A DNA stretch of 64,000 bases from Gammaproteobacteria bacterium (GTDB taxonomy: Bacteria; Pseudomonadota; Gammaproteobacteria; Steroidobacterales; Rariloculaceae), in the NCBI GenBank assembly GCA_963664945.1, contig OY761822.1:3847162-3911161 (forward strand), given 5' to 3'. The notes under the pieces are model-generated. The model ran no database searches. It saw only the letters and a program-made list of their open reading frames with translations, and was not told the origin of the DNA. Below, one piece after another: positions 1 to 64,000 of the stretch (positions are counted from its first letter, which is position 1; the number at the start of each line of letters is the position of its first letter). The translations under genes were made by a program, and so were the position numbers.

Positions 1-1073
1 AGGAGGCGGTCAACGTATTCGATTTCGAACCCGTGGCGCGCAACAACATGACGCTCGCTCACTACGTCTACATGGCGTCGGGTGTCGATGACGGCGCGAC
101 CGTGGCAGCCAACCGCGCCGGGTTCGAAGAGATTCAGTTGCGCGTCCGCCGCCTGGTGGATGTTCGCGAGGTGGATACGCAAATTGAACTCTTCGGAACC
201 CGGCACGCGTTCCCGATCGTCCTCGCCCCCTGCGGAACCCAGCGGGCGTTTCACCCCGAAGGAGAACTGGCCACGGCGCGGGCCTCCGGCTCCCGGGACT
301 GCCTGCAGATCATGTCGACCGTGAGCAGTTTCGGTGTCGAAGACGTCAACGCGCAGCGCGGCGCCCCGGTCTGGTACCAGCTCTATCCGACGGAGAAGTG
401 GGAAGTCACGGAGGGGTTGGTCCGCCGCGCGGAGGCCGCCGGATGCCCCGCCATCGCGGTGACCGTGGACGTGCCGGCCAGCAACCGCGAAGCCATCGCC
501 CGGTTCAGGCGCGACAGCAATCCGGAGTGCCTGCCCTGCCACCAACCGGGGCTCGAGTACTCGACCGGCAAACGCCCCATGTTCGACGGCCTGGACATCA
601 GCGGCCTCGCCAGCACCAGCAGGGCCAGAACCCTGACCTGGGACTTCGTCGACCGCCTCCGCGACTTCACGACCGCCAGGCTCCTGCTCAAGGGCATCGT
701 CACCCACGAGGACGCCAGCCTCGCCGTGGAGCGCGGAGTGGATGGAATCATCGTTTCCAACCATGGCGGGCGGGCCGAAAACAGCGGGCGCGGCGCCATC
801 GAATCCCTGCCGGAGGTGGTCGACGCGGTCGCGGGCCGGATTCCCGTGCTGGTGGACAGCGGCTTTCGCCGGGGCGTCGACGTCTTCAAGGCGCTGGCCA
901 TCGGCGCCGACGCCATCTGCATCGGACGGCCCTACCTGTGGGGTCTGGGCGCCTTCGGTCAGGAAGGGGTGGAAGCGGTCCTGGACCTGTTGCGGCGCGA
1001 ACTGACAGTCATGATGCAGCAGGCCGGCACGACCAGCCTGGATGCCATCAACCGCGATTACCTGGCTACCTGA
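1..1073 (+). CDS. FMN-dependent alpha-hydroxy-acid dehydrogenase/oxidase (LldD / glycolate oxidase family); 5' end probably off-window
   Basis: ORF 33..1073. The frame stays open back to nt 3 (EAVNVFDFEPVARN...), so the true start is likely left of the window. Family-typical segments are present: WYQLY, SNHGGR, DSGFRRG.DV.KALA.GA. Confidence 0.8.
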   Translation, partial: EAVNVFDFEPVARNNMTLAHYVYMASGVDDGATVAANRAGFEEIQLRVRRLVDVREVDTQIELFGTRHAFPIVLAPCGTQRAFHPEGELATARASGSRDCLQIMSTVSSFGVEDVNAQRGAPVWYQLYPTEKWEVTEGLVRRAEAAGCPAIAVTVDVPASNREAIARFRRDSNPECLPCHQPGLEYSTGKRPMFDGLDISGLASTSRARTLTWDFVDRLRDFTTARLLLKGIVTHEDASLAVERGVDGIIVSNHGGRAENSGRGAIESLPEVVDAVAGRIPVLVDSGFRRGVDVFKALAIGADAICIGRPYLWGLGAFGQEGVEAVLDLLRRELTVMMQQAGTTSLDAINRDYLAT

Positions 1074-1151
1074 TTCGACCGCGACAGGCTGGCGGCGCGA
1101 TTGGCTTCGATTTCATGGCGGCGGCCACCTGGCAGGTGGAATTGCCCGCGA

Positions 1152-2033
1152 TTACCCGGCGGCCCGGTTCCGTCCATCCAGATAGCCTGCGAAGTCGTTT
1201 CCGACCTGGGGGTCCCGCAGCCCGTATTCCACCAGCGCCTGCAGGTAGCCGAGCTTGGTGCCGCAGTCGTAGCGCACGCCCTCGAAGGCCAGGGCGTGAA
1301 CGGCTTCCTCGTCCATGAGGCTTGCGATTCCGTCGGTCAATTGAATTTCATCGCCAGCACCACGCTGCGTGGTCCGCAGCTTGTCGAAAATTCGCGGCGT
1401 CAGCAGATAGCGCCCCACCACGGCCAGATTTGAAGGGGCGTCCTCGGGTCTCGGTTTCTCGACGATACCGGTGATCCTGCGCGCGCCCGTTGGCTGCTCC
1501 TCCACAGCGACGATGCCGTAACTGGCCGTGCGTTCGTCGGGCACGGTCTGCACCGCGAGCACACTGCCGCCGTGGCGTTCGAAATGATCCCGCATTTGCG
1601 CAAGGCATGGCGTAGCGCCGTAGATGAGATCGTCGGGCAGGTGCACGTAGAAGGGTTCATCGCCGACCGCCGCACGGGCGCAAAGCACCGCGTGACCCAG
1701 ACCCAGCGGTACGCCCTGGCGCACAAAAACGCAGCTCGCCGAGGCCGGAAGGATCCCGCGGACCGAGGCCAGCAACCCGGCCTTTCCCGACTCTTCCAAT
1801 GACCGCTCCAACTCGGCATCGACGTCGAAGTGGTCCTCGATCCCCTTCTTGCCGGCGGACGTGACGAAGATCAGTTTTTCGGCGCCCGCGGCCACCGCTT
1901 CCTCCACCGCGTACTGGACCAGCGGCTTGTCCACGATCGGGAACATCTCCTTGGGCGTCGCCTTTGTCGCGGGCAGGAAACGGCTGCCGCGGCCGGCGAC
2001 CGGAAAAACCGCGGTGCGTACGATGGAACTCAG
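1152..2033 (-). CDS. galU: UTP--glucose-1-phosphate uridylyltransferase
   Basis: The tracked ORF starts at MFPIVDKPL (1946), but the conserved N-terminus [26 protein letters not shown] is encoded in-frame upstream. There is no ATG/GTG/TTG before the stop at 2067-2069. A CTG at 2033 lies 7 nt after GGGAGGG (2041-2047). Confidence 0.85.
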
Positions 2034-2209
2034 CGGGGCACCCTCCCTGACAGATCCGAGAGGGCATCATACCGGAGTTTGGAAAAAGTTCGCCCGGCCG
2101 TCCGGTCGATTCGGCCCGACTCGCCCCGCTACCGCCTGCCGCGCCGGCGAAGCGGCATCGAGCGGCGGGGAAATGATCGGCCAGCCGGCCGGGCAAGGAA
2201 AAACCGGCG

Positions 2210-2518
2210 CTACCCGTCTTCTTCCTCTTCAGGCGTCGAAACCAGGATATTGCCCTCGTTCACCGCCAGAACATGGTCGCCGATCCCCCTCACTCGCGCC
2301 AGCGCCTCGGCGGAGGGAAATTCGCCATTCGCCTCGCGGTCGGCCACGATGGCCGCGGCCAGCGCCGGACCGACGCCGGTCAATTCCATCGCCAGCATTT
2401 CGGCGCTGGCTGTGTTGATGTTCACCGGGCCGGCCAGAACCAGGCCCGGCGCCAAGCCCACCAGGAACACGCATGCGATTTTCTTGAAAAGTCCTCTCAT
2501 CAATCTCTCCTTTGTCAA
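2210..2518 (-). CDS. ComEA-family helix-hairpin-helix DNA-binding protein with signal peptide
   Basis: 102 aa. Hydrophobic N-terminus followed by VNINTASAEML..LTGVGPALAAAIV..R..NG.F.S.E.L..V.GIG, the ComEA HhH signature. Confidence 0.75.
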   Translation of the reverse strand: MTKERLMRGLFKKIACVFLVGLAPGLVLAGPVNINTASAEMLAMELTGVGPALAAAIVADREANGEFPSAEALARVRGIGDHVLAVNEGNILVSTPEEEEDG

Positions 2519-2644
2519 TGGTTTGGAAGGGACAAGGGAATGCTAGGCCACCCGAATCGGGCTGGCAGCCTTCCAATCCAGCGAGATTGACGACATTTGC
2601 GGGTCAGGGCCTGTCCAATCGCCCCGAATTGGCGCAAAAAGGCG

Positions 2645-3829
2645 CTAGGCAACCATTTCGGCGAAGCGAAACGCCCGCACCGGGCGAACGGTCTCCCACG
2701 ACTTGCAGCTCGGACAGCGCCAGACCAGGCGCTTCGCGCTGTAGCCGCAACCGGTGCAGCGGTAGCGGGACCCCGACATGGCCAAGCGGCGCAGCCCGCC
2801 GCAGATCCTGTGGATCGACGCCTGACGCCTTTCAGGCGGCAGCGCCCTGAGGTGCTCGGTATCGATCAGCGGGGCGAGCGTGTCATTGTCAAGCAGAAAT
2901 TCCTCGACGCACTCACGCAGCAGCGGAGCCTGTTCCAGCCCGCCGGTGATCGCCGCATAGGCGATGTCCCGCTTGATCGATCCGTCCTTGCGGATCAATC
3001 CTCTCAGATAACGCTCCATCTCCACATCGCCGCCGGTCTCCCGGCAGGCCGATCCGAACAGCGGCAGGATTTCCGCCATCAAGCCGCGGTCCGCCGTAAG
3101 CAGTTGCTTGTACAGCGTAACCGCCCGTGAATAGTCGCCCTGCTCCCTGGCGATAGCGGCACGGATCAGCGTGCCCCGCAAAGTGCCCGACGCGCTTCGC
3201 CTGGAGTCCGTCAAGTGCCGGCGCGCCGCCTCCATGTCACCGTCCAGCCTGGCTCGCTCGGCCAGTTCACAGTAGTAATGGGCAACCTCCACCGACTTTT
3301 CGCCCGTGCGTGAATCGAGCTTGCGCCGGGCCTCGATGGCCTTGTCCCAGTTCCGTTCCCGTTCGTAGATATCCACCAGGCTGCGCAAGGCCGGTACCGC
3401 CATCGTCGGGCTTGACCGCAGTTCGCCAAAGAGTTTCTCCGCCCTGTCGAACAGCCCGGCGCCAAGATAGTCGCTGGCCAGGGAATGCAGCGCCTGGTGA
3501 CGCTGGGTCTCGCTCAGATTGGGTCGGGCCAGGAGATTCTGATGGACCCGGATCGCACGGTCCACCTCGCCCCGGCGGCGGAACAGGTGCCCGAGCGCGA
3601 AATGCGTTTCGAGCGTGTCGTCGTCCACCTTCGCCATGCGGACGAACAGTTCCAGAGCCTCGTCGGTCTGGCGATTGAGGACCAGGTTGAGGCCGCGAAG
3701 ATAGTCCGCGCCAATGGATGACTCCGGGGGCTCGTCCCGCCGGAAATCCGGCAGCCGCGCGAACAGCCAGCCGATGGCCGCGGCGACGACCAGCAGTCCG
3801 GCGAGCAGGAATGTCGATTCAGTCGGCAT
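2645..3829 (-). CDS. lapB: Lipopolysaccharide assembly protein B (TPR plus C-terminal rubredoxin-like CxxC...CxxC)
   Basis: N-terminal TM helix (MPTESTFLLAGLLVVAAAIGWLF), TPR-like repeats, and C-terminal CTGCGYSAKRLVWRCPSCKSWETV. Start set at ATG 3829; the 440-aa tracked ORF over-extends into lapA. Confidence 0.85.
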   Translation of the reverse strand: MPTESTFLLAGLLVVAAAIGWLFARLPDFRRDEPPESSIGADYLRGLNLVLNRQTDEALELFVRMAKVDDDTLETHFALGHLFRRRGEVDRAIRVHQNLLARPNLSETQRHQALHSLASDYLGAGLFDRAEKLFGELRSSPTMAVPALRSLVDIYERERNWDKAIEARRKLDSRTGEKSVEVAHYYCELAERARLDGDMEAARRHLTDSRRSASGTLRGTLIRAAIAREQGDYSRAVTLYKQLLTADRGLMAEILPLFGSACRETGGDVEMERYLRGLIRKDGSIKRDIAYAAITGGLEQAPLLRECVEEFLLDNDTLAPLIDTEHLRALPPERRQASIHRICGGLRRLAMSGSRYRCTGCGYSAKRLVWRCPSCKSWETVRPVRAFRFAEMVA

Positions 3830-4115
3830 CTTGCAGCGGCAGGTTGCGCAGGCTGCTGACCTCTGCGTCGGCCAGCCTGAGCTTTCTGCGCAGCCGCCGC
3901 CGCTCGCCGGCCATCCGAACGACAGCCACTCCCGCCGAGAGCAGCCCGGCCACCCACCCGACCGCAAACGCGACGGCGAAGGCCAGGGGCGCCGGAACGT
4001 TTTCGAACCGGGTAAAGGCGATGTCCACGTCGAGAGTGCCCGGGTTGTTCCAGGCGAACACCGCCGCGATCAGCACCACCAGGAGCAACGCGAAAAACAA
4101 CCCGATCTTGCGCAC
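3819..4115 (-). CDS. lapA: Lipopolysaccharide assembly protein A (small two-TM inner-membrane protein)
   Basis: 98 aa with two hydrophobic helices and a basic/acidic tail. Lies immediately upstream of lapB and overlaps it by 11 nt, the usual lapAB arrangement. Confidence 0.65.
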   Translation of the reverse strand: MRKIGLFFALLLVVLIAAVFAWNNPGTLDVDIAFTRFENVPAPLAFAVAFAVGWVAGLLSAGVAVVRMAGERRRLRRKLRLADAEVSSLRNLPLQDAD

Positions 4116-4217
4116 AGCGACAATCCCCAGGAAAACCCTTGCAGGCCGTTACCGTCGGCCCGAATCTTGCGCCGGCGCCCCGGAAAATGACGCCGGCCCC
4201 GCGGGTCCGGACACGGG

Positions 4218-4520
4218 TCAACTGCGCACAGGCAAGTGACGCCCTCCGTTGACGCGCTCCCGCAGGTCCTTGCCCGGCTTGAAATGGGGCACGTACTTGC
4301 CGGACAGGGCGACCGGTTCGCCGGTCTTCGGATTACGGCCCGTCCGCGGAGGGCGGTAATGCAGCGAGAAACTGCCGAATCCCCGAATCTCGATACGCTG
4401 GCCGTCGGCCAGCGTTTCACTCATCAACTCCAGGAGGTGCTTGATTGCCAACTCCACATCTTTCGCGGGTAGATGCTTTTGCTTGCTGGCTACAGCTTCA
4501 ATCAACTCGGACTTTGTCAT
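4218..4520 (-). CDS. ihfB: Integration host factor subunit beta
   Basis: MTKSELIE....LPAKDVE.AIK.LLE.M...[39 protein letters not shown]. Located downstream of rpsA as in many gammaproteobacteria. Confidence 0.92.
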
Positions 4521-4577
4521 GGCCATACACCACTTTCGAGGGTCTCGACGATACCCGAGACATTGTCGGACTTTCGG

Positions 4578-6257
4578 TTACCGATCCGGGGACATCTGCT
4601 CCTTGAGCAAATCGCCCAATGTCGCTCCGGCCGCGGGCTTGCCGGCCTCGGACTTGTAGTTCCTGATTGCCTGCGCCTCTTCGCTGGCTTCCTTTTCCTT
4701 GACGGACAGCGTCACGTTGCGGCGCCTGCGATCCACTCCGGTGAGCTTGGCCTCGACTTCGTCCCCCGGCTTGAGCGCCATTCTCGCGTCGTCGACACGG
4801 TCACGGGAAATCTCCGTCGCGCGAAGCCGGCCAATGACACCGTCCGCCAGCGCGACGGTGGCGCCCCTGGCGTCCACTTCCTGAACGACGCCCCGGACGA
4901 ACGATCCAGTGGCATGTTCGGCGATGAACCGGGAGAGGGGGTCCTTGTCCAGTTGCTTCACGCCCAGCGAGATCCTCTCCCGCTCCGGATCGATCGCGAG
5001 CACCATCGTCTCCAGTTCCTCGCCCTTTCGATAGTTGCGCACAGCCACGTCGCCCGGCATGTCCCAGGAGAGGTCGGACAGGTGAACCAGGCCGTCGATG
5101 CCCCCCGGCAGACCGATGAAGACGCCGAAGTCCGTGATCGACTTGATTTGCCCCTCGACCCGGTCGCCCTTGCGGAAGTTCTGCCCGAACTCCACCCAGG
5201 GGTTGGGCTTGCACTGTTTCAGGCCCAGTGAAATGCGGCGCCGGTCCTCGTCGATATCCAGCACCATGACCTCGACTTCGTCCCCGACCTGGACCACCTT
5301 GTGAGGGCTGACGTTCTTGTTGGTCCAGTCCATCTCCGAGACATGCACAAGACCCTCCACGCCCTCCTCGATCTCCACGAAGCAGCCATAGTCGGCAATA
5401 TTGGTCACCCTGCCGAACAGCCTCGCGTGATGCGGATGCCGGCGCGACAGGTCGGTCCACGGGTCCGCGCCGAGTTGCTTGAGTCCGAGGGATACCCGGC
5501 TGCGCTCGCGGTCGAACTTGAGCACCCTGACTTCCAGCTCGTCACCGACGTTGACCACTTCCGAAGGGTGCTTCACTCGCTTCCACGCCATGTCGGTGAT
5601 GTGCAGGAGACCGTCAATTCCGCCCAGGTCCACGAAGGCGCCGTAATCGGTGAGGTTCTTGACCACGCCCTTGAGCTTGATGCCCTCCTGGAGCTTCTTC
5701 AGCAACGCCTCGCGTTCCGCGCTGTACTCCTCCTCCACGACCGCGCGCCGGGAGACGACCACGTTGTTGCGCTTCCGATCCAGCTTGATGACCTTGAACT
5801 CGAGCGTATTGCCCTCAAGGTAGGCGGGGTCGCGCACCGGCCGCACGTCCACAAGCGAACCCGGCAGGAACGCCCGGACCAGGTCGAGATCCACCGTAAA
5901 GCCTCCGCGCACGCGTCCGCTGATGGTTCCCTTGACGATCTTGCCGTTCGCGAAAGCCTCCTCGAGACGGCCCCACATACGCGTGCGTTTGGCCTTCTCC
6001 CTCGAAAGGCGGGTCTCGCCGAAGCCGTCCTCGACCGCGTCAAGCGCGACCTCGACTTCGTCGCCGACCCCGACCTCAAGGTCACCCTTGTCGTCGAAAA
6101 ACTGATTGGCCGGAATGACGGCTTCGGACTTCAAACCGGCGTTGACGATCACCACGTCCTGGTTCACGTCGACCACCGTTGCCTGCAGGATGGCGCCCTG
6201 TTTCATCTGCCGATTGGCGAGACTCTCCTCCAGCAACTCGGCAAAGGATTCACTCAT
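4578..6257 (-). CDS. rpsA: 30S ribosomal protein S1
   Basis: 559 aa with six S1 repeats. N-terminus is [13 protein letters not shown] and the motif [23 protein letters not shown] recurs. Confidence 0.96.
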
Positions 6258-6355
6258 GCATGTTCTTCCGCTCGCGCGGGCCTCCAGTTCAGCGCCTGCC
6301 CATCCCGGACCGGCGGTCAGTCAACTTCACGCCGGCATCCTGCCGACGCTCGAAA

Positions 6356-7045
6356 TCAAATCGAATACAACCCCAATTCCCCGAGCCAGCCCCGGATGCG
6401 CGCATTCACTTCCTCCGGAGACAATCCGGTGGAATCCAGGACGCGAGCGTCCTCCGCTGGTTTGAGAGGCGCGACCTCGCGGTTGGCATCCCGCTCATCC
6501 CGCCGCGCGATGTCCTCCGAAAGGTTCGGCAGGCTAACATCCATACCCTTTTGGATCAACTGCTTATAGCGCCTCCGGGCACGTTCTTCAGGGCTGGCGG
6601 TGAGATAGACCTTCAATTCGGCCTCGGGGAAAACCACGGTGCCCATGTCGCGTCCGTCGGCGACGAGTCCGGGCGGTCTGGCGAAGGCCCGCTGCCGCGC
6701 CCACAGGGCCTTGCGAACCTCCGGTAGCGCGGCAATTCGCGAAGCCATGGCGCCGCACTCCTCCGTGCGCAGCAGCGCGGTGACATCGTCGCCGTCCAGC
6801 CGCACCGCCTCGGGCCCGCCCGCCGCGGCGAACTCGACCCGCATGCGCGACGCGGCAGCGGCCAGGGCCTCCGCCCGGTCCAATCCGATCGCGCCGCGAT
6901 TCGCGGTCAACGCGGCGGACCGGTACAACGCGCCACTGTCCAGCAAGCGCCAGCCGAGGCTCACGGCGAGGGACCGGCCGATGGCCCCCTTGCCGGAACC
7001 CGTCGGACCGTCGATGGTGACGACCGGCACGCCGTTGACCGTCAT
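6356..7045 (-). CDS. cmk: Cytidylate kinase
   Basis: MTVNGVPVVTIDGPTGSGKG (P-loop). Start ATG 7045 overlaps the aroA stop as ATGA. The tracked 359-aa ORF is an Arg-rich upstream over-extension. Confidence 0.9.
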   Translation of the reverse strand: MTVNGVPVVTIDGPTGSGKGAIGRSLAVSLGWRLLDSGALYRSAALTANRGAIGLDRAEALAAAASRMRVEFAAAGGPEAVRLDGDDVTALLRTEECGAMASRIAALPEVRKALWARQRAFARPPGLVADGRDMGTVVFPEAELKVYLTASPEERARRRYKQLIQKGMDVSLPNLSEDIARRDERDANREVAPLKPAEDARVLDSTGLSPEEVNARIRGWLGELGLYSI

Positions 7046-8385
7046 TCCGGCGCCCCGACGACCGTTGATTCCATGGCAAGTCCACAGCCGGCCGCGACTC
7101 GCTCGAAGTCCGGAAACGACGTGGAAACCTGGTCCGTGCCCAACACCTCGACGGGTTCCCGCGCCACCGACCCGGCCACGGCAAAGGCCATCGCGTTGCG
7201 GTGATCGCCCTGCGCGTCGACACGCCCGCCGTGCAACTCGCCGCCCACGATGACCAATCCGTCGGGGCGTTCTTCCACGTCGGCGCCCAGCCGCCGAAGC
7301 CCCTCGGCCATGACACCGATGCGGTCGCTTTCCTTGTAGCGCAACTCTTCGGCGCCGCGTATCACCGTCCTGCCCTTGGCGAAAGCGGCCGCCACGAACA
7401 GAACCGGGAACTCGTCGATGGCCAGCGGCACCCATGCCGGAGGAACTTCGATACCGCGCAGTTCGCTCCTGGAGACAAGGATATCGGCCACGGGTTCGCC
7501 CCCGAGGATTCGCCGCGATCGGGTTTCGATGCGGCCTCCCATGGCTTCGACGATGCTGAGGAGTCCGCTGCGCGTGGGGTTTACGCCCACGTTTCGGATC
7601 AACAGCCCCCCGCGGGCTGCGAGCAAGCCGGCGACCAGGAAAAAGGCCGCCGAGGAAAAGTCCCCGGGTATTTCCGTATGGATCGGTTCGAGCCGGTCCG
7701 GCGGGCGAATGGTCACGACTTCGTCGAGCCTGGTTTCGACGGCAACGCCCATGGACCTCAGCAGCCGTTCGGTGTGGTCCCGGCTGCGTCCCGGCGAGCG
7801 AACGACGGTCTGGCCCCGCGCGCGAAGACCCGCCAGCAACAATGCGGATTTGAGCTGCGCGCTGGCTACCGGCAATGTGTATTCGATCGCCGTCAACGGG
7901 TATTGCCCCCTGATGCGGACCGGAGCGGTTCCCGACCGGGTTACAACCTCCGCCCCCATGGCGCGAAGCGGCTTGGCGACCCGTTCCATGGGACGCCGGC
8001 GCAACGATTCATCGCCCGTGAGTTCGCTGGCGAAGGGCTGTGACGCCAACAGCCCCGCCAGCAGCCGCATCCCGGTGCCGGAATTTTCGAGGTCCAGCGG
8101 CTTGCCGGGCGCCCGCAATCCATCCAGGCCGACGCCCCGCACGCGCAGGTCGCCGTCCTCCACGTTCAACTGCACGCCCAGCGCGCGCAACGCCGCCGCC
8201 GTTGCGAGACAGTCGTCTCCGGTGAGGAAACCCTTGACCGTGCTGGTTCCCTCCGCCAGCGCGCTCAGCAACGCGGTCCGGTGAGAGATCGACTTGTCGC
8301 CCGGCACCCGCAGTTCGCCGCCCACCTCGCGAACCGGTTGGACGACGAATGCCTGCCGCTCGGCACTCAGCGAATCAGCTTGCAT
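7042..8385 (-). CDS. aroA: 3-phosphoshikimate 1-carboxyvinyltransferase (EPSP synthase)
   Basis: 447 aa. Motifs GELRVPGDKSISHR, LENSGTGMRLL and ELRYKESDR. Confidence 0.9.
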   Translation of the reverse strand: MQADSLSAERQAFVVQPVREVGGELRVPGDKSISHRTALLSALAEGTSTVKGFLTGDDCLATAAALRALGVQLNVEDGDLRVRGVGLDGLRAPGKPLDLENSGTGMRLLAGLLASQPFASELTGDESLRRRPMERVAKPLRAMGAEVVTRSGTAPVRIRGQYPLTAIEYTLPVASAQLKSALLLAGLRARGQTVVRSPGRSRDHTERLLRSMGVAVETRLDEVVTIRPPDRLEPIHTEIPGDFSSAAFFLVAGLLAARGGLLIRNVGVNPTRSGLLSIVEAMGGRIETRSRRILGGEPVADILVSRSELRGIEVPPAWVPLAIDEFPVLFVAAAFAKGRTVIRGAEELRYKESDRIGVMAEGLRRLGADVEERPDGLVIVGGELHGGRVDAQGDHRNAMAFAVAGSVAREPVEVLGTDQVSTSFPDFERVAAGCGLAMESTVVGAPE

Positions 8386-8426
8386 TCTTGATCAACTCGT
8401 GTCGCGAGAGTGCGGGATCCCACGCA

Positions 8427-9533
8427 CTACAGCACGGCCCTGGGATAGGAGCCGAGCACGCGGAAAAGGTCCGCATGAGTCTCGACCTGCGCAAGCGCCT
8501 TGCTGACGCCTTCGTCTTCGGCATGGCCCTCGATATCCACGAAGAATACGTAGTCCCACCTGCGGCGCCGGGACGGGCGCGACTCGATGCGCGTCATGCT
8601 GATGCCACCCTGGGCCAGTGGGTCGAGCAGACTATGGAGCACGCCCGCCCCCTTTGTGCCGGCGGAGGAAATGAGCAACGACGTCTTGTCCTCGCCGCTG
8701 GGCGGAAAGAGCCTGGGGCCGATGACCAGGAACCGGGTCGTGTTGTCGGCGTGGTCCTCGATGTTGGGGATGACGATGTTCAGGCCATAGACCTCCGCCG
8801 CCACCTTGCCGGCGATGGCGGCGGTGCCGTCTTCGTCCCGGGCGCGCCGGGCGGCCGCGGCGTTGCTCGAAACCGGTATCGTCTCCACGTCCGGCAACGA
8901 TTGCGCGAGCCAGGCGCGGCACTGGGCGAGGGACTGGGGATGCGAACAGATGCGTTCGACCTTGCGAATGTTGTCCATTTGCCCCATCAGGTGCTGGCGA
9001 ATCCGCAGTTCGACCTCGCCGCAGATCTTCAGCGGCGAAGTCAGGAACATGTCCAGGGTATGGGTCACGGTCCCCTCGGAGGAATTCTCGACCGGCACCA
9101 CGCCGAAATCGGCCGCCCCGCCTTCGACCTCCTGGAATACCTCGTCGATCGTCGGCAACGACAACGCCCTCACCGAGTGTCCGAACTGCTTGAGCACCGC
9201 CGACTGGGTGAAGGTGCCTTCCGGACCGAGAAAGGCGACCTTCAAGGGCTCTTCCTGGGCGAGGCACGCGGACATGATCTCCCTGAACACGCGGACCATT
9301 TCCTCGTTCCCGAGCGGACCGTCGTTTCGCCCGATCACCTCGCGCAGGACGCGGGCTTCCCGCTCCGGCCGGTAGAACTCCGCCGAACCCGAAAATCCCT
9401 TTGCCTCGCCGACCTCGCGGGCGATGGCCGCCCGTTCCGAAATCAACGTCTGAATCAGGGCGTCGATCTCGTCGATGCGGTTGCGCAGATGTGACAGCGC
9501 GGCATCGCCTTGCGCGGCAGTCCGGTCATTCAT
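8427..9533 (-). CDS. pheA: Bifunctional chorismate mutase / prephenate dehydratase (P-protein)
   Basis: 368 aa. N-terminal CM domain (LSHLRNRIDEIDALI), PDT domain (VAFLGPEGTFT) and C-terminal ACT region (ESRPS motif). Confidence 0.9.
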   Translation of the reverse strand: MNDRTAAQGDAALSHLRNRIDEIDALIQTLISERAAIAREVGEAKGFSGSAEFYRPEREARVLREVIGRNDGPLGNEEMVRVFREIMSACLAQEEPLKVAFLGPEGTFTQSAVLKQFGHSVRALSLPTIDEVFQEVEGGAADFGVVPVENSSEGTVTHTLDMFLTSPLKICGEVELRIRQHLMGQMDNIRKVERICSHPQSLAQCRAWLAQSLPDVETIPVSSNAAAARRARDEDGTAAIAGKVAAEVYGLNIVIPNIEDHADNTTRFLVIGPRLFPPSGEDKTSLLISSAGTKGAGVLHSLLDPLAQGGISMTRIESRPSRRRRWDYVFFVDIEGHAEDEGVSKALAQVETHADLFRVLGSYPRAVL

Positions 9534-9588
9534 GTCGCAACCCTGTCATGTGCGTGGAACGCGGTATGGGGCATGCCCACCGGGGCTG

Positions 9589-10767
9589 CTAGTCCTCCAC
9601 CAACAGCCGGGCGCAGAGTATGCCATCGATGGAAGCGATGCGCTCCATCGTCGCCTTGCCAACCGGTTCGTCCACATCGATCAGGGTATAGGCCAATCCC
9701 CCCCGGGAGACGTTCAGGAGATCCGCAATGTTGATGCTGGCCTCCGCCAGGGCGATGGATATCTGGCCCACCATGGCCGGCACATTGGCGTTGGCGATGG
9801 CCAGCCGGTGCGGGCGCCGCCGGCGCAGGAGCGCTTCGGGAAAATTGACGGACGCCCGAATTTCGCCATGCTCGAGATACAGCTTCAGGTTCTCCGCCAC
9901 CATGACGGCGCAGTTGGCCTCCGCCTCCGCCGTGGACGCGCCAAGGTGAGGCAGGCAGACGACCCGCGGCCGCCCCATGAGCCGTGCGGCCGGAAAGTCG
10001 GTCACATAGGCGCCGATGCGCCCCGCCTGAATCAGCTCCAGCACGGCCGCGTCGTCCACCACGCCCTGGCGGGAGAAATTCAGCACGATGGCGCCCGGCC
10101 GAAGCTGTTCCAGGCGCGCGCGATTCACCATGGCCCGGGTGTCGCCGTTCAGCGGCACGTGGGGGCTGATCACATCCGCGCGCTGGAAAATCTCGTCGAG
10201 CTGGTTGGCTTGCTGGACACCGGAAGAGAGCTGCCACGCCCGGCGAACCGTGACCTTGGGGTCGTAACCCACCACCTGCATTCCCAGGGCCAGCGCGGCG
10301 TTGGCGACTTCCACGCCGATGGCGCCGAGGCCGATGACTCCAAGCGTGCGGCTCGGCAGCTCGAATCCCGTGAACTGCTTCTTGCCGGCTTCCACGGCCG
10401 CGCCGATCTGCGCGTCATCGCCCTTCAGGCCACGCACGTATTCCCCGGCGGCCGGCAGATTGCGGGCGACCATGAGCAGCGAGCCCACCACCAGTTCCTT
10501 GACGGCGTTGGCGTTGGCCCCGGGGGCGTTGAAGACGGGAATCCCGCGCCGGCTCAGGATATCCACCGGAATATTGTTCACCCCGGCGCCGGCACGGGCC
10601 ACGGCGCTCAGGGACGCCGGCAAGTCCATTTCATGCAAATTGTGCGAGCGAAGCATGATCGCGTCCGGCTCGGACACGCCGTGGCCCACCTCGTATCGCT
10701 CCGGGGGCAGTCGGCGCAGACCTTCTTCGGCAAGCTTGTTGAACGTCAGTACCTTGAATGTGTTCAT
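9589..10767 (-). CDS. serA: D-3-phosphoglycerate dehydrogenase
   Basis: 2-hydroxyacid dehydrogenase fold (GVIGLGAIG NAD-binding loop) plus a C-terminal ACT-like domain. Start set at MNTFKVL (ATG 10767), which avoids overlap with serC. Confidence 0.85.
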   Translation of the reverse strand: MNTFKVLTFNKLAEEGLRRLPPERYEVGHGVSEPDAIMLRSHNLHEMDLPASLSAVARAGAGVNNIPVDILSRRGIPVFNAPGANANAVKELVVGSLLMVARNLPAAGEYVRGLKGDDAQIGAAVEAGKKQFTGFELPSRTLGVIGLGAIGVEVANAALALGMQVVGYDPKVTVRRAWQLSSGVQQANQLDEIFQRADVISPHVPLNGDTRAMVNRARLEQLRPGAIVLNFSRQGVVDDAAVLELIQAGRIGAYVTDFPAARLMGRPRVVCLPHLGASTAEAEANCAVMVAENLKLYLEHGEIRASVNFPEALLRRRRPHRLAIANANVPAMVGQISIALAEASINIADLLNVSRGGLAYTLIDVDEPVGKATMERIASIDGILCARLLVED

Positions 10768-10798
10768 CGACTCTTCCGTGTCCGGAATCGCATTGGTC

Positions 10799-11881
10799 CT
10801 AGCCGTGCCGCGCTTCAAAGTCCGACATGAACGCGATCAGCGCATCCACGCCCGCCTCGGGGAGCGCGTTGTAGATGCTGGCCCGCATGCCTCCAACCAG
10901 GCGGTGCCCCTTGAGATTGGCGAGGCCCGCCTGCGCCGACTCCTCGAGGAACACCGCGTCCAGTTTTTTGTCGGCGAGCGTGAACGGGATGTTCATCCAG
11001 GACCGGCAGGCGGGGTCCACGGGGTTGTCGAAGAACCCGCTCGCATCGATCGCCGCGTAGAGCTTGCCCGCCTTGCGGCGATTGCGTTCGGCCATGGCGT
11101 CGAGGCCGCCCTGCTCCCGGATCCATTCGAGCACCAGCCCGGCCACGTACCACGAAAACGTCGGCGGCGTGTTGGACATGGAATCCGCATCCGCCATGAC
11201 CCGGTAGTTGACGACCGCCGGGGTTTCCGGGCGCGCCCGTCCGAGCAGATCGTCCCGCACGATCACCACCGTGATGCCCGGCGGACCGATATTCTTCTGG
11301 GCGCCGGCGTATATCACCCCGTATCGGCCGACATCCACCGGGCGCGACAGCAGCGTCGACGACATGTCGGCGGCAATCGGGGCGTCGGACACTTCGGGGA
11401 CCTCGTGGAATTCCACCCCGACCACGGTCTCGTTGATCACGAGATGGAGGTATTCGGCATCGCCCGAAAGGCGCCAGGAAGCCGGGTCCGGGATGCTCGT
11501 GAAGTTGCCGTCCCGTCCGCTGGCTGCCTCGTTGGCGCGCAGGAAGCGCCGCGCCTCGCCAATCGCCTTGACACCCCAGTTCCCCGTGGTCACATAGTCC
11601 GCGGCATCGCCCGCTCCGGCCAGGTTGAGCGGCAGAGCCGCGAACTGCATCGTGGCGCCGCCCTGCAGGAACAGGATGCTGTAGTTTTCCGGTATCCGAA
11701 GCAGCTCGCGCAAGGCGCTCGAGGACCGCTCGGCGAGTTCGATGAATTCCTTGCCGCGATGGCTGACTTCCATCACCGACATTCCGGTGCCGCGCCAATC
11801 GAGCAGTTCGTTCCGGGCTCGTTCCAGAACGCACGTCGGAAGCGTGGCGGGACCCGGGGAGAAGTTATAGATGCGTTCCAT
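10799..11881 (-). CDS. serC: Phosphoserine aminotransferase
   Basis: MERIYNFSPGPATLP N-terminus, typical of SerC; GAQKNIGP motif. Start at ATG 11881. Confidence 0.9.
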   Translation of the reverse strand: MERIYNFSPGPATLPTCVLERARNELLDWRGTGMSVMEVSHRGKEFIELAERSSSALRELLRIPENYSILFLQGGATMQFAALPLNLAGAGDAADYVTTGNWGVKAIGEARRFLRANEAASGRDGNFTSIPDPASWRLSGDAEYLHLVINETVVGVEFHEVPEVSDAPIAADMSSTLLSRPVDVGRYGVIYAGAQKNIGPPGITVVIVRDDLLGRARPETPAVVNYRVMADADSMSNTPPTFSWYVAGLVLEWIREQGGLDAMAERNRRKAGKLYAAIDASGFFDNPVDPACRSWMNIPFTLADKKLDAVFLEESAQAGLANLKGHRLVGGMRASIYNALPEAGVDALIAFMSDFEARHG

Positions 11882-11910
11882 GAACTGCTGCGGAATCGTG
11901 CAACGGCGCG

Positions 11911-14517
<2,607 letters not shown>

Positions 14518-14785
14518 CGTCTCGCGGTCTTCGCGACGGGCTCAGTATTCCCCTGACAAACTACTCTGATACAGGCTACGCGGGTCACCGCATGACCTTC
14601 GCAGCCCCGCGGTTCAGGTCGCCGAAATGCACTTGAAGAAACCGTAATCCAAGCGTTCAGAATGACCCCGTAATTCTAACACAACAGGCGCCTTGGCCCG
14701 CGGCCGGTCCAGCAGTCTGCGCCGCAGGCTCCCGGCCCGCTATACTTTGCGCCTGTACCCGTCTCCGCCCTGGTGGCCGTCTGCC

Positions 14786-16105
14786 GTGAGCCAACCCATC
14801 GACGTGCTGATCTGTCCTCGCTGGACCATTGCCGTGGAACCCGATCTCGTGGCGCGGGAAGGGCTTTGCATGGCCATTCAGGACGGCAGGATTCTGGCCG
14901 TGCCGACCAGGGAGCAGGCGCTTCGGCGATTTGCTCCGCGAGACGTCTGCGAACGCCCGAACCACGTGCTGATGCCGGGGCTGGTGAACGCCCACGGCCA
15001 CGCGGCCATGACGCTGATGCGCGGCTGCGCCGACGACCTGCCCCTGAAGGAGTGGCTCAGCGAGAAGGTCTGGCCGACCGAGATGAGGTTCGCGGCGCCG
15101 GACTTCGTGGAAGATGGCGTCCGGTTGGCGGTTGCCGAGATGCTTCGCGGGGGCATCACCTGCTTTGCCGACATGTACTTCTACCCGCAGTCGACCGCGA
15201 GCGTGGCCGCGGAATCCGGCATGCGGCTGGTGGCGGGCATGATCGCCCTGGAATTTCCCACGCCCTGGGCGGAGGATGCGGCGGAATACATACGCAAGGG
15301 GCTTGCCGTGCACGATACACTTCGCTCCGAGCCCCTGGTGAGCGCCATGTTCGCGCCCCATGCGCCGTACACCGTTTCCGACGACACGCTCGGACGCATT
15401 CGCCAGCTCGCCGACCAGCTCGATGTCCCGGTGCAGATGCACGTCCACGAAACCGCGGGCGAGGTGGACGATGCCCTCTCCGGGACGGGCCGGCGGCCGA
15501 TTCGGCGCCTCGACGATCTGGGGCTGATCAACCCGAGCCTGATGGCAGTGCACGCCACTCAACTGACTTCCGGGGAAATCGCGCTTCTGGCTCGCAACGG
15601 TTGCAGCGTGATCCATTGCCCGCGGTCCAACCTCAAGCTGGCAAGCGGCGCCTGCCCCGTGGCCGACCTCCTGGCGGCGGGCGTCAACGTGGCCCTCGGC
15701 ACCGATGGCGCGGCCAGCAACAACCGCCTGGACCTGTGGGCCGAGATGGACGCCGCGGCGCTGCTCGGCAAACTGGTCGCCGGTGACGCCACGGCCCTGC
15801 CCGCGCCCGAGCTGCTGAAGATGGCCACCATCAACGGCGCGCGGGCACTCGGGCTTCAGGACACCATCGGTTCCATCGAGCCCGGCAAGAGCGCCGACGT
15901 GATCTGCGTGCGCCTGGACGCGGTGGAAACGCGTCCCGTGCACGATCCGGTCTCCCAATTGGTGTACGCGGCCGGGCGCGAACACGTCACCGATGTCTGG
16001 GTCGCCGGGGAACACCTGCTGGACGACCGGACACTGACACGGATGGACACGTCGACCGCATGCGCCAGGGCGGACCGATGGGCGCACAGGATCCAGGCAT
16101 CGTGA
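14786..16105 (+). CDS. mtaD: Amidohydrolase of the MtaD/TRZ-ATZ family (5-methylthioadenosine/S-adenosylhomocysteine deaminase-like)
   Basis: VNAHGHAAMTL metal-binding motif and HVHET motif. Start moved to in-frame GTG 14786 (VSQPIDVLICPRW); the upstream part of the tracked ORF is Arg/Pro-rich. Confidence 0.8.
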   Translation: MSQPIDVLICPRWTIAVEPDLVAREGLCMAIQDGRILAVPTREQALRRFAPRDVCERPNHVLMPGLVNAHGHAAMTLMRGCADDLPLKEWLSEKVWPTEMRFAAPDFVEDGVRLAVAEMLRGGITCFADMYFYPQSTASVAAESGMRLVAGMIALEFPTPWAEDAAEYIRKGLAVHDTLRSEPLVSAMFAPHAPYTVSDDTLGRIRQLADQLDVPVQMHVHETAGEVDDALSGTGRRPIRRLDDLGLINPSLMAVHATQLTSGEIALLARNGCSVIHCPRSNLKLASGACPVADLLAAGVNVALGTDGAASNNRLDLWAEMDAAALLGKLVAGDATALPAPELLKMATINGARALGLQDTIGSIEPGKSADVICVRLDAVETRPVHDPVSQLVYAAGREHVTDVWVAGEHLLDDRTLTRMDTSTACARADRWAHRIQAS

Positions 16106-16818
16106 GCGCCGCGGCGCCCAACGCCGACCCCCGGGAACTGGACCGGTTCGAAGCGCTGGCCGACCGTTGGTGGAATCCTGACGGACCGATGAAAGCGCTG
16201 CACGAGATCAACCCCCTGCGGCTTGACTACATCGACAGGCGCGCTCCGCTAAACGGCGCCCGCGTGCTGGACGTGGGATGCGGCGCGGGCCTGCTGAGCG
16301 AGGGGATGGCGCGTCGCGGCGCGAGGGTCCTGGGCATCGATCTCGCCCGGGCGAGCCTCGATGTGGCCGCCGCCCATGCCCGGGACCACGATGTCGAGGT
16401 TCAATACCGTTGCCGGAGCGCCGAGCAACTGGCCGCCGAGCAACCCGGGGCTTTCGAAATCGTGACTTGCCTGGAAATGCTGGAGCATGTCCCGGACCCC
16501 GCTCAGGTCGTTGCCGCCTGCGCCCGCGCGGTACAACCCGGCGGCACGGTGTTCTTTTCCACCATCAATCGCAACCTGAAGAGCTTTCTGCTCGCCATCG
16601 TCGGCGCCGAACACGTGCTGGGGATGCTCCCCAGGGGGACCCACGAATACGAAAAACTGATACGGCCTTCGGAGTTGGCCGGGTGGTGCCGGAAAGCCGG
16701 ACTGCAGGTGCTCGATCTCACCGGCCTGCACTACAACCCCGTGACCCGGAGCTTCCGGCTCGGGGGGAACGTGGATGTCAACTACTTCGCCGAGACGCAA
16801 CGCGGCGCCCGGCAATGA
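16102..16818 (+). CDS. ubiG: Bifunctional 3-demethylubiquinol 3-O-methyltransferase
   Basis: ELDRFEALADRWWNPDGPMKALHEINPLRLDYI and the SAM motif VLDVGCGAGLLSE. The in-frame GTG 16102 overlaps the mtaD stop (GTGA). Alternative starts are 16060 and 16078. Confidence 0.85.
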   Translation: MSAAAPNADPRELDRFEALADRWWNPDGPMKALHEINPLRLDYIDRRAPLNGARVLDVGCGAGLLSEGMARRGARVLGIDLARASLDVAAAHARDHDVEVQYRCRSAEQLAAEQPGAFEIVTCLEMLEHVPDPAQVVAACARAVQPGGTVFFSTINRNLKSFLLAIVGAEHVLGMLPRGTHEYEKLIRPSELAGWCRKAGLQVLDLTGLHYNPVTRSFRLGGNVDVNYFAETQRGARQ

Positions 16819-17477
16819 GCGTGGACGCCATCCTCATGGACCTGGACGGGACGCTGGTCGACACCGCCCCCGACCTGGTCGGCGTGCTTAACGCGCTCCT
16901 GGTTGACCGCGGCCGTCCGCCCGTACCCTTCGCCATCGCCCGCAACGAGGTTTCCAACGGCGCCCTGGGGCTGCTCCGCCTGGGTTTTCCGGAGCGTGGC
17001 GGCGACGATGGGCTTGAGCCGTTGCGTCTGGAATTTCTTGAGGTTTACACGCGTGAAGTGTGCGTTCATTCCAGGTTATTCGGTGGTTTGGAGGCTGTTC
17101 TTTCGGGGCTGCATGAACGTTCCACCCCTTGGGGTATCGTCACGAACAAGCCTCACGCCATGACCGCTCCGCTGCTGGAAGCGCTCGATCTGCCCGATCC
17201 GCCGGGTTGCGTGGTCAGCGGCGACCGGCTGCCGCAGCGAAAACCCCACCCTGCCCCGCTGAGGCTCGGCGCCGACGAACTGGGTATCGACGCCGGACGC
17301 TGCGTCTATGTGGGCGACGCCCGGCGCGACATCGACGCCGGACGGGCGGCGGGCATGGCAACCATCGCCGCCGCCTACGGTTACATCCGGGCCGCGGACG
17401 ACCCCGCGCAGTGGGGCGCCACGGCAGTCATCCGGCGACCGGGCGAATTGCTCGACGCGGTGAACGGGTTGAAATGA
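16815..17477 (+). CDS. gph: HAD-family phosphoglycolate phosphatase
   Basis: MSVDAILMDLDGTLVDT (DxDGT HAD motif I) and VYVGDARRDIDAGRAAG (motif IV). The ATG overlaps the ubiG stop (ATGA). Confidence 0.8.
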   Translation: MSVDAILMDLDGTLVDTAPDLVGVLNALLVDRGRPPVPFAIARNEVSNGALGLLRLGFPERGGDDGLEPLRLEFLEVYTREVCVHSRLFGGLEAVLSGLHERSTPWGIVTNKPHAMTAPLLEALDLPDPPGCVVSGDRLPQRKPHPAPLRLGADELGIDAGRCVYVGDARRDIDAGRAAGMATIAAAYGYIRAADDPAQWGATAVIRRPGELLDAVNGLK

Positions 17478-17548
17478 CAAGCCCAGACTCATTGCCGGCC
17501 TACATTCAAGGCTCAAATCACGTCAACAAATAGCGGTATCGAGTTGCA

Positions 17549-18304
17549 ATGAAGGTTCCAAACTCATTGCGGGCATACAAGCCCCGCATCGACCTGCTGG
17601 AAGGCCGGGTGATCCTGGTCACGGGGGCCAACCGCGGTATCGGCCGGGCCGTGGCCCGGGAACTCACGGTGCACGGAGCGACGGTAATCCTGCATGGGCG
17701 CGATGCCGCGGCCCTGGATGCGCTTTACCGGGAACTGTCCGAGCTGGGACCGGAGCCGGCAGTGGCCCCCCTGGACCTGGCAACCGCGCAAGGGGACGCC
17801 TACCGTCAGTTGACCGAGAGTATCGCGGCGCGCTTCGGCAAGCTCGACGGACTGCTTCACAACGCCGGCATCCTCGGAGACCGGAGTCCGGTCGAGCATT
17901 ACGACATAGCTCTGTGGCAAACGGTGATGCACGTCAACCTCAACGCGCCATTCATCCTCACCCGCTGCCTCATCCCATTGCTCCAACGGGCCGCCGACGC
18001 TTCCGTAGTCTTCACCACCAGCGGCGTCGGCAACCGGGGACGCGCCTACTGGGGCGCGTACTGCTGCTCCAAGTTCGCGACGGAAGGCTTGGCGCAGGTA
18101 TTGGCCGATGAACTGGAGAACTCGAACATACGCGTCAACTCCATCAACCCCGGCGCGGCACGAACGGCCATGCGAAGCGCCGCATTTCCCGCCGAAGACC
18201 CAGGGTCGCTGGCGCGGCCGGAAGAGCTGACCCGCGCGTACCTGTGGCTGCTGGGCCCGGATAGCCGCGGGGTCACCGGGCGCCGGGTAGAAGCGCAAGC
18301 GTGA
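17549..18304 (+). CDS. Short-chain dehydrogenase/reductase (YciK-like)
   Basis: 251 aa. TGANRGIGRA cofactor loop and YCCSK catalytic motif (YxxxK). Position after ubiG-gph as in other gammaproteobacteria. Confidence 0.78.
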   Translation: MKVPNSLRAYKPRIDLLEGRVILVTGANRGIGRAVARELTVHGATVILHGRDAAALDALYRELSELGPEPAVAPLDLATAQGDAYRQLTESIAARFGKLDGLLHNAGILGDRSPVEHYDIALWQTVMHVNLNAPFILTRCLIPLLQRAADASVVFTTSGVGNRGRAYWGAYCCSKFATEGLAQVLADELENSNIRVNSINPGAARTAMRSAAFPAEDPGSLARPEELTRAYLWLLGPDSRGVTGRRVEAQA

Positions 18305-18328
18305 GCTCGGACGACTGGACGGTACGAA

Positions 18329-18357
18329 CTATCCCCGCGAGCAGGGGGAAACCCTAC
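18329..18357 (-). repeat. Solo type I-E-like CRISPR repeat, copy A
   Basis: Plus strand reads CTATCCCCGCGAGCAGGGGGAAACCCTAC. The minus strand resembles the E. coli I-E repeat GAGTTCCCCGCGCCAGCGGGGATAAACCG (CCCCG...CGGGG stem followed by GGGGATA). Confidence 0.5.
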
Positions 18358-18451
18358 TTGCGGGCGCCAACGTCTATTGGGAGTGTTTACGGCTGTTGGC
18401 AAGGTTTGCCAGCGGACGTGCAAGTGGTGTCATATACGGGCTGATAGCCGT

Positions 18452-18745
18452 TCAGGCCGCCTCACGCTCGCGTTTCAATCGCGCAATGTCGTATTGAGCC
18501 TGTGCCGCGAGCCAGAATCGGGCCGTTGACCAGCCGGCGGCCTCCAGGTCAACCGCCAGACTGACCGGAATGCGCCCCTGACCGCCCAGAATGCGGGAGA
18601 TCTTCGCCCGCGAGATATTCAGCCTCTTGGCAGTCGCGGTGACGGTTTCGCCGTGACCGTCTATCCAGTCCCGTAACAGTTCCCCCGGATGACAGGGACT
18701 GGCGAGTTCGACGCGCTCGCCGCTTGCGTTGCCCGTGTGCTTCAT
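18452..18745 (-). CDS. HigA/VapI-family XRE helix-turn-helix antitoxin-like protein
   Basis: HPGELLRDWI....TVTATAKRLNISRAKISRILGGQGRIPVSLAVDLEAAGWSTARFWLAAQAQYDI matches the HigA (VapI) pattern. Start ATG 18745, or 18766. Confidence 0.7.
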   Translation of the reverse strand: MKHTGNASGERVELASPCHPGELLRDWIDGHGETVTATAKRLNISRAKISRILGGQGRIPVSLAVDLEAAGWSTARFWLAAQAQYDIARLKREREAA

Positions 18746-18812
18746 GTTCGCGCCCTTGCCCAGCATAGCCTGGCCGGAGATCGGCAGGACAGCGATCGAC
18801 AGGAAGAAGCGG

Positions 18813-19028
18813 CTAACGAGGCGATGACCGTGTCCGGCGTGCCTGGTGCATTCGCCAGAGCTCCGCGCCCACGTTCCAGATGAACGCCAGAACCAGCCCG
18901 AACGGCCTGAGCAGGTACGCGAGCCCCGCGAACGCGAGGATGCAAAGCGCCGCGATCAGGAACCAGAGGCTGGTCCAAATCACTCCCCACACGATGGCGT
19001 CGATGATGTTCAACAGCACTTCCAGCAT
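18813..19028 (-). CDS. Hypothetical small two-TM membrane protein
   Basis: 71 aa with strong GC3 codon bias and two hydrophobic helices (IIDAIVWGVIWTSLWFLIAALCILAFAGLAYLL / FGLVLAFIW). No obvious Shine-Dalgarno. Confidence 0.45.
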   Translation of the reverse strand: MLEVLLNIIDAIVWGVIWTSLWFLIAALCILAFAGLAYLLRPFGLVLAFIWNVGAELWRMHQARRTRSSPR

Positions 19029-19048
19029 CGGTTAACCGGGCCATGCGC

Positions 19049-19078
19049 CTATCCCCGCGAGCACGGGGAAACCCGTAC
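19049..19078 (-). repeat. Solo type I-E-like CRISPR repeat, copy B
   Basis: CTATCCCCGCGAGCACGGGGAAACCCGTAC. Differs from copy A by one substitution and one inserted G. Same orientation, 720 bp away. Confidence 0.5.
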
Positions 19079-19229
19079 CGTCGGGCGCTTTCTGGTCGAC
19101 GAACGGTTCGCGGGTGGAGTTCAACAAGTGCTCGCCGACGGCGCGCATGGCGGGGGTGAGGTCGCGGCCGGCGCGCAGCATCTAGTCCAGCGCCTCGCGG
19201 ACGCGGCGGTCGTCGAACTTCAGGTCGAT
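19079..19229 (-). pseudogene. Fragment of a phage virion-morphogenesis (Mu G / P2 S-like tail-completion) gene
   Basis: Minus-strand translation IDLKFDDRRVREALD*MLRAGRDLTPAMRAVGEHLLNSTREPFVDQKAPDG fits the conserved N-terminus of this family. In-frame TAG at 19182-19184. The similarity ends at repeat B. Confidence 0.5.
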
Positions 19230-19685
19230 ACACAACGGTGTCGATCAGCCGGCCGGCGCGACGCCCGCGGCCCGGCCATGCTCCGACTCCGCCCACATGC
19301 GGGCCTCCGCGGCAACCAATTGTCGGACTTCGTCGTCGTCGAGGACGCTGTTTTCGACCATCAGCGCCTCCATGTCCGCCTGCTATTCTTCAGCGCTGGC
19401 GTATAACGGCGGTGCCCCGTCCGTGGTCTGCCACTTGTCGAGAGTCAGTCTTATCGAGGGTGTCGTGCGCTCGAAGAATTCCTCGCGGGACACCGGTTCG
19501 TCGTCGATGTAGTGCGCTGCCCACATGTTGCCATTGTACCTCGTGCAACTCGATCTCGTACCGAATCCGCCCGTCGCGCAGTTCGGCTTCGATTCGGCTC
19601 GCCACGCGGAAACGCGTGTCGATATCGAACAAGACCTCGCGCTCCCGCGGGTTGCGGGACAGCGCCTCGAAGTGTCTTCCTTGAA

Positions 19686-22496
19686 GTTGCGGTTGGACCG
19701 CGATTTCCCATCAGCTAGACTCGTGGATCGGGTCGAACGGCGCGGACATCTGTTGCGGTTGGACCGCGATTTCCCATCAGCTAGACTATTGAAGCGCTCT
19801 CAAGCACGTCTCTGGTAGTTGCGGTTGGACCGCGATTTCCCATCAGCTAGACTTGTCCAAGAGGAGTCGCACTAAGATACCTAGTTGCGGTTGGACCGCG
19901 ATTTCCCATCAGCTAGACTGTCGTCCAGTAGCGGCCGGCATGCGGTACCGTTGCGGTTGGACCGCGATTTCCCATCAGCTAGACTCGTCGACGCCGAGGC
20001 GTCCAGCCGGGCCGCGTTGCGGTTGGACCGCGATTTCCCATCAGCTAGACTGGTCAGCGCGTTCATGGCCCAGCACAACACGTTGCGGTTGGACCGCGAT
20101 TTCCCATCAGCTAGACTGCGCGGTCCAGGCGCTCGCGCATTCCGAGCGTTGCGGTTGGACCGCGATTTCCCATCAGCTAGACTGGTGGGCGCCACCGCCG
20201 CGATCACCGCGCCGTTGCGGTTGGACCGCGATTTCCCATCAGCTAGACTGTTGACCATCGCTTCGTCGACGTCGGAGACGTTGCGGTTGGACCGCGATTT
20301 CCCATCAGCTAGACTCCGGCGGGCCGCGCCTCATCGCCGACAGCAAGTTGCGGTTGGACCGCGATTTCCCATCAGCTAGACTGCAAAGCCAAATCGCGAC
20401 AAGGGACGGACGGTTGCGGTTGGACCGCGATTTCCCATCAGCTAGACTGCGAACCCACGAGCGACATCGTGTTCTGCAGTTGCGGTTGGACCGCGATTTC
20501 CCATCAGCTAGACTGGCCTGGAGACAAAAGAAACCTCGTGGATACGTTGCGGTTGGACCGCGATTTCCCATCAGCTAGACTGTGTCGGCGGCGGTGGACC
20601 GGAGCATCGATGTTGCGGTTGGACCGCGATTTCCCATCAGCTAGACTAAGAGGCTCGGCGGGAAGAGCGCACGACGAGTTGCGGTTGGACCGCGATTTCC
20701 CATCAGCTAGACTCGCCGCTGGCTCCGGCTCAATAGCCTGCCCGTTGCGGTTGGACCGCGATTTCCCATCAGCTAGACTGGGGAATCCATCCACCACCGC
20801 GCCCAGAACGTTGCGGTTGGACCGCGATTTCCCATCAGCTAGACTGCACGCGACTCAAACAAACCTGCCAATCATGTTGCGGTTGGACCGCGATTTCCCA
20901 TCAGCTAGACTGCTCCCCGAGGCCGGTGTCCGCTTCCGCCCGTTGCGGTTGGACCGCGATTTCCCATCAGCTAGACTGTCGTGCTCGTGGTCCGCCTCGC
21001 CGTCGACGTTGCGGTTGGACCGCGATTTCCCATCAGCTAGACTCCAGGCGGCCAGCGCGCGCGATGTGCCGCTGTTGCGGTTGGACCGCGATTTCCCATC
21101 AGCTAGACTGTGGCGGTTCGTGTGGTGGCTGGTGCTCGGGTTGCGGTTGGACCGCGATTTCCCATCAGCTAGACTAGCGCTCGTTCGCCGCTGCATGCTG
21201 GATTGGTTGCGGTTGGACCGCGATTTCCCATCAGCTAGACTCGCGGGGGATCCAATCGAACAGCGCGGTGACGTTGCGGTTGGACCGCGATTTCCCATCA
21301 GCTAGACTCGTCCTGGCCGACGGCACCCGCCTGGCGGAGTTGCGGTTGGACCGCGATTTCCCATCAGCTAGACTGGTGGCGGCCGTATCGGTGGCGACGT
21401 TAACCGTTGCGGTTGGACCGCGATTTCCCATCAGCTAGACTCCTGTCCTACTAAGCCGAAACGCCTCGGGAGTTGCGGTTGGACCGCGATTTCCCATCAG
21501 CTAGACTGGCTCGACGGGGCGATGCGCGAGGGCGTCAGTTGCGGTTGGACCGCGATTTCCCATCAGCTAGACTGCGGCCGCGCATGCCGACGTGAGCCGC
21601 GCCTGTTGCGGTTGGACCGCGATTTCCCATCAGCTAGACTAGCCCAGATGCCGTCGCACAGCCACGGCAAGTTGCGGTTGGACCGCGATTTCCCATCAGC
21701 TAGACTGGCCTGCCAATGGCCGTCGTGTCCGCGGCGCCGTTGCGGTTGGACCGCGATTTCCCATCAGCTAGACTTGCGACGCCCGAGTTGCGGTTGGACC
21801 GCGTCGGATGTCCATTTCCGTTTAAGTTGCGGTTGGACCGCGATTTCCCATCAGCTAGACTCACGCGGGCGACAGCCCGGAAGCGACCTGCGTTGCGGTT
21901 GGACCGCGATTTCCCATCAGCTAGACTCGATGCCGCGCGGCTACGACGCCACGATTCCCGGCGTCGTTGCGGTTGGACCGCGATTTCCCATCAGCTAGAC
22001 CATCAGCTAGACTAGCCCCAGCCAATCGTCGGTGACGCGGACCGTTGCGGTTGGACCGCGATTTCCCATCAGCTAGACTTGGACGCCGGCGCGGTCGCGG
22101 AGCGATTTCCCATCGAGCTCAACACGGAAACTGGTTGCGGTTGGACCGCGATTTCCCATCAGCTAGACTAGACTGGCGCGGAGCGCGAGCTCAACACGGA
22201 ACTGGTTGCGTCGATTTCCCATCAGCTAGACTTTCCGTCGACACCGGCGCCCTGCTCTGCTGGTTGCGGTTGGACCGCGATTTCCCATCAGCTAGACTGG
22301 CTCACCTTCGAAGACGGCGCGGCGCTCCGTTGCGGTTGGACCGCGATTTCCCATCAGCTAGACTGCGATGGCGAAATCGCCGGGCAGCGGGACTGTTGCG
22401 GTTGGACCGCGATTTCCCATCAGCTAGACTATCGCCCCGTGACACTTGCGCGGCGCTGCCGTTGCGGTTGGACCGCGATTTCCCATCAGCTAGACT
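19686..22496 (+). CRISPR. Type II-C CRISPR array, 42 repeat units
   Basis: 36-nt consensus GTTGCGGTTGGACCGCGATTTCCCATCAGCTAGACT with a 66-nt period. Spacers are 30-32 nt in units 1-31. First repeat 19686-19721, last 22461-22496. Strand assigned from complementarity to the anti-repeat at 28302-28336. Confidence 0.97.
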
Positions 22497-22508
22497 AGAC
22501 CGAAAGAT

Positions 22509-22539
22509 AACCCCCTGATTCAACTGGGGGTTTCTTTTG
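22509..22539. terminator. Bidirectional intrinsic terminator between the array and cas2
   Basis: AACCCCC-tgattcaact-GGGGGTT followed by TCTTTTG on the plus strand (end of array transcripts). On the minus strand the same hairpin follows the cas2 stop, with a weaker T tract. Confidence 0.6.
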
Positions 22540-22591
22540 CCCTCGGGCGAAGAAAAACAAGATTTGATAGCTCAATATGGTGCGCATCGCG

Positions 22592-22924
22592 TCAAAAAAG
22601 AACATATTGATCGGGTATTTTGTTGGCTGGGCGGCGCGTTCGACCGCAGAAACTGGCAATGGATTCATATTGTTTGTCAGTGAATTGCATTATGTCGACT
22701 TTGCCATCCTCAGGCAGTGACGAAGCGACCTTTCGCATCAACGCGTCAACCGCCTCTTTTCCTGACGTATGGCGAACATAGACGGAAAATTGAGCCATTT
22801 CAAAGCCTTGGTCAAGCAGGAAGTTTCTGAATTTCGTCGCCGCTTTGCGCATTTCCGGTTCGGTCACGGGAAGATCGAAAAGGACCATCATCCACATCGT
22901 GCGATAGCCGCTCAAGTAAGGCAT
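22592..22924 (-). CDS. cas2: CRISPR-associated endoribonuclease Cas2
   Basis: 110 aa. MWMMVLFDLPV...KFRNFLLDQGFEMAQFSVY is typical of type II Cas2. The ATG lies 3 nt from the IS630 end (counting the duplicated TA). Confidence 0.9.
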   Translation of the reverse strand: MPYLSGYRTMWMMVLFDLPVTEPEMRKAATKFRNFLLDQGFEMAQFSVYVRHTSGKEAVDALMRKVASSLPEDGKVDIMQFTDKQYESIASFCGRTRRPANKIPDQYVLF

Positions 22925-22927
22925 CGC

Positions 22928-24159
22928 TAGTGTTCCATCAACTTTGTATTGATGGATAAAGTGACTTCAATTTGATGCGTGCGTCATCGGTCGTGAATCG
23001 CCAGTTGACGTGCACGGTTTCCTCGTTGCGCTGTTTTTGCCATGCGTCGATTTCACGTTTCAAGACGTGCCGGTCCGCCAGGCGGCGATCGAGGCATTGG
23101 CGCGACAGCACGCCGATTTCGATCTCGGCCATGTTCAGCCAACTGCCGTGCTTGGGGGTGAAATGGATTTCCAGCCGCCCGGCGATCCGACGCGCCTTGG
23201 CCGGTTCGAACGCTTCATATAACGAGGCCAATTTATGGATGTTCAAATTGTCCATGACCAGCACGATCCTGCGTTTCTCCGGGTAGTGCTCATCCACCAA
23301 CTCCTCGATCAACCGCGCCCAATCCACCTTCGTGCGCCGATCGGTCGCCTTGACGTGCCGCCAACCCTCCAGCGGCGCGCACAGCATGAACAGGTTGCTG
23401 ACGCCGTTGCGTTCGTATTCGTAATCGCACTTCGCCGCGTCGCCCGGTCGCGCCGGCGCCGGGGTGCGGGTTTCCTTGACGTGTTGCTTGCTGGTTTCAT
23501 CCAGGCACACCAGCACCTCGTCCTCGGCAAAATCGCGCCGATACACCTCCAGCACGTCCTCCATCGCGCAGACGAAGTCCGCATTGCGTTTCGGCGGAAT
23601 GCACCAGCAGTCCTTCAACCAAGGCTTGAGTTCGTTTTTTTTAGCGTCTGCCTCACCGCCTCCGGACTGATGGAGTCCACGATGTCGCATTCAACCAAAC
23701 GATCCGCCAACAACCTCAATGTCCAGGACTTGCGCCCCTCCGGCGCCGCCGAACAGGCCGTGGCCACGAGAAACGCCTCGCCCCCGCCATCCAGCTTCCT
23801 GGCCCTGCGGTTGCGCTGGACCTTCCGGTTCAATGCCGCTTCAAGCCCTTGCTCAACCAAACGGCGCCGCACCCGCGCGACCGTGGCCGTGCCGACCTGC
23901 AACGCCCCGGCGATGGCCTCGTCCGTGCGACCCCCCGCCTCCGAATCCTCGTCCGCCAGCAACAGTATCCTGGCGTGTGTGATCTTGCGGGCCGCGGCCT
24001 TGCCCACCGACACCAGGTCCCCCAGCATCGCCCGCTCCTCCGTCGTCAACGTCACCCTGTACTTCTTCACCTTGTCAAAACTCCCACTATGAAAAGGTTG
24101 CACGATCAATCTCATACTTTACATGAATTACAGGTCACTTCAAAATTGTTGGTACACTA
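22928..24159 (-). mobile_element. IS630-family insertion sequence including duplicated TA
   Basis: Terminal inverted repeats TAGTGTTCCATCAACTTTG (22928-22946) and CAAAATTGTTGGTACACTA (24141-24159), 16/19 matching. TA at both ends. Removing the element restores a CTAG target. Confidence 0.9.
22938..24115 (-). CDS. IS630-family transposase, two frames joined at an A8 run (programmed -1 frameshift or frameshift mutation)
   Basis: N-terminal HTH ORF 23615..24115 (KKYRVTLTTEERAML...GKAAARKITHARILL). DDE ORF 22938..23690 (LKPWLKDCWCIPP...VLVMDNLNIH...HGSWLNMAEIE). The frames overlap at the T8 run on the plus strand, 23635-23642. Confidence 0.85.
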
Positions 24160-25065
24160 GTGCAGATGCCTAAACAGGGCAAGTGGCGGCCCCGGCAGTT
24201 CAAGGTCAGACCTTTTTTTCATATAGACTTGCGCGAGCGATGTCGCAAGGCGATAAAGACAGATCTGCAGCGGCGACGCGCCTTTGGGTCCTTCGAGATC
24301 CATGATGGTCACTTTCGCAAGAGCAGACTTCGCAACTCGATCGAGACAATCGTCGGCCTTGGCAGCCAAGTGCCTGACAGTGCCGTCGACGAGCGGGCGA
24401 AACGGTTCCATGAGATCGTCCGCCAACCGTAGCGCGGTCCCTCGGCTCTGATGGTGAATCGCCAGCGATGGGTGTAATCCCGCAGCCACGATTGAGCGCG
24501 CCGTCGCGGAGCGAAGAATCGTATAGCCATAGTTGAGCATCGAATTGATGCCGCCAGCGTTGCGATTCCTTCGAAACTCTTCACCCATCATCAAAGGCCA
24601 ATACCGACGGGCCGCCAAGCTTTCGACATTGCCAGGATCGCCGGAACGCACTGATCTGATGAGTCGGCGGACTCCGGTGGAGTTTTCTCCGAATGCGTCC
24701 AACGCATCGGCTTGGGCGGTTATCTTTGCTCGAACCAGTGCTTGCCACAGACGTTTTCGCGTGGGTAACGACGCTTCGGCCTGCGCCTGCATGTGCATTC
24801 CCTGTTCGTGGTGTCCATCGATCGGCCAGACCAGTGCGGACGGCGCGTGGTTGGAACCACAGACAACGATTGGCGTGCCTCGTTCCGACATCCTGGTGGT
24901 GAGATTCGCGGACCATGTTGCACCATGGCAGTTGATGACGAGTGCGGCGATGTCGTCGAGCGCAATACGGCCCACCTGCACGCCGTCCCGACTGACGGTC
25001 ATAAAACCTCGTTTAACGGCAAGGTGCGTGCCGTCGGAAGCGATCTCGACAATTCGACCGATCAT
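24157..25065 (-). CDS. cas1: CRISPR-associated endonuclease Cas1 (type II)
   Basis: 302 aa. MIGRIVEIASDGTHLAVKRGFM... and NSMLNYGYTILR are Cas1 motifs. The ATG overlaps the cas9 stop (ATGA). The stop TAG is formed at the IS630 junction. Confidence 0.92.
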   Translation of the reverse strand: MIGRIVEIASDGTHLAVKRGFMTVSRDGVQVGRIALDDIAALVINCHGATWSANLTTRMSERGTPIVVCGSNHAPSALVWPIDGHHEQGMHMQAQAEASLPTRKRLWQALVRAKITAQADALDAFGENSTGVRRLIRSVRSGDPGNVESLAARRYWPLMMGEEFRRNRNAGGINSMLNYGYTILRSATARSIVAAGLHPSLAIHHQSRGTALRLADDLMEPFRPLVDGTVRHLAAKADDCLDRVAKSALAKVTIMDLEGPKGASPLQICLYRLATSLAQVYMKKRSDLELPGPPLALFRHLH

Positions 25066-28000
25066 GTTGGCGGCCCCGGGTCAAAGAGCTTTCCGGACAC
25101 CGTGACGCGCACCTTGCGCGCGCCCAAGGGTATCAAGCTTCCGGGGGACTTGGTCAGGTAGTTGAACCGATCGCTCTTGTCTGCATTGCGGGCCTTCAAT
25201 GAGCCTGCCTCGAAGTGTTCCGCGAGAACGATCTGCCCGGGGGATAGTTTCTCAACCCGCACGATCCGTCGTTCAGAGCCGGTACTGATCGCCAGCATGT
25301 CATGTTTGCGTATTCGCATGATCAATGGCGTTCCATCGGACAATTTCTGGGCGCCTGAATCGAATCCATCTTGATTTGCGTCGAATCGTGAAACGACATG
25401 GCCGGTCCACTTCCCCTGAGGACCTTGATAGATGTCGTAGCAATAGTTCGAATCGCCCTTGTAGGCCTTGAGAGTCAGACCGTCAGGCGTGGAAACGGTC
25501 GGAATGACACGCAGCCTTTCGCACAACCTCACTCGTCTGACGGGCGGGTTCATGCCCTCGCCGGCTTCGACCAATGCCCGGGTGAACGCCGCGCCGGCCA
25601 GGCCAGTAGTGGCCGCGAGCAGTTGTTCGCGGATCAGGGGATCGCGTATGTTCGCGATTTGCCCGGCCCCGAGTCTGGAGAGGGGCACGCGGTGCACAAC
25701 CATGGAACGGCCCTTGGCATCAGGCGCTTCCACGACGCCATACGCAGTATCGTTGTGCAGGGAGCCCTGAACACCGTGGTCGGGCTTGTGGCTGACGATG
25801 ATGCGGCTAATGCATTCGCGCACGGTGTCGCGGAATCCGGTCCATGGCGTCGGAAGATTGGCTAGGTAGCGCTTGTCAAAGCGTTCTTCCGCCATCCCCG
25901 CGCGAGTTGCAACGTCGGCGAGGATTCTCCGATCGGTGAGTGCGACCACAATTGCATCAATGGCGTGATGCCTGTGATCGAGGCGGTTTTTGGCGGGAAT
26001 AACCTTTTCGCCTTGACCGTGCTCAGAAAGGACGGAATCGAGTCCCCAGGCCCAACGCAGATCAGACGTCAGGCGTCCGGGAGTCACCCAGACACGGGCG
26101 CCCGTGTACATCAGGTAGTGTCTGGCGATCCGGCTCATGTACCGGGTATCGACGAGTTGGCGGTCAAGAAAATCCCGCTCCTCGTCATTGTACCGGTCCA
26201 TGGCGTCGGGCCCGAATCGCCAAGACTTGTTTGCGGGCATTTTTGCGGCGCGCGCGGAAATCGCTTCCCAGTCGTATTCGCCGGGCGAATCGGCGAACGC
26301 CTCATACGGCGAGCGCTGTCCCTTGACCCTGTTGGCAACCCGCATTGACAACGTCTTGTTGGCGACGCCGTTGTCGAGGGTTTGGGAAAGCGGAAGGATG
26401 TGCTCGATTTCGACCTGATCGGAAAAGAGTCGGCTAAGGCCGATCTGCTCCCCGGTGTAGGGGCAGCGACGATCCAGAGGGTTTGCGGGATTGAGTTCTT
26501 CCCAGAGTCTCAATCGCAGGCGATTCTCGTACGAATCTGCTTGACCCAGTTTCTTGAGCGTTTCTCGGCGCTCATCATTGGCACGCTGGTTGTCACGCTG
26601 GACACGGTCCAGATTTGCCTTTCCCTTGGCCGACAGGGGCAGATCGCGGGCCAACTCGACGATGATTTCTTCGGGCCTGCCAAAGTGCGCCATCAGCTCG
26701 TTCGCGAGTCGTCGAAGCTGATTGAGCGCAACGTGCACGGTTGGATTGGCGAGCTTTCCGTATCGCTTCTCGGGAATGTCGGACGGGTCGCCGGATCCGA
26801 ATGCGACGTGGCGCTGAAGTACTTCGCCGTAATAGGGAAGAACGTCGAAGACTTCGCCATCGAAGTCCAGTGCGGAATGGTCTTCGAAACCGGCACCGCG
26901 TACAGCTTCATCGTAGTTGACGACATCTCGCTTGAGTTCCTCTAGAACTTTTAGCGCGGTGGTTCGACCAAGCTGAGCATGTCCGCTGGGCAGGTGAGCC
27001 GTCATGACAGCGACCGCCGTTTCGGCAGAAAGTCCGAACTGGCTTAGCAGCCAGTCGCGAAGGGCGGATTCGTTTTCTTCAGCGAGCAGCATCTCGACAA
27101 CGCGCTCCTGATCCGAAAATGACAGTTTGCGCCACTGCTTTCCCCACTTGGTCTTCGCGGCCAGTACGGCGGCCGTTTGGTCGCCATCAAGGTGTCTTCG
27201 CGTTTCACTTTCCAGGTTAAAGCGTGTGCCAGAAGGAGCCTTTAATGACTTTCGTGCCAACTCGAACGTGAGCTTTCGAACCGAGAGAGCTTTGTTTATA
27301 AGGGTATCGCGCTCCTCACGCGATAATTGGCGCTCGGCTTCCCCCGGTGACCGGATTCGCAGGTGATTGATCTCCTGGTAAATGCGAAGCCGCTGCATAG
27401 ACGGCAGTGCCCTTGGCGCGCGTTCTTCCAAGGGATTGAGGGAACATTTTCCGACAGGTTGCGGTTTGAGCTTGCGCTGGAAAAACAGAATGTCGTACAA
27501 ATCGTCGCGCGCGTTGTCGGTCAGAGTGCCGTCGTGAAACCTATTCTGCGCGGCCCACAGACATTGAAATTCGTCTTCGACCATCTCGCGGGTGGGGTAA
27601 AAGTCGTAGGCGGCTTTTGCGCCGGTGCCCACGAGGCGCGCGCGAACCGGGTTGGTTGAAGCGGCCTTGTTATCCAGAGTCCCGTCCTTCACGCGGGGCC
27701 GGGCCAGATGCTCGCCAAGCGTGCGCGCGCCGGATTCCTGCATCTTGAGTTGCAACGCGATAGCCGCTGACCTGATCTTGCCGTGTTCTTTGTCCGCGGC
27801 CTTTTCGGTCTTGCGGTTGGACTTGAAGCCACGACGCTGCTGCAGGTGAAACAATGCTCGGCCCAGTTGATGCAGCGTCAATTTCTCATCCAGACCTCTT
27901 ACACGTAACACCCACGGATCTTCTCGTTGCAAGTCCTTTCGTGCTTCTGCGTCGGCTGGCATCAGACCGTGCCGGATCAACGCCTCCATGAAACGATTGC

Positions 28001-28220
28001 GCCGATTCACATAGCGATCTCGCATCCGTCGCTGCTGACGAGGCAGACGTCGCGCTACGGCGTTGGACTGCCGGTCCTTTGGGTTGCGTCCGTCGGAAAA
28101 TATCCTCACGCCAGAAGAGAGAAGGCTGGTGGGCCGACGTTCTTCATTGCCGCCCTCCAGTGAGAGGGCGGCCCAACCGATGGAATTCGTGCCAAGATCC
28201 AGTCCGAGCCGCCAAGCCAT
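25062..28220 (-). CDS. cas9: Cas9 endonuclease, compact type II-C class (1052 aa)
   Basis: RuvC-I MAWRLGLDLGTNSIGWA; Arg-rich bridge helix RRLPRQQRRMRDRYVNRRNRF; HNH VEIEHILPLSQTLDNGVANKTLSMRVANRVKGQRSP; RuvC-III HHAIDAIVVA. GGAGGTG lies 6 nt before ATG 28220. No csn2 or cas4 is present. Confidence 0.95.
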   Translation of the reverse strand: MAWRLGLDLGTNSIGWAALSLEGGNEERRPTSLLSSGVRIFSDGRNPKDRQSNAVARRLPRQQRRMRDRYVNRRNRFMEALIRHGLMPADAEARKDLQREDPWVLRVRGLDEKLTLHQLGRALFHLQQRRGFKSNRKTEKAADKEHGKIRSAAIALQLKMQESGARTLGEHLARPRVKDGTLDNKAASTNPVRARLVGTGAKAAYDFYPTREMVEDEFQCLWAAQNRFHDGTLTDNARDDLYDILFFQRKLKPQPVGKCSLNPLEERAPRALPSMQRLRIYQEINHLRIRSPGEAERQLSREERDTLINKALSVRKLTFELARKSLKAPSGTRFNLESETRRHLDGDQTAAVLAAKTKWGKQWRKLSFSDQERVVEMLLAEENESALRDWLLSQFGLSAETAVAVMTAHLPSGHAQLGRTTALKVLEELKRDVVNYDEAVRGAGFEDHSALDFDGEVFDVLPYYGEVLQRHVAFGSGDPSDIPEKRYGKLANPTVHVALNQLRRLANELMAHFGRPEEIIVELARDLPLSAKGKANLDRVQRDNQRANDERRETLKKLGQADSYENRLRLRLWEELNPANPLDRRCPYTGEQIGLSRLFSDQVEIEHILPLSQTLDNGVANKTLSMRVANRVKGQRSPYEAFADSPGEYDWEAISARAAKMPANKSWRFGPDAMDRYNDEERDFLDRQLVDTRYMSRIARHYLMYTGARVWVTPGRLTSDLRWAWGLDSVLSEHGQGEKVIPAKNRLDHRHHAIDAIVVALTDRRILADVATRAGMAEERFDKRYLANLPTPWTGFRDTVRECISRIIVSHKPDHGVQGSLHNDTAYGVVEAPDAKGRSMVVHRVPLSRLGAGQIANIRDPLIREQLLAATTGLAGAAFTRALVEAGEGMNPPVRRVRLCERLRVIPTVSTPDGLTLKAYKGDSNYCYDIYQGPQGKWTGHVVSRFDANQDGFDSGAQKLSDGTPLIMRIRKHDMLAISTGSERRIVRVEKLSPGQIVLAEHFEAGSLKARNADKSDRFNYLTKSPGSLIPLGARKVRVTVSGKLFDPGPPT

Positions 28221-28259
28221 TTCATGCACCTCCGAGTATCGAACGCAACATTTTAGCGA

Positions 28260-28288
28260 TTGATTGGCCGAATTGTTGGGGATAGAAT
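28260..28288 (+). promoter_or_regulatory. Sigma70-like promoter for the tracrRNA
   Basis: TTGATT (28260-28265), 17-nt spacer, TAGAAT (28283-28288). Lies 13 nt upstream of the anti-repeat and is divergent from cas9. Confidence 0.45.
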
Positions 28289-28294
28289 CAGCGA

Positions 28295-28390
28295 TTCCCA
28301 ATCTAGCTGATGGGAAGTCGTGGTCTTTCCGTTAACAAGGTGAAAGATCCACAAAATTTAGGGCAGCCTTCGGGCTGCCCTTTCCCTTTG
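28295..28390 (+). ncRNA. Predicted tracrRNA
   Basis: The anti-repeat at 28302-28336 (TCTAGCTGATGGGAAGTCGTGGTCTTTCCGTTAAC) pairs with almost the whole repeat, using G:U wobbles, a UU/UU mismatch and a 1-nt bulge. It ends in the hairpin GGGCAGCC-TTCG-GGCTGCCC plus TTTCCCTTT (28361-28390). The 5' end is inferred from the promoter. Confidence 0.75.
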
Positions 28391-28809
28391 GCGCCAAGAG
28401 CGCCGGATTGAACTGATGTTGCACTTCGGGCAGGGTACGCCCGTAGCCCATTAGGGCGACAGGCTGGTTTTGCAGCTTACGGTTTCGGATCGGTTAAATG
28501 ATTGCTGGAGGCTCCGTCAAGGAGCGGGGTCCGAGGGAAGCGGAAACGGCATTAATCAGGTCGTTAAGGTCCATGTTCGGCGGTCAACAACCGTTCGCCG
28601 ATTTGCGAGATTGCATCGAGTCCTGCTGTTGCATGCTGCAAATGGTGCGCTTCTTTTCCGCAGTCCTGGACCAGCCACGGTGGGACAGGCAGATTGTTTG
28701 AGGTTTGAGCTGGTGATTAGGGGTAAATTCGATCATGACCGCAAACTGCCCGATTGCCGGCGTGAGCTATTTCGAGTCCCTGGACCGCCCGGCGATGAAG
28801 CCGCTGGGT

Positions 28810-29862
28810 TCAATTCGCCGCACCGACGATGCGCCGGGTCGCCGCGAGCAATTCCGCGCCTGTGCCGCAATCGATGATCGCATCGCCCACGGTCGCCAAG
28901 CGCTCCGGCTCCGAAATGCCCGCCAGCAACACCGACAGGCGTTCGCCCGTGTCTTCGCCGAATCGGCGCGCCGCCTGGCGCTGCAGCAAGCGCCGTTCCA
29001 ATTCAAGGCCCTCCGCTCGGCCCTGCGCCAACGCCCGCGCACGAATCTGCGCCTCTTTCCACCGCTCTTGCGCCTTCCACCTCTCCACAGCCAACGATCC
29101 CATCGCTTCCACCTCTCCTGCCGCCGCCATTCTGGCCAACTCGTCCCGCAACGCCTCGTCGTCGCGCGTCAGCACGCCGTAGTCGTTTTCCCACGACCGC
29201 CGCACCCACTGGGCGAACGCCTTGCGCAACCCCGCCTGCTCAGGGCCCGCCAGCACCTCGTCCACCCGGCGCAATATCGCCACCGACTCCTCGAACGTGG
29301 CCTGTTCCAGCGCCACCTGCAAGCCGACCGCGCTGTCCTTCGGTACGCGGTCGGTCTTTGCCCGCTGCATGTCGAGCAGCACGTACTTGTTCGACGGCTG
29401 GAGCCGCGCAATTGCCGACGATGCCGGTGCGACCAGTTCCGAAACGTCCAGCGGCACCGTCCAGGGCGAGGACCGATTGTAAACCACGAAGGGGATGACC
29501 GGCGGCAGTGGCGTCATCGGCTGCGCGTCGTCGCTGAACTCCTTCCTCCGGCGCAGCAATCCCTCCCAAGCGAGTCCCGTGTAGGTCAACACCCGCAACG
29601 CCATGCGCAGGTCAACGCTGGACTGAAACTCCAGCAGTACGAGTACATGGACCCAGGCACCGTCAGGCGCCGAACGGGCACGCAGCCACCACATCAGGTC
29701 GCCCTCTCGCCGCGCAAGCCCCCGCCCGACATGCGATGCCGGCAGCGGCTCCAGCGTATTGAAGTAGAATCCGGGCCACGCGCCGTCCGGCGGGAACCCG
29801 CGCAGCAGGTCCGCGACCATGCGCCGGTGCGAGTACTGCAGTTTGTAGGCGGCGTCGTGCAT
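28810..29862 (-). CDS. Rpn-family recombination-promoting nuclease / PD-(D/E)XK putative transposase with DUF4351-like C-terminus
   Basis: MHDAAYKLQYSHRRMVADLLRGF...VHVLVLLEFQSSVD.RMALR N-terminal pattern. The C-terminal coiled region ends ...RRFGEDTGERLSVLL.GISEPERL. Start set at ATG 29862. Confidence 0.72.
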   Translation of the reverse strand: MHDAAYKLQYSHRRMVADLLRGFPPDGAWPGFYFNTLEPLPASHVGRGLARREGDLMWWLRARSAPDGAWVHVLVLLEFQSSVDLRMALRVLTYTGLAWEGLLRRRKEFSDDAQPMTPLPPVIPFVVYNRSSPWTVPLDVSELVAPASSAIARLQPSNKYVLLDMQRAKTDRVPKDSAVGLQVALEQATFEESVAILRRVDEVLAGPEQAGLRKAFAQWVRRSWENDYGVLTRDDEALRDELARMAAAGEVEAMGSLAVERWKAQERWKEAQIRARALAQGRAEGLELERRLLQRQAARRFGEDTGERLSVLLAGISEPERLATVGDAIIDCGTGAELLAATRRIVGAAN

Positions 29863-30281
29863 GAGGTTTACTCCGTCAAATGCCGATCTGCGTGTGGCAC
29901 ATCGTCGAACGCCAGATTGTACGGACCGGGACTTCCGCAACGGCATGACATTTTCGGGCAGAATTGCGAGATTTGCGGTGCCCGAGATGAATATCGTCAA
30001 GGAAGTTATGCTGCGAAGACGTGTTCGGCCACTTCGGCGTAACACCTTGAGAGTTTCCAGTCGATCCCATTCAAAAGCACCGCCCGATCCACGGCAAAGG
30101 TATCCCTTCGCCTATGGTCGTCGAATGATCGCTCGGATCGAAGCGACGCGGGGCCGGACTTTGTGGTTTAGCTGTGGGCGATTCACCTCCTTTGGATTAT
30201 TCCTGTTTCCAAGGAAAATCGGCTACAAGTCAATGTGGGAAAAGCAGCCACGTTCAGACTAAATTATCTGCGAGACACCAC

Positions 30282-31019
30282 TCACGCTGGCCCCAATCCC
30301 ACAGCCCCGTATAGAGCCGCAAGCTCGGCCCCGATCAACTGCCTTGTCATGCCGCGATGCAAATCACCCAGCGAGACCGGGCCATAGTCGGTGCGCAGCA
30401 GCCGGTTTACCGGCACGTCCAGCGCCGCCAACAGCCGCCTGACCTCGCGATTTCGGCCCTCGCGGAGCGAAACCCGGTACCAGGCGTTGGCGCCCGATCC
30501 GCCGTGTGCGGCGATGGTGTCGAATTTCGCAACGCCGTCCTCGAGTTGGATGCCTTCCCGCAGTCGCTTCAATTGCGCGGTGGAAAGCCGCCCCAGGATA
30601 CGCACGGCGTATTGCCTGCGAATTTCGTAGCTCGGGTGCATCAGGCGATGCGCGAGTTCGCCGTCGGTGGTCAATAGCAACAGGCCGGCTGAGTTGATAT
30701 CCAGCCGGCCCACGGCAATCCAGCGCCCGCGCCGCGGCGGTCTGACCTGCTGGAAAACGGTTGGCCGGCCCTCCGGGTCCCGCCTCGTCGTCACCTCGCC
30801 AATGCGCTTGTAGTAAGCGATGCACTGCGCGGTTCCGGTCGTCGCCGGCAAGTGCATCAAGCGGCCGTCGAGATAGACGCGCTCACCGCCCGCGAGCTTG
30901 TCGCCGAGTTTCGCCGGAACGTCCCCGACGACCACGCGGCCCTGCCTGATCCACCGTTCAACCTCGCGCCTCGACGCCACGCCGGCGTTGGCCAGCACCT
31001 TCTGAATACGATCAGCCAC
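30282..31019 (-). CDS. rluB: 23S rRNA pseudouridine(2605) synthase
   Basis: S4 domain RIQKVLANAGVASRREVERWI and RsuA/RluB catalytic motif GRLDINSAGLLLLTTDGELAHRL. Start moved to in-frame GTG 31019, overlapping the scpB end by 8 nt. Confidence 0.85.
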   Translation of the reverse strand: MADRIQKVLANAGVASRREVERWIRQGRVVVGDVPAKLGDKLAGGERVYLDGRLMHLPATTGTAQCIAYYKRIGEVTTRRDPEGRPTVFQQVRPPRRGRWIAVGRLDINSAGLLLLTTDGELAHRLMHPSYEIRRQYAVRILGRLSTAQLKRLREGIQLEDGVAKFDTIAAHGGSGANAWYRVSLREGRNREVRRLLAALDVPVNRLLRTDYGPVSLGDLHRGMTRQLIGAELAALYGAVGLGPA

Positions 31020-31728
31020 AAGCCGAGTTGGAATCCGGATCCTCTGGCGCCGTGTCATCACGAGCGGTGGCGAAACCCGGATCCTCCGGCGCCATCTCAT
31101 CACGAGCGGTGGCGGAACCCGGATCCTCCGGCGCCGCCTCTTGCAGCAGTTCGGGCTGAGGACTCGGCTCGGGAAGCTCCAGCGCCACGTTGAGGTCATC
31201 GAGGTCCCTGATCTCAGACAGCGGCGGCAGATCGGCGAGCTTCCTGAGTCCGAAGTAATCGAGAAATTCCCTGGTCGTGGCGTACAGGGCGGGCCTGCCC
31301 GGTACGTCCCTTCGTCCGACGACGCGGATCCAGCCGCGCTCCAGCAGCGTCCTGACCATGTTGGTGCTGACCGAAACGCCGCGAACCTCCTCGATCTCTC
31401 CCCGGGTCACCGGCTGGCGATAGGCAATCAGGGCCAGCGTTTCGAGCATCGCCCTGGAATACCGCGGCGCGCGCTGCTCCCAAAGCGGCGCGAGTCGGGC
31501 CGTCATGGATGGGCGGATCTGAATCCGGTAACCGCTGGCCACCTCCTTCAGTTCGATGCCGCGGCCCCGGTAGTCCTTGCCGAGTTCTTCGAGAGCCGCC
31601 CTCAGCGTGCCGCGCTCCACGTTCCCGGCGCCCGCCGCGAACAGCTCGCCGAGCTGGTCCAGGCTCAACGGACGCCCGGCCCCCAGGAGGGCGGCCTCCA
31701 TGACGTGCTTGATCTCCGCGACTTCCAT
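31012..31728 (-). CDS. scpB: Segregation and condensation protein B
   Basis: VMEAALLGAGRPLSLDQL...LETLALIAYRQPVTRGEIEEVRGV is the ScpB winged-helix pattern. The C-terminus carries 14-aa tandem repeats. Confidence 0.85.
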   Translation of the reverse strand: MEVAEIKHVMEAALLGAGRPLSLDQLGELFAAGAGNVERGTLRAALEELGKDYRGRGIELKEVASGYRIQIRPSMTARLAPLWEQRAPRYSRAMLETLALIAYRQPVTRGEIEEVRGVSVSTNMVRTLLERGWIRVVGRRDVPGRPALYATTREFLDYFGLRKLADLPPLSEIRDLDDLNVALELPEPSPQPELLQEAAPEDPGSATARDEMAPEDPGFATARDDTAPEDPDSNSACG

Positions 31729-31737
31729 CGCTCCGGC

Positions 31738-32736
31738 TCAGGCCTGCTGTTGTTCCGGCCCGCCGCTGTCCGGACCGCCGCCGCCACCTCCGCCGCTGTC
31801 CGGCCGGGCGCTGTCCGGACCGCCGCCGTCATCTCCGCCGCTGTCCGGCCCGGCGCTGTCCGGATCCGGCGACCCCGCGGAGGCGCGCAGGTAGATGGGT
31901 CCGTAGAGTTCGTTCTGGACCACGTCCACCGTCGTTTCCTTGATCAACTCCAGAATGGCGAGGAACGTCACCGCCAGGCCGGGCCGGCCTTCGCGAGGAT
32001 CGAAAAGCTGGCTGAATTCGGTGAATCCGCCGTCTTCAAGCGCGTCCAGTATCTGGGACATCCGCTCCCTGACCGACAGGCGCTCCCGTTGCACATGATG
32101 GTGGGAGTAGAGATCCGCCCGCCGGACGGCATCGTGGAACGCAAGCAACAATTCTCTCAGGTCCACGTCCGGCGGCCTGGTGACCAGCCGTTTTCCCACG
32201 ACCTCCGCCGTCGCCTGCGCGATGTCCCTTTCCATGCGCTCCAGCGCGTCCATGTCATCGGCGGCGGCCTTGAATCGCTCGTACTCCTGGAGGCGGCGGA
32301 CCAGTTCGGCGCGGGGGTCCTCTTCTTCGTCGCTGCCTCCGGGCGGTCTCGGCAGCAGGATTCTCGACTTGATCTCGGCCAGCGTGGCCGCCATGACAAG
32401 GTATTCGCCCGCCAGCTCGAACTGCATGTCCCGCATGAGGTCAATGTAGCGCGTGTATTGGACGGTGACCTCGGCGATGGGAATGTCGAGAATGTCCAGA
32501 TTCTGCCGCCTGATGAGATACAGCAGCAGGTCGAGCGGCCCCTCGAAGGCTTCCAGGAAGACCTTGAGCGCGTGGGGCGGGATATAGAGGTCCCGGGGCA
32601 GTTCGGTCACCGGCTCGCCCTCGACCACGGCGAAGGGCATCTCACGCTGCCGGGGGTCGCCCGCTTGGCCTGAGATGGGCGGCGCCGTGGGAACCAGCTT
32701 GAGCCTGGGTCTGGATGAACGCCCGGCCGCGGTCAT
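31738..32736 (-). CDS. scpA: Segregation and condensation protein A
   Basis: FEGPLDLLLYLIRRQNLDILDIPIAEVT is the ScpA signature. An alternative start is MPFAVVEGEP at 32640. The C-terminal tail is Gly/Asp/Pro/Ser-rich. Confidence 0.82.
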   Translation of the reverse strand: MTAAGRSSRPRLKLVPTAPPISGQAGDPRQREMPFAVVEGEPVTELPRDLYIPPHALKVFLEAFEGPLDLLLYLIRRQNLDILDIPIAEVTVQYTRYIDLMRDMQFELAGEYLVMAATLAEIKSRILLPRPPGGSDEEEDPRAELVRRLQEYERFKAAADDMDALERMERDIAQATAEVVGKRLVTRPPDVDLRELLLAFHDAVRRADLYSHHHVQRERLSVRERMSQILDALEDGGFTEFSQLFDPREGRPGLAVTFLAILELIKETTVDVVQNELYGPIYLRASAGSPDPDSAGPDSGGDDGGGPDSARPDSGGGGGGGPDSGGPEQQQA

Positions 32737-33411
32737 TCAGGCAAGTCCGGCAACCGATCGCAGGAAGAATCTCAACAGCGGCCCGCGCACCGGCTCGATC
32801 AGTGTCCACAGGACGCCCGTGAACATCAACGCGATCAGGATGAAGAACCCGAACGGTTCCACGCGCTGCAGGGCGCGCGCAAATTGCGGCGGCAGCAAGC
32901 CGGCCAGCACGCGTCCGCCGTCGAGGGGCGGAATCGGCAACATGTTGAATACGGCCAGGAGCACGTTGATGACGACCCCGAACAGGCACATCCGCACTAC
33001 AAAGTCACCTTGCAGGTCCAGACCCGGGTCGAATGCGATCCGTTGCGACAGCAACAGCGCCCAACCAAACGCCATGGCCAGATTGACCGCCGGACCGGCG
33101 GCGGCCACCAGGATCATGTCGCGCCGTGGATTGCGGAGTTTGTGAAACGCCACGGGCACCGGCTTGGCCCAACCGAACGCCCACATTCCGGAACTCAGCA
33201 CAACCATGACAAAGGGCACGATGATCGTCCCGAGGGGATCCACGTGCTTGATCGGGTTGAGCGTCAACCGGCCGGCATATTTTGCCGTCGGGTCTCCGAA
33301 GTGCAGCGCCACCCAGCCGTGGGCGACTTCATGCACGGTAATCGCGAATATCAACGGGATGGCGACCGTCGCCACCAGGATCGCGATGCTCATGATTTGC
33401 GCGTCCGGCAT
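32737..33411 (-). CDS. M50-family (site-2 protease-like) membrane metalloprotease
   Basis: 224 aa polytopic protein with HEVAHGW (HExxH) in the first TM region. Confidence 0.75.
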   Translation of the reverse strand: MPDAQIMSIAILVATVAIPLIFAITVHEVAHGWVALHFGDPTAKYAGRLTLNPIKHVDPLGTIIVPFVMVVLSSGMWAFGWAKPVPVAFHKLRNPRRDMILVAAAGPAVNLAMAFGWALLLSQRIAFDPGLDLQGDFVVRMCLFGVVINVLLAVFNMLPIPPLDGGRVLAGLLPPQFARALQRVEPFGFFILIALMFTGVLWTLIEPVRGPLLRFFLRSVAGLA

Positions 33412-33444
33412 GCGCGTAGCATAGCCCGGTTGACGCCCCTGCGG

Positions 33445-34065
33445 CTACAGCAAACCGGCCACGCTTCCCTTGCCTTCGCGCAGGATGCGTAGATCGTTCT
33501 TGCTCAGATCCAGCACCGTGGTCGGCTCGATGCCGCATGAGCCTCCATCCACGATGAGGTCCACCTGGCGTTCCAGGCGGTCACGGATTTCCCGCGCATC
33601 GGTCAGGGGGATATCGTCTCCGGGCAACAGCAGAGTGGAACTCATGACGGGCTCTCCCAGGGCCGCGAGAATGCCCTGGGCGATGGGGTGATCCGGCACG
33701 CGTATGCCGATCGAGTGACGTTTCGGGTCCTGCAGGCGCCGCGGCACTTCGCGGGTCGCCCGCAGCACGAACGTGTAGGGGCCCGGCGTCAGCGAGCGAA
33801 GCAGCCGGTAGGCCCAGTTGTCCAGGCGGGCGTAGGTGGAAATCTCCGACAGGTCCCGGCACACCAGCGTGAAATGATGCGCCTTGCCGGCGCCGCGAAG
33901 CCGGCGCATGCGTTGCGCCGCCCGCCGGTCCCCCAGCAGGGCGCCCAGCGCGTAGCAGGAATCGGTGGGATAGGCGATCAGGCCGCCGGACCTGACGATC
34001 CGCACCGTGCCTTCCAGCAAACGGCCCTGGGGGTTGTCCGGATGAATTCGAAAATACTGGCTCAT
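33445..34065 (-). CDS. L-threonylcarbamoyladenylate synthase family protein (YciO/TsaC/Sua5 domain)
   Basis: 206 aa. Segments IAYPTDSCYALG, PGPYTFVL and STLLLPGD are YrdC-fold motifs. Confidence 0.8.
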   Translation of the reverse strand: MSQYFRIHPDNPQGRLLEGTVRIVRSGGLIAYPTDSCYALGALLGDRRAAQRMRRLRGAGKAHHFTLVCRDLSEISTYARLDNWAYRLLRSLTPGPYTFVLRATREVPRRLQDPKRHSIGIRVPDHPIAQGILAALGEPVMSSTLLLPGDDIPLTDAREIRDRLERQVDLIVDGGSCGIEPTTVLDLSKNDLRILREGKGSVAGLL

Positions 34066-34123
34066 GGAGGCATTCTACTTCCGACATGCGTTAAGATGCA
34101 GCGCTCGGAAACGGGGCGCCGTC

Positions 34124-34669
34124 ATGCAGGCTCTGATCGACTTTCTGCCCATCATCGTCTTCTTCGCGGTCTACCAGGCCGCCGACATCTATGCCGCCAC
34201 GGCGGCGCTCATCGTCGCCATGGCCTTGCAGATGGGCTATCAGTGGCTGCGGACCCGAACGGTCAACAGGATGCTGCTCATATCCGGATGCCTCGTGTTT
34301 CTTTTCGGCGGCATCACCCTCCTTTTCCGGAACCCCATCTTCATCCAGTGGAAACCCACCATTGTCAACGGGTTGTTCGCCGCGGCATTTCTCGCCAGCC
34401 GCTACATCGGCGGCAAGACGCTGACCGAGCGTGTCATGGGACACGCGGTGGAACTGGACCAGCCCACCTGGCGGCAGCTCAACCTGATGTGGGTCGGTAA
34501 TTTCACCCTCCTCGGCGCGGCAAACCTGTACGTCGTCTACAACTATTCGGAAGCGGTCTGGGTCAATTTCAAGCTGTTCGGCATGCTCGGGATCACGCTG
34601 CTGATGGTGGTCGTCCAGGTGGCCTGGATCGCCGCCAGGACGGCCGGCAGCCAACACCAGGAGGGTTGA
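34124..34669 (+). CDS. yciB: Intracellular septation protein A
   Basis: MQALIDFLPIIVFFAVYQ... polytopic, about 181 aa, typical YciB N-terminus. The tracked ORF begins 60 nt earlier. Confidence 0.8.
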   Translation: MQALIDFLPIIVFFAVYQAADIYAATAALIVAMALQMGYQWLRTRTVNRMLLISGCLVFLFGGITLLFRNPIFIQWKPTIVNGLFAAAFLASRYIGGKTLTERVMGHAVELDQPTWRQLNLMWVGNFTLLGAANLYVVYNYSEAVWVNFKLFGMLGITLLMVVVQVAWIAARTAGSQHQEG

Positions 34670-34736
34670 TCGTGCTCCACCGCATTCTGGCCCGCGACAC
34701 AAAAATTCTGGCCCGCGACGCAAGAAAGGCGCCGCC

Positions 34737-35024
34737 GTGAGCGAAGACAGGCTCCGCCTGATACGGTCGCGTCTGGAAACCGCCTTTGCGCCGGAGCGTC
34801 TGGACCTGATCGACGAGGGCCACTTGCACCGTGGCCACGCGGGCGCCGCCGACGGCAGGGGCCATTTCAGAGTGCGGATCGTGTCGAAGCGATTCCGGAA
34901 TGCGCGCCCCGTTCAGCGCCAACGGATGATCTTCGAAGCCCTCGGGGACCTGATGCAGACCGACATCCATGCCCTGAGCATTTCCGCACACCCCCCGGCC
35001 GCCGGGGATGCCGGCGACAAATGA
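34737..35024 (+). CDS. BolA-family protein
   Basis: 95 aa with a GTG start. GHFRVRIVSKRFRN...RQRMIFEAL......IHALSI is the BolA pattern. Confidence 0.72.
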   Translation: MSEDRLRLIRSRLETAFAPERLDLIDEGHLHRGHAGAADGRGHFRVRIVSKRFRNARPVQRQRMIFEALGDLMQTDIHALSISAHPPAAGDAGDK

Positions 35025-35037
35025 CGACGAGACGATC

Positions 35038-35877
35038 ATGAAAAAATACCACGCGAGCGCGAGTTCACTGTTACTGGTCCTGTTGCTGGGCGCCTGCGCC
35101 GAGCAACCGGCCTCCGGACCGCCCGAGGCCAATCCCTTTGGCGAGGGCACGGTGGCGACGATCAACGGCGCCCCCCTCTACGCCTCCGTATTCGATGCCT
35201 ATGCGGTCGCGAGGTTGCAGAAATCCGCCGAAGACCTGTCGGATGAAGAACGCGATGCCCTGTTGGAGGAAATGATCCAGTTCCAGCTCCTGGCGGGAGC
35301 CGCCGTCGACGCCGGACTGACCCGGGAACAGGACATCGCCATCGACCTGGAGTTGCAGCGGCTGCAGACCCTGAGCCGACTGATGGCCACCCGGCACCTG
35401 GACGGCAATCCGGTGACCTCGGTCGAACTCCAGGACGCGTACGAAGAGAATATCGATCAGCTGTCCGGAGTCCAGTACAAGGCGCGTCATATCCTGCTGG
35501 ACCAGGAGTCCGACGCGCTGGAGGTGATCGGCGAACTTGAGGGCGGCGCCGATTTCGCGCAACTGGCCATGGACCGCTCCACGGGGCCCTCGGGACCCGA
35601 CGGCGGCGACCTGGGCTGGTTTTCGGCCGATACCATGGTCGCGCCCTTTTCCGACGCCGTCGCCGCCATGGAGGTGGGGACGTATTCCCGGCAACCCGTG
35701 CAGACACGGTTCGGCTGGCACGTCATTCTCCTTGAAGAAACGGAAGACCGGATGCCACCCGGACTGGAAGCCGTGCGCAACGACATCACGTCGCTGGTGG
35801 AACAACAAAAAGTCGAGGAATTCCTGAATTCGTTGCGGGAGGCGGCGGAGATCGTCACCGGCCAAGATGCCGGTTAG
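35038..35877 (+). CDS. Parvulin (PpiC)-type peptidyl-prolyl isomerase, predicted lipoprotein
   Basis: MKKYHASASSLLLVLLLGAC lipobox. PPIase core ARHILL...GGDLGWF....MV.PF......M..G......PV.T.FGWHVILLE. Confidence 0.8.
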   Translation: MKKYHASASSLLLVLLLGACAEQPASGPPEANPFGEGTVATINGAPLYASVFDAYAVARLQKSAEDLSDEERDALLEEMIQFQLLAGAAVDAGLTREQDIAIDLELQRLQTLSRLMATRHLDGNPVTSVELQDAYEENIDQLSGVQYKARHILLDQESDALEVIGELEGGADFAQLAMDRSTGPSGPDGGDLGWFSADTMVAPFSDAVAAMEVGTYSRQPVQTRFGWHVILLEETEDRMPPGLEAVRNDITSLVEQQKVEEFLNSLREAAEIVTGQDAG

Positions 35878-35972
35878 CGCTCGCGTATTCCAATCAACAA
35901 ACGAAGTTCCTGGAGACCGCTCAAAAAATCCAGCGCGCTCTCGAGTCTTGTCGTTGATACGCCATGAGGTAG

Positions 35973-38618
<2,646 letters not shown>

Positions 38619-38742
38619 CCTACTGATAATGTCGCATCAGCGCGCCCACAAGCGTGCAGATGCGCGGCGTCGGCTCGCCGCGCTGACGCGGAGGGAAATG
38701 AGTATTTCCATGGAAGCTTTCATGGGATAGGCAAGCCCGCGG

Positions 38743-39537
38743 TCAGCGGCCGGACTGCCGGCGGCGGTACTCGATCAATTCCTCGCGAACGTACCGTTCG
38801 CTCTGGATGGTCCACGAATTCCCCGACTCGTCCAATAATTCAGCGTCAAGCTCGTTGCAAAGTTCGCGCGCGATGCCGATCATCCTGTCGAATCGCTCCA
38901 CCGGGTCGCGGGGCCCGGGCAAGACCAGGAAAAAGGTCATGCCGGGCAACGTGGAACCCGTGAGACTGGACAGATCGAACGAACCGGGCTCAACCAGGTT
39001 GGCGACGCTGAATCCGCTCTCCGGCGTATTGCCGTCTCCGCAGTAGTGGAAGATACCGTATGGGCCATGCCGGAGGCCCGCCTCGCGCAATGCCTGCACG
39101 GTGCGCTCCGCGTCGAGGCGCCCGTCTTCCTTGGCAACCAGGCGCAAACTGACGACCTGCTCCGTATGGGCCACGACCCCGGCGGCGGCGGGGCCGTCCC
39201 GCGGCCCGTCCGGCGGCTCGCCGGAAACCTCCGTGGAGGGGAGTCCCTCTTCCGCGGCGCCGGCGGAGGCGCTGGCGGAGGCGCCGGCGGAGGCGCCTGC
39301 CACCTCGCCGGTGGCCGTCAAGCCATCTCGCGACTGGGCCAGCCTTGTGGCCGAAACAACCGCCTCCGGTTTCCCGGGCCGCAACTCCGATTCTTCAGGC
39401 CAGATTTCCGGTTCCGACCGGGGCGTCCCGGACGGCCTTGAGCGCGACTTGAGCAAGCCCGCGAGGAACACGCCCAGAATGACCAGCAGACCCAGCCCGA
39501 GCACGACCCAGCGCAATTCCAGTTCGGACCAGACCAT
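38743..39537 (-). CDS. zipA: Cell division protein ZipA
   Basis: N-terminal TM helix, Pro/Ala/Glu-rich linker, and the C-terminal FtsZ-binding domain pattern (VVSLRLVAKEDG...GPYGIFHY...LPGMTFFLVLPGP). The ATG overlaps the smc stop (TAATG). Confidence 0.82.
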   Translation of the reverse strand: MVWSELELRWVVLGLGLLVILGVFLAGLLKSRSRPSGTPRSEPEIWPEESELRPGKPEAVVSATRLAQSRDGLTATGEVAGASAGASASASAGAAEEGLPSTEVSGEPPDGPRDGPAAAGVVAHTEQVVSLRLVAKEDGRLDAERTVQALREAGLRHGPYGIFHYCGDGNTPESGFSVANLVEPGSFDLSSLTGSTLPGMTFFLVLPGPRDPVERFDRMIGIARELCNELDAELLDESGNSWTIQSERYVREELIEYRRRQSGR

Positions 39538-42500
39538 TACACGGCGGCAAGTTGAACGGCCTCGTCGATGTCGACGGCAACCAGCCGGGACACCCCCGGC
39601 TCGCTCATGGTCACGCCTGTCAGTTGCTGCATGGATTCCATGGTGGTCTTGTTGTGCGTAATCAGAACGAACTGCACGCGCTGCGACATCTCGCCGACGA
39701 TCTCCGCGAAGCGCCCGACGTTGGCGTCGTCAAGGGGCGCGTCAACCTCGTCCAGCAGGCAGAACGGCGCCGGGTTGAGTTCGAAGATCGAAAAGACAAG
39801 CGCCACGGCGGTCAGCGCCTTCTCGCCGCCGGAGAGCAGGTGAATCGTGCTCACGCGCTTGCCGGGAGGACGCGCCATGATCGTGACCCCGGAGGTGAGC
39901 AGATCGTCGCCATCCAGTTCCAGGTACGCGTGCCCACCGCCGTAAAGTCTGGGAAACAGCCGGGCCAGGCCCTTGTTGGCGGCCTTGAATGTTTCGTCGA
40001 ATCGTGTCCGGGTCTCGCGGTCGATCTTGCGAATGGCGTTCTCCAGCGTCGCCAGCGCCTTGCCGAGATCGTCGAACTGGGAATCCAGGTACTGCTTGCG
40101 CTCGGTCTGGCGCTCGAGCTCGTCGATGGCGGCAAGGTTGACGGACCCGACCAGTCGAATTCGCCGCGCAAGCTTCTCCAGGCCCGACTCCCATGAGTCA
40201 ACCGACGCATCATCCTGCAACGACGCCAGGAGGTCATCGGATTCGAATCCGGTCCTCGACAAATCGGCGTTGACCGATTCCATCCGAACCTCGACTTCGC
40301 GGACGTCCAACCGTGCTTCTTCCAGCACCTGGCGAGCGGTGTCGACGTCGCGCTCCTGCCCGGCGTGGCGGAACCTGGAGTCCCGCAAGCGCGCTTCCGC
40401 TTCCTCCACGGCAGTTCGGGCCGCATGCAACCGGTCCCGGACCTTCAGTTTTTCCTTGAGTTGTTCTTCGAGTACGCGTTCTTCCTCGGCCGCGGGTTCG
40501 ACGGCGGCCTGCGCTTCGGCCCGCAGTTCGTCCCGGCGCCGGCGCAGATGCCCCTGCTGATCGCGTATTCGATCCAGCGCACCGAGGGCCGACTCCCTGG
40601 AACTCTTTTCCGCCTCGATGCGCCGCGAAAGGTCCTGGACATCGGCCCGGCGTTGCTCTTCGTCGGCGCGCGCGCGCTCCAGCCGGCGCCGATCGTCGTC
40701 GCGGCGCGCTTCCAGTGTTGCACGGGATTCCGCCAGTTCCCCGCGGCGCGACAGCGCCTGGTCGAATTGCGCCCGGGAGCGCGATTCGCGGTCCGCCAGG
40801 CCCTGTAGTTCCTCGTCGATCTCCCGCATGCGGCGCGCGGCGGCCTGGCTCCTTCGAATCAAGTCATCGAACTTCGACCGGCCGGTATCGAGTTCGCTCC
40901 TGATATCGGTGTAGTTCTGCTGCCGTTCAACCGCAATCGCTTGCGCGTCACCCTGGCCGGCCTCGGTCCGCTCCAGTTCCTTGCGCACCTTTGCGAGATC
41001 GCCCTGCAGGCCCTCGACCTGCCCGACGAACGAAGCGATGCCCTTGCGCAGCCGCTTGATCTCCTCGCCACGGGCCAGCAGGCCCGCTTGCGGGTCGGCG
41101 TCCCGCCGGACCCGAATCCACTGCGGTCCCATCCACAGACCGTCGCGCGTCACCACCGACTCCTGCGCCCCCAGGCGCCGGCGAATCGCGAGGGCGTCCG
41201 TCACGGTCTCGGCCGCATGCACGCCCTTCAGCAGCTTGTCCACGCCGGGGCCCTTGACGAAGTGGCGCAACATTCGCCTGGAGCCGCGCCCTGCGGGCGC
41301 TTCGGCGACGCCGTTGTCCCAGAGCGTCACGTCGCCCTTGGCCAGCTCCGCCAATCGCGGCGCCGCCGCATCGGTCCCGTCCACGCAGATCGCCTGCAGA
41401 TAGTCGCCCAGTACCGTTTCCACGGCTGTTTCCCAGCCTGCCTCAGCCACCAGGGCGTCAGCGTAGCGGGGATTTGAAAGCCAGCCGCTCGAATCGAGCC
41501 AATCGCCAACTTCGTGCGACGTCGGCTCCGCGGCAGCCTCCTGCAACGCCTGCAGCGAAGCCAACCGCCCCCGTTGCTCCTGCAGTTGCCGCCGGGCCTC
41601 ATCCAACCGCTGCGCGACGCCGGCCTCGGCCTCCCGTAACGACTGAAGCCGATTCCACGTTTTATCGAGTTCGGTTGAAGCTTCTTCGGACGCGCGCCGC
41701 AGCGTTTGTTCATCTTCGGCCAGTGCTTCAAGCCGCTCCCGCAGGCGGTCGGCGTCCCGGTCGGGCCGCTCCTCTTCAAGCCGTTTACGCTCCTCCCGCA
41801 GGCGATTCCGACGGTCATCGAGATGCCCCAGGCGTTCCTCCTCGACCCGCTCCGTGCGCTCGGCCTCGGCAAGCGACTCGACGACGCCTCCCCACTCTTC
41901 CTGCGACGCTTCCCACGCCAGCTCGGCCTGCCGGAGAGCTTCCCGGAAGCCCCGATGCTGGCCGCGGGCGCGCGCAAGGCGCGGCTCGAGCCCATCCAGC
42001 ATCCGGTCGACCGCCTCGATCACGGACCTGTCGCTGTCCGACAGCGACTGGCTCTGGTCGAGCTGTCTGGCGATATCCTCCAGGTCCATCTTCCGACGCT
42101 GTTGGAGTTTCCTTCGATGCTCGATGGATTGTTCGAGCCGGCTGACCTCCGAATCCACCTCCAGCGCCCGGCTTCGCACTTCGCCGTGGTGCTTGTTGCG
42201 CTCGTCCAGTTCCTGCCGCAACTCTTCGATCTTCGCTTCCGTGGCGCGCTGCCGGGCCAGCGTCGCGTCCAGGCTTGTCTGCTTTCCGTCCCTGTGGGCG
42301 CGCCGGGACTCATGGTCTTCCTGCAATGCGGACAATCGCAACACCAGCAGCTCAGCCTCCATCCGCCGCTGCTCGGCCTTCAGCGCCTTGTAACGCTCGG
42401 CGGCCCGCGCCTGGCGTTGCAGGCGACCGATCTGCTTGCCGACCTCTCCAAGCAGGTCGCTGAGCCGGTCCAAATTCTCCCGGGTGCGCCGGATGCGGTG

Positions 42501-43043
42501 TTCGGTTTCGCGGCGGCGCTCCTTGTACCTTGAGATTCCCGCCGCCTCCTCCAGAAAGGCGCGCAAATCCTCGGGCCTGGCTTCCACCAGCCGCGAAATC
42601 ATGCCCTGCTCGATGATGGAGTACCCGTGAGACCCCAGCCCGGTGCCCAGGAGCATGTGGGTGATGTCCTTGCGTCGGCAGCGGCTGTTGTTCAGGAAGT
42701 ACTTCGACGTGCCGTCGCGGGAAACCACGCGCCGCACGGCCACCTCCGAATAACCCGCGTAAGGCCCGCCCAGCGTTCCGTCGGCGTTGTTGAACATGAG
42801 TTCCACGCTCGCCCTGCCAACGGGCTTGCGTACGCTGGAACCGTTGAATATCACGTCGGCCATGGAGTCGCCGCGCAGCGTCCTGGCGGAACTTTCGCCA
42901 AGGACCCAGCGAACGGCGTCGATGATGTTGGACTTGCCGCACCCGTTCGGGCCGACTATCGCCATGAGATTTCCGGGGAAGGAGATCGTTGTGGAATCCA
43001 CAAAAGACTTGAAGCCCGAAAGCTTAATCTTACTCAGGCGCAT
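39537..43043 (-). CDS. smc: Chromosome partition protein Smc
   Basis: 1168 aa. Walker A VGPNGCGKSNIIDA, long coiled coils, hinge, signature LSGGEKALTAVAL, Walker B FCLLDEVDAPLD. Confidence 0.93.
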   Translation of the reverse strand: MRLSKIKLSGFKSFVDSTTISFPGNLMAIVGPNGCGKSNIIDAVRWVLGESSARTLRGDSMADVIFNGSSVRKPVGRASVELMFNNADGTLGGPYAGYSEVAVRRVVSRDGTSKYFLNNSRCRRKDITHMLLGTGLGSHGYSIIEQGMISRLVEARPEDLRAFLEEAAGISRYKERRRETEHRIRRTRENLDRLSDLLGEVGKQIGRLQRQARAAERYKALKAEQRRMEAELLVLRLSALQEDHESRRAHRDGKQTSLDATLARQRATEAKIEELRQELDERNKHHGEVRSRALEVDSEVSRLEQSIEHRRKLQQRRKMDLEDIARQLDQSQSLSDSDRSVIEAVDRMLDGLEPRLARARGQHRGFREALRQAELAWEASQEEWGGVVESLAEAERTERVEEERLGHLDDRRNRLREERKRLEEERPDRDADRLRERLEALAEDEQTLRRASEEASTELDKTWNRLQSLREAEAGVAQRLDEARRQLQEQRGRLASLQALQEAAAEPTSHEVGDWLDSSGWLSNPRYADALVAEAGWETAVETVLGDYLQAICVDGTDAAAPRLAELAKGDVTLWDNGVAEAPAGRGSRRMLRHFVKGPGVDKLLKGVHAAETVTDALAIRRRLGAQESVVTRDGLWMGPQWIRVRRDADPQAGLLARGEEIKRLRKGIASFVGQVEGLQGDLAKVRKELERTEAGQGDAQAIAVERQQNYTDIRSELDTGRSKFDDLIRRSQAAARRMREIDEELQGLADRESRSRAQFDQALSRRGELAESRATLEARRDDDRRRLERARADEEQRRADVQDLSRRIEAEKSSRESALGALDRIRDQQGHLRRRRDELRAEAQAAVEPAAEEERVLEEQLKEKLKVRDRLHAARTAVEEAEARLRDSRFRHAGQERDVDTARQVLEEARLDVREVEVRMESVNADLSRTGFESDDLLASLQDDASVDSWESGLEKLARRIRLVGSVNLAAIDELERQTERKQYLDSQFDDLGKALATLENAIRKIDRETRTRFDETFKAANKGLARLFPRLYGGGHAYLELDGDDLLTSGVTIMARPPGKRVSTIHLLSGGEKALTAVALVFSIFELNPAPFCLLDEVDAPLDDANVGRFAEIVGEMSQRVQFVLITHNKTTMESMQQLTGVTMSEPGVSRLVAVDIDEAVQLAAV

Positions 43044-43294
43044 ACTGACTTGTGACAGTTGAGCAAAACCAGGCCGCGATTACTGCTCCAACGAAGCCAG
43101 TGTAATCGAAAAAGGCGGCCAAAACGATTTTTTTTGGCGGATGCGGCCCTGTGGCGGGGCGGCCACCAGAGGCCGGATTAGCTCAAGTTCGGAGAATATG
43201 GCCCGGCATGCCGGCCAATCGAACCCTGCCGCCACCCTGTTGCCGGCGACGATATTCGATTGTCGCAAAGGCTTCCGCTCTGGCTCCATCGCGG

Positions 43295-43300
43295 TATAAT
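43295..43300 (+). promoter_or_regulatory. Perfect -10 hexamer upstream of dksA
   Basis: TATAAT at 43295-43300, 35 nt before the dksA ATG. Only a weak -35 (TTCCGC, 16-nt spacer). Confidence 0.35.
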
Positions 43301-43334
43301 CGCGCGTTTCCCACCAACTGATATGTCTTGACCC

Positions 43335-43853
43335 ATGGCTGAAACAAGTGCCGCCAAGAGATCGTCGGCGCGCCGCAAGACAAAGTCGCGCGCGGCGGGC
43401 GCCGGAGCCAACATCTTCTCCGGGCCGGTGCGCGGATTCGAGCCCTATCGGCCAAAGCGCGGCGAACCCTACATGAGCGACGGCCAGGTCGAGCACTTCC
43501 GGGATTTGCTCAACGCCTGGAAGCTGGAACTCATGGAAGAGGTGGACCGCACCATGCTGCACATGAAGGACGATGCGGCAAATTTCCCGGACCCGAGCGA
43601 TCGTGCGACCCAGGAGTCCGATTTCGGGCTGGAACTGAGAACCCGGGACCGCGAACGCAAGTTGCTCAGAAAGATCGACTCGGCGCTGCTGCGCATCGAA
43701 GATGGCTCCTACGGCTATTGCGAAGAAACAGGGGACGAGATCGGCCTGAGGCGCCTGGAAGCGCGGCCTGTGGCGACCCTTTGCCTGGAAGCTCAGGAAC
43801 GGCGCGAATTGGCGGAACGGCAATTCCGGGACCGGGAGGATCGCTACCGCTAG
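43335..43853 (+). CDS. dksA: RNA polymerase-binding transcription factor DksA, two-cysteine (DksA2-like) variant
   Basis: EPYRPKRGEPYMSDGQVEHFRDLL..W...L.EEVDRT..HM.D.AANFPDPSDRATQE....LELR.RDRERKL. The zinc-finger positions read CEET-x17-CLEA. Confidence 0.87.
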   Translation: MAETSAAKRSSARRKTKSRAAGAGANIFSGPVRGFEPYRPKRGEPYMSDGQVEHFRDLLNAWKLELMEEVDRTMLHMKDDAANFPDPSDRATQESDFGLELRTRDRERKLLRKIDSALLRIEDGSYGYCEETGDEIGLRRLEARPVATLCLEAQERRELAERQFRDREDRYR

Positions 43854-43905
43854 TGTCGAGCTCTGATGCGACAGAACAGGCTTGACTCGACACTAGGAGT
43901 TTTCG
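43851..43905 (+). terminator. Putative dksA terminator hairpin
   Basis: 10-bp stem TAGTGTCGAG (43851-43860) / CTCGACACTA (43886-43895) with a 25-nt loop, followed by GGAGTTTTCG. Confidence 0.4.
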
Positions 43906-44028
43906 CAGCGGGCTCGCTGCGCTGACCCGGAGGGAAATAAGGAGGCCCGTCGATCGGCAAATTTCGCCCCGGATGGCGCTCTGAAACAAAAAAGTTCACC
44001 AATACAGGACACTACCGCAAATTAGGTG

Positions 44029-44057
44029 GTGACAATTCAATTTGCGATGTCTATAAT
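44029..44057 (+). promoter_or_regulatory. Near-consensus sigma70 promoter with no downstream plus-strand ORF
   Basis: GTGACA (44029-44034), exactly 17 nt, TATAAT (44052-44057). Confidence 0.55.
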
Positions 44058-44063
44058 GCGCGC

Positions 44064-44152
44064 CGGCAGTGCGTTACTCCCCCAGCGCGTTGCTGCCGGT
44101 CGAGATTCGACCGGTCATTTTAAAGCCCCCGTTCTGCGGGGGCTTTTCTTTG
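44064..44152 (+). ncRNA. Candidate small RNA (about 90 nt) of unknown family
   Basis: Bounded by the promoter above and the intrinsic terminator GCCCCCG-ttctg-CGGGGGC plus TTTTCTTTG (44125-44152). Internal hairpins are CCGGCAG...CTGCCGG and CCGGTCG-agatt-CGACCGG. The next gene (pnp) is on the opposite strand. Confidence 0.45.
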
Positions 44153-44328
44153 GGAGTCGAGTCCGGCGCGGTGGGTACGGCTATACGGTGGGAGCCGCGT
44201 CCGGCGGTGTGGGCATGGCTATGGCCAACTGCTGCGTCGGGACCGCTCGATCACGCACAACGTCGATTGCGTGTGCGAACGGGCAATACCCGATAGCCAA
44301 CTGCTGCGTCGGGAGCGCTCGATCACGC
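44151..44328 (+). repeat. Intergenic direct repeats downstream of the sRNA candidate
   Basis: 38-nt tandem pair (units starting 44161 and 44199, GTCCGGCG..GTGGG.A.GGCTAT, 20/25 identical in the core). Also a 33-nt repeat GCCAACTGCTGCGTCGGGA(C/G)CGCTCGATCACGC at 44224-44256 and 44296-44328 (32/33). Confidence 0.7.
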
Positions 44329-46407
44329 CGCTTCAAGGTCCCTCATGCTCAACCGGATTCGTCCCTGGCGGTCGACCTCCAGCACCTTCACCTTGATGAC
44401 GTCGCCTTCGGAAAGCCTGTCGCTGACCTTTTCCACGCGCTCATTGGAAATCTGCGAGATGTGAACCAGGCCATCCTTGCCGGGGAGGATGGAGACAAAG
44501 GCGCCGAAGTCCATCAACCGGACCACCTTGCCCTCATAGATGCGGCCAACCTCCACGTCGGCCGTAATCAATTCGATCCGGGCCTGGGCATCGCGCCCGG
44601 AACTGCCGTCCACTGACGCGATACGGACCGTGCCGTCGTTCTCCACGTCGATGGTGGCGCCGGTTTCCTCCGTCATTGCGCGAATGACCGCGCCGCCCTT
44701 GCCGATGACGTCGCGAATCTTCTCGGGATCGATCTTGATGGTGATGATGCTCGGCGCCCAGTCGGACATCTTTTGCCGCGGCGCCCTGATCACGGAGTTC
44801 ATCCTTCCGAGGATGAACAGCCGGGCGTCGCGCGCCTGGTCCAGCGCATCGGCCATGATCTCGCCGGTGATGCCGTCGATCTTGATGTCCATCTGCAGCG
44901 CGGTGATGCCCGTGGCGGTGCCTGCGACCTTGAAATCCATGTCGCCCAGGTGATCCTCGTCCCCGAGGATGTCCGTGAGAACGACGTAGTCGTCGCCTTC
45001 CTTGACCAATCCCATGGCGACACCCGCAACCGGGGCCGCAATGGGCACGCCGGCGTCCATCAGCGACAGGCTCGTACCGCAGACGCTGGCCATGGAGCTG
45101 GAGCCGTTGGACTCGGTTATTTCCGACACGACCCGGGTCACGTAGGGGAAGTCGTCCGGTTTCGGAAGAACGGCTTCCATACCGCGGCGAGCCAACCGCC
45201 CGTGACCGATCTCGCGCCGTTTCGGGCCGGTCATGAAGGCGGTTTCTCCCACGCAGTACGGTGGGAAGTTGTAGTGGAGCATGAATTGATCCTTGCGCTC
45301 TCCCTCCAGCGCATCGATGATCTGCGCGTCTCGTCCCGTGCCGAGCGTCGTGACCACCAGCGCCTGGGTTTCACCCCTGGTGAAGAGCGCTGAACCGTGG
45401 GTCCTCGGCAGCAGGCCGACCTTCACGTCGACGGGCCTGACCCTGCGGGAGTCCCGTCCGTCGATCCGCGTCCCTCCGGAGAGCACGCGTCCGCGGACCA
45501 CATTCTTTTCGAGGCGGCTGAACTCGGCTTCGACCTGACCGGCGCTCCAGTTCGAGGCGTCGTCGCCCGCCAGCGCATCGACCAGTTCCCGCTTGATGCC
45601 CGCCAGGCGCGTTCGGCGCGCCTGCTTCTCCACAATCCCGTAGGCATCGCGCAATTGAGCGCCGGCCGCGCTTTCCACCGACCTGACCAGAAGCTCATCG
45701 GTCTCGGGCCCCTGCCAATCGAACGGTGTAATGGCCACTTCGGCCACCAGTTCATCGATCGCCCGAATCGCCCTCTGCATCTGCTCGTGCCCGTACAGCA
45801 CGGCGCCCAGCATGACCTTTTCGGAAAGCATGTTGGCTTCCGACTCCACCATCAGGACCGCGTTCCTCGTCCCGGCCACCACCAGGTCCAGATCGGACTC
45901 CGCCACGGTCGACATGGCCGGATTGGGGAGATAGGCGCCGTCGCGGTAGCCGACGCGGATGGCGGCGATGGGGCCCTGGAAGGGCAATCCCGAAATCGAC
46001 AATGCGGCAGATGCGCCGATCAGCGACGGGATATCCGCATTGATTTCCGGGTCCAGCGACAGCACCGTCGCAATCACCTGTACTTCGTTGCGGTACGCCT
46101 TGGGGAACAACGGCCGGATCGGGCGGTCGATCAGCCTTGACGTCAGCGTTTCCTTTTCGCTCGGCCGTCCCTCGCGCTTGAAGAATCCGCCGGGAATCTT
46201 TCCGGCGGCATACGTCTTTTCCTGGTAATTCACCGTGAGCGGGAAGAAATCCCGTTCGCCGCTGGCGCCTTTCCGGCCTACCGCGGTCACCAATACGACA
46301 GTATCGCCCATGGTCACCAGAACGGCGCCGTCTGCCTGACGCGCCATTTCACCTGTTTCGATGGTGACGGTCTGGTCACCGTATTCAAACGATTTGCTTA
46401 GTTTCAC
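44323..46407 (-). CDS. pnp: Polyribonucleotide nucleotidyltransferase (PNPase)
   Basis: Two RNase PH domains, KH and S1 ([18 protein letters not shown]). Start set at GTG 46407 ([25 protein letters not shown]), preceded by GGAAGA. Confidence 0.94.
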
Positions 46408-46475
46408 TCTTCCATTCCCTGCACGCGCACCCGCTGCCCGCCCTGCGGACAGGTTCGATATGCGCAATAACGAAT

Positions 46476-46497
46476 CAGAGCCGTCGATACGGCTCTG
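46476..46497 (-). terminator. rpsO-pnp intergenic stem-loop (rpsO terminator / pnp leader processing hairpin-like)
   Basis: 9-bp stem CAGAGCCGT/ACGGCTCTG with a 4-nt loop, between the rpsO stop and the pnp start. The T tract is weak in the minus orientation. Confidence 0.4.
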
Positions 46498-46510
46498 AAA
46501 AAACTAGGAT

Positions 46511-46780
46511 TCAACGTCTCAGACCAAGGCGGCGTATCAGGTCCTGGTAGCGCCCCTGATCGTTCTTCTTCAAATAATCCAACAACTTGCGGCGCTGGTT
46601 GACCATTTTGAGCAACCCTCGGCGGGAGTGGTGATCCTTCTTGTGGCTGGCAAAATGGCCAGTGAGCTGCTTGATTCTCGCCGACAACAACGCCACCTGT
46701 ATCTCCGCTGAACCGGTATCGTCCTCACCACGCTGGTATTCAGCAATGATCCCGGATTTATCTGCCGCGCTTAGCCCCAT
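46511..46780 (-). CDS. rpsO: 30S ribosomal protein S15
   Basis: ...[52 protein letters not shown]. 89 aa from ATG 46780. Confidence 0.94.
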
Positions 46781-46905
46781 CAATTTCACTCCGCGGCGCT
46801 AGCCGCGATTGGCGTGGTAACCCGGCCGGTCATGTTCTGCCTGCCGGAAAAACCGCGTATTCTACTCGCACATTCCCGTTCGTTCCACGCTTTTTCGTCA
46901 ATCCG

Positions 46906-47829
46906 TCAATCGGCGCCGCGGGATACCGCGAAAACGCGCCGCGGCGCCAGGCGCCCCGGGTCGGTCACCTCGCCGACACCCAGAAATTCCCCGTCGCGCG
47001 AATAGACCCGGACCCGCCCTCTCGGCCAGTCCGGCTCCGCCGTCGCCGCGCGGCCATTGGCGAAGGGCTCGCGCAGCGACGCGGGAACGTCGACACGCGG
47101 CCACGATGTCAGTGCCCGATCCGCCGGCAACAGGAATCGGTCCAGTGCCTCCGGTCCCTCCCGGGCGCGATCCTCAAGCGTCGCCACGTCCACCATTTGC
47201 GCCTCGCCGAACGGCCCCACGGACGTGCGGCGCAATGCCCGCACGTGCCCGAGCGTCCCGAGCGCGCGGGCAATGTCCTCGACCAGGGTCCGCACATAGG
47301 CGCCCTTCGAACAAGTGACGTCGAACTTAAGTTCCGGAGACTGCAGGCGCCGCAACCGCAAACGGAACACCCGGACGGTGCGCGGCTTGCGCGGGACCTC
47401 GATGCCCTGGCGAGCCAGCTTGTAGAGGCGCTGGCCCTTGTGCTTGAGGGCCGAATACATTGGCGGAGTCTGCTCATACTCGCCAACGAACCCGGCAAGA
47501 ACACTTTCGACCGTATCGGTCGAGACTTCGATCGCAGGACTTCGATCAACCACGGAACCGTGCGCGTCCCCGGTGTCCGTGGACTCGCCCAGGCACGCCG
47601 TCACGCGATAACTCTTGCGGGCGTCGAGGAGGTACGAACAGACCTTGGTCGCCGCGCCCAGGCACACCGGCAACATACCCGTCGCCAGCGGATCCAGGCT
47701 GCCCGTATGCCCCGCTTTTTTCGCGTTGTAGAGGCGCCTGACGCGCTGCAACGCCTGATTGGAGGTGGAGTCGGCGGGCTTGTCGAGCAGCACGATGCCG
47801 TTTACGGCGCGACGGGCCGGCCGCTTCAC
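46906..47829 (-). CDS. truB: tRNA pseudouridine(55) synthase
   Basis: NGIVLLDKP...TSN......R.....KKAGHTGSLDPLATGMLP is the TruB motif. The ATG overlaps the rbfA stop (ATGA). Confidence 0.9.
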   Translation of the reverse strand: MKRPARRAVNGIVLLDKPADSTSNQALQRVRRLYNAKKAGHTGSLDPLATGMLPVCLGAATKVCSYLLDARKSYRVTACLGESTDTGDAHGSVVDRSPAIEVSTDTVESVLAGFVGEYEQTPPMYSALKHKGQRLYKLARQGIEVPRKPRTVRVFRLRLRRLQSPELKFDVTCSKGAYVRTLVEDIARALGTLGHVRALRRTSVGPFGEAQMVDVATLEDRAREGPEALDRFLLPADRALTSWPRVDVPASLREPFANGRAATAEPDWPRGRVRVYSRDGEFLGVGEVTDPGRLAPRRVFAVSRGAD

Positions 47830-48227
47830 TCCGGCGACTCCCCGGAGGACGGCGAGGAGTCTTCCCCGGAAGTTCCGCTTATCCCGGAACCTTCGGTCGC
47901 GGCATCGATCAGGCGTGTCAACTCCAGTCCCCGCCGTGAGCCCTCATCGAGGGAAAACCTCAGTTCAGGCGTATGCCTGAGGCGCAGCAGTCGCGCGACC
48001 CGGGATCTGAGAAAACCGCCGGCCCGCTCAAGGGAGGCCAACACCGGTTGCGGGTCCGCATCCGGGTCCAGTGTACTGACGAAGACGCGAGCCACCCGGA
48101 TGTCCCCCGACACCCGCACCTCGGTGACGCTGACGCCCCGCAGCCGCGGGTCCTTGACGTCGCCATGGAGCAAATCGTTAAGCGCCCGCTGCAACTGCGA
48201 CGCCACGCGTAATGTCCTGGCCGGCAT
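47826..48227 (-). CDS. rbfA: Ribosome-binding factor A
   Basis: RVASQLQRALNDLL...DPRL..VSVTEVRVSGD...A.VF is the RbfA pattern. Acidic/Ser-rich C-terminal tail. Confidence 0.88.
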   Translation of the reverse strand: MPARTLRVASQLQRALNDLLHGDVKDPRLRGVSVTEVRVSGDIRVARVFVSTLDPDADPQPVLASLERAGGFLRSRVARLLRLRHTPELRFSLDEGSRRGLELTRLIDAATEGSGISGTSGEDSSPSSGESPE

Positions 48228-48301
48228 CGATTACCCGGGCAGGCTGGCGCGGCGCTGAAGGCGCGAGGCAGGAGCGGCAAGCGGGCGACCGATGCGAACC
48301 A

Positions 48302-50851
48302 TCAAACCTTGCGTTCGATTTCCGTCCGCTCGTAGCACTCGATATGATCGCCGACCTTGACGTCGTTGTAGTTCCTTACGCCGATCCCGCACTCGGTTCC
48401 GGCCCGAACCTCATTCACGTCATCCTTGAAGCGTCGCAGCGATTCGAGTTCGCCTTCGTAAATCACCACGTTGTCCCGCAAGACCCGGATCGGGTCATTC
48501 CGCCGCACGTAGCCGTCCACGACGAGGCATCCGGCCACGTTTCCGAACCGCGGCGAGCGGAAGATGTCGCGGACCTCCGCGAGGCCGACGATCTGCTCCT
48601 TGATCTCCGGCGCCAGCAGTCCGCTCACAGCCGCCTTAACGTCATCGATGGCTTCGTAGATGATGCTGTAGTAGCGGACATCCACACCCGTTTCCTTGAG
48701 AGCTTCCCGGGCTGCGGCGTCCGCGCGCACGTTGAAGGCGATCACGATGGCCTTCGAGGCCGCCGCCAACTGGATGTCGGATTCGGTAATGGCACCGACG
48801 CCGCTGGAGGTGATTCGGACCTTGACGCCGGACGTTGAAATCTGCTCCAGCGCCTCCCGAATCGCCTCGGCGCTGCCGTGCACATCGGCCTTGATCAGCA
48901 GTTGCACGGTCTCCATCGCACCCTCGGTCATCTGGCTGAACACGTCATCCAGCTTGACCGCCTGCCGCTGTGCCAGCTTGACGTCACGTTGCTTGCTTTG
49001 CCGCAATTCGGCGACTTCCCGGGCCTTGCGCTCGTCGGCCACCACCACCATGTCGTCGCCCGCCGATGGCGTGCCGGAGAGCCCGACCACGACGGCGGGC
49101 GAAGACGGCCCGGCGTCCTTTATCGGGGCGCCGGATTCGTCGAACATCGCGCGCACCCGGCCGTATTCCTGACCGGCCAGGACCATGTCACCGAGCTTCA
49201 GGCGGCCCTGGCCGACCAATACCGTGGCGACGGCCCCACGGCCCCGCTCCAGGCTGGCTTCCAGCACCACACCGGAGGCCGGCCCGGTATCGGGCGACTT
49301 GAAGTCCAGCACCTCGGCCTGCAACAGGATCGAGTCGAGCAGGTCGTCGATACCGGCGCCGGTCACCGCCGAGACATCCACGAACAGGTTTTCGCCGCCC
49401 CAGGCCTCGGGAATCACTTCGAGCTTGGAAAGTCCCTGTCGAACGCGATCCGGATCGGCATCCTCCCGGTCGATCTTGTTGACGGCGACCACGAGCGGCA
49501 CTTCGGCCGCCCTGGCGTGCTTGACCGCCTCTTCGGTCTGCGGCATGACCCCGTCGTCGGCGGCGACCACCAGCACGACGATATCGGTGACCTGGGCGCC
49601 GCGGGCGCGCATCGCGGTAAACGCCGCGTGTCCCGGGGTATCCAGGAATGTCACCCGGCCTTTCTTCGTGGCCACCGAATAGGCGCCGATGTGCTGGGTA
49701 ATGCCTCCGGCTTCGCCCGCCGCCACCCGCGTGCGGCGGATGTAATCCAGCAGCGAGGTCTTGCCGTGGTCCACGTGCCCCATCACCGTGACCACGGGCG
49801 GACGCGCATTCATGGGCGCCTCGCCGCTCGCCTTTACCACCGATTCCAGAAGCTGGTCTTCCAGCTCGGTCTCCGCGATCGGTTTGGCCGTGTGGCCCAT
49901 CTCCTCCACCACCAGCACGGCGGTGTCCTGGTCGATGACCTGGTTGATGGTCACCATCATGCCCATGTTCATGAGCGACTTGATGACTTCGCTGGACTTG
50001 ATGGCCATCCGTTGCGCCAGATCGCCAACCGTAATCGTTTCGCCGATCGCCACCTCGCGGACCACGGGCGCGGTGGGCTTTTCGAAGGCATGCTGGCTCT
50101 CCACACTGAGATGGACCGGCCGGCGCCGGGGCCGTTTCCTGCGCCGCCGGGCGCTGGTGCCAGGCGCGACATGCAGCGTCCTGTCCTTCGGCGGTTTCGC
50201 CGCCTGCCGCGCGCGCTCCATTTCCATCCTTGCCTGCGCGGCCCGTTCCTGCTGTTCCCGTTCCTTGCTGCGCCGCTCTTCCTCCGCCTGCCGGCGAGCC
50301 TCCTCGTCCTTGCGCCGCTTGCTCTCGGTTTCGGCCTGGCGCCGAGCCTCGATCTCGCGTTGCTCCTGCTCGGCCCTGAGACGCGCCTCTTCAGCGGCTT
50401 TCGCCGCCTCGGCGGCCCTGCGCTCGCGCTCCTCGCGCTCCGCCTGTTCAACCCGTTCCACATCGGCTTGTTGTCGAGCCAATTCCGCGTTGCGTTGCGC
50501 GTCCAGCTCTTCCTGCTGCTTGCGGGCCTGCTCCTGGAGCACGTCGCGCTTGATATAGGTGCGTTTGCGGCGCACCTCGACGCTCACGGTGCGCGCACGG
50601 CCCTGGCCGCCCGATAGTCTGATTTCGCTCTGCGACTTGCGCTTGAGGGTGATCTTGCGGGGCGTGGAGGCGCTCGCGTCCTTGCGTCCGTGGGCGCGGC
50701 GCAGGTGGGTGAGCAGCTCGAGCTTGGCATCGTCGCTGATGGTGTCGTCCGCCCCGGTGACGTCGATGCCGGCCTCGTCCAACTGGGACAGGAGCCGCTC
50801 CACGGGCACCCGCAGAACCTGGGCAAATTGTGTAACCGTTACATCCGCCAT
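48302..50851 (-). CDS. infB: Translation initiation factor IF-2
   Basis: 849 aa. Lys/Arg/Glu-rich N-region; G-domain [26 protein letters not shown]. Confidence 0.96.
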
Positions 50852-50871
50852 TCGGTTCTCCCGGGTCCCCG

Positions 50872-52371
50872 CTACGCTTCCTCTTCTTCGAACCAGTGGG
50901 CGCGCGCCGCCATGATCAGGGTCGCCGCCCGCTCAGGCGCAAGGATTTCGATGTCCTCGATATCGTCCACGGCCTGCTCCGCGAGGTCTTCCCGGGTCAC
51001 GATACCGCGACTGGCCAGTTGAAAGGCAAGTTCGCGGTCCATGCCATCGAGATTCAGCAAATCCTCCGCGGGCTCGGACTGGTCCAGGACTTCCTCGGTC
51101 ACGATCGCCTGGGTGATCAGCACATCCCTGGCCCTGGCCCTGAGTTCCGTGACGATCTCCTCGTCGAATTCCTCGATGGCAATCAGTTCATTCGCCGGCA
51201 CGTAGGCGACTTCTTCCAGGGACGAGAATCCTTCCTGCACCAGGATGGAGGACACGACTTCATCCACATCCAGCTCCGTCATGAACTTCTCCAGCAGTTC
51301 CCGCGCCTCCCGCTCGCTCTTCCCCTCCGCGTCGGTTTCGGTCATGACGTTGAGTTCCCAACCGGTCAGTTCGCTGGCCAGGCGAATGTTCTGACCGCCG
51401 CGGCCGATGGCCTGGGAGAGCTTCTCCTCGTCGACGGCGATGTCCATGCTGTGGGCTTCCTCGTCCATCACGATACTCACCACGTCGGCCGGCGACATGG
51501 CGTTGATGACGAACTGGGCCGGATTTTCGTCGTAAAGGATGATGTCCACCCGTTCGCCGGCCAGTTCGTTGGAAACGGCCTGGACCCGCGACCCGCGCAT
51601 GCCGACGCAGGCGCCCACGGGATCTATCCGCGCGTCGTTGCTCCTGACCGCGATCTTCGCCCGCAAACCGGGGTCCCTCGCCGCGCCGATGATGTCGATC
51701 AGCCCCTGGCCCACTTCGGGCACCTCCAGCTTGAACAGCTCGACCAGAAATTCCGACGATGTCCGGGTCATGAACAGTTGCGGGCCGCGCTGTTCGGAAC
51801 GGACCTCGCGAAGCATGCCCTTGACACGGTCCTGAGGCTTGATGGGCTCCCGGGGAATCAGGTCCTCCCGCGCCAGGAACCCCTCCGCGTTGCCCCCCAG
51901 ATCGACATAGGCGCCATTGCGGTCCACCCGCTTGACGACTCCACCCACCAGGTCGCCTTCCCGGTCCCGGTAGTCCTCGATGACTTGCGCGCGCTCGGCC
52001 TCGCGAACCTTCGAAACGATGACCTGCTTGGCGGTCTGGGCGGCGATGCGCCCGAATTCCACGGACTCAAGGGGGACTTCCACGTACTCCCCGGGCTGCG
52101 CGCCGGCATCGACTTCGAAGGCGTCCTCCAGTCTCAGTTCCCTGAGCGGCTCCTCCAGTTCGTCGGAGTCGTCGGCAAACACCATCCAGCGTCTGAAGGT
52201 CTCGTACTCGCCGCTCCTTCGATCAATGGAGACGCGGACATCGATATCCTCGCCGTGTTTCTTGCGGGACGCGGAAGCCAGCGCGGCTTCGATGGCCTCG
52301 AAAATGATCTCCCTGTCCATGCCTTTCTCGTTGGAAACGGCATCGGCCACCATCAGGATCTCTTTGCTCAT
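50872..52371 (-). CDS. nusA: Transcription termination/antitermination factor NusA
   Basis: [17 protein letters not shown]...; S1 and KH domains; two C-terminal acidic HhH repeats. 499 aa. Confidence 0.96.
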
Positions 52372-52396
52372 CGATCACGCATCTCCACGAACGGCA

Positions 52397-52855
52397 TCAC
52401 AGTTCCGAAACCAGTTTTGCCGAAGCGATGTCCGCCGGCCGCAACCGCCAGACCTCCCCATCGACGTCCATGACGATCGACTCATCGCGAATGCCCAACA
52501 GCCGCCCGTCCAGCATGCGTCGGCTCTCCCTCGGCTCTCTCAACCGGACTTTCGCCCGGCGATCCCGGAAGCGCCGGAAGTGATCCAGCGTGCGCAGCGG
52601 CCGGTCGAGTCCCGGCGACGACACTTCGAGCACATAACGGCCCGGCAGCGGGTCTTCCACATCCAGAAAGGCGCTGAGCTGCCGGCTCACAAGCTCGCAG
52701 TCCGAAAGATTCACGCCCTCCTCCTTGTCGATAAAGATTCGCAGAAGGCCCGCGCGGCCGACGCGAACATCAATATCCACCAACTCGTAACCGAGCGCCT
52801 CGACCGGCGGCTCCAGTTGTTCGATCAGTCGCTGCTTACGAATCGCGTGATCCAT
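52397..52855 (-). CDS. rimP: Ribosome maturation factor RimP
   Basis: LIEQLEPPVEALGYELVDI......LRIFIDK.EGV.L.DCE.VSRQLS..LDVEDP.PG.Y.LEVSSPGLDRPL. Start ATG 52855. Confidence 0.88.
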   Translation of the reverse strand: MDHAIRKQRLIEQLEPPVEALGYELVDIDVRVGRAGLLRIFIDKEEGVNLSDCELVSRQLSAFLDVEDPLPGRYVLEVSSPGLDRPLRTLDHFRRFRDRRAKVRLREPRESRRMLDGRLLGIRDESIVMDVDGEVWRLRPADIASAKLVSEL

Positions 52856-52870
52856 GTCGCCCTCGCAGGT

Positions 52871-52895
52871 ACAAAAAATGGGCCCCAAGCCCATT
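52871..52895 (-). terminator. Terminator-like hairpin in the rimP leader (proximal)
   Basis: Minus strand reads AATGGGC-ttggg-GCCCATT followed by TTTTGT, 16 nt upstream of the rimP ATG. Confidence 0.45.
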
Positions 52896-52936
52896 GTTCT
52901 TCTATCGCCCTCCTCGATGCGCCGTTTTTGGAGGCG

Positions 52937-52964
52937 CCAAACAAAAGGCCCCGACCGGGGCCTT
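52937..52964 (-). terminator. Terminator-like hairpin in the rimP leader (distal)
   Basis: Minus strand reads AAGGCCCC-ggtc-GGGGCCTT followed by TTGTTTGG. Confidence 0.45.
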
Positions 52965-53109
52965 CCATGCAAAGGCTTTACCTCAAAAAACCTTACCAAC
53001 CAGTTGATTTTTGACAAAAACAACTAGCGACAAAGCGGTTGCTGTCCCGCCAAATCCAACGTATTGTACCCCAGCCGCCACCGAGATACCACGATCATCC
53101 ACCGATTCG

Positions 53110-55196
53110 CAGGGCTATTTCACGCTAGCCGGAAGTCGGTGATTTGAGGGGTTGGTCTCGGGGGTCTGGCTTTTCGGCGTTGTTTGGTGTACAACGCGCT
53201 GCATGTCGGCGGAATTCGACAAGGCGGCGGTGGTGGTCGGGGAGGTTGAGGTGCGTCCGGTCCGCGCGGAGGAGCGGCGGCGCTGGGATGCGCTGATGGA
53301 GGAGCACCACTACTTGGGTTTTCGGCAGTTCGCGGGGCGTGGTCTGCGCCATGTTGCGGAGTGGCGCGGGCACTGGCTGGCGCTTTTGGGCTGGCAGTCG
53401 GGGGCGTTCAAGTGCGCGCCGCGGGACCGCTGGCTGGGCTGGCACCGGTCGGTGCAGTTCCGGCGCCTGCACCTGATCGGGAACAACACGCGGTTTTTGG
53501 TGCTGCCGGCGGCGTCGGGGGTGCCCAACCTGGCGTCGCGGGCGCTGTCGCGGAGCGTGCGGCGGCTGAGCGGTGACTGGGCGGCGCTGCACGGGCATCC
53601 GCTGGAGTTGGCCGAGACGTTCGTGGACCCGGCGCGGTTTCGGGGCACGTGCTACGACGCGTCGAACTGGACGCGGGTGGGCCGCACGAAGGGCTTCGCG
53701 CGCCACAACGGCTCGTACACGGACCCGCACCGGGCGCCGAAGGAGATGTACGTGCGGGTGTTGCGTCGGGATGCGCGGCGGCGGCTCGCGGACCCGGCGG
53801 ACCGCCCGGAGTGGTCGTGTCGGGCGGTGCCGGTGCGCTACACGCGCGCGGAGTTGCGTTCGCTGCGCGACCTGTTCGCGGAGGTGCCGGACGCGCGCCG
53901 CGGGCAGGGCCGCAAGCACCGCCTCGCGACGGTGCTGGCGATCTGCGCGCTGGCGCGGCTCGCCGGGCAGCACGGCCCGGCGGCGACTGAGCGCTTCGCG
54001 AGGAACCTGGAGCAGAAGGAACTGCGCGCGCTGCACGCTTGGCGCGACCCGGCGGCGGGGCGCTGGGTCGCGCCGTCGGACTCGACCGTCTGCCGGGTGC
54101 TGATGAACACCGACCCGGACGCGTTGCAGGAGGTGCTGTCGCGGTGGGCGGCGCCGCGCCTCGCGGCGGCGGACGACCCTCAGGTGCTGGCCGCCGACGG
54201 CAAGCGCATCCGCGGCGCCAACCGGCACACCGACGACGCGACGTACTTCGAGACGGTGACGCTGGTTACCCACGCCGGGCGCCCCGTCGCGAGCCGCTGC
54301 TGCCGCGACGACGGCGGCGAGATCGCGGCCCTGTGTGCGCTGCTCGAGGATGTCGACCTGCGCGGCTGCGTACTCACCCTGGACGCCCTGCACGCCACCC
54401 GCGACACCGCACGGACCATCGTCGAGACGCACGGCGCGGACTACGTGCTGTCGGTCAAGGCGAACTGCCCCGACACCTTCGCCCAACTCACGGCGATCGA
54501 CTGGGACGGCAACGACGTGCGCCACCACGCCGACGAACCCGCGAAGGCGCACGGGCGCATCGAGGCGCGCCGCATCGCCGCGCGCGACCTGCCGCCGAAG
54601 ACGCTCGGACCCTTCCCCGGCGCCCGCCAGGCGTTCCGCGTCGTGCGCGAGCGCACCGACGCCAAGACCGGTGCAACCTCGGCCGAGACCGCCTACGGCA
54701 TCACCACGGTGCCCGCCGAACGCGCCGCTCCGGCGCGGCTGCTGGCCTGGAACCGCGGCCATTGGCAGGTCGAGAACGCCAACCACTACCGCCGCGACGC
54801 CACCATGGGCGAGGACGCCAGCCGCGTCCGCAAGGGCCACGCACCCGCCAACAACGCCATCTTGAACAACATCGCGCTCGCCGTCGTGTTCCACCGCGGC
54901 TTCCGCTACCTGCCCGAGGCGAACCTCCACTTCATGATGCGCCGCGCAGACGCGCTCGACGCCATCCTGTCCCCGCACTGAGACACCCGGCCCCGCCGCC
55001 GCAAACCGCGCCCCCCCGCAAACGTCGCCGGCGACCCCTCTCCGCGCCGCGTTCCCGGACCCGCTTCCCCACCCACCCGGTGACGAATACGCCGCGCTCC
55101 ATACACCAGCCCGGAACCCTCCGCACGCCTTGGCCCCCAAGCGGCCCGCGGAACGTCGCTTAGCCCGGCGTCGATCCGTAGCGTGAAATCACCCTG
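53110..55196 (+). mobile_element. ISAs1-family insertion sequence (2087 bp) with 9-bp target-site duplication
   Basis: Inverted repeats CAGGGCTATTTCACGCTA (53110-53127) and TAGCGTGAAATCACCCTG (55179-55196), 16/18 matching. Flanked by ACCGATTCG at 53101-53109 and 55197-55205. Visibly higher GC than the surroundings. Confidence 0.85.
53203..54981 (+). CDS. ISAs1-family DDE transposase fused to an N-terminal DUF4338 (DruA-like) domain
   Basis: N-terminus: HHYLGFRQFAGRGLRHVAEW...NNTRFLVLP...ETFVDPARFRGTCYDASNW. Middle: LFAEVPDARRGQGRKHRLATVL (DDE_Tnp_1-associated). C-terminus: VLTLDALHAT...NRGHWQVENANHYRRD. An alternative start is 53152. Confidence 0.85.
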   Translation: MSAEFDKAAVVVGEVEVRPVRAEERRRWDALMEEHHYLGFRQFAGRGLRHVAEWRGHWLALLGWQSGAFKCAPRDRWLGWHRSVQFRRLHLIGNNTRFLVLPAASGVPNLASRALSRSVRRLSGDWAALHGHPLELAETFVDPARFRGTCYDASNWTRVGRTKGFARHNGSYTDPHRAPKEMYVRVLRRDARRRLADPADRPEWSCRAVPVRYTRAELRSLRDLFAEVPDARRGQGRKHRLATVLAICALARLAGQHGPAATERFARNLEQKELRALHAWRDPAAGRWVAPSDSTVCRVLMNTDPDALQEVLSRWAAPRLAAADDPQVLAADGKRIRGANRHTDDATYFETVTLVTHAGRPVASRCCRDDGGEIAALCALLEDVDLRGCVLTLDALHATRDTARTIVETHGADYVLSVKANCPDTFAQLTAIDWDGNDVRHHADEPAKAHGRIEARRIAARDLPPKTLGPFPGARQAFRVVRERTDAKTGATSAETAYGITTVPAERAAPARLLAWNRGHWQVENANHYRRDATMGEDASRVRKGHAPANNAILNNIALAVVFHRGFRYLPEANLHFMMRRADALDAILSPH

Positions 55197-55201
55197 ACCG
55201 A

Positions 55202-56356
55202 TTCGCGTCCCTGCTACCCGTCCTGGCCGTCGCCGGTTGCGCACCGGCGATCGACCGGGTCGATCGATTTTGCGAGAGCGGCTATTTCCTGGTCGACGCC
55301 GAGTTCGAAGCGGGAAAATTCGACGACTGCCAGGTCACGGCGGACGGGGCGTTTACGCTGACCATACGTCCCGAAGACCAACCGCCCATCAACAACAGTC
55401 CATGGTACGCATTTCGAGTCAGGCCGAAGCGGGCCGGCGAATTGACCTTGAACGTGCGGTTTGTCGACGGGGACGCGCGCTATTGGCCCAAGATCAGTAC
55501 CGATGGGCTTCGCTGGCGGCGGATGGATCCCGGCGGCGTGACCTGGTCCGAAACACGCGACAGTTTCGAACTGAAGCTTGAAGTTGGTGAATCGACGCTG
55601 TGGGTGGCCGGGCAGGAACTGCTGGCGACAACCTGGTACGACGCCTGGATTCGCGAGTTGGCGGAGCGCGATGACATCGCCACCCGCCTCCTGGGGCGTA
55701 GCGTCGACGGTCGGCCGATTCACGTGGCCGCGACGGCTGACCGCCCGGAAGTGGTGTTGCTGCTCGGCCGGCAACATCCCCCGGAGGTGACCGGCGCGCT
55801 GGCCATGCGCGCTTTCGTGGATACGGTTCTCGGTGACTCGCCGCTCGCACGGAAATTTCGGGACAGGTTCGCGATCATCCTCATTCCCCTTGTAAATCCG
55901 GACGGCGTGGCGGAAGGCCACTGGCGGCACAATGCGAACGGCGTGGACCTCAATCGCGACTGGGGGCCATTTACGCAGCCGGAAACCCAAAGCTTCCTGC
56001 CGCTGCTGGCGGCTCTGGACGAGTTGGACACGCGGATACGCCTGATGCTCGATTTTCACTCGACCCGATCCAACCTGTTCTATACGCAGCCGGTCGAGGG
56101 GTCCGAATTGGCCGGTAAGTTCGCATCGGTTTGGCTGGGGCGAGCGAGGCGGCGCCTGCCGGACTATGAGTTCCGGCACGACGCCGGGCCTGCATCGGAG
56201 CAGGCCAACTCCAAGAACTACTTCTTCCGGAGGTACGGGATACCGGCTATCACGTACGAATCGGGCGACGAGACCGAACGGGACGACCTGCGCGGGTCCG
56301 CGGCCGTGTTCGCAGAGGAAATGATGCGCCTGCTGCTGGAAACTCCGCCTTACTGA
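55202..56356 (+). pseudogene. M14-family zinc carboxypeptidase (lipoprotein) whose start and signal-peptide n-region were cut off by the ISAs1 insertion
   Basis: Zinc ligands and motifs QHPPE (HxxE), NPDG, NANGVDLNRDW, DFHS. The frame is open from the IS junction and reads FASLLPVLAVAGC (lipobox) immediately after the target duplication. The tracked ORF begins only at TTG 55442. Confidence 0.7.
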
Positions 56357-58059
56357 ACAGCGACCGGGTCGGCTACGGAGACCGTCGAGGCCGCACCCGA
56401 TCTCAGGACCCGCCCGGGCCGCTCCCCGGTCATCCGCCCATCGAGCAGGACAACCTGTCCCGCCACAAGGACATGATGAACGCCGTCGGCGTAGCGATGT
56501 GGATCCGCAAACGTCGCCCGATCGACAACCGCGTCCGCATCGAAGGCGACGATATCCGCAACGGCGCCCACCGAGAGCCGCCCCCGATCGGCCAACCCGA
56601 TACGGTCGGCCGGAAGCCGGGCCATCTTGTGGATGGCGGTGTGCAGCGGCAACACCCCCCGCTCCCTGACGTATTCCGCCAGGACCCGCGCAAAAGCACC
56701 GTAGTTTCGCGGATGAGGCAGGCCCTCCCCCGGCGCCATGATGCCGCCGTCGGCGGCCACCATCGTGCGAGGATGCCGCATGATGCGTTCTATATCGCCT
56801 TCCGACATGGCATGGTAGATGACGCTGCAGCCGCCGGCATATTGGAGCTCGATGACCAGCTCAGCAGCCTCGGTCACCGTGACGGGCCGGGAGCGCCGCT
56901 CCAGGACCTGGGCCAGGCTGAGGCCGTTCAGGTCAGGGTCCCAGGAGCACTCCGCCAGCACCGTGTCGGAGGGGGGATCGTCGCCGCCGCGTTCGTTCAC
57001 GAGCAACTCCACGATCGCTTCGCGCAATCGCGCGCGCTCGCCCGGATCCTCCATTCGGGCGCGCCGCGCCGCCGCATCCCCGTCGAGGCTCCACCGGGGG
57101 AACACCGCCAGGAGGCTGGTCGAGGACGCCGTATAGGGGTATTGATCCATGGAGACATCGACCCCCCGCGCGACGGCGGCATCCACCAGGGCAAGCGTCT
57201 CCACCGATCGACCCCGCATGGCGTTGCCCATGACTTTATGGTGCGTGATCTGCGCCGGCAGGCCGCCCTCCTCACCGATGCGAATGGTCTCCGCGATGGC
57301 CTCCATCACGCCGCGCGCTTCGTTGCGCATATGGCTGATGTAGATGCCGTCGTACTCCGCCGCGACCCTTGCCAGTTCGATGATTTCCTCGGTGCTCGCA
57401 AAACTTCCCGGCGGATAGATGAGCCCGCTGGAAAGGCCAAACGCGCCGGCACGCATCGCGGCGGCGACTTCGCCGCGCATCGCCTCGATTTCCTGCGCCG
57501 TTGCCGGGCGATCCTCGTTCCCGACGACCCTCGCCCTGATCGACCCCTGACCGACGAAAGTGCCGAAGTTGACCGACGCCGGCGCCGCTTCGAGTGCCGC
57601 CAGATCGTCGGCTATCGGCAGCGGGGACGTCCCGTCAGGACCGCCGATGATGCTCGTGACGCCCTGGCGGATGAGGTTCTCGGCATCCGGCCAAAGGTAG
57701 ACGCCGCTTCGCTCGGGGTCGGTACGAATCGCATGGCTGTGGATATCGACGAAGCCCGGCGCGACCGCCAGGCCGGTCACGTCCAGGCGCAGTTCCGCCG
57801 GGACATCCCCGAGGTCGCCGATCACGGCGATGCGGTCCTCGCGCACGCCCAGGTCGGCGCGGACCGGCGGCTGATCCTCACCGCTGTAGAGCATGCCGCC
57901 CTCAAGGACGACGGATAAGGGTTTTACGGCCTCCTGCGTGATCGACTGGCTGTCAGCCGGCGGCTCGGGCGCGCAGCCCCAGGCGAGCAACGCGCCAACC
58001 AACGGCGCCCAGCGCGCGCCTGCAATCCGTAGAAGTAATCGTGGCATCGAACGGATCAA
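56350..58059 (-). CDS. N-acyl-D-amino-acid deacylase (D-aminoacylase) family amidohydrolase, predicted lipoprotein
   Basis: 569 aa. LLAWGC lipobox, GFVDIHSHA metal-binding motif, and family-typical length. Confidence 0.8.
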   Translation of the reverse strand: MIRSMPRLLLRIAGARWAPLVGALLAWGCAPEPPADSQSITQEAVKPLSVVLEGGMLYSGEDQPPVRADLGVREDRIAVIGDLGDVPAELRLDVTGLAVAPGFVDIHSHAIRTDPERSGVYLWPDAENLIRQGVTSIIGGPDGTSPLPIADDLAALEAAPASVNFGTFVGQGSIRARVVGNEDRPATAQEIEAMRGEVAAAMRAGAFGLSSGLIYPPGSFASTEEIIELARVAAEYDGIYISHMRNEARGVMEAIAETIRIGEEGGLPAQITHHKVMGNAMRGRSVETLALVDAAVARGVDVSMDQYPYTASSTSLLAVFPRWSLDGDAAARRARMEDPGERARLREAIVELLVNERGGDDPPSDTVLAECSWDPDLNGLSLAQVLERRSRPVTVTEAAELVIELQYAGGCSVIYHAMSEGDIERIMRHPRTMVAADGGIMAPGEGLPHPRNYGAFARVLAEYVRERGVLPLHTAIHKMARLPADRIGLADRGRLSVGAVADIVAFDADAVVDRATFADPHRYADGVHHVLVAGQVVLLDGRMTGERPGRVLRSGAASTVSVADPVAVQ

Positions 58060-61037
58060 TACCTGAATCTCGCATCCAGGTAATAGTACCGGCCCAGATC
58101 CCTGTGCATATCCGCGAAGTAGCCGAAAAAGCGGTCCGCCAGCGGCGCCCGCTCGTCCGCCACGTTATTGATCCCCAGCCGAACCCGTGCGTCGCGCCAT
58201 TGCGGCAAGTCGAACGTGCGCCCGACCACGGCATTGAAGGTCATCACCGAAGGAACCACGTAAACCGTACCGTCGTCCAGCGTCAGGGAATCCTGGATGA
58301 AGTCGCCGACGTGAAGGCCGGTGATCCACCCATGCCAAGAGTCCCTATTCCAACCCACTCGAAAGTTCTGCTTTTGCTCGGGGTTGCCGTCGATCCTGAT
58401 CAGGTCGGAGAACCCGGTCACCGGTATTCCAGCGGGCAGCAGTCCCGAATCCTTTGCATCAAGAAGCAAGGCCGCATCGCCGCCCGCTGTTTGCTCGTAT
58501 TTGTCGAGGAATGACGCGACATAGCGAAAATCGAAGTCCCCGACAGGGGTATCCACGGAGTAATAGATGCCAATGTCGTGACCCTCCACCGTCCTGGTAT
58601 CCAGGTTGGCGTAGCGATCGTCGATGAACTTGATCAGGCCGGCGGGACAGATTCCGGCCGCGGTGTAGATAGCCGCTTCGTCTTCGGCAACTTCCGCTTC
58701 CCTTGCGACGGCCGGGTTGGCCTGTAGCGTCGAACAGTCGCCCGTGCCCTGCTCGAGTCGCCGCACCAGGTCGAGAATCGTGTGGTTCTCTTCTCCGAAG
58801 AGCCCGATCGTGTCGTATTTCTCGATGGACCAGTAATCCAGCGTGAACGTCAGGTTCTCCACCGGTTCGATGACGATTCCGAACGAGGTGTTGGTCGATT
58901 CTTCGGGTCGGAGGTTCTTGCTGCCCTGAGCGATTCGCTGCGTGGAGTTGCGGCAGTCCAGGGTGTCCTGATCGGGGTCGCCGCCGTTCTCGGCCGCAAA
59001 GAGGCACGTGTAGTCCGTCCGGGTGTTCTGCCTCGCGACGATATCCTCGTTGATGGTGACGAGGTTCGGGGCCCGGAAGGCCTCGGACCAGGAACCGCGA
59101 AAGAGGACCTGGTTGGTCGCGTACCAGCCAAGCGCGAGTTTTCCGACCGTCGTGTCGCCCACGTCGGAAAAGTCCTCGTACCGGACGGCGAGTTGTGCGT
59201 CCAGGCGATCGAGTAGCGGCAACTGCATCTCCGCGAACAAGGACGTCACATCGCGTTCGCCCCGGTTGTCGGGAGTCGGACTGGAGTTGACCACGTCGGA
59301 GACGAAGGGAAAGGTGTCGCCCTGAAAGTCGGTGAAGACGATGGTTCCGTCGAGCCGCGGGTCCCTGTCGTCCACGAAGGTCTCCTGGCGTAACTCGACT
59401 CCCACGAGCGCCCCCGCCGGGCCGGACGGCAATTCAAAGAGTCCGGCATTGGAAAACTTTGCATCAACCATGGTCAAGCTTGTTTCGCCATTCCGGTACA
59501 CGTCCACCAGCGCCCGTTCGATATTGCTGTCGACGCCGCCGCTGAACGGGTTATACGCCGCCGGCGTCGGGTCTTCCAGAGCCTCCTGGATCAGCAGGTT
59601 GGAAATACGATTGTGAGTCACGTCCTCCCTGGTCGCGGCGGACCGGGTGAAGGCGGCCTCCCAATTCCAAGCGCCGAGATCTCCGCGAAGACCTTGCAGG
59701 AATCGATAGGAATCCCCCTTGTTGTCAACGATCCGCGGCACTTGCGCGAACCGGTAGTTGTCGATTTCAAGTTCCAGCCCCTCAGCAGGAACGCGGGTCC
59801 CGATCACGCTGTCGGGGAGCCTGTTCGGTGAACCGACGGGTCCGAACGGGTTGTAGTAGTTTTCCGCCCCGACCCTTAGTTTCACGGCGCTGAAGGGCGC
59901 GGAGGCGTGGCGCAGGAGATTGGTGTCGGACGCGTAGTACGACAACTCCGTGAAGCTTTCCATGCCACTGTCGAAGACATGATTCAGATAGACGAAAACG
60001 CTGGTTCGGTCGAGTTTCGAACTCAGGTCCCTGGTCTCGTTCAGGTTGTGCCGGTAGGTCCCCTGGCCATCGGGCGCGCCACAGGTCCCGTAGCCGAGAT
60101 CCCACTCGCAGCGAGGATCGCCGGCGGGATAGGTTTCAAACTCACCCGAACGATCGGTGATCGAACCGCTCAAACCGAACCCGGAGACGCTTCTGACGCT
60201 ATCGTATTGACCATAGAGCGAATTGGCGCTGGAGTTTCGGAAGTCGGTCTCATCCGCCCACGGAGACCCCTCCGGCAGACGGCGCCTGAAGTCGCTGTCG
60301 GCCCACCTGGGATCCTCGTGCGCGCTCACCCGATCGCGTCGATAGTGGTCGAAGAACACGCCGATGTTGGTGTTGCCGTCGTTGAAGAACCGGCCCCACT
60401 CGCCGTTGATCGTCTGGGTATTCCGCCCGACGTTGTCGTAGGCTGAACCCCTGACACGCATGCTGAAACCGTCGAAGTCCGTCTTCAGAACCGTGTTGAC
60501 GACACCGGCCACGGCATCGGCGCCATAAATCGCCGATGCCCCCTCGCGCAGCACCTCCACCCGCTGTGTGCCGTAAACCGGGATCGTGTTCGAATTCACG
60601 GTATTGACGGGCACGAAACTGCCGCCGACTTCCTCGGTCTGAAATCCCGGCGCGTTGATCATTCTTCGGCCGTTGAGCAGGACCAGCGTGTTGCCTGTGC
60701 CCAGGTTGCGGAGATTGAATGCGCCGATGTCGCCGCGGGCCGAATTCACACCGCCGCTGATATTCTCGGCTTCGTTGAAGAAGTTGGCGCCGTTTTCGGC
60801 GATGAAGTCCAGGAGTTCGTCGCCCGAGTCGATGCCCAGCGCCTCGATATCCTCGACATCCATGACCGAAACCGGAAGCGCGTCGGAAATACTCGCGCCG
60901 ACGATCTGGGAACCGGTGACGACGATTTCCTCCAGTTCATCGTCCGCGGCGGCTTCCTGCTGCGCGACGGCACTGCCCGCCACCGCGAACACCGCCGCTG
61001 AGAGTCCCAGCAGTTGAAATGGATTCTGCAAATTCAT
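58056..61037 (-). CDS. TonB-dependent outer-membrane receptor
   Basis: 993 aa. Signal peptide, plug (EEIVVTGS... TonB-box region, RVEVLREGASAIYGADAVAGVVN), and a C-terminal aromatic residue (...DARFRY). Overlaps the downstream deacylase start by 4 nt. Confidence 0.9.
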   Translation of the reverse strand: MNLQNPFQLLGLSAAVFAVAGSAVAQQEAAADDELEEIVVTGSQIVGASISDALPVSVMDVEDIEALGIDSGDELLDFIAENGANFFNEAENISGGVNSARGDIGAFNLRNLGTGNTLVLLNGRRMINAPGFQTEEVGGSFVPVNTVNSNTIPVYGTQRVEVLREGASAIYGADAVAGVVNTVLKTDFDGFSMRVRGSAYDNVGRNTQTINGEWGRFFNDGNTNIGVFFDHYRRDRVSAHEDPRWADSDFRRRLPEGSPWADETDFRNSSANSLYGQYDSVRSVSGFGLSGSITDRSGEFETYPAGDPRCEWDLGYGTCGAPDGQGTYRHNLNETRDLSSKLDRTSVFVYLNHVFDSGMESFTELSYYASDTNLLRHASAPFSAVKLRVGAENYYNPFGPVGSPNRLPDSVIGTRVPAEGLELEIDNYRFAQVPRIVDNKGDSYRFLQGLRGDLGAWNWEAAFTRSAATREDVTHNRISNLLIQEALEDPTPAAYNPFSGGVDSNIERALVDVYRNGETSLTMVDAKFSNAGLFELPSGPAGALVGVELRQETFVDDRDPRLDGTIVFTDFQGDTFPFVSDVVNSSPTPDNRGERDVTSLFAEMQLPLLDRLDAQLAVRYEDFSDVGDTTVGKLALGWYATNQVLFRGSWSEAFRAPNLVTINEDIVARQNTRTDYTCLFAAENGGDPDQDTLDCRNSTQRIAQGSKNLRPEESTNTSFGIVIEPVENLTFTLDYWSIEKYDTIGLFGEENHTILDLVRRLEQGTGDCSTLQANPAVAREAEVAEDEAAIYTAAGICPAGLIKFIDDRYANLDTRTVEGHDIGIYYSVDTPVGDFDFRYVASFLDKYEQTAGGDAALLLDAKDSGLLPAGIPVTGFSDLIRIDGNPEQKQNFRVGWNRDSWHGWITGLHVGDFIQDSLTLDDGTVYVVPSVMTFNAVVGRTFDLPQWRDARVRLGINNVADERAPLADRFFGYFADMHRDLGRYYYLDARFRY

Positions 61038-61090
61038 AACTCGTCCTTCTTGTTCCTGGTTGTGAAATGAGTGTCCGGGCTCGAGCCGGT

Positions 61091-61387
61091 TCAGAGCGCG
61101 CCACCATCCGGTAGCAAGGCACGAAACGCGGACTCGAGCGGCTCGCCGGCATCGTCGAGCTGCGCACGGGCGTTGTCCAGCCAGGCTTCGCTCGCCCCAA
61201 CGGAGCTCGCATGCGCTTCCAGCATCCGCGCCACTTCATCCGGCTGCGGACCGCCCAGACCGCGGCGGTTGCGCACCATCGCCTCCGGGTCCATGGCGTT
61301 CATGAGAAGTTCGACATCGATGGGCAGGTCGGCACCGACGCTCTCCCGGTAGATGCGCCTGAACAATTGACGTCGGGACACCGGCAA
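61091..61387 (-). CDS. Hypothetical protein (98 aa)
   Basis: ORF with GC3 bias downstream of the molybdoenzyme genes. No recognisable motif. Confidence 0.35.
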   Translation of the reverse strand: MPVSRRQLFRRIYRESVGADLPIDVELLMNAMDPEAMVRNRRGLGGPQPDEVARMLEAHASSVGASEAWLDNARAQLDDAGEPLESAFRALLPDGGAL

Positions 61388-61468
61388 TCTGCGCGCGGGA
61401 AAGGGAAGTCATGCCGTTCGGTCCCGTGCGTGCGCTCCGCAAGTTGTCTCGCAAGGCGTCCCGGACGC

Positions 61469-63721
61469 CTATGCCCGCAGCGCCGCGAGCACCCGTTGCG
61501 GCGTCAGCGGAATGTGACGCACACGTACGCCGGTGGCCGCAAACACGGCATTGGCCAACGCCGCCGCCGTCGACGACAGGCCGACCTCCCCGATGCCGGT
61601 GGGCGGATTGCCGGTAGAAATCGCCCGTACCTCGACGTTGGGCATCTCGTCCATCCGCATGACCGGGTGATCGTAGTAGTTGTTCTGCCGGACCTGCCCG
61701 CCTTCGATATCGATCTGCTCGCGCAACGCACTGCTGATTCCGAAGACGACGTTGCCTTCGAGTTGCGCCTCGGAATTTCCGGGCTGCAGCAGATAACCGG
61801 CGTCGGCGGCCAGCCAGAAGTTGTGTACGTCGATCACGCCATTGGTCTCATCCACGGAGATCTCGGCGATACCTCCCGCAAACGTGGAACCATAGCCCGC
61901 AAGCGCCAGTCCCAATGCCGTGCCTTCCCGGGGGCGCGACCAGTCCGCCATCCCGGCAACGGTTTCCAGCACCGTCAACGCCCGCGGGTTGTTGTGGCAA
62001 AGCTGCATGCGGTATTGGAGCGGGTCGATATTCCGGGCCGCCGCCAATTCGTCGACGAAGGATTCGGCGGCAAACTTCGTATAGCTGGTTGCCACGCCCC
62101 GCCATGCGCATACGCGGGAGCACCGCTCGGTGAGAATATGCTCGGCTGTGAAATTCGGTATGTCGTAGCGCGAACTCTCCGAGCCCAGCATGGCAATGAC
62201 ATCCCGGCCTCCCGACACCTCCCAGCGCGGGGGGTTCATGTACTCGAGGACTTTCGGAGCGGCCACGCGATGGTGCCAGCCCACCAGGTTGCCGTCGGCA
62301 TCGAAACCCGCCCGCAGGCACTGTGCCGCGGCATTCCGGAAGGCGCCGTCCTTGACGTCGTCTTCCCGGGTCCATATGACCTTGACCGGCTTTTCGACCG
62401 CCCTGGACACGAACAGCGCGTCCTCGACGTAGCGCTGATTGCGCAGCGTCCGCCGGCCGAATCCGCCGCCGATGTACATCGGATGCAGCGTGATCCTGTC
62501 GGGCGTGGTATCGAGGAATTCCGCTGCGCCGAGAATGGACAGGCTCTGGGTCTGCGTGCTGACCCATATCTCCGCCGCATTGCCGTCTTCGGTGACATGG
62601 GCGGTCGCGTTCATGGGCTCCATCTGGGCGTGATAGGCCGGATCGCTGCGATAGGTGGCTTCAACGATCTCCGCCGCCCCTTCCATCGCCGTGTCCAGAT
62701 CGCCCGCGGCCCGCCAGGCTGTGCCCGTCTGCTCGAGATCCTCCGCCTGCACCACGTAGGCGTCCATGTCCGACCCGGTGTTGGCCTCCCGAAAACGCGA
62801 GGACTCGCTCCAGGTGACGCTCAGCGCCTCCTTGCCCCACTTGCTCGCCTCGTAGGTATCGGCCACCACCGCGACGCCCCACGGCATGGGCACGATGTCG
62901 GTGACGCCGTCGACGGCTCGCGCCGCGGCGTCATCGATGGACACCGGTTCCTCGTCCTCCACGGGCACCCTCAGCACGGAGGCATACACCATGCCCGGCA
63001 CCTGCGCGTCGATTCCGAACTCGGCGCTGCCATCGGACTTGGCGAGCATGTCACGTCTGGGCATGTCGCGGCCGAGATAGCGATGGGAACCGAAGGGCTT
63101 GAGTTCCTCGTCGCTCACTTCCGGCAGCGTTTCCGGGAGTTCGGTGAAGGCGACAATCTCGCCGTAGCTCAAGCGGCGCCCCGACGACGGATGGACCACG
63201 ACGCTGGGCTCCGTATCCAACTCGTCAACCAGCACCTCCCAGTGCGCGGCAGCCGACTGCAGGAGCAGCTTGCGCGCCTGAGCGCCGGCGCGGCGCAACG
63301 GATCGAAATAGGCCTGGACAGTCAGGCTGCCCGCCGTATAAAGCATGTTCTGGAAAAACGGATTGCCGTAAGCCTCGTCGTGGAAGGACACGGTCTCCAC
63401 CGTCACCTTGTCCCAGTCGGCATCCAGTTCATCGGCAAGGATCAGCGGCAGCGCCGTTGACGAACCCTGCCCCATTTCTGTCGCCGGGTACTGCACCGTC
63501 ACCGTATCGTCGGCACCGAGGGTCACCCAGATATTGGGCGTAATCTCGGTCGACCCCGCTGCCGGCACCGCCGGCTGCTGCTCTGTTGTGCATGCACTGA
63601 TCAAGCCGGACGAGCCGATGACCAGGGTAAGTCCGCCGACGTCATGAAGGAATTCGCGTCGGTTTGGAGAAAACATGCCTGTCGTGTCCTGTTTCTTCAC
63701 CTCAGACCTCCTCCGCGGCAC
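61469..63721 (-). CDS. Molybdopterin-binding subunit of an aldehyde oxidase/xanthine dehydrogenase-family enzyme (IorB-like)
   Basis: 750 aa. Tat-like [17 protein letters not shown] near the N-terminus. Family segments: GGGFGRR and [16 protein letters not shown]. An alternative start is ATG 63676. Confidence 0.85.
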
Positions 63722-64000
63722 GCTCGATGGCCCTGATGATGCGATTGTAGGTCCCGCACCTGCAGAGAATGTTGCTCATGTGGCTCACGATTTCGTCGCG
63801 TGACGGATTGGGGTTCGCCGCCAGCAGATCGGCCGCACGCATGATCTGACCGGACTGGCAGTAGCCGCACTGCGGTACTTCCTCCTCGACCCAGGCCCGC
63901 TGCAGCGGGTGATCGGAATCAGGCGACAGCCCCTCGATGGTGGTGATCTCGCGGCCCTCGACGGCCGACACGGGCGTCAGGCAGGCGTAGTTCGAAGCAC
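63702..64000 (-). CDS. (2Fe-2S)-binding small subunit (IorA-like), N-terminus off-window
   Basis: ...TIEGL.....[30 protein letters not shown]...P.PSRDEI...[13 protein letters not shown]. The ORF runs to the window edge. Confidence 0.85.

Follow-up and report, generated by a model that had tools for sequence, protein, structure and literature searches.

An apparently intact type II-C CRISPR-Cas9 locus with an IS630-family element between cas1 and cas2

Two characterized type II-C Cas9 proteins are relatives of the one considered here. SdoCas9 of Sulfitobacter donghicola belongs to clade IX and uses the PAM NRRNTT (Gasiunas et al. 2020; PMC7606464). EHCas9 is a metagenomic type II-C Cas9 of 1070 amino acids, likewise of clade IX, with the PAM NGG (optimal NGGDT), and according to its description, promoters within the repeats can drive transcription of II-C arrays (Esquerra-Ruvira et al. 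2023; PMC10281378). The named relatives of our Cas9 are proteobacterial II-C Cas9s. In Neisseria and Campylobacter, in-repeat promoters have been shown and the array is read towards the cas operon; those of Neisseria were reportedly demonstrated by experiment by Zhang and colleagues in 2013.

We analyzed a 64,000-nucleotide stretch of DNA (the window) in which a preliminary description had listed a tracrRNA candidate, cas9, cas1, cas2 and an array. Each of these was found in 19686-28390, the span of all parts of the locus. The minus strand carries the order cas9-cas1-[IS630]-cas2, and the plus strand encodes the array and, divergent from cas9, a tracrRNA gene. The parts had been described as forming one block; they are all present, but a 1228-bp IS630 element that splits cas1 from cas2 had been overlooked. 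Neither csn2, which marks II-A, nor cas4, which marks II-B, is present in the block, where the only other ORFs matching a family are two halves of the IS630 transposase. Related loci carry the bare three-gene operon (cas9, cas1, cas2), and the cas9-cas1-cas2-array layout is seen without an IS in three of them (L081, L082 and L084). Based on its sequence, this is very probably a type II-C CRISPR-Cas9 adaptive immunity locus that is apparently intact, was probably acquired horizontally and lies among chromosomal housekeeping genes.

Cas9, the adaptation genes and the IS630 insertion

The cas genes and the inserted element are as follows.

28220..25062, minus strand: cas9, 1052 amino acids, with GGAGG 8 nt before the ATG
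Landmarks within Cas9: RuvC-I D8; Arg-rich bridge helix at about 55-75; REC lobe; RuvC-II E522; HNH H607/N630; RuvC-III H752/D755; WED/PI from about 831
25065..24157, minus strand: cas1, 302 amino acids, type II (NMENI) class, its start overlapping the cas9 stop (ATGA)
22930..24157, minus strand: IS630-family element, 1228 bp, in the 5-nt cas1-cas2 gap
22924..22592, minus strand: cas2, 110 amino acids, PF09827 and TIGR01573, aligning with cas2 of L081 and L082

In a profile search, Cas9 matched the TIGR01865 equivalog at 579 bits (cut-off 100) over model positions 2-1069 of 1070, and it also matched PF18541, PF13395 and PF18470. Together with a cas1_NMENI match of 216 bits, Cas2, the tracrRNA and the lack of csn2 and cas4, this bears out the earlier call of a complete type II-C system, and the ATGA overlap of cas9 and cas1 was confirmed in the sequence. 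The catalytic motifs of Cas9 align with those of ThermoCas9 (PDB 9ar4) and are invariant or nearly so in 36 homologues. As had been claimed, the motifs are intact: D8, E522, H607, N630, H752 and D755 are conserved on alignment with none mutated, so that both nuclease sites (RuvC and HNH) keep their catalytic residues. A Glu (E606) precedes the HNH catalytic His, whereas the aligned ThermoCas9 chain and EHCas9 have Asp there. Position 606 presumably varies among relatives, as it is not among the invariant or near-invariant alignment columns. An AlphaFold model of the protein had a pLDDT of 79.6, and its best PDB fold matches were Nme1Cas9, ThermoCas9, HpaCas9 and GeoCas9 (E 1e-44 to 1e-39). These II-C enzymes also gave the best sequence matches and, with the cas1_NMENI score, assign Cas9 and Cas1 to the II-C (NMENI) lineages.

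The IS630 element lies at the TA of a CTAG. The empty site, CTAGCGATG, which includes this CTAG, was seen in three relatives (L081, L082 and L084). The TA is duplicated at 22928-22929 and 24158-24159, and the first IS base completes the TAG stop of cas1. A repeat finder returned inverted-repeat arms of 26 nt with 81% complementarity (22927-22952 and 24135-24160); at each end these take in the duplicated TA and a single base of flanking sequence. The DDE_3 transposase is divided between two ORFs (24115..23615 and 23690..22938), with a -1 shift at an A8 run linking them, and both match NF033545. The element thus resembles the known IS630 family in its transposase, its length of about 1.2 kb, its terminal inverted repeats, its insertion into the TA of CTAG with TA duplication, and its two ORFs at an A-run. 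No near-identical copy was present in the plasmid collection searched, and no second copy was noticed in the window. Because the TA duplication is intact and the element is absent from relatives at 82-85% identity, the insertion is recent.

The position of the element raises the question of whether the locus is a decaying remnant, from which Cas9 may still be made but which has stopped adapting and perhaps interfering as well, cas2 having been uncoupled by IS630 and the array scarred by recombination. Decay does occur in this group, since at a related locus of Azospirillum thermophilum the cas9 annotation is split into two CDS. In our locus, however, each of the three cas ORFs has its full length and its catalytic residues, and the insertion left both cas1 and cas2 undamaged. 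The recent arrival of the element also counts against a decaying remnant, as does its orientation; it is read in the direction of the cas genes, and cas2 could therefore still be expressed by read-through. Coupling of cas2 to cas1 would nevertheless have been lost, and adaptation may be weakened. An insertion this clean amounts to a small natural experiment on whether adaptation needs cas1-cas2 coupling.

The array and its transcription

Downstream of cas2, the following features were identified.

19686..22496, plus strand: CRISPR array, 41 full 36-nt repeats GTTGCGGTTGGACCGCGATTTCCCATCAGCTAGACT and 35 unique spacers of 30-32 nt
21775..22262, plus strand: scarred zone of the array, with pieces of repeat that are truncated or duplicated and spacers of odd length
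22512..22530, no strand assigned: G+C-rich hairpin separating the end of the array from the cas2 stop, with T-runs on either strand

The array had been described as having 42 repeats and mostly unique 30-nt spacers. Forty-one copies are full length; the 42nd, at 22205-22232, is a 28-nt copy with an 8-nt internal deletion. The 35 spacers are indeed all different, but their lengths are 30-32 nt, and odd-length spacers occur in the scarred zone. This zone also contains a repeat truncated to 17 nt (21787-21803), a second copy of 12 nt from the repeat end (22002-22013), a 12-nt piece of a repeat (22103-22114), one 38-nt spacer and two near-duplicate, decayed spacer remnants.

Such truncated, duplicated and internally deleted repeats across 21775-22262 are what a decaying remnant would be expected to show and, with the IS insertion, they could mark a locus that is beginning to decay. 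The spacer searches called for in the preliminary description, from which protospacers and a PAM were to be derived, found no protospacer for any spacer in any sequence searched, which is again in keeping with decay; spacers of uncultured lineages, however, often lack database matches. Against decay, 40 of the 41 full repeats have the same sequence, and a single base change (T36C, at 21966) distinguishes the other. On balance, we regard a decaying remnant as unlikely and favor an apparently intact immunity locus.

The failure to identify external targets was also the sole reason to consider a mainly non-defense role for Cas9, such as endogenous gene regulation or RNA targeting, as described for some Cas9 systems. 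We found no evidence for such a role. No spacer matched the 61 kb of flanking genome with up to 7 mismatches allowed, and both nuclease sites are intact. In addition, the array is large and diverse, and L084, whose repeat is identical to that in the window, shares none of its 28 spacers with it, as turnover of immune memory would give. A non-defense role is therefore highly improbable, and adaptive immunity remains our reading of the locus.

The crRNA sense is probably the plus strand, with transcription predicted to run towards cas2. This orientation was assigned because the anti-repeat is on the plus strand, 53 related repeats share a GTTG...TAnnnT polarity, and a conserved terminator follows the last repeat. 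This hairpin (22512-22530) is conserved in L081, L082, L084, L001 and L002 and is likely, from its sequence, to act as a bidirectional terminator where the transcripts of the array and the cas genes converge.

The 3′ end of the repeat carries a -10-like TAGACT, with TTGGAC 17 nt upstream. TAnnnT ends 45 of 53 distinct repeats. Where the repeat end does not pair with the anti-repeat, which applies to 17 loci, 16 retain the TA. By analogy, these ends fit a Neisseria-like promoter inside each repeat. The promoter scan did not call an in-repeat promoter; the hexamers match the consensus at 3/6 and 4/6 positions, and AG stands where an extended -10 would have TG. The conserved TAnnnT could instead serve recognition by Cas1-Cas2 or Cas9. 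The conservation of TAnnnT repeat ends in more than 50 loci suggests that promoters of this kind occur widely among proteobacterial II-C systems. We predict that crRNAs are transcribed on the plus strand towards cas2, probably from the TAGACT in every repeat as in Neisseria and Campylobacter, so that their 5′ ends would fall inside the spacer, and that transcription would stop at the hairpin at 22512-22530.

tracrRNA and the guide duplex

Two further features were predicted between cas9 and the end of the locus.

28260..28288, plus strand: promoter-like TTGATT-17-TAGAAT for the tracrRNA, conserved in L082 and present in L081 as TTGATC/TAGACT
~28296-28390, plus strand: predicted tracrRNA gene, about 95 nt with predicted ends, divergent from cas9

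The tracrRNA would be transcribed from TTGATT-17-TAGAAT and end at the terminator at 28360-28381. Its parts are, in order, the anti-repeat (28300-28335), GUUAACAAG, a small hairpin or UGAAAGAU motif, CACAAAAU, the terminator hairpin and UUUCCCUUU. The anti-repeat forms 31 of 36 possible pairs with the repeat, G-U pairs included; the duplex is interrupted by G1/A and U3/U mismatches, both fixed, and by a UU/UU internal loop. The tracrRNA fold gave z = -4.5. Of the 57 related loci having a 36-nt repeat, 41 have an anti-repeat and, after it, a conserved tail upstream of cas9. Over 39 related loci, compensatory changes were found at 29 of the 36 duplex pairs, and 81% of cells were paired versus about 38% with the partner slid; because each locus contributed whichever anti-repeat site paired best, the paired percentage is inflated. 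The promoter, anti-repeat and terminator of the tracrRNA are all undamaged and agree with their counterparts in close relatives, a further point against a decaying remnant.

After GUUAACAAG comes a segment, GGUGAAAGAUCCAC, with complementarity to the 3′ half of the anti-repeat. The Campylobacter sgRNA provides an example of base triples formed with the repeat:anti-repeat duplex. It is conceivable, if rather unlikely, that GGUGAAAGAUCCAC adds a structural layer here, either as an auto-inhibitory fold of the free tracrRNA or through such triples.

In the proposed mechanism, the 5′ part of the repeat (GUUGCGGUUGGACCGCGAUUUCCC...) would pair with the anti-repeat, Cas9 with this dual RNA would cleave spacer-matching DNA adjoining a 3′ PAM, and Cas1-Cas2 would add spacers. 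A guide RNA is directly designable by analogy with the validated Sdo sgRNA.

Comparison with known systems

The repeat and anti-repeat had been thought unlike those of model II-C systems (Neisseria, Campylobacter). This view did not hold, since the architecture is common to the validated SdoCas9 guide and a motif is common to the Neisseria guide. The Sdo system has the same three-gene II-C layout and a 36-nt repeat that starts GUUGCGG, ends UAnnnU and is identical to ours at 26 of 36 positions. Its tracrRNA, a biochemically validated guide, likewise consists of an anti-repeat, GUUAACAAG, a small hairpin, CAC..AU and a terminator. Judged by sequence, the repeat/tracrRNA architecture of the nearest tested orthologues is clearly homologous to that described here. 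SdoCas9 is similar in size (1070-1071 versus 1052 amino acids); the proteins differ in sequence, with only 42.6% identity over the N-terminal 399 residues.

The EHCas9 locus shares the cas9-cas1-cas2 order and repeats of 36 bp. Its tracrRNA, about 100 nt long, is likewise encoded upstream of cas9 between a promoter and a terminator of its own, and its array is likewise inferred to be read in the tracrRNA direction. EHCas9 itself is only 41.8% identical overall and 38% identical in the WED/PI region, and for this reason its PAM is not transferable to our Cas9, which may recognize a PAM other than NGG (EHCas9) or NRRNTT (SdoCas9).

Nme1Cas9 of Neisseria meningitidis was the best structural match (E = 5e-44, TM about 0.55; phmmer E about 1e-53). 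Identity to the Nme, Geo and Thermo Cas9s is about 21% in fold alignments, compared with about 42% to EHCas9 and SdoCas9. The Neisseria repeat is likewise 36 nt long, with GUUG at its start and a -10-like hexamer at its end (UACAAU in Nme, UAGACU here), and array and cas operon converge there too. The Nme guide (Nme2 sgRNA template) and ours have in common the tracrRNA motif AAGG..UGAAA(A)GAU..CC(G/A)CAA as well as the UGAAAGAU/CC(A/G)CAA motif. Unlike Neisseria, our repeat lacks the TG of an extended -10, the remaining anti-repeat sequence differs, and the in-repeat promoters are experimental there and predicted here.

The earlier statement that this Cas9 is uncharacterized stands, as EHCas9 and SdoCas9 are the best tested matches found and neither is near-identical. 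Its practical value is limited to that of one more compact (1052 amino acids) type II-C Cas9 that could be screened for a useful PAM. With thousands of homologues (7103 proteins at E <= 1e-20) and two characterized relatives at about 42% identity, the locus opens no new question. The Cas9 itself is unstudied, but it is a member of a large known group with tested relatives and not a new kind.

Cas proteins of a type II-C locus

Judged from its sequence, the window carries a genuine and apparently intact type II-C CRISPR-Cas9 locus, with the array and a tracrRNA gene on the plus strand and the cas genes on the minus strand.

Features of the locus (window positions, strand, description and basis)
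19686-22496, plus: CRISPR array (repeat search and repeat counting)
22512-22530: hairpin flanked on either side by T-runs, in the interval from the last repeat to the cas2 stop
22924..22592, minus: cas2 (ORF, TIGR01573)
22930-24157, minus: IS630-family element, transposase in the same direction as the cas genes (NF033545, inverted repeats, TA duplication)
25065..24157, minus: cas1 (ORF, cas1_NMENI)
28220..25062, minus: cas9, 1052 aa (ORF, family models)

The cas9 reading frame extends upstream, open, to a TTG at 28301. The start was placed at the ATG at 28220 instead, because GGAGG lies 8 nt upstream of it and homologues begin at the same M-x-W-R-L-G-L-D. The ATGA overlap of cas9 and cas1 noted in the preliminary description was confirmed at 25065/25062. 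Cas9 matched equivalog model TIGR01865 with 579 bits over model positions 2-1069 of 1070, as well as the Pfam families RuvC_III, HNH_4 and Cas9_a. When aligned with its top-ranking PDB chain, 9ar4 (ThermoCas9), the protein had D8, IVELARD (E522), HRHHAIDA (H752, D755) and the HNH stretch EIEHILP...NKTL...ANR (H607, N630) in register, and among 36 aligned homologues each of these catalytic residues was either invariant or conserved to 90% or more. The RuvC and HNH motifs are therefore intact, as originally described. Glu precedes the catalytic His in this protein, whereas ThermoCas9 and the metagenomic EHCas9 have Asp; the position lies outside the conserved columns listed for the 36-homologue alignment. 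An AlphaFold model (mean pLDDT 79.6) gave best PDB fold matches to Nme1Cas9 (E = 5e-44, TM 0.55), ThermoCas9, HpaCas9 and GeoCas9, all of which are II-C. Cas1 matched cas1_NMENI and Cas2 matched TIGR01573, and neither csn2 nor cas4 was present in the CRISPR block by ORF and family-model search. Taken together, the family matches of the three Cas proteins, the II-C fold matches and the lack of csn2 or cas4 place the locus in type II-C, in agreement with its first assignment.

IS630 insertion between cas1 and cas2

The preliminary description was right that cas1 and cas2 are both present, but it overlooked the IS630 element in the 1.23 kb gap between them. Both ORFs of the element match NF033545 (N-terminal, positions 3-108; C-terminal, 106-299) and also HTH and DDE_3 Pfam families. 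Their overlap lies at CTAAAAAAAACG, and a -1 shift there links the two. The inverted-repeat arms are 26 nt long, and a duplicated TA flanks both ends. The element entered at the TA of a CTAG in the 5 nt that separate cas1 from cas2. Its first base completes the TAG stop of cas1, and the start codon ATG of cas2 was left as it was. Precise removal would give a junction reading CTAGCGATG. An empty site was seen in three related II-C loci, namely L081 and L082, with Cas9 proteins 79% and 82% identical to that of the window, and L084, a metagenomic contig (MKWU01014366.1) with 85% nucleotide identity in cas1 and in the 3′ portion of cas9, where the site reads ...CTCTAGCGATGCC.... The insertion is recent, and it is the only unusual feature of the locus.

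In L084 (positions 1-1300 and 1321-3276), an IS630-like DDE ORF flanks the cas-distal side of the array. Given this arrangement, IS630 elements may recur near II-C loci of this group.

Array, guide RNAs and transcription

The array contains 40 exact copies of the repeat GTTGCGGTTGGACCGCGATTTCCCATCAGCTAGACT, plus one that carries a single substitution (21966). The 42 repeats reported initially are reached when a deletion copy at 22205-22232 is counted (41 full plus one). Across the whole array there are 35 spacers of 30-32 nt, no two alike, and their GC content averages 69%. Damage is gathered in one zone, which also holds a 38-nt spacer and two decayed, near-duplicate spacer remnants.

Scarred zone of the array (window positions, plus strand)
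21775-22262: whole zone, with truncated or duplicated repeat pieces
21787-21803: truncated repeat, 17 nt
22002-22013: tandem duplication of the repeat end, 12 nt
22103-22114: internal repeat fragment, 12 nt
22205-22232: repeat without 8 internal bases

No paper containing the repeat string was found in a full-text literature search. The L084 repeat is exactly the 36-nt repeat of the window (29 exact copies and one variant), and none of its 28 spacers is common to the two arrays, a combination that fits spacer turnover.

Outside the array, the reverse complement of the repeat was found at a single site, on the plus strand at 28300-28335. This anti-repeat pairs with the repeat at 31 of 36 positions, by Watson-Crick or G-U pairs. 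A promoter-like TTGATT-17-TAGAAT lies 7-8 nt upstream of it; on its 3′ side are CAAGGUGAAAGAUCCACAAAAU, a 9-bp G+C-rich hairpin and then UUUCCCUUU. The 97-nt tracrRNA stretch has a folding energy of -41.1 kcal/mol (z = -4.5). Rfam at gathering thresholds gave zero matches across the window, which does not count against a tracrRNA since such a result shows only that every described family fell short of the threshold.

The best anti-repeat site is followed by a CA(A/C)G tail in 41 of 57 related loci whose repeat is 36 nt long; nearly all 41 tailed anti-repeats are on the strand opposite cas9, and all 16 inspected singly are upstream of it. When repeat, GAAA and anti-repeat of 39 loci were aligned without gaps, pairing occurred in 81% of cells, a figure inflated by choosing the best-pairing site in each locus, versus 34-43% with the partner slid. 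Both-sided changes occur in 29 of 36 pairs, and the covariation score was 0.48 versus 0.18 shuffled. The common position and conserved tail of the anti-repeats are independent of the choice of site. Across loci, the tracrRNA tail has an invariant UAACAAG, a covarying closing pair and a covarying terminator stem. The predicted tracrRNA is thus well supported, and the candidate first proposed gains from the 31/36 pairing, the promoter and terminator, and the covariation in 39 loci. The predicted sgRNA design is N20-24 + GUUGCGGUUGGACCGCGAUU + GAAA + AGUCGUGGUCUUUCCGUUAACAAGGUGAAAGAUCCACAAAAUUUAGGGCAGCCUUCGGGCUGCCCUUUCCCUUU.

Within the tracrRNA (28320-28353, plus strand), the segment GGUGAAAGAUCCAC, after GUUAACAAG, is complementary to the anti-repeat 3′ half GUGGUCUUUCC. 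In 36 loci, with relatedness uncontrolled, duplexes of this type averaged -10.0 kcal/mol within a locus versus -8.0 across loci, and in 19 loci the own-locus partner ranked eighth or better of the 36. Either the free tracrRNA could fold in a second way through this self-complementarity, or the segment could form base triples like those of the Campylobacter sgRNA.

An anti-repeat on the plus strand requires a plus-strand crRNA, so array transcription is predicted to run towards cas2. The hairpin at 22512-22530 is kept in L081, L082, L084 and two further related loci, L001 and L002. The repeat ends in TAnnnT in 45 of 53 distinct related repeats, with TA at positions 31-32 in 49. Duplex formation does not explain this constraint, since TA is retained in 16 of the 17 loci where at least three of the last six repeat bases are unpaired with the anti-repeat. 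By analogy, the conserved TAnnnT would match the in-repeat -10 boxes of Neisseria and Campylobacter; Zhang et al. 2013 reportedly give experimental detail on -10 boxes inside repeats. The terminal cas-distal repeat of L081 and L002 is without its 5′ part and keeps its 3′ part, which fits a first repeat serving solely as a promoter. In-repeat promoters are cited for II-C arrays (PMC10281378). The corresponding elements of the window repeat, TTGGAC-17-TAGACT, are weak compared with the consensus and were not called by a promoter scan; crRNA transcription in the window would start from these elements inside the repeats.

Targets, genomic setting and relatives

The comparison of spacers with phage, plasmid and metagenome data initially proposed as a route to the PAM yielded no protospacer in the searches that follow. 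None was found in the rest of the window at up to 7 mismatches. The whole array gave chance-level matches alone against GenBank phages and PLSDB plasmids (E at least 0.06), the one strong match being a related array in Azospirillum thermophilum. Sixteen window spacers, as exact pairwise-merged IUPAC patterns, had zero matches in IMG/VR, and two of these had zero in JGI metagenomes. Likewise, none of 74 spacers from relatives matched phages, and the L084 array matched no plasmids. The WED/PI region is the most divergent part of Cas9 even among close relatives (69-77% identity), so the PAM cannot be taken over from one of them.

The CRISPR block is surrounded by chromosomal core genes, including gyrA (11911-14517), an RNA pseudouridine synthase gene, ligA, zipA and smc. 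GC is 58% across 22001-30000 (cas genes) versus about 65% on either side. A 411-aa YhgA-like Transposase_31 ORF (PF04754, E = 5e-17; no NCBIfam or PADLOC match) lies at 28810-30045 on the minus strand, about 420 bp past the tracrRNA terminator. Together, the core-gene setting, low GC and adjoining transposase ORF suggest horizontal acquisition of the cas block.

Two neighbouring candidates were rejected. The PADLOC matches of a 1168-aa protein (39537-43043) to defence genes reflect the SMC ATPase fold, and Pfam SMC_N and hinge matches identify it as chromosomal Smc. An anti-CRISPR/aca module was considered for the HTH protein and small ORFs between the SDR gene and the array (18452-19684); this region had no PADLOC match and one weak Pfam match (HTH_31, E = 1e-4, below the family cut-off) in a small ORF, and its small ORFs, several of them overlapping and without a family match, are candidate genes at most. 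Tandem repeats with a 42-nt unit (2.4 copies, 31035-31135) and a 45-nt unit (2.5 copies, 31754-31864) fall within or next to the ORFs at 30282-31199 (minus) and 31141-32673 (plus).

A protein database search at E <= 1e-20 gave 7103 homologues of Cas9. Closest among them are metagenomic proteins with 83, 82 and 79% identity; of those that carry a name, the closest are Rhodospirillales or Alphaproteobacteria MAG proteins (62-64%). Used alone as query, the Cas9 protein had no match among the GTDB genomes; the best representative in an alignment-based scan was 63% identical. The order smc-zipA-ligA (35976-43043; zipA is ZipA-like) is typical of gamma- and beta-proteobacteria, in contrast to the alphaproteobacterial MAGs that supply most named Cas9 relatives. 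The best named GyrA matches are to a 'Rhodospirillaceae' MAG (91%) and then to Gammaproteobacteria MAGs (76-77%). Some MAG taxon labels may be wrong.

A related II-C locus on the Azospirillum thermophilum megaplasmid (L083, NZ_CP029356.1, 8006-14640) has a repeat with 5 differences in 36 positions. The annotation divides cas9 there into two overlapping CDS, which points to a frameshift or pseudogene, and an MmeI-type restriction-modification gene pair adjoins the locus.

Among tested orthologues, EHCas9, reconstructed from Figure S2 in the supplement to PMC10281378 (1070 aa, the stated length), is 41.8% identical to the window Cas9 over its full length and 38% in WED/PI; its PAM is NGG, with an optimum of NGGDT (PMC10281378). 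SdoCas9 of Sulfitobacter donghicola, a clade IX protein with the PAM NRRNTT (PMC7606464), is 42.6% identical across the 399 N-terminal residues compared. The repeat and anti-repeat had been described as unlike those of model II-C systems. This view is contradicted by the Sdo repeat GUUGCGGCUGGACCUCGGAUUUUGAACAGCUAUUCU, identical to the window repeat at 26 of 36 positions, by the Sdo tracrRNA (...GGUCGAGCCGUUAACAAGCAUUCGAUUGCACCACAUUAAAACGCGGGCCACGGCCCGCGUUUUCUUUUU), which shares the architecture of the window tracrRNA, and by the Nme2 sgRNA, in which AAGGCCGUCUGAAAAGAUGUGCCGCAA corresponds to the UGAAAGAU/CC(A/G)CAA element also found in the window guide. With its best tested orthologues at these identities, the window Cas9 is itself uncharacterised, as first stated, yet it is a member of a large known clade with characterised relatives.
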